From Candidatus Micrarchaeota archaeon (lineage in GTDB: Archaea; Micrarchaeota; Micrarchaeia; Micrarchaeales; CABMGC01): a stretch of 36,363 nucleotides of DNA. Position 1 is the stretch's first letter; each line of letters starts with the position of its first letter. Under the pieces are notes generated by a model. That model saw only the letters and a list, made by a program, of their open reading frames with translations, made no database searches and was not told where the DNA came from. The stretch spans positions 1 through 36,363 of the forward strand of contig JAKAVL010000046.1 in the NCBI GenBank assembly GCA_021817305.1, given 5' to 3'. A program made the position numbers and the translations under genes. Of this stretch, positions 1 through 36,363 are shown piece by piece.

Positions 1-163
1 ACTCTTATAAGGGTTATCGGATCTTACGAAATTTCTTGCTGAAAGCCGTATGTAAATTCATTTCTTCAAAACATGCACTTTTGTGACTGTAAGCCAGAGA
101 AATATGCTCCCTAACTATGGCGAAGAACCCTTTTACTGTAATATAATACAGAGGCACTAAGTA

Positions 164-1384
164 TCAAAGATCCTCAGGATCAATTATCTCTAATGCCCTA
201 GACGACACCGATGTCTTATCAGGGACAAATAGCATCTTCCTTTTGGCATTTGTTGCGCCGAGAACCTGCTCTGCCCTAGTTATCTCGGCGCTGCTTATCT
301 TTTGCCCCCATTTTACCTCTATGGCAATCTCAGGCCTCTTGAACTTCATAAGCAGGCCGTCTATTTCATGGTCTTTGGACTCTGCAATGGCTTCCATGAG
401 ACCAAACTTATAGGCAAGATGCTCTCTGACGTTGTCTTCTACGAGCCTTGGCATCAATCCTGACACTATACGCAACGCCTCCGCGTCAGTCATCCTTCTC
501 TGCGATATCCCATACTTCTCATCTGCGTAGAAGAAGAGCCTCATCAGAGGGGAGGGTACTTTGTATACGAATCTGTTTTTGCCGTAGACTTCAATGCGCT
601 TAAGCAGACCTATATTCACCAGTGTAGCCAGATATGGCTGAAGCGTGCCGGGGCTGTCCTTTGGAATCAGGCCTTTGGAAAACAGTGAGCTTGATATCTC
701 TCCGGACACAACCTTGCCGTTGGCAACTGCCCTCACAATGCTCTCGTATATCTTTGACAATCCCCGCTCCTCCTCAAGAAATATCTCTCCCATGAGGGCT
801 GGGACGGCATTTACAGAACCCTTAAGTACTTCTGCACATCCCTCCTGGATATTCTTTTCTGAATCAAAATACGCCACATTTATGGGTTCCCTTAACATTA
901 TGGCTGTTTCCAGCAACTCTCTTTTGTCCAGTCTGCGATGCTGCAGTGAGGATATGCAATCATTCAGGTCTATTATGTAAATCTGCTTCTCGTGGAATAG
1001 GCCAAGCAGCGGCGATTTCTCGGAAAGCAGTTTCTTTGCCAAAAAGAGGGTAGACGTAAGCAGTATCAGCCTTCCAGACTTCTTCATGGCATGCAGATAA
1101 TCGAGGAATTTATAGTCAAGCCTGTGGAATTCGTCTATCACAACCGTCTTGCCGGATTCCAGCGCTCTTTTCATTATTTCTACAAGCGTTGCATAATCAA
1201 CCTGAACCTCCTTGCCATTGCCTGTTGATAGGATTGTCCTGTCCCTATTTACGAAGAAGTATTCATCGTAGTGTATGAACTCTTGTATCAGGAAGCTTTT
1301 ACCTGTCTTGCGACGCCCAAATACCAGTGTCCATTTCGCTACATTCTTGAGCTCCTTCTCTTCAAGAGGCCTATGTATAATCAT
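164..1384 (-). CDS. Archaeal AAA-type ATPase with C-terminal PD-(D/E)xK nuclease-like domain (ATPase_2/DUF234 type)
   Basis: Walker A GRRKTGKS, Walker B VVIDEFH, wHTH-like middle, C-terminal EIDGL...IAIEVKW. Start moved to MIIHRP (ATG at 1384) because the ORF-track extension overlaps the upstream gene. Confidence 0.85.
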   Translation of the reverse strand: MIIHRPLEEKELKNVAKWTLVFGRRKTGKSFLIQEFIHYDEYFFVNRDRTILSTGNGKEVQVDYATLVEIMKRALESGKTVVIDEFHRLDYKFLDYLHAMKKSGRLILLTSTLFLAKKLLSEKSPLLGLFHEKQIYIIDLNDCISSLQHRRLDKRELLETAIMLREPINVAYFDSEKNIQEGCAEVLKGSVNAVPALMGEIFLEEERGLSKIYESIVRAVANGKVVSGEISSSLFSKGLIPKDSPGTLQPYLATLVNIGLLKRIEVYGKNRFVYKVPSPLMRLFFYADEKYGISQRRMTDAEALRIVSGLMPRLVEDNVREHLAYKFGLMEAIAESKDHEIDGLLMKFKRPEIAIEVKWGQKISSAEITRAEQVLGATNAKRKMLFVPDKTSVSSRALEIIDPEDL

Positions 1385-1466
1385 GAATATTATAACTACA
1401 ATTATACTTAAATGCCTTTTGGTCGCTGAAGGCACTTCCAGGATTCTTGCTTGAAGGACTTGTACT

Positions 1467-4070
1467 CTACGGCGGGCTCCCGAAGCCGAGTGCCTGCCAC
1501 TCGTTCTCCACGCCGCCAGGTGAGCCAGGAGCGAGATAGTTTCCGGAAAAGTACGGGTAGAGGACGTTTGTCGGTATGCCGTTATTGCCGTAGCTGCCGG
1601 AGTCGTTTGCGTTGCCGTTGAGAGGCCACCATCCCACGACATTGCCCGCGAGTGATGCGATCGGGGCGCCACTTATTCCGGCATTGTAAAGGCTGCTAAC
1701 CTGCGGGCCTGTAAGAGCAACATTGTAAAGTTGCACGTCTGCCATAGTCCCATTGAAGAAGCCTGTAATCCATGACTTGCTGCCTATCTTCATGAACGTG
1801 GGAACCTGCGGAGTTACGGCAGACTGAGAGCTGTCCAGCTTTCCGTTCAGGTACATGTTTACATCGACCCCGTTGTACGCAACTGTGATGTATGTCCAAG
1901 TGTTCAATGGGACTGTTCCTGTGCTGACCTTGTCGTTGCTTGCTGATGGCCACCACCATAGCACGCCGGTTGATTTTATGCCGAGGACATATCCCGAGGA
2001 GCCACCGTTCTCGTTGCTCTCCAGCAGGGTGCCCCCGATGCCGCCGCCGAAGGATGATTGCATTATGTTAGCGGGGTGCACCCACGCGCTTATGGTGAGC
2101 GGAGACGTAGGCAAATGACTTGTTCCGGTGCTTATATTGCTGCTCTGGCCGTTGAACGAGCCTACTTGGGACAGGCTTCCCGGCTCGAACGGTAAATTAC
2201 TGAGAAAAAGGTTCGGCAGGGAGTTGCTGCTGCATGTTGACATGCTTGTGCAGGATTGTATCCCGGGCATCGGATATGTTTGGCCCGTGTAATTCTGCAT
2301 GAGGCTGTCGCGCAGGTAGTTGCCCGTAGATGATACATAGATCACGTTCGACGGCGTACCGGTGTTCCCCTGACCGCTGTAATCATTTGGATTGCCGTTC
2401 AGTGGCCACCAGCCGACCAGGCCGTTGTTAGGCATCGGAAGGCCCTCTATGCCGCGCGCGTACAGCTGCGCTACTTGATTGGCTGTGAGTGACGTGTTAT
2501 ATACCTGAATGCCGCTGATCTGGCCGTTGAACCAAAGATTGCAGGCTGTGCTGCCCGCTCCGGAGCATTGCGCACCTATCTGGTTGTCTTTGCCTGATGC
2601 AGAGAAGGTCGAGCTGGCAGGCCCAAGGACCTTTGCCCCGTCAACGTAGAGCGTAACATCAAGTCCGTTCCACGTTGCGATGACATTATGCCATGCGCCG
2701 TCGTCTATTACCTTGGATGAAGCGAGTGTGCCTCCGCTGTTCGCCCATATGGCCGCTACCCCGGTAGTCGCGCTGTCAAAGACTTGGTAACCGTATGTAC
2801 CGTCCCATGTGGAGAATATCATCCCATCTGGATGTGTGGTTCGTATCCACGCGCTTACTGTGGCTTTGCTGTTAGTTATCCCGTCCAGCAGGTTTGAATT
2901 CGGTATACTTTCAAGGCTGTTGGCTCCGTTGAAGCCTGCTGCCTGTCTATTATATCCCTGGAACGTTGACACGCCCGCGACAGACGCATTGAATGAGTCA
3001 TTTACCCTGGAAAGGTACGATGGAAGGAAGGGAGAGGCGATGTAGTAGCCGTTCGATATTGCCTGCCTCAGGTTCTCTATGTTGAGAGTAGAAAGCTGCG
3101 GGCCATAGAGCAGCACGCTCTGCCCTGAAACGAAGTAGTTTGAGAGTATTACGTTTTGTGAGTATACGAGGTATGGCACCGTGGGGCTTATCGAGGTAAT
3201 GCTGTTTGTTATGAAACCCATGAAGCTGTTCTCGCAACCGGATAATGAACCGATGTTCGGCATTACGAGGATTATGTTTGACTCGGTGCTCGCCGTGAGA
3301 GACGGGCAGGATGTACCGGAGGAGTAGTATACCGTGCCGTAAGCGTACGTGAGGGAGTTTCCGCTGCTTGCGAACGTTCCTGCCACTAGACTGGTAAGAT
3401 TGGAGGGATTCACAAAATGCATGTAGCGCAGTATGCCCTGCTGGTCGTAGAACAGATCAGGGGTGTTGTTTATCGGAACTGAGAAGCTGATAGGCAGCGA
3501 ATACAGCGACGCCAAACCCCCTGTGCTGATGTTTACGTTCTCGGTGTAGCTCACGTTTATGGAATAGGGGCTCTGCTGCGTTATCCTGAGGCCGTTCTCG
3601 GTTACGGATTGCAGGCCTGCGCCAGAGTAGTTGGATACGAGGAGAGCATTGTACGCCGTGAAGGTAAGGTTGTACATGGATCTTTTCAGGTAGTTTGCGG
3701 CTACGCTGCCTGCCGCCACGTTCGGGAGCATTGCGTTGGTCATTAGGTATTGCAGGTACTGTGCCGTGTTCTGTATCAGGTTGCCCTTTCTCAGCGATGC
3801 GTTGTATTCGTAATACGCAAGCGTCGCGAGCGCGCCTTTCAGGCTGGCGCTGCCGGATTGCGGCGCGTCCTGGCGCAGGGATGCGATAAGGCTGACTGAT
3901 GACTTGGACTGGAAGGTACTCTGCGCTATGTTGCTGTACTGGATGCCTATCACCACGAAGGAGAACAACTCGGCAAGTATCAGTATCAGCGCAAGAAGCA
4001 CGGTAAGGCTCATTAGCTGCGCTCTTGATGACCCTCCGGGTAGCCTTTTCAGAGCTGTATTCATTTCCAT
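1467..4070 (-). CDS. Pilin-like (class III signal peptide) surface protein with two LamG/concanavalin-like domains
   Basis: N-terminal RAQ followed by a hydrophobic helix (LMSLTVLLALILILAELF). Two FNG..S ... W..I..T.NG ... Y..G ... FNG.(I/M)...Q.YN..L modules. Ser/Asn/Thr-rich with many NxS/T sequons. Confidence 0.8.
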   Translation of the reverse strand: MEMNTALKRLPGGSSRAQLMSLTVLLALILILAELFSFVVIGIQYSNIAQSTFQSKSSVSLIASLRQDAPQSGSASLKGALATLAYYEYNASLRKGNLIQNTAQYLQYLMTNAMLPNVAAGSVAANYLKRSMYNLTFTAYNALLVSNYSGAGLQSVTENGLRITQQSPYSINVSYTENVNISTGGLASLYSLPISFSVPINNTPDLFYDQQGILRYMHFVNPSNLTSLVAGTFASSGNSLTYAYGTVYYSSGTSCPSLTASTESNIILVMPNIGSLSGCENSFMGFITNSITSISPTVPYLVYSQNVILSNYFVSGQSVLLYGPQLSTLNIENLRQAISNGYYIASPFLPSYLSRVNDSFNASVAGVSTFQGYNRQAAGFNGANSLESIPNSNLLDGITNSKATVSAWIRTTHPDGMIFSTWDGTYGYQVFDSATTGVAAIWANSGGTLASSKVIDDGAWHNVIATWNGLDVTLYVDGAKVLGPASSTFSASGKDNQIGAQCSGAGSTACNLWFNGQISGIQVYNTSLTANQVAQLYARGIEGLPMPNNGLVGWWPLNGNPNDYSGQGNTGTPSNVIYVSSTGNYLRDSLMQNYTGQTYPMPGIQSCTSMSTCSSNSLPNLFLSNLPFEPGSLSQVGSFNGQSSNISTGTSHLPTSPLTISAWVHPANIMQSSFGGGIGGTLLESNENGGSSGYVLGIKSTGVLWWWPSASNDKVSTGTVPLNTWTYITVAYNGVDVNMYLNGKLDSSQSAVTPQVPTFMKIGSKSWITGFFNGTMADVQLYNVALTGPQVSSLYNAGISGAPIASLAGNVVGWWPLNGNANDSGSYGNNGIPTNVLYPYFSGNYLAPGSPGGVENEWQALGFGSPP
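2139..2159. repeat. Exact 21-nt direct repeat (copy 1; copy 2 at 4799-4819) at LamG module start
   Basis: gctgctctggccgttgaacga is present at both positions and encodes SFNGQSS on the minus strand. Confidence 0.9.
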
Positions 4071-6202
4071 GAGTAAACACCTACCTTGTATAACTTTGGA
4101 ACGTTCGTGTACAGGGAGTTTGCGCCGTTGAATCCCGCATATTTATTGAATGGCACAAGAGTTGACGACACTGATATGCTTGACGCGCCGGAGTACCCTG
4201 CAGGCAGGTAATTGCCCTGGACATAGGTTACACCAAAGGGGTATCCAGTGTTGTTGTACCCCGAGTAGTCGTTCGCGTCGCCCTCGAGAGGCCACCAGCC
4301 CACTATGTTTGCGGAAGCTACAGGTGCGCCGGAGATGCCTTCGTCGTAGAGCTGCCGGACCTGGGTTGAATTGAGCGCTGTATTGTAAAATTGCACGTTT
4401 GTGATTAAACCATTCCATGGAAACTGGAGGACTAGGCTACCGGTTCCCCCGCCTATTACTGAAGGATTCGACGCAGGCAGTACAATATTTTGCGAGGGTA
4501 TGCTCATGGAATTTGAGTTGGAATTTAGATAAAGAATAAGGTTACCATTGGAGTAGGTGTATCCCAAGAAATGCCATTCGTCTGAAGATAATGCGAGCGA
4601 GGTAGTATAGGAAGTCACACCATTCCAGAAATCAAGATCAGAACCGCCAGTATACAGTCCCGCCATCTCGCTCGTACCTCCATTAGTTCCATAGCTGAAT
4701 ATGTCCATATGCGCGTTTGGAGTTGGAGTATAGGCCCACATAAAAACCGAGCTTGGATTATTGCCAAGGGGCAATCCTGTAGTTCCTGTACTTACATAGC
4801 TGCTCTGGCCGTTGAACGAAGAGACGTACAGGGAAGGCGCATATGAGCCGTTTATGAACAGGCCGGTGTTGCTCTTTGGATACGCCTTGTCTACCAAATA
4901 TGTTGCGCAGCTTCCCCTGCCTTCCAGGTATAGCTGAACTATGTTCTGCAGCAGCGATGAATACGGCTGCGAGGAGCATGGGCCATAGGCTATGAAGTTT
5001 CCGCCGGCTGCCACGTAAAGGTCGCCGTATGCTGCGGAGAACTGGCTTACTGCACCGTATGTGCTTGGAACCTGAGTGCTCCATTGTACTGCACCAGTAG
5101 TTGCATTCTGGTTTATGACGTAGTTGCCGGACCAGACGCTGTACACCGAGCTGTTGGTTAGTAGGGGGTACTGGAGCGGCGTGCCGTATGAGGATAGCGA
5201 TTTACCCCAGAGAAGGGCTCCGGAACCTGAGAACGCTGTCACTCCGCTTTCATTCTCATATACCGCCAGGCTCCTGTTCGCCGCGACTCCTGTGACTGTG
5301 CTGCCGTCGTTATCGCAGAACTTCTGTGTAAGGTTCAGATAGAAACTGCATGCAAAGACGGTATTGCCAACGTAGAGCATTCCACCGGAGGCGGCGATGT
5401 TGGTTGTTGCGAACGCGTAAGATGACGTGAGAACATTGCCTCCTGCCTGATCCAGAAGCACGACGTTGTTGGATGTGAGCCACACTAGCACAGAGCCATT
5501 CTCCTCAAGCACCTCGTTGATGTTGGTGCCGAGGTTGTTGTTGAGCATAAGGGTGCCGTTGTTTGCATTGGATACCATAAGGTTCGTGCTTCTTGCGCCG
5601 GTCGATAGTATCGAGTACAGCTCGCCCCCGTATGCAAGCGCCTGCGATGACGCCGTAGAGCTCGACCACATGCTTGTGCCGTTGCCCGCGTTGAGCGCTC
5701 CCGTGTTCGATGATGTGCCGTATATGAGCGCGCCGTTGTAGAGCGCGAGGCCGTATACGCTGCTTGCGAGCGTATTAGACCATGAAAGCGAGCCGTAGCT
5801 CGCGTTCAGCGCGTAGAGGGTGTTGCCTGCGCCGAAGTAGACGTTGCCGTAGCCCGCAACTATGGGAGTCGATATTGCGGCGCTTGCAGAAAAGACGTAC
5901 TGGATTGTCGGAAGTATCGGGCCATGGGCCTCGTACGCGGAGCGCGAAGGGCCGCCCATGAACTGCGTCCAGAACTCTGAGGATGAGTTGTACCCGTTCA
6001 GGATGGAGAGAGCAGCCTGATCCGTAGCGGAGAGCAGCGCAGGGGATTCTGATGAGAACACACTGAGTGCTTGGCTTATTGTGGACGAGCCTGCGGTGTA
6101 CGGCACCTGTATTGCGTAGTTGAAGTATGCGAGTATGGACACGGCGACTCCGACTATTACAAGAGCGAATATAGCGTCGGTAGTGAAGACCATGCCCTTC
6201 AA
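4061..6202 (-). CDS. Pilin-like surface protein with PQQ-type beta-propeller repeats and one LamG domain
   Basis: Probable TTG start after GGTG gives MKG-MVFTTDAIFALVIVG (class III-like). Repeats such as LYALNASYGSLSW, ALNAGNGTSMW and NATTGAVQW. LamG at ~4225-4820. Overlaps the next gene by 10 nt. Confidence 0.78.
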   Translation of the reverse strand: MKGMVFTTDAIFALVIVGVAVSILAYFNYAIQVPYTAGSSTISQALSVFSSESPALLSATDQAALSILNGYNSSSEFWTQFMGGPSRSAYEAHGPILPTIQYVFSASAAISTPIVAGYGNVYFGAGNTLYALNASYGSLSWSNTLASSVYGLALYNGALIYGTSSNTGALNAGNGTSMWSSSTASSQALAYGGELYSILSTGARSTNLMVSNANNGTLMLNNNLGTNINEVLEENGSVLVWLTSNNVVLLDQAGGNVLTSSYAFATTNIAASGGMLYVGNTVFACSFYLNLTQKFCDNDGSTVTGVAANRSLAVYENESGVTAFSGSGALLWGKSLSSYGTPLQYPLLTNSSVYSVWSGNYVINQNATTGAVQWSTQVPSTYGAVSQFSAAYGDLYVAAGGNFIAYGPCSSQPYSSLLQNIVQLYLEGRGSCATYLVDKAYPKSNTGLFINGSYAPSLYVSSFNGQSSYVSTGTTGLPLGNNPSSVFMWAYTPTPNAHMDIFSYGTNGGTSEMAGLYTGGSDLDFWNGVTSYTTSLALSSDEWHFLGYTYSNGNLILYLNSNSNSMSIPSQNIVLPASNPSVIGGGTGSLVLQFPWNGLITNVQFYNTALNSTQVRQLYDEGISGAPVASANIVGWWPLEGDANDYSGYNNTGYPFGVTYVQGNYLPAGYSGASSISVSSTLVPFNKYAGFNGANSLYTNVPKLYKVGVYSWK
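4799..4819. repeat. Exact 21-nt direct repeat (copy 2)
   Basis: Identical to 2139-2159. Confidence 0.9.
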
Positions 6203-6341
6203 GAGATGCACCGTTGTTAAGACGACGTTTATATCTTTATATATTACTGAGACGGCTTTGCAGCGTCTCGCGCGCATTTCTTATACGCGATGCGCAGGAA
6301 AATATGAAATAATTTAAATAACTAATGGCAACAAATCAAGC

Positions 6342-7952
6342 ATGCGAACGAAGTACATCGTGATCCTCGGCTCGGTGATGAGCGGCCTCGGGAAGGGCGT
6401 AGTCACATCGTCCATACTCAAGCTCCTCGACTTCTATGATTACAGGGCTCTCCCCATAAAATTCGACGGCTATCTGAACTACGACTGCGGAACCATGAAC
6501 CCCTACCGCCACGGAGAAGTCTTCGTCCTTGATGACAAGGGCGAGGTCGACATGGATTTCGGGCTGTACGAGCGCTTTCTCAACAGGAACATGACAAGCG
6601 CGCAGTCGATAACCGGGGGAAAGCTCTTCGGCTCGGTGATCGAGAAAGAGAGGCAGGGAGGCTATCTCGGCGTTGACGTGCAGATAATACCGCACCTCAC
6701 CGGCAGGGCGGTGGAGATGATAGAGACTGTTGGTAAGGAGAACAAGCTTGATGTCGTCGTAGTTGAGGTAGGGGGCACGGTAGGAGACCTGGAGAACAGC
6801 TACTTCATAGAGGCAGTGAGGCAGCTTGCGCTGAAGGAACCTACAGTCTTCGTGAATCTCACATATACGCCAACCATGGAGGTGGTCGGTGAGCAGAAGA
6901 CCAAACCAGCGCAGCTCGGATTCAAGAACCTGCTGCAGTCCGGAATCATGCCGAACTTCGTTGTATGCAGGAGCAGGGAGCACCTTCTGGACAAGACCAG
7001 GGAGAAGCTGGCGCTGTTCGCCAACCTCACTAGGGATCACGTGATCGACGATTCAGACCAGGAGAGCACGTACATGCTCCCATTGCACTTCATGGAGCAG
7101 GAATTCGACAAGAAGCTGCTCGAGCAGCTGGGCCTGCCCGGCAAGAGGAACAGGGAGAAGCTGGACAGCTGGAAGAAGAGGGTGCACAACATACTAAACC
7201 CGAAGTACAGCGTTGAGATAGGCATACTGGGCAAGTACACCGGACTGTCGGATTCGTATGCGAGCATAAAGGAGGCGCTCGTGCATGCCGGCGCTGAGCT
7301 CGGAGCGATGGCGAAGATGCGATGGATTGAATCGGAGAGCCTTGAGGGCGAGAATGCAGACATGAGCAAGCTTGACGGCATAGACGGGCTCATAGTCCCC
7401 GGCGGCTTCGGCAAGAGGGGCATAGAGGGCATGATAAACGGGATAAGGTACGCGCGCGAGACGCACATGCCATATCTTGGGATATGCCTTGGCATGCAGC
7501 TGATGACTGTAGAGTACGCAAGGAACGTATGCGGGCTCAAGGATGCCAATTCTTCGGAGTTCAATCCGCTTACAGAGCACAAGGTCATAAGCCTCATGGA
7601 GGAGCAGCGGGGAGTGAGAAAGAAGGGGGGCACCATGCGCCTCGGCCTGTGGGAGTGCAGGCTAGCAAAGGGAACTACTGCCTACTCGCTGTACAAAAAG
7701 GAGAACATAGGCGAGAGGCACAGGCACCGCTACGAGTTCAACAACAGGTACCGTGATCTGCTCCAGAAGAACGGCCTCGTGATAAGCGGCACGACTCCGG
7801 ACAACAAGCTCGTCGAGTTCGTGGAGTGGAAGGACAGCTTCGGCATTGCAACGCAATCGCATCCAGAGCTGAGGTCAAGGCTCGAGGCGCCCGCGCCTCT
7901 GTTCGTGGGATTGGTCAGGGCCGCGCTTGAAAGGAAATCGAGCGGAAAGTGA
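6342..7952 (+). CDS. pyrG: CTP synthase
   Basis: SGLGKG, GTMNPYRHGEVFV, KTKPAQ, GICLGMQ, RHRHRYE and QSHPE motifs. Confidence 0.98.
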   Translation: MRTKYIVILGSVMSGLGKGVVTSSILKLLDFYDYRALPIKFDGYLNYDCGTMNPYRHGEVFVLDDKGEVDMDFGLYERFLNRNMTSAQSITGGKLFGSVIEKERQGGYLGVDVQIIPHLTGRAVEMIETVGKENKLDVVVVEVGGTVGDLENSYFIEAVRQLALKEPTVFVNLTYTPTMEVVGEQKTKPAQLGFKNLLQSGIMPNFVVCRSREHLLDKTREKLALFANLTRDHVIDDSDQESTYMLPLHFMEQEFDKKLLEQLGLPGKRNREKLDSWKKRVHNILNPKYSVEIGILGKYTGLSDSYASIKEALVHAGAELGAMAKMRWIESESLEGENADMSKLDGIDGLIVPGGFGKRGIEGMINGIRYARETHMPYLGICLGMQLMTVEYARNVCGLKDANSSEFNPLTEHKVISLMEEQRGVRKKGGTMRLGLWECRLAKGTTAYSLYKKENIGERHRHRYEFNNRYRDLLQKNGLVISGTTPDNKLVEFVEWKDSFGIATQSHPELRSRLEAPAPLFVGLVRAALERKSSGK

Positions 7953-7977
7953 AAATACGCATCGGAGAGTGATCAGC

Positions 7978-9579
7978 TCAGCCGGCAAACCTGGACGCAT
8001 AGACTAGAAGCGCGTCAAGAACAGGGCCTATCACAGGAAGCCTTGCGCCGGCCATGCGCATTATTCCTATGTCTTTTTGCCCGATGGCGCGTGTCTTGGC
8101 TGCCAGCGCAGGGTACACTGCAAAGTAAAGTGCAGCGCCTATTATGAGAGCGATTATCGGCTGCAGCCCGGAGAGGGCCAATGCGCAGAGCATTAGGCCA
8201 GGAACGATATTCGACAGTATTATCAGAAGTATTTTGCGCGCTTCGAATCTCGCGCCGTGGCCGGAGATGTAGTTGAGGTATAACGCGCTCGGAAGCAGGT
8301 TTCCGATGTAGAATATGGCTATTATGGTACCTATGACCCCGAAGTACAATGTCATCGGGATCATGGACGCCAGGGTGACTATGCCGGTGAATACGGCGTA
8401 TTTCAGCACCTTCCGGGGCTTGCCCACGCCTATCATGTAGTTTGTGCCGTAGGTGAAGAATATGGATACGAAAAGGCTCAGGGTTATGAGCTGCATGTAC
8501 ACCGTTGCACCCAGATACGTGCTCGAAAAGAGGAGCAGTATTAAGTCATGGGAGAACACCGTTATGAACACGACGAGCGGCGTTGCGAACAACAGGCTCA
8601 GGTATATCGAGTAATGAAACAACTTACCGGCCTGCGTGCTCGGGTCCTTCATGCGCTGCGCCTCAGAGAACATGGGTATCATGGAGAGGGCTATGGAGCC
8701 AACAAGTATGTCAAGTGCGTTTAGGACCTTCTGTGAGATTCCGTAATCGCCTACTGTTGACGGAAGCACGAAGAATCCGAGGTACACTGTCGAAATGTTC
8801 GATAGGATTCCGGATATGAAGCCGGATATGGTAAGGTACTTGGAGAAGCCTATCGCTTCCCGGAACCTGCGCAGCATGCCATTTGCGGTGAACCTCAATG
8901 GATAAATGCGGTGCAGCAGATAGAACTCGACTGTCGATGCCAGGAGAAGGCCTGCCGAGAAGCCCGCAAGTGCACCCGTTATCCCGTAGCCCAGCAGCAC
9001 CAGAGTTATGCTTACTATAGCCTGGGCCGAGGAGTGGACCACCGCTGCCGTCGCTGCGCCTGAGCCGCTGCCGACGCTTATCAGCGCGTCGTTGAGAGTC
9101 GAGTAGACTATGCCAAGCAAAATGCTGAGGAACCCGACCATTAGCGCGAGGCCGTAAGACCCCGTATGCAGGAAATAGCTGGATATCACGTTGCCGAGGG
9201 CAAGCGCCACAAGGAGCAGTATGACGCCTATGCCAATGGACAAAAACAGTGCGTCGCCCAGCGCGGTTCCGGCGTCGTGCGCCCTCCTTTCCGGGCGTAT
9301 CCTCGGTATCTTCTCCTTGAGATAATTGCCGATGTTCGGATTGCCGAGAGCACCGATTATGCCAGCTGCGCTCATTATGAGTATGTATATGCCGTAGTCG
9401 TGCGGCTGCAGGAGCCTCGCGACTATTACGAACATGGCTGTGCTTATGACTATCCCTACGAACCTGCCTGACATCAGGAAAGATGCCGTCTTTGCAGTAC
9501 GAACGCCGAGCGCCTCCGTGGCGTTACCGGATGCGGGGCCTTTATCATTCCTGTGCACATGCCTAGGCATTTGAGCCAC
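7978..9579 (-). CDS. MOP-family (Wzx-like) oligosaccharide flippase
   Basis: ~14 hydrophobic segments, ARLLQPHDYGIY, VGDYGISQK. Confidence 0.85.
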   Translation of the reverse strand: MAQMPRHVHRNDKGPASGNATEALGVRTAKTASFLMSGRFVGIVISTAMFVIVARLLQPHDYGIYILIMSAAGIIGALGNPNIGNYLKEKIPRIRPERRAHDAGTALGDALFLSIGIGVILLLVALALGNVISSYFLHTGSYGLALMVGFLSILLGIVYSTLNDALISVGSGSGAATAAVVHSSAQAIVSITLVLLGYGITGALAGFSAGLLLASTVEFYLLHRIYPLRFTANGMLRRFREAIGFSKYLTISGFISGILSNISTVYLGFFVLPSTVGDYGISQKVLNALDILVGSIALSMIPMFSEAQRMKDPSTQAGKLFHYSIYLSLLFATPLVVFITVFSHDLILLLFSSTYLGATVYMQLITLSLFVSIFFTYGTNYMIGVGKPRKVLKYAVFTGIVTLASMIPMTLYFGVIGTIIAIFYIGNLLPSALYLNYISGHGARFEARKILLIILSNIVPGLMLCALALSGLQPIIALIIGAALYFAVYPALAAKTRAIGQKDIGIMRMAGARLPVIGPVLDALLVYASRFAG

Positions 9580-11149
9580 CTCTAGAGCCCATGAACAGGA
9601 GGGTATATCTGCGCAGCAGGCGCACCGCGGATCCGGCGTACCTTATGCCGGATGTCGAGGCTGCAAGCCTGTCCAGGTCGCTTCTCTCGACAAGGTGCAT
9701 TATGCCGATTATCGCGGGATACGCGAGCAGCATTATGGTGAAGCCTGCAACGAGCTCAAGCAGATGGCCGGGCAGCAGGAGAGCGGCGTATATCGGTATT
9801 GCGAGTATGAGGTTTGCAAGGAGAACCATCGACATGCGCCCGTAGCTCAGCTTGGCCTTAAGATCGCGCATGGATAGCCGTATGAAAAGAAGGTTTGAAG
9901 CTATGCTGCCTATGATGAAGACGGAAAGTATGACGCCGATAGTGTTAAGGTATGGGATGAGCACCGCCATGGAGGCGAGCTGTATGGACACCGACAGAAG
10001 GCTGTAATAAAGGTACTTTCTGGTCGCGCCCTCCGAGGTGATCAAGCTGCCGAGAAAAACGCCTATCATGCTTATCGCTGTCCCAAATGCTATGAGCGTG
10101 AGGTAAAGCGGCGCATAGGAGTACTTGCTGGATAGGAGTATGCCAAGGCCGGGGCTGGCCATGACCCCAATGTAGATTATGAGGGGCATCGAAAACAGCA
10201 GGGAGTACAGGATTATCTTGTTGAATGACGAGTTCCTTGCCGCACGGCTCTTGCGGCCGTGGCCGGCCCTTGAGAACACCGGCACAAGAAACGAGGAGGA
10301 GGTTGTGAATAGAGTTGTCGTGAGAGCAAGGCCCTTCAGCGCGGCGCTGTAGTTTCCCAGAATCGTTGCGCTCGCGAAGGCACCCAGAATTAGCACGGAG
10401 AGGTTCTGCGTTGCAAGCTTTGACAGGTTTATCAGTCCCAGGGGCACCGAGAAGCTGAAGGCATGCATGAACTCGCTGCGGGAGGGCATGCGCAGCGAGA
10501 AGCCCCTGTATCCTGAAGCTATACGCAGCGCATAGGATACGGCTGTTGCTGCGCCTATGACATACCCGAGGAGCATGCCGAGAAGGGCGCCGTCGACGCC
10601 GAGCCCGAGGTGCAGGAATGCGAGTATGGCCGCAAGCTGTATCAGGTCTATGACTAGGGTGATCACCGCAGCGGACGTCGGCCTTGAAAGGCCTATCAGG
10701 GCCATTATCGACGAGTTCTGCAGCATCATGAAGAATATCCACAGCGACGCCAGAATGAGCGACAGGGATGACACGCCGACGTTTCCGAAGAGGACGTTTG
10801 CCACAAGTCCGCTTAACCCTACGCCGGCGAGGGTGATCACCAGCGCTGCAGGAACCAGCAATGCGTATCCCGAGGACATGGTGCGCGATATTCCTTTTGC
10901 ATTGTTGCTGCTGGAGAACCTTGAGAGGTTCCTGCTGAGATATGCCCCGACACCGAAGTTCTGCATCCCGCCTACTATGGCAGCGAAGCTTACTGCGAAC
11001 ACGTAGAATCCGTAGCTGCTTGGACCCAAGGACCTTGTAAGCACCACGAAGGTTAGGACGCTAACGATTATGGCAAAGACCTGGCCGAAGTAAAGGATGT
11101 AGGCCATCCTCGCAGCAGATGATGAAAGGCTCTCCTTCTTTGTTGCCAT
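9563..11149 (-). CDS. MOP-family (Wzx-like) oligosaccharide flippase, paralog
   Basis: TRSLGPSSYGFY, LGNYSAA, multi-TM. Start set at MATKKES. Overlaps the downstream flippase. Confidence 0.85.
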   Translation of the reverse strand: MATKKESLSSSAARMAYILYFGQVFAIIVSVLTFVVLTRSLGPSSYGFYVFAVSFAAIVGGMQNFGVGAYLSRNLSRFSSSNNAKGISRTMSSGYALLVPAALVITLAGVGLSGLVANVLFGNVGVSSLSLILASLWIFFMMLQNSSIMALIGLSRPTSAAVITLVIDLIQLAAILAFLHLGLGVDGALLGMLLGYVIGAATAVSYALRIASGYRGFSLRMPSRSEFMHAFSFSVPLGLINLSKLATQNLSVLILGAFASATILGNYSAALKGLALTTTLFTTSSSFLVPVFSRAGHGRKSRAARNSSFNKIILYSLLFSMPLIIYIGVMASPGLGILLSSKYSYAPLYLTLIAFGTAISMIGVFLGSLITSEGATRKYLYYSLLSVSIQLASMAVLIPYLNTIGVILSVFIIGSIASNLLFIRLSMRDLKAKLSYGRMSMVLLANLILAIPIYAALLLPGHLLELVAGFTIMLLAYPAIIGIMHLVERSDLDRLAASTSGIRYAGSAVRLLRRYTLLFMGSRGGSNA

Positions 11150-11233
11150 TGCAAGACCGGGACTTCTACTATGCTTTTTATTTGTTTGTATGGGAAAGTA
11201 TAAAAGCAGCCATTCCGGCGCAATGAGGTTTTC

Positions 11234-13558
11234 ATGAAGTCTTATTTTGCATTGCAGGCAGTACTCAAGGGAAGGCTTGCGGAACATGCACTCGCATTAG
11301 CAATTTATCTCGTCATTGCGCTGGCCATGTTCTGGAACCTTGCTGGAAATGCGGCGGGATCGCTCCCTAACAGCGCAGGATCCTCGTACCAGAGCGCGTG
11401 GGGCCTGTGGTGGGTCAACTATGCCACGTTCGTGCTCCACCAGAATCCCTACTTCACAAGCTATATCCTTTACCCCATAGGCGCGAACCTGAATGCGCAG
11501 GCGCTTGCCCCGATAGCAGCGTTCCTTACCTGGCCTTTGCAGCAGATAGGCGTCGCCTTCGCATACAACGTCCTCCTCTTCTTGGGATTCGCACTCTCCG
11601 GGCTTTTCATGTACATGCTTGCAAAATACATTACAGGAAACAGGTACGCCGCGTTCATTGCCGGGCTCATCTTCGCGTTCGCCCCTGCGCACATAGCGCA
11701 GTCGTATACAGGCCTGCAGTGGACAAGCGTAGAGTTCATGCCCCTTTTCGTGCTCCTTATGCTTATGACTATACGGGAGACGAGGCACAGGTATTTTTAT
11801 GCCGTGCTTTCTGGAGCCAGTTTCTTCATGGTAACGTTCTTCGGGGACATTCAGCAGGGGGCGATGATGCTTTTCTTCGCGATCCTGGCACTTGCCATTC
11901 TTCTCTTCGCCGAAAGGAGGCTCTTCGACAGGAATACTGTGTATGCGCTGGCCATCATGACTGCGGTAGCTGCACTCATGTGTGCGCCACTCCTTGCGCT
12001 GATGGCAACTGCGCCGGGGCAGGGCGGAGTGCAGCAGGCGCAGCTCAGCAGCATACCGCGCGGCATGCTATTCAGCGACACGCTCGCGTCGTTCTTCCTA
12101 CCCAGCTACTACAACGGCATTCTGGGCGGGTCTGCGGCGTACTACAATAGCACCTATGGACTGAATTATACTGGGATCCCCACACTATCGGCTGCAAGCA
12201 GGAAGGTGGCGTATCTAGGTTATACTGCCATGGCGCTTGCCGCCGTAGGCATAGCCTTCTCGTTTAAGAGGGAGCGCAAGCAGCTTGCGCTCTGGTCTGC
12301 AGTGCTGGTTGTGTTCGCATTGCTCGCGCTCGGACCGGTGCTGCAGATTACCGGCGCGGTCAGCGGTTCCCATGGCCCGGTGTACATAGGCATGAACGTT
12401 TCCAACGGCAACGTATCCGGCATGCCGATGCCATACCTGCTTTACAGCTATGTCCCCGTGATAAACTCGGTGACCCAGCCGGGGGCATTCGACATCGTGG
12501 CGGAGATGGCCCTCGCAATGCTGGCCGCGATCGGAGTTGGTCACCTGATAAAGACGGAGGCCATAGGCGGCAAGGGCCTTGCCTTTGCCGTGGCCCTTTC
12601 ACTGCTTATACTTATAGAATACAACGGCATGCCTCTGTCTGGGACGTCTGCGGCTCGGCTGACATCCAGCGCAGCGGTGCCTGCGGGGTTCGCTGCCCTG
12701 GGCAACTTCAGCGGCAATTACTCAGTTCTGTCATTGCCCGCACTGCCTGCGCAGAACGGGAGCTTCGGGTATCCGGGCACTGCCATGCTATACTCTACGG
12801 CATCAAAGAAGCCCCTGGTCGGAGGCTACTCCGCAATCATGAACGCATCGCAGCAGACAGCCCTAGAGACTATTCCGCTTGTAGTTCAGACCACGTACCT
12901 GCAGGGAAGGCAGGGATTCCTTTACCCGTACCCGATAAACGAGAACTACAGCAACCTCACGCTCCTGCTGCTTGACGAGTATGGCACTGGCATAGTTTCC
13001 ATGCAGAACGGCGCGTTTTCGCCAAACGACTCCGCGAGCCTGAGGAACTATCTGGAGAGCATTTTCGGAGCGCCGTGGTACTCCGATAACGGCACGACAA
13101 TGTTTCAGACAGGCGGCGCCATAAGCAGGCACATCGCTGTCGGGCTTGACGCGTACACTGTGGGGACATGGACGCCCGGGTACATATTCTGTGCGCAGCA
13201 GTGCAACTCCCAGTTCGCAACGATGTGGTGGGGCGGAAATCCGCGCGGCGTATACGTTTACTCGTACAGGAATGGCAGCATTGCGATGGGTACCGATGCG
13301 CTGTCGTACTATGGAACTGCCAATGTTGCAGTAATAGACAATGGCAGGCTTGCGGGCTTTATCAACGCGACCAACAACACAATTGCAAGGCAGAGGTTCA
13401 GCGTTACGCTGAACGTCACGCGGGGCCTCAACCAAGTGATACTGTACGAGCCCAACTCTACCATTGGACAGCAGAATCCGAATTACGCGCAATACCCGTA
13501 CTTCAACTTCGGGATTTACAACATGACAGTTACGTACGCGAACGACACGACGACATGA
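11234..13558 (+). CDS. Polytopic GT-C/YfhO-like membrane protein with extracellular C-terminal domain
   Basis: YQSAWGLWW, AGLIFAFAPAH, SFFLPSYY, YLGY, LALGP, LVGGY. C-terminus is sequon-rich. Confidence 0.7.
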   Translation: MKSYFALQAVLKGRLAEHALALAIYLVIALAMFWNLAGNAAGSLPNSAGSSYQSAWGLWWVNYATFVLHQNPYFTSYILYPIGANLNAQALAPIAAFLTWPLQQIGVAFAYNVLLFLGFALSGLFMYMLAKYITGNRYAAFIAGLIFAFAPAHIAQSYTGLQWTSVEFMPLFVLLMLMTIRETRHRYFYAVLSGASFFMVTFFGDIQQGAMMLFFAILALAILLFAERRLFDRNTVYALAIMTAVAALMCAPLLALMATAPGQGGVQQAQLSSIPRGMLFSDTLASFFLPSYYNGILGGSAAYYNSTYGLNYTGIPTLSAASRKVAYLGYTAMALAAVGIAFSFKRERKQLALWSAVLVVFALLALGPVLQITGAVSGSHGPVYIGMNVSNGNVSGMPMPYLLYSYVPVINSVTQPGAFDIVAEMALAMLAAIGVGHLIKTEAIGGKGLAFAVALSLLILIEYNGMPLSGTSAARLTSSAAVPAGFAALGNFSGNYSVLSLPALPAQNGSFGYPGTAMLYSTASKKPLVGGYSAIMNASQQTALETIPLVVQTTYLQGRQGFLYPYPINENYSNLTLLLLDEYGTGIVSMQNGAFSPNDSASLRNYLESIFGAPWYSDNGTTMFQTGGAISRHIAVGLDAYTVGTWTPGYIFCAQQCNSQFATMWWGGNPRGVYVYSYRNGSIAMGTDALSYYGTANVAVIDNGRLAGFINATNNTIARQRFSVTLNVTRGLNQVILYEPNSTIGQQNPNYAQYPYFNFGIYNMTVTYANDTTT

Positions 13559-13588
13559 GTTTGCTTATAAGTCTTTGGGTGCTGGATA

Positions 13589-13594
13589 TTTATA
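13589..13594 (+). promoter_or_regulatory. TATA-box candidate for the unexplained structured element
   Basis: TTTATA lies ~25 nt upstream of the 5' arm of the inverted repeat. Confidence 0.35.
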
Positions 13595-13616
13595 CCAGTG
13601 GGTGCATACTATAGTG

Positions 13617-13780
13617 CGAAGAAGGAATTTCAGTTTAAGTACAGCATTACAGCTTATTCTTAAAATGATAAAAACAGCAAGACGAAAAGTACAGCGATCT
13701 AACATTGATTTCGGGCTAGCGCAATGCGAAGCCAGCTTTTGAGATTCGACTGCTTTTGATTTGTTGAAATTCCTCTTCTC
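13617..13780 (+). ncRNA. Candidate rod-like structured RNA (or MITE-like element)
   Basis: aggaatttca (13623-13632) / tgaaattcct (13765-13774) perfect inverted repeat. Nested imperfect arm 13685-13700 / 13742-13757. Apical hairpin ~13714-13733. Confidence 0.4.
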
Positions 13781-13782
13781 AT

Positions 13783-15204
13783 AATTTAATACCAGGAGAA
13801 TTCCCCCAACCTCGTTGGGGGTTGTCTGGTATCTAATACTAAAGTCCTATCCCTAATATAAACGTATATATTTTATCTACCTATCAAGCTCGTGGAACTT
13901 ACCGCGAAGATAGAGATATTTCCCACGCCCGCACAAAAAGATACGCTATGGAAACTGTCGGAACGCTGCAGGCTGCTGTACAACTTCGCACTGAAGGAAC
14001 GGATGGACGCGTTCAAGGACAACGTCAAGATAGGCTACCTAGAACAGCAAAACGATCTTCCGCGAATAAAGAAGAGGTATCCGCAATACGCATGGGTCCA
14101 TTCAAAGGTGCTACAGGGCACACTCCGGCACCTCGATACGGCATACGGATCGTACAACGCGCTGAAAAAGAACGGAGACAAGGCGGCGAGGCCGCCGAGA
14201 TACAAGGGAAGGGGCGAGTTCGCCACAATGACCTACAACCAGTCGGGATTCAAAATAAGGGACAGCAGGATAACACTTTCGCAGTTCTGCAACAACACTG
14301 CGCTTGCATTCGAGATACCGAAAAAGTACGTATTCGATAAGGTGCTTGAGGTGTCAATGTCGTCAAGGCACGGCAGGTACTTCCTGTCGGTAGTATATCA
14401 ATTCAGGGAGAAGGAGTACGTGGACAACGGCAGGTACATTGCGATAGATTTGGGGGTGAGCAACATAATCACATCGGTAAATACCGAGGCAAAGTCCCTG
14501 CAGGTCAGGAACAAGAGGCCGGATACCTACTGGGAGAAAAGGATCGAGAGCATACAGGCAAGGAAATCACACTGCAGAAAGGGAAGCAGGAAGTACAAAA
14601 ACTCCACAAGCACGAACTTTGGATGAGGAACAAGTCTGCAAACCAGATAAGGGACTTTCAGCACAAGGTATCCGATAAACTCGTAAGGAACACAAAGGCG
14701 AATACCATAATAATCGGAGACCTCTCACCGAAACAGATGGTCATGAAGGATTATGCTTCGAAATATGCCAAGGGCCTGCACAGGTCGCTCCAGAACACAG
14801 GCACGATTGGCAGATTCGCCGGTTTCCTCAAATACAAGGCAAAGAAGATGGGGAAGAAGGTTGAGGAGATAAGCGAAAAGGACACGACAAAGATGTGCTC
14901 TGCATGCGGAAAGATGCACGGCATGAAACTGTCGGACAGGATTATGGAGTGTGATTGTGGAAACCATATCGACAGGGACATAAACTCTGCGATAAACATA
15001 ATGAACGGGTTCCTATCACAGAATGCCCTAGTGGCGGGGCTGAGCGCATTTGCGCTCAAACTGCGACAAACAGGCCTGCTGAATGACAATGACGGCAGTG
15101 CGCTCGCGGAAGTACCTTATGCGGGCGGGGATACCGCCGGCTTCGCCGGCGGAGAGGACCCGCCCGTGCGTGGGGTTTATAAGGGGCGAAGCCCCTTATG
15201 TCAT
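13783..15204 (+). mobile_element. tnpB-only (IS1341-like) IS200/IS605-family element
   Basis: TCAT at 13779-13782, left-end hairpin cccccaac-ctc-gttggggg (13803-13821), tnpB, right-end hairpin 15134-15152 and terminal TCAT 15201-15204. No tnpA seen. Confidence 0.8.
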
Positions 15205-15324
15205 TACATAGACTTGCAGCAACAGCGTATCGCGCTTTGTAGAAAAGGCTTAAATACTCTATTGCAGCAGAAGGTATCAGGGAAGACCAAACGATGGGGG
15301 ATAGAATGGAAACAAATGAGTTAG
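13892..15324 (+). pseudogene. tnpB: TnpB RNA-guided endonuclease, split into 13892-14626 and 14623-15324
   Basis: CRLLYNFAL, YNQSGF, RuvC-I IAIDLG, IIIGDL, TTKMCSACG..CDCG, DRDINSAINI. One extra A in the A5 run at 14597-14601 would fuse the frames (KYKKLHKHELWMRNK). Confidence 0.88.
15020..15220 (+). ncRNA. omega-RNA (reRNA) of TnpB; scaffold ends at 15204, guide from 15205
   Basis: Hairpins at 15041-15058, 15076-15098, 15114-15176 and 15179-15199. Loop atgaca (15083-15088) is complementary to terminal tgtcat (15199-15204), giving a pseudoknot. 5' boundary approximate. Confidence 0.75.
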
Positions 15325-15551
15325 TAGAAGGTGGAACGTACGACGTTCGTTTGAACGCAAGGAACCCTAAGGGAGAGGGGATAGGCAGGATAAACGACAT
15401 CGTTGTGTTTGTGCGCAATGCGCACACGAGGATTGGGAAGACGCACCGCGTAAAGATAACAAAGCTTTACAGGACATTCGCGTACGCCGAACTCGCAGAA
15501 ATGATGGGTGGCAGTAAGTATTTTATAGGTAATGGTAGCCAAATAGTATAG
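15306..15551 (+). CDS. Single TRAM-domain RNA-binding protein
   Basis: GTYDV..KGEGIGRINDIVVFV..VKITK..TFAYAE. Followed by a T-rich tract. Confidence 0.88.
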   Translation: METNELVEGGTYDVRLNARNPKGEGIGRINDIVVFVRNAHTRIGKTHRVKITKLYRTFAYAELAEMMGGSKYFIGNGSQIV

Positions 15552-15556
15552 ACCTG

Positions 15557-15583
15557 TTTATTTTATTTTGAAATTTTTATTTT
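15557..15583 (+). terminator. T-rich archaeal terminator-like tract (may double as psmB promoter)
   Basis: tttattttattttgaaatttttatttt right after the TRAM stop codon. Confidence 0.45.
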
Positions 15584-15667
15584 ATGCGACATTATGGCAC
15601 AAGAACGGCCAGCAGTCGTTCTTGCATTTAGGGGCAGTGGCCCGGATAGATTTGAGGAAGGGATTTT

Positions 15668-16303
15668 ATGGATTACAAAGAATTCTCTGAGAGTGTGAAG
15701 CATGGCACGACTACGCTCGGCCTTGTGTGCAGCGACGGCGTGGTCATGGGGTCTGACGTAAGAGCGACAGGAGGGACTTACATATTCAGCTCTGAAGCGG
15801 TCAAGATACACAAGATAAACAACGAGCTCGGGGTCACCATAGCCGGCGGCGTTGGAGACGCGGAGTACCTTGTAAAGATACTGAAGGTGCAGAGCGAGAT
15901 ATACGGCATGAATGAGGGTAAGCTGATGACGCCGAAGGCAGCGACTTCGATAATATCGCTCATAATGCAGGAGAACAAGATGATGCCATTTTACGTTGAG
16001 CTCATATTGGGGGGCCTGAACAACGGAGTCCCAGAAGTTTACAGCGTGGACCCGGTAGGGGGCCATATAAAGGAATCGAAGTTCACCTCCACTGGAAGCG
16101 GATCCATAGCTGCTACAGGCTACATAGAGGGGGTCTACCAGGAGGGCATGAGCACGCAGGAGGCCGCAAGGCACATAGCGAAGGCGCTGAAGATAGCGAT
16201 GAAGCGCGACTCCGCAACAGGCGACGGGATACGCATGGTCTCGATAACGAAGAAGGGTTACAAGGAGTACGGCAAGGATGAGATAGAGAAACTGCTTAAG
16301 TAA
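15668..16303 (+). CDS. psmB: Proteasome beta subunit
   Basis: 13-aa propeptide ending HG, then TTT nucleophile; GSGS; RDSATGDG. Confidence 0.97.
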   Translation: MDYKEFSESVKHGTTTLGLVCSDGVVMGSDVRATGGTYIFSSEAVKIHKINNELGVTIAGGVGDAEYLVKILKVQSEIYGMNEGKLMTPKAATSIISLIMQENKMMPFYVELILGGLNNGVPEVYSVDPVGGHIKESKFTSTGSGSIAATGYIEGVYQEGMSTQEAARHIAKALKIAMKRDSATGDGIRMVSITKKGYKEYGKDEIEKLLK

Positions 16304-16375
16304 ATACGACCTACGGCGCGTTTTCAAGGTTGCATTCATTGGAATGAGCCGATAGTCTAATCAGCCAGTGATTCA

Positions 16376-18316
16376 TTGGAGAACGAAGTGCGGGAGAACA
16401 ACAAGGACATAAAGGAGAGGATAAAGGAGCTCATGCCTGCGGAAGCGGGCCTGTCAAACATAGAGTTCGAGGGCCCGGACGTTGCCGTGTACGTTAAGGA
16501 TATAGCCTACGTGTACAACGACGAGAGCATAATAAGGAACATCTCCTCCTCGATAAAGAAGAGGCTCATAGTCAGGAGCGATGAGGCGAAGCTCACCGAT
16601 GAGGAATCTGCGCTAAGTGCGATAATGAGCATCGTGCCCAAGGATGCCGGCGTGACAGAAGACAACATACACTTCGACAGGCAGTTCTCGCAGGTCTACA
16701 TAGAGGCCATGAAGCCCGGCCTTGTCATAGGCAAGGGCGGAAGCACGCTCATAAGGATCATATCGGAGACAAAGTGGGTGCCAAAGGTATTGCGCATACC
16801 CACCATGAACAGCGACGTGATAAAGGGGGTCAGGAGCCTTGTTGTCAAGGAGAGCGATTTCAGGAAGAAGTTCCTTTCCTCGCTTGGCAAGAAGATAAAC
16901 CAGCCAATGGTGAAGAGCGAGTGGGTAAAGGCAACGGCGCTTGGCGGCTTCCGCGAGGTGGGCAGATCGTGCCTGCTGCTTGAGACCAACCATTCGAAGA
17001 TTCTCATAGACTGCGGCATAAGCCCCGAGCCAGGCATAAAGGGATTCGACACCACTGCCACGGAGAACAAGGCGTTCCCCTATCTTGACGGAGCGAACAT
17101 AACGATAAACGACCTCGATGCCGTAGTGCTCACGCACGCGCACATGGACCACATAGGCTTCGTGCCTTATCTCTTCAAGTTCGGCTACAGCGGCCCGGTA
17201 TACTGCACGCCGCCCAGCAGGGATCTTGCCGCGCTTTCATTGTACGACTACAACAAGCTTGTTACTAGATCGGGGGGCACGCCGCTCTACGGCGAGAAGG
17301 ACATCAAGACGATGCTCATGCACATGGTACCCCGGGACTTCGGCGAGGTAACCAACATAACGGACGAGATAAAGCTTACGTACCACAACGCAGGGCACAT
17401 ACTGGGGAGCAGCACTGTGCACCTTCACATAGGCGAGGGCCTGTACAACATAGTGCATACGGGGGACATGAAGTATGGTTTCACGAGGCTGTTTGACCAG
17501 GCTGAGACAAAGTACCCGAGGATAGACGCGCTGTTCATGGAGAGCACGTACGGAGGGCCCAGGGACATGGGCTCCGACAGGCAGCACGGGGAGGAGGACC
17601 TCATGACCTTCATAAAGAAGGTGACAAGCGAGGGCGGCAAGGTGATGATACCGCTTTTCGCCATAGGAAGAGCGCAGGAGCTGCAGCTTGTCCTTGAGAG
17701 CTATATGAATAATCCGGCGTACAAGATGGAGGTTCCCGTGTTCCTCGACGGCATGATACTCGAGGCCAGCGCCATACACACCGCTTATCCGGAGTACCTG
17801 AAGATGGGCCTTAGGCACAGGATACTCAACAACAACTCCCCATTCGAGAGCGAGATATTCGAGATAGCGAAGGGGGAGCGCAGCGAGATAGCGGATAAGG
17901 GGCCCGCGGTAATACTCGCAAGCGGCGGAATGATGAACGGCGGAACGAGCCTGGAGTACTTCAAGCTCCTTGCAGATAATCCGAAGAACGCGCTTGTGTT
18001 CGTCGGTTACAACAGCGCAGGCTCGTTTGGAAGGAGGGTGCAGAACGGATTGAAGGAGACGGCATTGCCGGGGGAGGACGGAAAGCTTGAGCCGATGAAG
18101 ATAAACATGCAGGTCAAGACAATGGACATGTTCTCAGGCCACAGCAACAGGCCGCAGCTTATGAGCTTTGTCGAGCATCTCAGGCCGCAGGCGAAGAAGA
18201 TTTACACGATGCATGGGGAGGAGAGCAAGTGCGACGACCTCGCGAGGACGCTGAGCAGCAGGTTCAGGGTGGAGGGCCGCGCACCTATGAACCTCGACAG
18301 CATACGCTTCAAGTGA
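16376..18316 (+). CDS. fttA: Beta-CASP ribonuclease aCPSF1 (FttA), KH + MBL domains
   Basis: KPGLVIGKGG, REVGRS, THAHMDH, AGHILG, ESTYG, FSGHS. Directly follows psmB, as is conserved in archaea. Confidence 0.96.
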   Translation: MENEVRENNKDIKERIKELMPAEAGLSNIEFEGPDVAVYVKDIAYVYNDESIIRNISSSIKKRLIVRSDEAKLTDEESALSAIMSIVPKDAGVTEDNIHFDRQFSQVYIEAMKPGLVIGKGGSTLIRIISETKWVPKVLRIPTMNSDVIKGVRSLVVKESDFRKKFLSSLGKKINQPMVKSEWVKATALGGFREVGRSCLLLETNHSKILIDCGISPEPGIKGFDTTATENKAFPYLDGANITINDLDAVVLTHAHMDHIGFVPYLFKFGYSGPVYCTPPSRDLAALSLYDYNKLVTRSGGTPLYGEKDIKTMLMHMVPRDFGEVTNITDEIKLTYHNAGHILGSSTVHLHIGEGLYNIVHTGDMKYGFTRLFDQAETKYPRIDALFMESTYGGPRDMGSDRQHGEEDLMTFIKKVTSEGGKVMIPLFAIGRAQELQLVLESYMNNPAYKMEVPVFLDGMILEASAIHTAYPEYLKMGLRHRILNNNSPFESEIFEIAKGERSEIADKGPAVILASGGMMNGGTSLEYFKLLADNPKNALVFVGYNSAGSFGRRVQNGLKETALPGEDGKLEPMKINMQVKTMDMFSGHSNRPQLMSFVEHLRPQAKKIYTMHGEESKCDDLARTLSSRFRVEGRAPMNLDSIRFK

Positions 18317-18320
18317 GGCC

Positions 18321-18731
18321 ATGAAACGCCCCGCAGTAGGCGTGTCCTGCATAATAGTCAAGGAGGACATGATCCTGCTCGGCAAGAGGAAGAGCACGCT
18401 TGGCAAGGACACATGGGCATTTCCAGGAGGGCATCTCGAGCTGAGTGAGGAGCCTGAGAAAGCTGCGGTAAGGGAGACCCTCGAGGAAACGGGGCTCGCT
18501 GTCCGCAATCCGAGATTCGGCGCCATGACGAACGACATCTTTGCCGACATGGGGAGGCACTACATAACGCTGCACTACGTATGTAAGTACGAGTTAGGAG
18601 AACCGAGGGTCATGGAGCCGGAGAAGTGCGAGAAGTGGGAGTGGTTCCGATGGGACTCGCTTCCTGAACCGCTGTTCCCGCCTGTACGCAACCTGGTGAA
18701 GCAGGGCTTCAGCCCTTTTGATCTGGTCTGA
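18321..18731 (+). CDS. NUDIX hydrolase (NUDT15/MTH2-like)
   Basis: Nudix box GGHLELSEEPEKAAVRETLEETG; HYIT; EPEKCEKWEWF. Confidence 0.93.
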   Translation: MKRPAVGVSCIIVKEDMILLGKRKSTLGKDTWAFPGGHLELSEEPEKAAVRETLEETGLAVRNPRFGAMTNDIFADMGRHYITLHYVCKYELGEPRVMEPEKCEKWEWFRWDSLPEPLFPPVRNLVKQGFSPFDLV

Positions 18732-18807
18732 CACAGAGGATGCGAATACATCCCGCATAGCCTTTATATGTTTTCCATTCAATAAATAGCTTAGTTTCGG
18801 TGCAGTG

Positions 18808-21096
18808 ATGGATTTTCAGCCGGGCCCTGGCGCAGAGGATTTGAATAGGGAGGGATTCCTAAGGTCAAACAAAGCAAATCTCATTGTGCTCCTCGCATAT
18901 CTCTTTATAGCGCTCATAATTTTCTGGCCCATGACGGCCAACATCGCCGGAACTGTCGCGGGCACCGGAGGGGATCCGTACCAGAGCATGTGGAACCTGT
19001 GGTGGGTCCCTTACTCTTTATTCACATTGCACCAGAGCTTCTGGACGACAAACATGGTCTTCTGGCCCGTAGGCGCGAACCTGATATATCAGACGCTCAT
19101 GCCGCTGGGCGCAATTCTTGTATCTCCGTTCCAGTCCGTGAGCCCGATGCTCGCATACAACATGCTGTTCTTCATTGGGATAGTGATCTCGGGATTCGGC
19201 ATGTACGTGCTTTCCGATTACATAGTAAGGAACAGGTACGCAGCGTTCATCGCAGGGATCATATTCGCGTTCAGCGCTTTCCACATCGCCCAGGCGTATG
19301 GCCACCTAGATTATGCGAATATCGGTTTCGTGCCCCTGTCGATATACATGCTCCTGCGCGCCATAAACAGGGATTACATCAGGGTGAGGTACGGAAAATA
19401 CGCGACTGCGGCAGCCCTCTCATTGCTCTTTGTCCTGTGCATCTCAATTGGCGAGCTTGAGCAGGGTTTGATACTTGTCATGGCCATGGTGTTGATAACC
19501 CTGGGTTATGCCGTAAGCAGAAGCCAGAGGGCCAAGGTGCTCAACGCGGAGTTCGCTTCCCTGGCTGTCGTGTTCATAGTAGTCACTTTCGTGCTTGGGT
19601 CCTGGATGTTCATACCTGTAATCAACGGGCTTTCTACGTCGACAGTAAACCAGCTGAATGACGTATACCACAATGCCATCTGGAGCGACGACATAGTATC
19701 GTTCTTCCTGCCCAGCTATTACAACGGCGTATTCAACGGTGCTGCGCAGTCGTACATCAGTATATACCACCAGGATGCAGGGGAGACTACTTCCTACATA
19801 GGCTACGTGGCGCTTGCGCTATGCGCATACGGGGTATACCGTGCAGGCAGGCAGACCTATCTGTGGATTGCCCTAGGAGTCATATTCTTCCTTCTGGCGC
19901 TCGGCCCGTACCTCCTGATCAACAACAACGTGACCGGCGTGCCTGGGCCGTACATGATAATAAAGGCCATACCGATACTGAATGTGATCAGGGAGCCGGG
20001 GCGCTTCGACCTCATAGTCTCGGTTGCGGTCGCAATCCTCGCAGCGTTCGGGGCCAAGGCGCTCTTCGAGAGGATGCAGGGCAGCATGGGCGCGATCAAC
20101 GGCAGGAAGCTGCTCGGTGCGGCAGCAGTCATTTCCATTCTCATACTGCTGGAGACCGCTGCCCCTCCGCTTTCCGGGTCGCTTGCTGCGAACATCACCA
20201 CCACCCCGAATGTGTCGTCGCTGTACAAGTACCTTGGCAATGAAAGCGCCAGTTTCTCTGTACTGCAGCTGCCCATACTTCCTGACCAGTACAGCACGCA
20301 GCCAGGCCTTTACCCTGGAGAGGCGATGTTCTCCACCATATACACGCACAAGCCCGTGCTTGGCGGCTACCTGACAAGGGAGAATGTAACGCAGGAGTCC
20401 ACGCTGTACAACATACCAATGGTGATAGACACCTTTGACATGGAGATCGGCCTCGCGCCAGGATATTTCTCCGTGATAAACCAGAGCTACGTGAACCAGA
20501 CGCTGCTCGCCCTTTACCTCTACAATGCAACAGTAGTCACCTTGGACAAAAGCGCGTACAACGGCACGACGCTGCCTGCGGTGGCGCGGTACATGGAGGG
20601 CATCTTCGGCGCGCCCCCGTACAGTTTTTCCAATGATTCGATAGTCGGATGGAGCACGGTGAACGCCGTAAGCAGCGCCGCATTCAAGAGCTATGTTGCA
20701 TTCCCAAGCGTGTCCGAGTGGAATGCGAGCAGGTACAGAATCAACGGCACCAACGTCACTCTGTGGAAGCCCGCGGGGGATGGACTGGTACTGGCATATG
20801 CGCCTTACCTCAACGGCAATTACAACTCTGCATCGTACTCGGTCAATACCATAATAACCGTTTCAGCTGTTTCTTTGGGAGGGGCATCACAGCTCGGGAT
20901 AGGAAGGATCACGAACTCCGGAATAACAAGGATAGCGCTTCTCAACATCAGTGGCGGCATTAGGGATTACAGCTTTGCAGCAAGCCTTTCGCCAGGGGAT
21001 TATGGCAACGGCCTTGTATTCCAGCTCGGCGGGAATGGGCAGCAGAGCTCTGCGGCCGGGATAACTGGGATAAGATTCTCCCTGGGCACCAACTAA
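18808..21096 (+). CDS. Polytopic GT-C/YfhO-like membrane protein (paralog of 11234-13558)
   Basis: GGDPYQSMWNLWW, AGIIFAFSAFH, SFFLPSYYNG, IREPGRF, VLGGY. Confidence 0.72.
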   Translation: MDFQPGPGAEDLNREGFLRSNKANLIVLLAYLFIALIIFWPMTANIAGTVAGTGGDPYQSMWNLWWVPYSLFTLHQSFWTTNMVFWPVGANLIYQTLMPLGAILVSPFQSVSPMLAYNMLFFIGIVISGFGMYVLSDYIVRNRYAAFIAGIIFAFSAFHIAQAYGHLDYANIGFVPLSIYMLLRAINRDYIRVRYGKYATAAALSLLFVLCISIGELEQGLILVMAMVLITLGYAVSRSQRAKVLNAEFASLAVVFIVVTFVLGSWMFIPVINGLSTSTVNQLNDVYHNAIWSDDIVSFFLPSYYNGVFNGAAQSYISIYHQDAGETTSYIGYVALALCAYGVYRAGRQTYLWIALGVIFFLLALGPYLLINNNVTGVPGPYMIIKAIPILNVIREPGRFDLIVSVAVAILAAFGAKALFERMQGSMGAINGRKLLGAAAVISILILLETAAPPLSGSLAANITTTPNVSSLYKYLGNESASFSVLQLPILPDQYSTQPGLYPGEAMFSTIYTHKPVLGGYLTRENVTQESTLYNIPMVIDTFDMEIGLAPGYFSVINQSYVNQTLLALYLYNATVVTLDKSAYNGTTLPAVARYMEGIFGAPPYSFSNDSIVGWSTVNAVSSAAFKSYVAFPSVSEWNASRYRINGTNVTLWKPAGDGLVLAYAPYLNGNYNSASYSVNTIITVSAVSLGGASQLGIGRITNSGITRIALLNISGGIRDYSFAASLSPGDYGNGLVFQLGGNGQQSSAAGITGIRFSLGTN

Positions 21097-21103
21097 GGTC
21101 TGA

Positions 21104-22507
21104 TCAGAAGAAGCGCAGGCGCTTCCTGTGGGACTTGCCCCAGAAGCATTTTATTGAGTCGCTGGTAGAGCCGTTGGCCTGGTGCCCGTAAATAAGCATG
21201 TAGTTCTTCGCGTTCATCCTTCGGGCGTAGATCTTGGCTTCAGAGTCCACGCTTTCGCCGCTGCCGTCGTGCTTGCCCACCCTGACGCCGACCACCCCGT
21301 AATACAGGCCCAGTGACCTGCGGACCTTGTCAGAGCTTGAGAGCGCAACAACGGTGGAGTCGGGGCGCATCCCGGAAAGCATGCGCACCGTGGTGCCGGA
21401 ATGCGTCGGCACGAATATGATGTCCATGTCGCACGTATGGGATATGCCCGCTGCGGCAGCAGCTATGCCCTCATGCCCGCTGCTGGCGCTTTTCTGCGGC
21501 GTAAAATTGCTTGGCATCTCCTGTTCAGTATATGAGAGTATGTTCGAGAGCGCGGTCACTGCCTCTACAGGATGATTGCCTATGGCTGTCTCGCCGCTGA
21601 GCATTACGCAGTCGACGCCGGACTTGACTGCGTTGGCCACGTCTGTCATCTCGGCGCGGGTAGGAGTGCGGTTGTTCAACATGCTCTCCAGCATCTGCGT
21701 GGCGACTATCACGGGTTTCTTCGCGCTCCTGCATACGCGTATTATCCTGTCCTGCATGAGGGGCACCTTGCTGTAGTCTATGTTGAGCGCCATGTCGCCC
21801 CTTGCTATCATTATACCATCTGACGCCTCGGCTATGCCCTCTATGCCGTCTATCGCCTCCTGGCGCTCTATCTTTGATATGACGCCCATGCCGTCGACGA
21901 CCTTCCTTATCCTTGCGATGTCCTTCGCTGACTTGACGAACGACAGGGCTATGAAGTCGAGGTCGTTCTCCATGGCGAACTTGGCGAACTTCATGTCCTC
22001 TCCGGTCGGGGGCTCGGCATTTATCGAGGATCCCTTGACATTTATGCCCTTCCTGCTCCCTATGGCCCCGTCCTGCATTGCCTTGCAGATTATCCTGCCT
22101 TTCGACAGCTCCGTTACTAGGAGTTTTGGCTCTCCGTCGCCTATGGAGATCTCGGATTCTTTTCTCATGCCCTTGTACATGTCAAAATCGGTTGGCACCT
22201 CCGACCCCCTTGCCTTCTTTGAGTAGCACAGGACGACGCGCTGGCCCTTCCTTATCGGGATTTCGCGCTCGAGCCTCGATACCCGTATCTTAGGACCCGG
22301 AAGGTCCGCGAGTATTGCGACCTCCCTGCCTATTTCCCTCGACAGTTTTCTAATCTTGCGTATTGCGGCGAGCTTTTCCTCTAACGCGCCGTGCGAGAAG
22401 TTCAGGCGTATTATGTCAACCTGCTTTAGGATTTCGCGCAGTTTCCTGTCGTCTGCTATGCTGGGCCCGTACGTCACAATTATCTTTGTCCTAGGCATTG
22501 ATACCAT
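21104..22507 (-). CDS. pyk: Pyruvate kinase
   Basis: RTKIIVTYGP, RLNFSHG, DLPGPKIR, MIARGDM, ATQMLESM, MLSGETA. Start at 22507 or 22498. Confidence 0.97.
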   Translation of the reverse strand: MVSMPRTKIIVTYGPSIADDRKLREILKQVDIIRLNFSHGALEEKLAAIRKIRKLSREIGREVAILADLPGPKIRVSRLEREIPIRKGQRVVLCYSKKARGSEVPTDFDMYKGMRKESEISIGDGEPKLLVTELSKGRIICKAMQDGAIGSRKGINVKGSSINAEPPTGEDMKFAKFAMENDLDFIALSFVKSAKDIARIRKVVDGMGVISKIERQEAIDGIEGIAEASDGIMIARGDMALNIDYSKVPLMQDRIIRVCRSAKKPVIVATQMLESMLNNRTPTRAEMTDVANAVKSGVDCVMLSGETAIGNHPVEAVTALSNILSYTEQEMPSNFTPQKSASSGHEGIAAAAAGISHTCDMDIIFVPTHSGTTVRMLSGMRPDSTVVALSSSDKVRRSLGLYYGVVGVRVGKHDGSGESVDSEAKIYARRMNAKNYMLIYGHQANGSTSDSIKCFWGKSHRKRLRFF

Positions 22508-22580
22508 CTGCCGCCGCATCTATTTTTCAGGCAAGGTATTTAAGGCTCATGTAGGGGTAAGTTGTTTGGCGATTCCGCTG

Positions 22581-24233
22581 TCAGTCGGCTTTCGCCAGTA
22601 TCATGCCGCGCCCTGGGCCGTAGTTTGTATCGAAGGCAACGGTGTAATACACAAGCGTGCCTATGGGCGCGTTGGGAACACTGAAATCCAATGTCACATA
22701 ATCATAGCCTACCAGGGAGAAGTTATTTAGCTGGGCCAGGGAATGCGACGAGTAATTGGCAGTTGTGTAGTTCAGCCCTGTGTAGTTATCGTGCCTTGCT
22801 ATGTACCTGGTAAATTGATAGTAGGTTGCATTGATGATGCGGATGCCTTGGCATCCTGGCATGCTCTGCAGGCTCTGGTTGTACAATATACTAGCCTTGT
22901 CCCAAGGCACTATTACTGGGATTGGATGCAGAGCACACTTTACCGATACATTCGATATGTTTAGGGCGGGGTAGCCGTAATCATGGAAGGATAACAGCAT
23001 ATTTCCTTTTGATGTAAGGGCTGACGTTAATGGCAATGCCGGGCTGACATAGACTGCACCGGAGAGCGTGGTGTTTCCTACATTCACGCTTATGTTGTGG
23101 TTCCCTAGCCCCAGATGCGTGTTATATGATATTAGGTCATTGTAATACCTCGTGAACTGCGTTTTGTTGTTGTCAACGTAAAGCGTTATGCTTGGACTTG
23201 CCAGGTTGAGATTCCCGAGGTTCAGTAGCAGGGTGTTGTTTGCGTAATAAGAGAGGTCTATGTTTGGGGTTATGCTCACATTGTAGAATATCTGGGATAG
23301 TTCGTAACCCAGATACTGCACAAGGGCTAGTTTATAGAACATGCGATTAAGGGAAGAGGCATTTTCACGCGGAAGGCCGTATGGGCCGGCGGCGTCGCCC
23401 ATGAGGGACAGAACGCCGGTGCTCATCTGTGCAGGGCTTGACAAATCAAAGTAATTGCCGTTCAACGGGCCTGTCTCCGAGAGGAGTGGTGCGAGGCCCG
23501 TATATTGCCCGGTATCCAGCCCCACGCCAGGTTGGGGGGTAGTTGTAATGGCTACCAGTTCGCCTTTGAAGATCCCTGTCTTGTATAAGCTGGCGAGAGC
23601 TTCTGCGCCTGAGAGGACGCCCAGACCGGATAGCTTAAGTTCGTACACTGACTGAAGCGGGGTCGTGTTTTCTGGTATGCCAAGCTGCCTTTCCACTGTG
23701 CGGTTTATTGCGGCGTCGCCGTCGGGTTTATTGTTGTTTGACTCTAACAGGACATAGCTGCTGAATAGGTTGGAGCCTGCCCGTCCGAAGTACCCAATGT
23801 TGAGCAGTTCCTCAAGCTCTATTGCCCTAGCGTAATTGCTGTAGGCGTACCAGTCGCTTCCTTGCGCAAGCATATCGGAGAGAGCAGTGTCTTGTATTCC
23901 GGTATATCCTTGCTGATTCGCGATTGCGCTAACGGAGAGCGCATCTGAGATGTTTCCGTATGGGCCCGAAATGCCTACGAGGCCATTATATAGTGAGGTG
24001 TAGCTCGCGTTTGAGACTGCGTCTGAGCCTAACGCCGAGTAGAATGCGCTGCTGTTCATGAGCAGGTACCTGACATTTGAACCGTAGAGCAGTATCTTGC
24101 TGTTGAGCGAGGCGAGGGCAAGGCTGTTGTCTTGCGCGGTCTTGGCTGCTGGCCAAGTTAGGAACAGGTATGCTGCCGCTGCGCAGATGACGAGTATGAC
24201 AATTATTCCGTATGTCGGTCTTTTTGCCAGCAT
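22581..24233 (-). CDS. Hypothetical membrane-anchored/secreted glycoprotein
   Basis: MLAKRPT followed by a hydrophobic anchor; Asn/Ser/Tyr-rich with many sequons. The upstream ORF-track extension is antisense to the peroxiredoxin and was discarded. Confidence 0.7.
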   Translation of the reverse strand: MLAKRPTYGIIVILVICAAAAYLFLTWPAAKTAQDNSLALASLNSKILLYGSNVRYLLMNSSAFYSALGSDAVSNASYTSLYNGLVGISGPYGNISDALSVSAIANQQGYTGIQDTALSDMLAQGSDWYAYSNYARAIELEELLNIGYFGRAGSNLFSSYVLLESNNNKPDGDAAINRTVERQLGIPENTTPLQSVYELKLSGLGVLSGAEALASLYKTGIFKGELVAITTTPQPGVGLDTGQYTGLAPLLSETGPLNGNYFDLSSPAQMSTGVLSLMGDAAGPYGLPRENASSLNRMFYKLALVQYLGYELSQIFYNVSITPNIDLSYYANNTLLLNLGNLNLASPSITLYVDNNKTQFTRYYNDLISYNTHLGLGNHNISVNVGNTTLSGAVYVSPALPLTSALTSKGNMLLSFHDYGYPALNISNVSVKCALHPIPVIVPWDKASILYNQSLQSMPGCQGIRIINATYYQFTRYIARHDNYTGLNYTTANYSSHSLAQLNNFSLVGYDYVTLDFSVPNAPIGTLVYYTVAFDTNYGPGRGMILAKAD

Positions 24234-24326
24234 CACGTATAGATTCAAAGAGAGGTATAATAAGGCTTGTTGCGCGGCGCGTAGGTATAGGAATTTATAG
24301 TTTTCCTGCGGAGTAATAGCGTGATT

Positions 24327-24926
24327 ATGATGTACGCAGCATGGAGCATAGGCGAACCTGCGCCTGAGATAAAGGCGAAGGCGTGGTTCCCGGAAACAGG
24401 GAAGATAAGCGAGTTCAAGCTCTCGGGACAGAAAGGGAAATGGGTCATACTTACCTTCTACCCTGGCGACTTCACCTTCGTCTGCGCAACTGACATAGAA
24501 GCGTTCATGTCGAGCTACGAGGAATTCAGGAAGAACGGCGCGGAGATAGTGGCCATAAGCACTGACAGCGTATTCTCGCACAAGGCCTGGAGCGAGACCT
24601 CTCCGAGGGTGAAGGAAAGCAAGATACCCCTCATTGAGGACTTCAACAAGAAGATAAGCACCGATTACGGATTCCTCAATTCGGAAACAGGAGCAGCGCG
24701 GAGGGGCAGCGTTATAATAGACCCGGATGGCGTGGTACAGTACGCGGCGATACACAACGACGCCCTCGGAAAGGATGTTGACCACATATTCACCTCCTTC
24801 ATGGCCCTGAAGTATGTAAGGGACACCCCGGCAGCAGAGGGCCACGTCTGCGCGATACCTGCAAATTGGCGCATAGGCAAGCGCGCGCTTGACATAGACG
24901 TAGTGAAAGACATAGGCAAGCTGTGA
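24327..24926 (+). CDS. Peroxiredoxin (AhpC/Prx1-like, variant motifs)
   Basis: FYPGDFTFVCATD, STDSVFSHKAW, IIDPDG, VCAIPANW. Confidence 0.93.
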   Translation: MMYAAWSIGEPAPEIKAKAWFPETGKISEFKLSGQKGKWVILTFYPGDFTFVCATDIEAFMSSYEEFRKNGAEIVAISTDSVFSHKAWSETSPRVKESKIPLIEDFNKKISTDYGFLNSETGAARRGSVIIDPDGVVQYAAIHNDALGKDVDHIFTSFMALKYVRDTPAAEGHVCAIPANWRIGKRALDIDVVKDIGKL

Positions 24927-24928
24927 CC

Positions 24929-25357
24929 ATGAAAAGGGTAATGGCCTTCGGCTCTTTCGACATACTGCATCCGGGGCACATTGACTATCTAAGCAAGGCA
25001 AAGGGGCTGGGCGACTTCCTGATAGTGGTTGTCGCTAGGTCCGAGAGCATAAGGAAGCTCAAGGGCAGGATGCCGTTCTTCGATGAGAGGGACAGGCTGC
25101 GCACCATAAGGTCGCTCGGGATTGTGGATAAGGCGGTCTTGGGCAACCGCATGGGGAATCCGGAGGACAGGTATGGGGTACTGAGGAAGTACAGGCCTGA
25201 TGTGGTGGTCTTTGGCTACGACCAGAGGATTGACGTTTCAAGTGTCAGGAACTGGCTCAGGAGGAACGGGATAAAGGCCAGGGTAGTGAAGCTGCGTGCT
25301 GGGCTTATGACGCATAAGTACAAAAGCTCCAAGATAAGGAGGGCTCTTGAGGCTTAG
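24929..25357 (+). CDS. ribL: Archaeal FAD synthetase / cytidylyltransferase family
   Basis: GSFDILHPGH, PDVVVFGYDQ, SSKI. Confidence 0.8.
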   Translation: MKRVMAFGSFDILHPGHIDYLSKAKGLGDFLIVVVARSESIRKLKGRMPFFDERDRLRTIRSLGIVDKAVLGNRMGNPEDRYGVLRKYRPDVVVFGYDQRIDVSSVRNWLRRNGIKARVVKLRAGLMTHKYKSSKIRRALEA

Positions 25358-25358
25358 A

Positions 25359-25766
25359 TCAGCCGCTCTTGCTCGTCAGGGTATTGAGCTCGCATTCCCT
25401 GCAGTTCCTGTTCACGCACCCTGCGTCTATCGAGTAAAGGTCGACTCCCAATTGCTTGCTGCTGCGTATGAAGTCCTCGAATATCCTGCCCTTGTCCGTG
25501 AGGGAGTAGCTCGTGTGCACGGCCCCGTGTTTTTTTGTTTCGACCTTTTGTATGACCTGCGCCATTGAAAGGTCAGAGAGTATGTTGCTCAGGGCGCGGG
25601 GGGTTACCCCGTTCAGGCGCTTGAGCATGTAATTGAACTGAGCCTTCCTTTCCGAGGACAAAATCTCCATCACGTCTATGGTCCATCTCTTCCCCAGTAT
25701 GTGGATTAGCGAAAGGGTCTTGCACTTGAAATACAGTCTCTTCTGGGGTTTCTCGCGCGCAGGCAT
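25359..25766 (-). CDS. HxlR-family winged-helix regulator with Cys-rich C-terminus
   Basis: ILGKRW, FN.M...L.GVTPRALS..L..L, YSLTDKG; tail CVNRNCREC. Confidence 0.88.
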   Translation of the reverse strand: MPAREKPQKRLYFKCKTLSLIHILGKRWTIDVMEILSSERKAQFNYMLKRLNGVTPRALSNILSDLSMAQVIQKVETKKHGAVHTSYSLTDKGRIFEDFIRSSKQLGVDLYSIDAGCVNRNCRECELNTLTSKSG

Positions 25767-25810
25767 TTTATCGCATCGTCTATTACTGGATATAGATTTT
25801 TATATCTTGC

Positions 25811-26080
25811 TCACTGGTCCTTTATGGATTCCAGCAGGCTGAGTATGTTCCATATGACGGTGATCGCGGAAGGGGGCAGGTTTATGTCGTTGCTTACCTC
25901 GTCTATCTTGTACGTCGCGCCAGAGGCCCGTACCGAATAGCTCTCTTTGGCATCGAGGGACTTCCTCGCCTCGTCCAGCGCCGCCTTTACGTTCCTAGGC
26001 ACGCTGTTGTCGTTCAGCAATACCTCTATCTGCTGCCTTACCTGAGCTATCGTTTCGTCTATATTCTTGTCATCTGCCAT
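25811..26080 (-). CDS. UPF0147 family protein
   Basis: DNSVPRNVK, DEVSNDINLP, IWNILSLLE. Confidence 0.9.
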   Translation of the reverse strand: MADDKNIDETIAQVRQQIEVLLNDNSVPRNVKAALDEARKSLDAKESYSVRASGATYKIDEVSNDINLPPSAITVIWNILSLLESIKDQ

Positions 26081-26093
26081 GCAATCACTTTTT

Positions 26094-26182
26094 CGGGCCC
26101 GGCGGGATTCTCAAACCAGTTTTTGAACCCGCGACCATCAGATTAGAAGTCTGCCGCTCTATCCAAGCTGAGCTACGGGCCC
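26094..26182 (-). tRNA. tRNA-Arg(UCU) with 14-nt intron at 59/60 (26108-26121); no encoded CCA
   Basis: GGGCCCG/CGGGCCC acceptor stem, GCTC/GAGC D stem, anticodon loop CT-TCT-AA, T arm GCGGG-TTCAAA[AACTGGTTTGAGAA]T-CCCGC. Confidence 0.93.
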
Positions 26183-26928
26183 TCGCTGATTATTATACCG
26201 AAGTAATCTTTAATGGTTTGCATCATTCTTAAACCTATCTCATCAAAGCTTTTACCCTTGAGCTCCGACACCTTTTCGATAACCCTGGATGCGTCTGCTG
26301 GAACCCTGCCAACTAGGGGCGCGTCGGTCTCTGCGACGAGGCTCTCCGCGTCAACCGCCTTTATCACGCGCCTCAGCCTGCCAGAATCGAGCGGCGGTAT
26401 CGAAATTAGGTATCCGTGCTTCTCAGCCATTTTTGCATCGTCCTCGCTGCCTCCGAAGAAATGGAACATCGCCTTCTCGATGCCTTTCTCCTCGAGGGTC
26501 TTCAGGCACTCACCGAACATTCCCCTTGAATGTATCACAGCGGGAATGCTGAGCCTCTGTGCGATGTCCAGTTGCGCGGAGAATAGGCGCACCTGATCCT
26601 CAATGCTTATCTTATCCACGGCCTTGGTGTCCAGGCCGATCTCGCCTATCCCGACTATCTTCCGGTTCGCTTTTGCCATGCCTTCAAGGCTGTCCATCAG
26701 TTCCTGGCTGTGAAGCGTCTCTTCCGGCCCTATCCCTATGGTAGCAAAGACATCGTCTATGCGGGTCAGCCCCGAAGCGATGGCATTCGATTTGATGCTC
26801 CAGCCCGAGGTTATGATTGCGGCAACGCCATTCTTCTTTGATTCAGACACGATGGCATCCGGATTATCGAATAGCTCAAGATGGCAGTGGGCATCGACTA
26901 CGACCCCAACAGTACGGCTTTCTTTCAT
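26173..26928 (-). CDS. tatD: TatD-family deoxyribonuclease
   Basis: DAHCHL, GIGEIGLD, IHSR, FHFF, ETDAP. The stop codon lies inside the tRNA. Confidence 0.92.
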   Translation of the reverse strand: MKESRTVGVVVDAHCHLELFDNPDAIVSESKKNGVAAIITSGWSIKSNAIASGLTRIDDVFATIGIGPEETLHSQELMDSLEGMAKANRKIVGIGEIGLDTKAVDKISIEDQVRLFSAQLDIAQRLSIPAVIHSRGMFGECLKTLEEKGIEKAMFHFFGGSEDDAKMAEKHGYLISIPPLDSGRLRRVIKAVDAESLVAETDAPLVGRVPADASRVIEKVSELKGKSFDEIGLRMMQTIKDYFGIIISEGP

Positions 26929-26999
26929 TTGCACCACTGATGAACATCTAAAACGCACACAAGCCTTATATATTGTTATACAGGATAAGATACGATGTT

Positions 27000-28073
27000 A
27001 TGCCATCTTCAAAGTCGAGGACGAGGCCTAAAGCGCAGGGGCAGCGGCTCGTGTATATAGCAATGGCCCTGAGCATCGCGGCCGTGGTGATTTCCGCATT
27101 GAGCTATGCGAATCCTAGAACAGTCTACGTAAACAAGATCGGAATGGTTTACTCGAACGGCACCGCGACCGTGAACCTGACGGGCTACAACATCTCCGGC
27201 CAACTGATAACGCCATTGTATTACCTTCGGAGTTATCCTCCGATAAACGCCTCAGGAAGCCCGGGCAACACGCTGCAGGGCCTGAATGCGCAGCTTAACG
27301 CTTCGGACCTTGCGGTGATAAACGGTGCACCGGACTCGTACTTCGAGAAAGCCGGTGAGATGTACCTCAACAGGAGCCTTGCGAACAGCGTAGGCACCAC
27401 CGTTAAGAAGGTTCCCACATTCATAGTCAATGGAAAGCCCAGCGTGCTGTACTTGGGATCGATAACGTGCATATTCTGCGGGGAGAACAGGTGGGCGATG
27501 GCCCTGGCGTTGTCCCGCTTCGGGAACTTCTCTACGCTGTTCACAGGATACAGCGCCCTTGGAGACAGCGACGTACCCACCATATACTGGTCTCCTTCGG
27601 AGTACAACGCATCGAGCATGGACCTTGGATCTTTCTACAGCAGCGATTACATAAACTTCATAGCCTTCGAGAGCAGCGACCCGATAACCCTTGGGTTCGA
27701 CATACAGCCTCTGAGCGTTATGCAGCAGATAGTCAACCAGAGCGGCAACTCCGTATACATGGCCGCATTTGATTACATCATGCAGATAAACAACTTCCAG
27801 GGAACACCTTACACCATATGGGGCTCATCGCAGGTTCCTGGAGCAGACGCCGTAGATTTTGGAAACAGCACCGCGACTGCGCCGCGGCCGCTCGCGAACT
27901 GGACGCATGCGCAGGTGTTCTCGCTGCTGAAGAACCCTAACTCGCAGTTCGCATGGACAGAATACGCGGCAGCTGACCTTTACATAGCAATGACGTGCGC
28001 CTCGATAAACAACACGGCCCCGGTGTGCCAACTCCCTGCAATCTCGCAGATAGAGAGGGCAAACGGCTACTGA
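27000..28073 (+). CDS. DUF929-like membrane-anchored thioredoxin-fold protein
   Basis: N-terminal anchor, NGKPSVLYLGSITCIFCGENRWAMALALSRFGNFS, C-terminal C...APVC. Confidence 0.8.
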   Translation: MPSSKSRTRPKAQGQRLVYIAMALSIAAVVISALSYANPRTVYVNKIGMVYSNGTATVNLTGYNISGQLITPLYYLRSYPPINASGSPGNTLQGLNAQLNASDLAVINGAPDSYFEKAGEMYLNRSLANSVGTTVKKVPTFIVNGKPSVLYLGSITCIFCGENRWAMALALSRFGNFSTLFTGYSALGDSDVPTIYWSPSEYNASSMDLGSFYSSDYINFIAFESSDPITLGFDIQPLSVMQQIVNQSGNSVYMAAFDYIMQINNFQGTPYTIWGSSQVPGADAVDFGNSTATAPRPLANWTHAQVFSLLKNPNSQFAWTEYAAADLYIAMTCASINNTAPVCQLPAISQIERANGY

Positions 28074-28101
28074 GGGCTGTGTTTCCCGTTTATAAGACAG
28101 T

Positions 28102-29100
28102 TCAGTCCCAGGCAAGCTCGCCGCGGTGCTTGTACTCTGTAACGCGCGTCTCGAAGAAGTTCTTCTCCTTCTTGAGGTCTACTATCTCGCTCATCCATGG
28201 GAAGGGATTCTCAGAGCCGTAGGCCTTTGCCAGGCCTATGCGCTCAAGGCGGCGGTCGCCTATGTACTGCATGTACTCCTTTATCATCTCTGCGTTGAGG
28301 CCCATTATGCCCCTCGGAAGGCAGTCCTTTGCGTACATGACCTCTAGCTCGACGCCCTTCTTTATCGAGTCTGTGACTTCGGCCTTGAACTTGTCCGTCC
28401 ATATCTCCGGGTTCTCCTGCACTATGGTGTTTATCAGGTCGCTTCCGAAAGCGAGATGCACCGTCTCGTCGCGGAGTATGTACTGGAACTGCTCGCCGAC
28501 TCCTACCATCTTGTTGCTGCGCAACAGCGACAGCATCATCGCGAATCCCGCGTAGAAGAATATGCCCTCCATGATGACGTAGTAGCCGACTAGGTCGTAC
28601 ACAAACCTCTGCATGTTATCGATGCCGACAGTCGTGAAGTTAGGGTCGAGGATTGATTTCGTCAGATCGACAACGTAATCGTCCTTGGCCTTTATGCTGG
28701 GTATGTTCACGTACATGTTGTAGACTTCATCAGGATCAAGGCCCAGAGAGTCGCAACAGTATATGAATGTCTCGGTGTGCACCGCCTCCTCGTATGCCTG
28801 GCGCAGGAGGTACTGCCTTGATTCGGGATTGGTCAGATGCCTGTAAATCGACAGCACTATGTTGTTCGCCGTCAGGCTCTCCGCCGTGGAGAAGAACCCT
28901 AGGTTCCACATAATCATGCGCTTCTCGTCCTCGTTGAGTCCGTCCTTCTTTTTCCAGAGCTCTATGTCCTGCTGCATGGGTATCTCTTCTGGAACCCAGT
29001 TGTTGTTCACCCCGTTCTTGTAGTGCGTCCTTGCCCATTCGTATTTTATCGGGAGTATCTTGTTCGGGTCTACCTCTGATGCGTTCAGCATTTGTTTCAT
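28102..29100 (-). CDS. nrdB: Ribonucleotide reductase beta subunit, class Ic (R2c) signature
   Basis: FFSTAES, EEAVHTETF, MEGIFFY, RDETVH, NFFETRVTEY. Confidence 0.95.
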   Translation of the reverse strand: MKQMLNASEVDPNKILPIKYEWARTHYKNGVNNNWVPEEIPMQQDIELWKKKDGLNEDEKRMIMWNLGFFSTAESLTANNIVLSIYRHLTNPESRQYLLRQAYEEAVHTETFIYCCDSLGLDPDEVYNMYVNIPSIKAKDDYVVDLTKSILDPNFTTVGIDNMQRFVYDLVGYYVIMEGIFFYAGFAMMLSLLRSNKMVGVGEQFQYILRDETVHLAFGSDLINTIVQENPEIWTDKFKAEVTDSIKKGVELEVMYAKDCLPRGIMGLNAEMIKEYMQYIGDRRLERIGLAKAYGSENPFPWMSEIVDLKKEKNFFETRVTEYKHRGELAWD

Positions 29101-29117
29101 GTTATCACCCTAACCGC

Positions 29118-32027
29118 TTACTGGCAGGCCTCGCACGTCGGGTCATCCATCGGATTACCGGTAACCTTGCAGACCTTGCCCTCTATGATCGCCTCGCCAT
29201 GCCCTGCCGGCGGCGCTCCTTCCGGCCGCGGCGCAGTCGCCTGTTCCGCTACTGTGATGTTCACATCTGCAACGGGGGTGGATTCCTGCTGCACCTGCAC
29301 CTCGACCTCGCCGCTGCCGGTACTCAGATCCACGGTCTTCGCCTTGTTGGTTATCTCAAGAGTGCTTTTCTCTATGGAGGTTGCCGCTGTAGTGCGCAGG
29401 TAATAGGTGCTCTTGAGGCCCATGCGCCACGCATAGGTGTATATCTCCGAGAGCCTTTTCCCGGAGTTCGTCGCGGTGAAGATGTTCAGCGACTGGCTCT
29501 GGTCTATCCACTTGCTCCTGCATGCGGCTGACTTGATCATCCACTCCGGCTCTATGTCGAACGCCTCCTTGTACTTGTCCTTGAGCTTCTTTGGTATGCT
29601 CTCTATGTGCTGTATGTTGCCATCGTGCTCCTTTATCTTCTCCAGCATGGTCTTGTTCCACAAGCCCAGCGCCTTAAGATCCTCGACAAGATGATTGTTC
29701 ACTACAGTGAACTCGCCGCTCATGTTGGACTTGACGTATATGTTCTTGTATATAGGCTCTATAGAGGGATAGCAGTCCGCTATGTTGGAGATTGTTGCGG
29801 TGGGGGCTATGGCCATGCAGTTGGAATTTCTCATTCCGTTGCTCTTTATTGAATCGCGCACTGCCTGCCAGTCCATCTTGGAGGTCCTGGGCACCTCTAT
29901 GCGCACGCCGCGCTCCTTCTCGAGCGTGTCGAGGGTGTCTAGCGGTAGGATCCCGCGCTCCCACTTGGATCCCTTGAAAGATTCGTAGGCGCCCTTCTCC
30001 TTCGCGAGCTCTGACGATGCGAGTATGGCGTAGTATGAAATGGCCTCCATGCTCTCGTCTGCGAAGCGCACCGCCTCCTCCGAATCGAAGTTCAGGTTTA
30101 GCAGGTAGAGCGCATCCTGGTAGCCCATTATGCCCAGCCCTATTGGCCTGTGCTTCATGTTCGAGTTCTTTGCCTCGGGGGTAGGGTAGTAGTTTATGTC
30201 AACAACGTTGTCAAGCATGCGCATTGCAGTGGTGACGGTCTGCTTCAGCAGCTCTATGTCGAGGCTGTTGCCCTTTATGTGCCTGGCCATGTTAATCGAG
30301 CCGAGGTTGCATACGGCAGTCTCGTCCTTCGAGGTGTTTAGGGTTATCTCCGTGCACAGGTTCGAGCTGTGCACAACTCCGACGTGGTCCTGTGGCGAGC
30401 GCACGTTTGCCGGATCCTTGAACACAAGCCACGGATGCGATGTCTCGAAAAGCGAGGTTATGAGCTTCCTCCACAAAGCGCTTGCCTTTACCCGCTTGTA
30501 TAGCCGTATCTTCCCCTCGTCGGCAAGGCGCTCGTACTCGGCGTAGCTCTCCTCGAACTTCCTGCCGTATATGTGGTGCAGGTCAGGAACCTCGTCAGGT
30601 GAGAACAGCGTCCAGTCTTTGTCTTCCATGACGCGCTTCATGAACAAATCGGGTATCCACGCGGCCGTGTCCATGTCCTGCGTCCTGCGCCGCTCATCTC
30701 CGGTTGTCCTGCGCAGGTCTATGAAGTCCTCAATGTCCATGTGCCATACCTCGAGGTACGCGCACGTGGCGCCCCTGCGCTTGCCGCTTCGGTTTATTGC
30801 CACAGTTGTATCGTTAGCTATCTTGAGGAATGGGATGACTCCCTGGCTCTCGACGTTCGTTGTCTTTATCAGCGCTCCTGTCGCCCTGAGGTTCGACCAG
30901 TCGTTCCCGAGGCCGCCGGACCATTTGGACAGCTGCGCGTTGTCCCCTATTGCCTTGAATATATGGCCAAGGTCGTCCTCGACAGTTGTGAGATAGCATG
31001 AGCTCAGCTGCGGGTGCCTTGTGCCGGAATGAAACAGGGTCGGAGTGGAAGAAACGAAGCGCAGCGATGAGAGCGCCTCGTAGAACTCCATGGCGCGCTC
31101 TTCCTTCTGCTTCTCGTTTATCGCGAGTCCCATGGCCACGCGCATCCAGAAGAACTGCGGCGTCTCCATCGGGACGTCGGTATCCTTGTCGCGCATGAGG
31201 TACCTGTCGTAGAGCGTCTGGAGTCCGCGGTATGCGAGGATCTCGTCGCGCTCCGGGCGCAGGGCCTTTGACAGCTTTTCCATGTCGAAGCCCTCCATTT
31301 CAGGGGTAAGCGTTCCCTGGCGTACGCCCTTGGCTATGGCTGCGGCGAAGCCCTTCCCATAGGCGTCACCGATGTTCTCGTACGTGCCGAGGGTTTCCCG
31401 GTAAAGATCGTATAGGAAGAGCCTTGTGGTTACCATCGAGTATGCGGGGTCCTTCTCTATGAGGGCCCTTGAGGAAAGGATCGCGAGCTTTGATATCTCC
31501 CCGGTCTTTATGCCCTCGTATATCCCTGATTCGCACTGCCTGGTGAGAGCATCGACGTCCACCACCCCCTCGTATCCGCTGCAGGCCTTCTTTATGTAAT
31601 TCCTGAATTCATGGTCGTCGAACATCTCCGTGCTGTCGTCCTTCTTCTTGACAGGCATCTTGCCCGAGCGGATTTTTCTTATCGTCTCGTTCTTCTGGCT
31701 CTCGCGCAGCTCCCTGTGCCTTTCCCTGTATAGTATGTAGGACCTCGCGACGTCGTACAGACCGAACTCCATGAGCGTGCGCTCTACTATGTCCTGTATG
31801 CCCTCTACGTCAGGGGTCTTGTAGCCCAGGTACCTTGCATTCATCCCGTCTATAACGTGCTGCGTGAGCGCCCCAATGTCTATGTCGCCCACCGTGCCTC
31901 TCGTCGCCACTATGGCGCGCCTCATCGCGTTTGTAACCTTTACGGGATCAAATTCCACTACGGAGCCGTCCCTTTTCTTCACAGTCTCAAATCTTGAGTC
32001 AGAACCACCACCCATTGTATGCACCAT
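29118..32027 (-). CDS. nrdA: Class I ribonucleotide reductase alpha subunit with two ATP-cones
   Basis: VKKRDG and VKKKDD cones, SSTPT, LSSCY, SNLCTEI, APTATIS, STYYLR, C-terminal CEACQ. Start at 32027 or 32015. Confidence 0.96.
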   Translation of the reverse strand: MVHTMGGGSDSRFETVKKRDGSVVEFDPVKVTNAMRRAIVATRGTVGDIDIGALTQHVIDGMNARYLGYKTPDVEGIQDIVERTLMEFGLYDVARSYILYRERHRELRESQKNETIRKIRSGKMPVKKKDDSTEMFDDHEFRNYIKKACSGYEGVVDVDALTRQCESGIYEGIKTGEISKLAILSSRALIEKDPAYSMVTTRLFLYDLYRETLGTYENIGDAYGKGFAAAIAKGVRQGTLTPEMEGFDMEKLSKALRPERDEILAYRGLQTLYDRYLMRDKDTDVPMETPQFFWMRVAMGLAINEKQKEERAMEFYEALSSLRFVSSTPTLFHSGTRHPQLSSCYLTTVEDDLGHIFKAIGDNAQLSKWSGGLGNDWSNLRATGALIKTTNVESQGVIPFLKIANDTTVAINRSGKRRGATCAYLEVWHMDIEDFIDLRRTTGDERRRTQDMDTAAWIPDLFMKRVMEDKDWTLFSPDEVPDLHHIYGRKFEESYAEYERLADEGKIRLYKRVKASALWRKLITSLFETSHPWLVFKDPANVRSPQDHVGVVHSSNLCTEITLNTSKDETAVCNLGSINMARHIKGNSLDIELLKQTVTTAMRMLDNVVDINYYPTPEAKNSNMKHRPIGLGIMGYQDALYLLNLNFDSEEAVRFADESMEAISYYAILASSELAKEKGAYESFKGSKWERGILPLDTLDTLEKERGVRIEVPRTSKMDWQAVRDSIKSNGMRNSNCMAIAPTATISNIADCYPSIEPIYKNIYVKSNMSGEFTVVNNHLVEDLKALGLWNKTMLEKIKEHDGNIQHIESIPKKLKDKYKEAFDIEPEWMIKSAACRSKWIDQSQSLNIFTATNSGKRLSEIYTYAWRMGLKSTYYLRTTAATSIEKSTLEITNKAKTVDLSTGSGEVEVQVQQESTPVADVNITVAEQATAPRPEGAPPAGHGEAIIEGKVCKVTGNPMDDPTCEACQ

Positions 32028-32036
32028 TTCAATATT

Positions 32037-32052
32037 ACACAAGATATTGTGC
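32037..32052. promoter_or_regulatory. NrdR-box-like palindrome upstream of nrdA
   Basis: acacaagatattgtgc matches the consensus acaCwAtATaTwGtgt at 14/16. It lies between a minus-strand TTTAAATA (~32097-32104) and the start codon. Confidence 0.7.
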
Positions 32053-32339
32053 GTTGAGTCAAATCCTCAAGCGCCCATATTGGTTAAACAAAAAAGTATT
32101 TAAAGCATCTTGCAGCGGAAGGCGCGCTGGATATACATTTGCATACTTGCCGTATTTACGGCGTCAGTATTGTGACCTCTTATAAGGAAGGCGGCTTGCG
32201 ATTATTCGCTTCCGCATAGACGGGCCCTCCTGCTCACGGCGTCTGAAGCGCTTCTTGGATGATTTCGGAGCGGCACACCGGGCCGCGGGCCTGGGGGAAC
32301 TACAAGAAGGGTTATAAGCAATGGAGTTGCAAAGTGTTC

Positions 32340-32858
32340 ATGGAACTGCAGGTCCCGACGGACTTCATGTCAACCTATGCGTGGATATTCATAGCGGTGT
32401 CCATAATAGCCATGGTCGGCGTTGGGGCCGCCCTGTCCTGGCCCTCTGCGCCCGCAATGGAGCATTCGTGCAGCATCGTATCCGGGTTCGCATGCATGTC
32501 TGCGGCGCTTGGCAGCTATCCAGGAGGGAGCGCGCTTTTCCTGAGGATAACGAACAGGCAGGGCGCGTATGTCTACATGCCAGGCAATTCTGTGATCGTG
32601 CATCCGTACCTGAATGATACGTCATACAATGGCAGCTGCGTGCCTGAGACCGTGGCGAACGGGGGAAGTCTCCTCTGCGTGGCGTACATGAACGGCTACG
32701 AGCCTGGCTACGGCGCGTCTGTCGGACCTGGATTCTCAATAGTCTTCGGGATATGCGGCGGAAAGTGCAGCAGCGCGGATTTGGGATACCAGGTGTCAGG
32801 CACGACATACATAACAGCTGGGGAAAGCATGCAGCAGGCCGCAAATGCGACAGCATAG
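32340..32858 (+). CDS. Pilin-like protein with degenerate class III signal peptide
   Basis: MELQVPTDFMSTYAWIFI resembles the (K/R)xQxxxEFLxTYGW pilin N-terminus. Six Cys, including CSIVSGFAC. Confidence 0.6.
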   Translation: MELQVPTDFMSTYAWIFIAVSIIAMVGVGAALSWPSAPAMEHSCSIVSGFACMSAALGSYPGGSALFLRITNRQGAYVYMPGNSVIVHPYLNDTSYNGSCVPETVANGGSLLCVAYMNGYEPGYGASVGPGFSIVFGICGGKCSSADLGYQVSGTTYITAGESMQQAANATA

Positions 32859-32912
32859 CCGCGTCGCCCCGGCTACGTTTATAAGGGTTGCCATGGAATG
32901 TATATCGGTAGC

Positions 32913-33881
32913 ATGGTCGTCAGGAAAAGGGGAGGGCAGCGCGCGCGGAGTTCGCGCGTCTCCGGAAGGCCTGCCGTGACAGACAGGAAGCGAGAGGCGG
33001 GGCGCGAGCCCGTACACGATTCATTCGAGGCGCTTCTAGACAAGTCGGTTGCACATAATGCGCACAGTGCATCGGGCCTCCACGCGCTGCTTTACGGCGC
33101 AACGAGAAGCCTGAATATCCTGGGTTACAAGTATGGGTTTACCGTTGGCAGGACGCTTCACAGCAGGCATAAAAGAATCGAGAGCCTGTTCGCAATCCTG
33201 GAGCGAGGGGGCCTGGGCAAGGTTCTTTACACCCCTTCTTCGGATAAATCGTATATAAGGTCGAGCGCATCCGGAAACCAGGTTATGCGCATTGAGGCGG
33301 GGCGCGTGCACTATTACGAGGCGGGAATGATTGCGGGCTTTCTGTCATCGCACACGAAGGCGTATATGCGCACCGAGGAAACGTCGTGCGTGATGAGCGG
33401 GGATCCTGAGTGCACCTTTGTGTCGAGCACTACGGCACCCATTTCATATGGCGGTCTGGGCAGGGGGCCTGACTCTCTTGTCAAGGACATGGCGGAGGTT
33501 GCGAAGGGTCGGAAAGGCAGCGGCGCGTCAGACTATTATACGTACCTGTCAATGCAGCCCCTGCTTTCCGGAAGGATATCAGAGAAGCTTGCAGGCCTGA
33601 TGTTTGCGGCTGGGAGGGAGCTGCGCGTCTCATCTCATGAGAGCATTGGTGAGATCGTGAAGACCGCAGGGCTGTTCATAGGCGCTGGCGCGAAGATGGT
33701 GAAAAACACAAAGGCTAAAAAGTCTATAGTGTTAAGATATAACTCATTCGGCTCTGTAGGTTATGTGGCGCTTACCTCGCCAATATTCGCAGGCGCAGTA
33801 GGCGGCGAGTACAAGGCAGGAAGGACCTATAGCAGGCTGAAGGACGGCGCCTACTCGGTGCGTATTGACTTCAGGATATGA
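32913..33881 (+). CDS. V4R-domain protein
   Basis: GYKYG..G, GGLGK, HYYEAGMIAGFLS, EETSCVMSGDPECTF, plus a second degenerate module (AAGREL). Confidence 0.75.
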   Translation: MVVRKRGGQRARSSRVSGRPAVTDRKREAGREPVHDSFEALLDKSVAHNAHSASGLHALLYGATRSLNILGYKYGFTVGRTLHSRHKRIESLFAILERGGLGKVLYTPSSDKSYIRSSASGNQVMRIEAGRVHYYEAGMIAGFLSSHTKAYMRTEETSCVMSGDPECTFVSSTTAPISYGGLGRGPDSLVKDMAEVAKGRKGSGASDYYTYLSMQPLLSGRISEKLAGLMFAAGRELRVSSHESIGEIVKTAGLFIGAGAKMVKNTKAKKSIVLRYNSFGSVGYVALTSPIFAGAVGGEYKAGRTYSRLKDGAYSVRIDFRI

Positions 33882-33891
33882 TGGTGCAGTG

Positions 33892-35349
33892 ATGAAAATC
33901 CCATTCCTTAACGCGATACTTGACAGGATACCCGGGATAAAGAATCCGGCGGCTCCGCTCTCTTTCAGGGAGAAGCTCAAGTGGACTGCAATAATAATGG
34001 GCATCTACTTCGTCATGTTCAGCGCCCCCGCGTTCGGAGTCAACATAGGCGTGCTGAACAGCTCCCAGTATGCCATAATAAACATCATATTCGCAGCGAG
34101 GATAGGGACACTTGTCACCGTTGGAATAGGCCCGATAGTCCTCTCCAGCATAATACTGCAGATGCTCCAGGGCGCAGGAGCATTCAAGCTTGATCTCAAC
34201 GATCCGGAGCAGAAGGCCAGATTCCAGAGCATGCAGAAGCTTGCCGCGATCGTCATAGCGGTTATCGAGGCGCTGATATTCACCTCTACGGCAGTATCGC
34301 TAACCAGCCCGGCCTACTTCTGGATCGTTGCGCTGCAGCTGGCGATATGCGGCGTAATAATCATATATCTGGACGAGATAATGACCAAGTACGGAATAAC
34401 CTCCGGGATAAACCTGTTCATAGCCGGCGGCGTCGCGTACGCCATAATCGCCGGCACCGGCACGATACTTTTACCGGAGGCGGCTAACTCTCTCAGCGTC
34501 GGCGGCGCTACCGCGATACCGCAGATGATTCTTGATTTCGGCCCGTTGTTCTTTGCCATAGTCGTGTTCCTGATAAGCATATACGTGCTTGACATGAAGA
34601 TAGAACTGCCTCTGGTCTTCAGCCAGTTCAGGGGCATAGGCGGAAGGCTCCCCATCCCGTTCCTGTACGTGAGCGTTCTTCCGGTAATACTCGCCACGTC
34701 GCTTACCGTAAGCATGGGGATATGGCTGCGCGTGGCGTCAAACGTCAGCGGGCCCATTGCGCCTGCAGTGCACTTCCTTGCGTATTACAGCAACAGCTCC
34801 ACGGGCTCGCCGCAGCTTGCAGGGGGCTTGATATACCTGATGCAGCCCCTTGGGTTCCTTCCTTACTCCACTAATTACGGAGGGGTTGGAGGCTACGGGA
34901 ACTATGTGTATCTCTTAGCTACGCAGACGTCCCCGTTGTACATGCCGTGGGGCGGAGCTCCGCTCCTCATTCCGGAGTGGGTGCACTTCATAGTCTATAC
35001 GCTTATACTGATATTGCTCTGTATTGTCTTCGGCAAGTTCTGGGTGGGCATGACTGGCCAAAGCCCGAAGGAGGTTTCGGAGCAGCTGCAGGATGTCGGC
35101 TGGCAGATACCGGGGTTCAGAAGGGACCCGCGCATGACAGAAGGGATACTGAACAAATACATACCGACCATAACCGTTCTGGGAAGCATATTCGTCGCGC
35201 TTCTCGCATCATTCGCGACACTTACCGGAGCCATAGGGAATGGCATGGGGATACTGCTTACCGCAGGCATAATGTACGGAGTGTACCAGCAGCTTGAGCA
35301 GGAGAGCGTCTTCAAGGGAGTGCCTGCCCTGGAGAAGTTCCTGTCTTAG
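33892..35349 (+). CDS. secY: Preprotein translocase SecY
   Basis: EKLKWT, VGIGPIV, KYGITSGINLFI, YVSVLPVIL, IPGFRRD, GMGILL. Confidence 0.96.
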   Translation: MKIPFLNAILDRIPGIKNPAAPLSFREKLKWTAIIMGIYFVMFSAPAFGVNIGVLNSSQYAIINIIFAARIGTLVTVGIGPIVLSSIILQMLQGAGAFKLDLNDPEQKARFQSMQKLAAIVIAVIEALIFTSTAVSLTSPAYFWIVALQLAICGVIIIYLDEIMTKYGITSGINLFIAGGVAYAIIAGTGTILLPEAANSLSVGGATAIPQMILDFGPLFFAIVVFLISIYVLDMKIELPLVFSQFRGIGGRLPIPFLYVSVLPVILATSLTVSMGIWLRVASNVSGPIAPAVHFLAYYSNSSTGSPQLAGGLIYLMQPLGFLPYSTNYGGVGGYGNYVYLLATQTSPLYMPWGGAPLLIPEWVHFIVYTLILILLCIVFGKFWVGMTGQSPKEVSEQLQDVGWQIPGFRRDPRMTEGILNKYIPTITVLGSIFVALLASFATLTGAIGNGMGILLTAGIMYGVYQQLEQESVFKGVPALEKFLS

Positions 35350-35385
35350 TAGCACGCCCGCTTACCGCAGAAGCGGCTCTTGCCG

Positions 35386-35841
35386 CTAGGTCGGAGGAAC
35401 TAAATAAGCCCTCGGATCATACTCGTAGGTTGCATTTTGAGTGCTTGTGCCATATAGCCAACCTGTTTTGTTTAAGCCCTCGCGAAGTTATTAGCAAAAA
35501 ATTTCAAAGAAAAACCGGCAGTTCCTAAGTTGTCGTAAAGGTTTACAGTAAGTATGACTGCACCTTTCGAATGGATCAGGTTATAATACTGTGACGTAAT
35601 AATTGTGAACTTTGCGAACACGACGAACATCCTGTAGTCATAAACCAAAGAACCACGGTCTACCATGAAAGTCGTCCAAGGTAACATTGGTGCCATTTAC
35701 CAATGTTACTGGTATATTTGGTGCAGCTTGACCTATATCTATTCCGACACTGTCCTGGCGTGGCTGAAGAATCGTTTTCCCAAACAATGCAAATACGAGC
35801 ACTGCAAGACTGGCACCAAAAAGCAGCCAAATTTTCTTCAT
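35386..35841 (-). pseudogene. Exported TlpA/redoxin-like protein with about three frameshifts
   Basis: Signal anchor + IGQAAPN..TLDDFHGRP | VVLWFMTTGCSSCSQ | SQYYNLIHSKGAVILTVNLYDNLG | [19 protein letters not shown], each in a different frame from the preceding segment. Confidence 0.75.
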
Positions 35842-35844
35842 GTT

Positions 35845-36351
35845 TCAACCTCTCTTGCAGCATGAGATATTCTTGGCAGTGTAATGGAACGCTGCAAGGA
35901 AAATCAAAAAGGACAGGATATAAAAGTATGGATAGTTTTGTTCGAAGAAAGCTTGGATATGCGGCGAATATGCAAATAAAACTGGCGTAGATGCACCCAA
36001 AAATGCTAAAATAGAAGGTATTATCGGCGTACAGCATAATGCGTTAACTAATGTGCCAATAAGAACACCAGCAACAGGCCCGCCTTTTGATGTGCGTATT
36101 TTTAATTTCGCAGCGTATATATTGAGTGTTATCATTAGACCTATCATAATTCCAAATATAAATGAGAAAATTATCTGCATTGGCGTAATGAATTCTATGA
36201 ACATGGGGTTTATAGTTCCGTTCGGAAGTGATGGGAGGAGAACGAGGTAAATTGCAGTAAATATGGCTGACAACAGCACTAATAGCAAAACATGCCTTCT
36301 GTCCTTAAGTACCATGTGCATTACAATGCGTTCGTATTTCAACAGAGACAT
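35845..36351 (-). CDS. Four-TM membrane protein with CC motifs (metal/thiol-redox related)
   Basis: Hydrophobic segments, NALCCTP within a TM, C-terminal SCCKRG; AT-rich. Confidence 0.7.
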   Translation of the reverse strand: MSLLKYERIVMHMVLKDRRHVLLLVLLSAIFTAIYLVLLPSLPNGTINPMFIEFITPMQIIFSFIFGIMIGLMITLNIYAAKLKIRTSKGGPVAGVLIGTLVNALCCTPIIPSILAFLGASTPVLFAYSPHIQAFFEQNYPYFYILSFLIFLAAFHYTAKNISCCKRG

Positions 36352-36363
36352 CGTATCAAAATT

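Follow-up and report, generated by a model that had tools for sequence, protein, structure and literature searches.

Among bacteria, PF13385 is described as one of the common modules of modular pilins (PMC8179133), and one such protein, PilC of Streptococcus sanguinis, is presented as a lectin pilin with a ConA-like module that forms part of the PilABC tip complex (PMC9934059, PMC8179133). A different arrangement is described for the GspK-type minor pseudopilin, in which an extra domain is inserted in the pilin sheet (PMC8179133). In Micrarchaeota, LamG proteins have already been connected with type IV pili in print: in 'Ca. Mancarchaeum acidiphilum' Mia14, jelly-roll proteins of the LamG-like kind are described as expanded in number, some of them being tied to type IV pili loci, and a function in host interaction was proposed for them (Golyshina 2017, PMC5498576).

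The two genes analyzed here lie in a stretch of 36,363 nucleotides (the window) of an 840 kb metagenome-assembled genome of the Micrarchaeota, from an acid-mine archaeon. The DPANN origin suspected in an earlier note, made from the sequence alone, is in agreement with this genome size and with the name Candidatus Micrarchaeota carried by the homologs. The genes thus come from the same phylum as the Mia14 proteins and lead to the same idea, although the two sets are compared by description and not as orthologs; in the comparison made here, the domain architecture, the leader motifs, the gene pair, and the strand-order analysis are given for the present proteins only.

The pair most likely represents, by analogy, the archaeal counterparts of the bacterial modular pilins, which are described as having the same class III leader and hydrophobic helix, followed by bulky modules of the ConA/LamG superfamily, and which are likewise encoded among pilus genes, with several pilin-like subunits per operon. 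On the other hand, the micrarchaeal proteins are archaeal, match neither the bacterial N-methylation motif nor the curated pilin models, have no recognized canonical small pilin head, and are much larger, with multiple modules (a propeller and a LamG domain in one, a novel domain and two LamG domains in the other).

Proposed role of the gene pair

Probably, the two genes are coupled in translation and encode very large pilin-like proteins of a type IV pilus system, which would display adhesion modules. Both proteins would be synthesized with a short class III leader, to be removed behind the [KR][GA] motif by an A24 prepilin peptidase. The hydrophobic N-terminal helix released in this way would dock in the core of the pilus; given C-terminal parts that are too bulky for the shaft, the proteins would most plausibly be minor or tip subunits. 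Gene A would then display an eight-bladed beta-propeller and one LamG/pentraxin-fold domain, and gene B an uncharacterized alpha/beta domain and two LamG/pentraxin-fold domains. These modules may bind a surface ligand, perhaps a glycan, that belongs to either the host or the biofilm matrix.

Both genes, and all the features described below, are on the minus strand. Gene A, of the P2 family, lies upstream at 4061..6202, and gene B, of the P1 family, at 1467..4070, with an overlap of 10 nt; that the genes overlap and that both products have class III-like N-termini had been noticed earlier. The longest open reading frame of gene A spans 4061-6277, and the TTG at 6200-6202 is the start in the public gene calls; from this codon, a protein of 713 aa (P0024) is encoded, which begins MKGMVFTTDA, while the product of gene B has 867 aa. 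These assignments are based on the list of open reading frames, the family alignments (A1, with 17 sequences, for gene A, and A3, with 69 sequences, for gene B), and the AF2 models, whose pLDDT is 78.6 for gene A and 83.3 for gene B. The composition of both proteins is extracellular and acidophile-like, with K, R, D, and E at approximately 1-2% each, S at about 14%, and 13-14 N-x-S/T sequons.

Pilin-like N-termini and the pilus machinery

Class III leaders are cleaved after [KR][GA], and a hydrophobic helix follows. In both proteins, a basic residue and G or A stand right before such a helix (KG-MVFTTDA in gene A, RAQ-LMSL in gene B), and both motifs are conserved in the respective families. 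In gene A, the class III-like leader MKG and the hydrophobic helix occupy residues 1-29 (6116..6202), as indicated by the motif, the conservation in A1, where F6, T7, D9, and F12 are invariant, and the model, which places the helix at residues 8-29. The leader of gene B, for which the family consensus is K-A/G-Q-L-M-S/T, is followed in the AF2 model by one long helix at residues 15-89 (leader and helix, 3804..4070), and these two helices bear out the pilin-like character that had been proposed for the N-termini. The 75-residue helix of gene B exceeds the usual pilin alpha-1, which has approximately 50 residues.

The N-terminus of gene A also has a homolog in a pilin-like protein of 180 aa, with whose N-terminal region it aligns at an hhalign probability of 92% over 50 columns, the alignment being limited to the N-terminal 50 residues. 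The leader motif, which in P2-like open reading frames has the form [KR][GAS]-hydrophobic-F[TS], was present in 76 of 79 of these and in 38/39 of those of the small pilin; in P1-like open reading frames, a strict leader expression retrieved a leader motif in only 39/73, a low count that may be due in part to the calling of the starts. Curated pilin and class III signal models of Pfam and NCBIfam, which are short and lineage-specific, gave no match up to E = 1 for either N-terminus or for the small pilin. Neither protein belongs to the TafC Tat-fimbrial family (NF052521; 44.9 and 35.2 bits vs a cut-off of 410), the match being confined to the LamG part.

The micrarchaeal genome encodes an A24 prepilin peptidase (28.2 bits vs a cut-off of 26.5) and three T2SSE (PilB-like) ATPases, and on contig C41 a small pilin gene is convergent on two T2SSF genes. 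Among 80 Micrarchaeota loci, P2 was followed directly by P1 in 67/68 of those with sufficient room, the gene of the 180-aa pilin was found just upstream in 36/78, T2SSF (PilC-like) was located no more than 1.5 kb downstream in 41/57, and T2SSE was present anywhere within the locus in 45/57. The neighboring pilus genes were confirmed by Pfam at two of these loci, L084 (Ca. Micrarchaeum sp. A_DKE) and L018. The link to type IV pili suggested in the earlier note is thus borne out in the relatives through T2SSF, T2SSE, and the small pilin, whereas it is absent in the present window, where the pair adjoins pyrG and both T2SSF and T2SSE are missing. The close relative L008 also has the pair beside pyrG with no adjacent pilus gene, and L007 likewise has no adjoining pilus gene.

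The class III signals and the pilus-like machinery might instead serve only for export and anchoring, so that the two proteins would form a cell-surface layer capturing molecules such as glycans at the envelope, in the manner of the bindosome in which the sugar-binding proteins of Sulfolobus are arranged, and not a pilus. We regard this as possible but rather doubtful. The same leader motifs, and the same synteny with the genes of the ATPase, the platform, and the small pilin-like proteins, would be expected in such a case, and it would also fit with the very large size of the proteins for filament subunits (713-867 aa) and with the presence of several further class III LamG proteins in the same genome, on contigs C37 and C17. 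Size, however, is no obstacle to incorporation in a pilus, since tip pilins with bulky modules are described in bacteria (PMC9934059). In addition, the operon has its own pilin of 180 aa, which points to a real filament, and thin filaments figure in published descriptions of Micrarchaeota-type cells.

Constant ends and variable middle of gene A

The N-terminal helix of gene A is followed by an eight-bladed beta-propeller at residues ~96-410 (4973..5917), which was recognized through the Pfam profile PQQ_2 (E 4e-14, 53.2 bits vs a cut-off of 27.6), the AF2 model, in which it has 32 strands, and structural comparison, both with Foldseek (BamB, E 3e-18) and with VIA, in which model residues 74-412 match propellers at Z 28-32. 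By both profile and fold, this domain is a BamB/PQQ-like eight-bladed beta-propeller (PF13360), but gene A is not an equivalog of BamB (NCBIfam, 30.9 bits vs a cut-off of 285). A LamG/pentraxin-fold domain follows at residues 457-662 (4217..4834), including its trailing VGWWPL segment, as found by VIA and by Laminin_G_3 of Pfam (E 2e-13, 51.2 bits, residues 489-640).

The resumption of non-LamG sequence after this module, which had been noticed earlier, was substantiated: the alignment with the pentraxin fold stops at residues 662-672 (P0024 numbering), and a conserved C-terminal tail at residues 665-713 (4064..4210) follows, which ends in LYKVGVYSWK and was defined from the family alignments and a tail HMM. 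This tail (~45 aa) is kept across the family and is covered in VIA by neither the propeller alignments nor those with pentraxins. The whole-model Foldseek and VIA lists were filled by propeller or LamG matches, and they barely cover the tail and the N-terminal domain of gene B. Some nine residues around GFNGANS recur in module 1 of gene B and had suggested that the tail is a further, truncated LamG core, but this interpretation was discarded (hhalign probability 2-4%).

Proteins of the P2 type have constant ends, formed by an N-terminus of ~70 aa and the C-terminal tail, around a middle that varies, and the tail HMM retrieves forms with and without the propeller alike. The middle consists of a propeller and a LamG domain in 45 open reading frames and of two LamG domains without a propeller in 11, and one form of 383 aa has a single LamG. 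The modularity foreseen in the earlier note is therefore real, in that the number of LamG modules differs among relatives and a second LamG can replace the propeller.

A more speculative and unlikely proposal would see gene A as a split pilin scaffold, in which the N-terminus (~70 residues) and a C-terminal beta-hairpin tail meet while the modules between them (the propeller, one or two LamG domains) are swapped; this scaffold, gene B, and the 180-aa pilin would make up a conserved tip complex of three parts, which would set the host specificity in Micrarchaeota. The GspK-type pseudopilin, as described, offers a possible model for an interrupted scaffold of this kind, which the constant N-terminus and tail might suggest, but no sequence or fold match of gene A to it was seen.

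Architecture of gene B and strand order of the LamG modules

In gene B, the long helix is followed by an N-terminal alpha/beta domain at residues 90-370 (2961..3803), which is kept in 69 homologs and has no Pfam match; its structural neighbors in the Atlas (TM 0.55-0.65) are hypothetical proteins of archaea, and this provides a lead only. LamG module 1, with its core and trailing W segment, spans residues 375-588 (2307..2948), based on Laminin_G_3 and Laminin_G_2 of Pfam, VIA, and an HMM map in which the core covers 377-542 and the W segment 549-588. An inter-module linker with the invariant cysteines C607 and C613 (2184..2306), seen in the family alignment and the model, leads to LamG module 2, again with a core and trailing W segment, at residues 630-853 (1512..2183; VIA and Pfam), and a conserved C-terminal end of the NEWQALGFG type closes the protein (1470..1511; family alignments). 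The Laminin_G_3 match (E 2.1e-37, 129 bits) has two stretches, one of which corresponds to profile positions 1-151 at residues 640-792, and tandem LG chains align to the model from residue 375 on (VIA). Short P1-like entries (335-460 aa), considered as candidate scaffolds free of LamG, proved to be fragments ending in the middle of a conserved region or in frameshifted sequence.

The presence of three module copies across the two genes was confirmed, with the motif strings as originally reported. In pairwise comparisons, the modules are 32-36% identical over 225-244 columns, and they share FNG, VQ.YN, and QV..LY..GI.G.P, then VGWWPL.G.AND...N.G.P..V.Y..GNYL, where VGWWPL is found 7-9 residues past the core in each case (gene B, residues 552 and 812; gene A, residue 659). 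Both genes exceed the cut-off of the PF13385 profile (27.6), and in VIA the modules have the two-sheet jelly-roll fold of LG, LNS, pentraxin, and LamG_3 chains (Z 16-23, 150-196 aligned residues, rmsd 2.0-2.9).

It had been proposed that these domains are circularly permuted, the W-rich segment that normally begins the domain being placed at its end, and that their termini are thereby adjacent, so that a pilin scaffold can take them up in its loops as plug-in cassettes. The premise on the normal position of the segment is valid for bacterial domains of the LamG_3 type, but the strands that correspond to it lie at the C-terminal end of pentraxin and laminin-G domains. The AF2 models of both genes have the canonical LamG strand order in VIA, given that the core and the trailing segment align, in sequence order, to whole pentraxin and laminin-G chains. 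Residues 630..853 of the gene B model align to 1..217 of 3flp_A (Z 20.8, 192 aligned) and residues 634..851 to 6..204 of the 204 residues of 1gyk_A (Z 19.6, 182 aligned), and module 2 aligns with PAPP-A (8hgg_C) at Z 23.0, as well as with 4dqa and LG/LNS domains. The gene A model behaves in a similar way, with residues 457..662 aligned to 175..381 of PTX3 (7zl1_B; Z 20.1, 186 aligned) and 458..672 to PAPP-A (8hgg_C; Z 19.9).

Pentraxins and laminin-G/LNS domains (3flp, 1gyk, 7zl1, 1qu0, 2r16) thus have the fold and the strand order of the modules (Z 16-22), with the same pair of C-terminal strands past the helix, and they differ from them in the long Asn/Gly-rich loop that the micrarchaeal modules have between these two strands. 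Because the models align in order to complete domains of this kind, the trailing VGWWPL segment is, in the models, the normal C-terminal strand pair of the pentraxin/laminin-G fold, and no new topology is needed. The Pfam Pentaxin profile also runs through VGWWPL, its positions 143-187 of 194 aligning to gene B 771-822; membership in the pentraxin family (PF00354) is not reached (20.7 bits vs a cut-off of 25), and it is the fold and the strand order that are shared. The spacing varies little between a core and the W segment after it (median 7, quartiles 6-7, n=355), and widely between a W segment and the next core (median 20, quartiles 14-50, n=255). Among 491 cores, the segment was found only after the core in 292, on both sides in 60, and only before it in 31, and was not detected in 108.

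The order does differ from that of the bacterial LamG_3 domains, and this, together with a protein of W-C-W-C-W-C arrangement in the same genome as the pair, is what speaks in favor of a permutation. Of the solved structures, domain 4 of AbnA (5hon/5ho0) and 4qvs come closest to the core in sequence (E ~5e-17) and share the sandwich fold (Z 16.3), but these domains have ~47 residues before the core and nothing past the helix, i.e., the opposite phase, and 5hon_B aligns only to model residues 634..796, with its own ~47 N-terminal residues unaligned. A profile of the W segment only (61 sequences) had no PDB match at E <= 10, the N-terminal residues of 5hon and 4qvs included, and a phmmer search of PDB sequences with module 2 of gene B gave none at E <= 0.01. 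A literature search on circular permutation in connection with pentraxins and laminin G gave no relevant paper.

The termini of LG and pentraxin domains are adjacent in any case. The insertion into a loop draws on the constant ends of gene A, which flank a variable middle, but the modules of gene B are simply C-terminal, in gene A the LamG domain is followed by the conserved tail, the alignment of the small pilin with gene A is restricted to its N-terminal 50 residues, and every complete P2-like or P1-like protein found has at least one LamG, so that scaffold homologs without the module, which would be expected of a plug-in cassette, did not appear. The permutation is largely refuted by the collinearity of core and W segment with complete pentraxin and LG domains, and permuted cassettes inserted in a pilin scaffold have become very improbable as a whole.

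Finally, that the proteins are secreted enzymes, with a catalytic propeller and LamG as the carbohydrate-binding module, is hardly credible, for although tetrathionate hydrolase (6l8a), an eight-bladed propeller enzyme of an acidophile, is among the top structural neighbors (Z 30.6) and modules of the LamG fold occur beside glycosidases and sialidases in the PDB match list, 6l8a ranks level with propellers that are not enzymes (Z 28-32, 15-20% identity), the propeller is dispensable in the gene A family, no domain of gene B is a candidate for catalysis, and the synteny is with pilus genes.

Implications for Micrarchaeota

The strand-order analysis corrects a tempting misreading, given that the W-rich segment after the LamG core appears in the models as a regular C-terminal strand, and therefore no special insertion mechanism is required. 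Should the split-scaffold proposal for gene A be true, the family would constitute a cassette-exchange system for the recognition of the host by the symbiont. The pair is conserved across Micrarchaeota, usually within a type IV pilus cluster, and it is present in a cultivated strain, Ca. Micrarchaeum sp. A_DKE, whose complete genome provides one of the loci surveyed (L084). For the recognition of and attachment to the host in the DPANN archaea, this gene pair offers concrete candidates for labelling, binding assays, and structures.

Domain architecture of the two genes

Gene A, of the P2 family, and gene B, of the P1 family, are both encoded on the reverse strand. The longest ORF of gene A runs from 4061 to 6277 (-), and the TTG at 6200-6202, which is its start in the public gene calls and in 17/17 aligned relatives, gives a protein of 713 aa beginning MKGMVFTTDA (4061-6202), while gene B (1467-4070, -; 867 aa) starts at an ATG within the end of gene A, with an overlap of 10 nt. 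Pfam assigns to gene A a PQQ_2 propeller (E 4e-14) and a single Laminin_G_3 stretch at residues 489-640 (E 2e-13), and to gene B two Laminin_G_3 stretches (E 2.1e-37), one of which, at residues 640-792, covers the whole profile. The three LamG modules have 32-36% pairwise identity over 225-244 columns and hold in common the motifs listed in the earlier note, and the stretch VGWWPL...N.G.P..V.Y..GNYL (the W segment) begins 7-9 residues past each core, so that these features are present far beyond chance. Both proteins are low in charge (K, R, D and E at approximately 1-2% each), with Ser at approximately 14% and 13-14 N-x-S/T sequons, a composition which fits extracellular proteins of an acidophile.

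Downstream of gene B is an AAA_14 ATPase gene (164-1672, -), whose longest ORF shares approximately 200 nt with the end of gene B. As its first approximately 95 residues look non-coding, the true start is probably near 1384.

Strand order of the LamG module

The earlier note had argued that the W segment, which normally begins the domain, here ends each module, and that the LamG domain is therefore circularly permuted. To examine this, AF2 models based on the family alignments (gene A, 17 sequences, pLDDT 78.6; gene B, 69 sequences, pLDDT 83.3) were searched with VIA-align against all PDB cluster representatives, and the strand order was read from the ranges and aligned lengths of these ordered alignments. 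Residues 630-853 of gene B, comprising the core, a helix, the VGWWPL strand and the next V.Y strand, align in order to complete domains, such as the SAP-like pentraxin 3flp_A (192 residues aligned over chain 1..217, Z 20.8), human SAP 1gyk_A (182 residues aligned over chain 6..204 of 204, Z 19.6), PTX3 (Z 21.8), PAPP-A (Z 23.0), 4dqa (Z 22.7) and the LG/LNS domains of laminin and neurexin (Z 15-17). Likewise, PTX3 chain 175..381 matches 457..662 of the gene A model (Z 20.1). The Pfam Pentaxin profile also runs across VGWWPL, up to position 187/194, and reaches 188/194 in a paralog on contig C37 of the same genome. In contrast, the bacterial LamG_3-type structure 5hon, whose core starts at residue 49 of 209, covers only 634..796 of the gene B model, leaving its own approximately 47 N-terminal residues unaligned. 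Given these ordered alignments, the trailing segment in the models is the pair of strands with which the pentraxin/LG fold normally ends, and circular permutation is not supported for either gene. The strand order is the canonical one, the outcome that the earlier note had itself named as a refutation. The premise holds for the 5hon type, in which the W strands stand in front of the core, and around whose core the Pfam LamG_3 boundaries are drawn, but not for pentraxin/LG domains, where these strands are C-terminal, and the permutation does not follow from it.

The same reading, that each W segment belongs to the preceding core as its C-terminal strands, is supported by core (C) and W-segment (W) HMMs scanned over 190 related proteins, in which the commonest architectures were CWCW (69 proteins) and CW (24). 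The gap from C to W is tight (median 7, quartiles 6-7, n=355), and that from W to C loose (median 20, quartiles 14-50, n=255). Among 491 cores, W was found after only in 292, on both sides in 60, before only in 31, and on neither side in 108. Both phases exist, even within the present genome, where the C37 protein reads W-C-W-C-W-C. In those array proteins that look as if they ended in a bare core, such as P0097, P0098 and P0102, the final core is actually followed by a short VP.GW.P-like strand; the first C-terminal strand is kept there as well.

Pilin-like N-termini and modularity

The pilin-like N-termini proposed previously are supported by conserved leader motifs, by N-terminal helices in both models (gene A, 8-29; gene B, a single 75-residue helix, 15-89), and by homology between the N-termini of gene A and a small pilin. 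In the gene A family, M-K-G is followed by a hydrophobic F-T-x-D-A-x-F-A helix, with F6, T7, D9 and F12 invariant, and this leader motif occurs in 76/79 P2-like ORFs. The gene B consensus, K-A/G-Q-L-M-S/T followed by a leucine-rich helix, was recovered by a strict regex in only 39/73 P1-like ORFs. The small pilin (175-190 aa, MKAQ|FWSFDVIFA) is encoded immediately upstream in many relatives, and its N-terminus and the gene A N-terminus are homologous (hhalign probability 92% over 50 columns). Curated pilin and class III models in Pfam and NCBIfam matched neither gene A, gene B nor the small pilin, and the assignment of both genes as pilin-like is a prediction from motif, helix and gene context. 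Another pilin-like protein may be encoded at 32259-32858 (+), where a 199-aa ORF of low charge, with no Pfam or NCBIfam match, has a class III-like N-terminus (…Q|VPTDFMSTYAWIF…).

The idea of plug-in cassettes is sustained in its modular part. P1-like proteins carry from one to three or more LamG modules, and in P2-like proteins approximately 70 N-terminal residues and a tail of approximately 40 residues (LY.VGVYSW type) are constant around a variable middle, which consists of a propeller plus CW in 45 ORFs, of two LamG without the propeller in 11, and of a single CW in one form of 383 aa. However, no complete P1 or P2 family member without LamG was found among the related proteins. A split scaffold in gene A would require its tail to return to the N-terminal region; this tail lies outside the propeller and the pentraxin alignments, which end near residue 410 and at 662-672, respectively.

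A stretch of approximately nine residues that includes GFNGANS is common to the gene A tail (4100-4130) and the start of the first LamG core of gene B (2920-2950), and may have arisen by recombination between these two adjacent genes. It is limited to close relatives, and the match does not reach significance when the profiles are compared (probability 2-4%).

Gene neighbourhood and pilus machinery

Synteny was counted over 80 Micrarchaeota loci, the denominators being the loci with room to judge. A P2-like gene is directly followed by a P1-like gene, usually with an overlap of 8-10 nt, in 67/68 loci, the sole exception being a split P2; the small pilin is immediately upstream in 36/78, a T2SSF (PilC-like) gene lies ≤1.5 kb downstream in 41/57, and a T2SSE (PilB-like) ATPase is found anywhere in the locus in 45/57. 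In two loci, L018 and L084 (the latter from the complete Ca. Micrarchaeum sp. A_DKE genome), Pfam annotation gives a class III protein with LamGx3-4, followed by the small pilin, P2 and P1, and this series converges on a pair of T2SSF genes, a gene of approximately 200 aa and T2SSE.

The P2/P1 pair adjoins pyrG in the present genome and in a close relative (locus L008); the pair has moved there, and the small pilin has stayed on contig C41, where it is convergent on two T2SSF genes, with T2SSE 5 kb away. The genome also encodes an A24 prepilin peptidase, three T2SSE genes and two further class III LamG proteins, one of 887 aa at C37 162-2825 (MKAQ|IALEF; the W-C-W-C-W-C protein, locus L005) and one of 327 aa at C17 350-1333 (Q|SATEFLITYGW; one core and one W segment, locus L006). 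The latter is the smallest pilin-plus-LamG form seen.

Elsewhere in the window, two paralogous low-charge proteins of approximately 770 aa (11234-13558, + and 18805-21096, +), which resemble each other in their N-terminal membrane regions and belong to no Pfam family, adjoin two Polysacc_synt flippase-type genes (7978-9579 and 9563-11287), and together these may form a surface glycosylation cluster. An IS605-family TnpB-like gene (13892-15324, +) is split into an HTH_OrfB_IS605 ORF (244 aa) and an ORF with a Cas12f1-like TNB domain (233 aa).

Source organism and known systems

The DPANN origin is correct. The window, one entire 36-kb contig of an 840-kb genome (57 contigs, estimated 81% complete), encodes archaeal FttA, SecY, ribonucleotide reductase and CTP synthase, and the homologs of both genes, where named, are all from Candidatus Micrarchaeota. 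Near-identical DNA occurs in sequencing runs labelled mine drainage metagenome.

Modular pilins of bacteria are well described, with PF13385 given as one of the commonest modules and S. sanguinis PilC as a lectin-module pilin within the PilABC tip complex (PMC8179133, PMC9934059). For the Micrarchaeota, an expanded set of LamG-like proteins had already been reported by Golyshina et al. (2017), who linked some of them to type IV pili loci and proposed that they take part in host interaction (PMC5498576). To this are added here the domain architecture, the leader motifs, the conserved arrangement of small pilin, P2 and P1, and the strand order of the module, and the gene pair offers candidate adhesins that can be tested in a DPANN system under cultivation.
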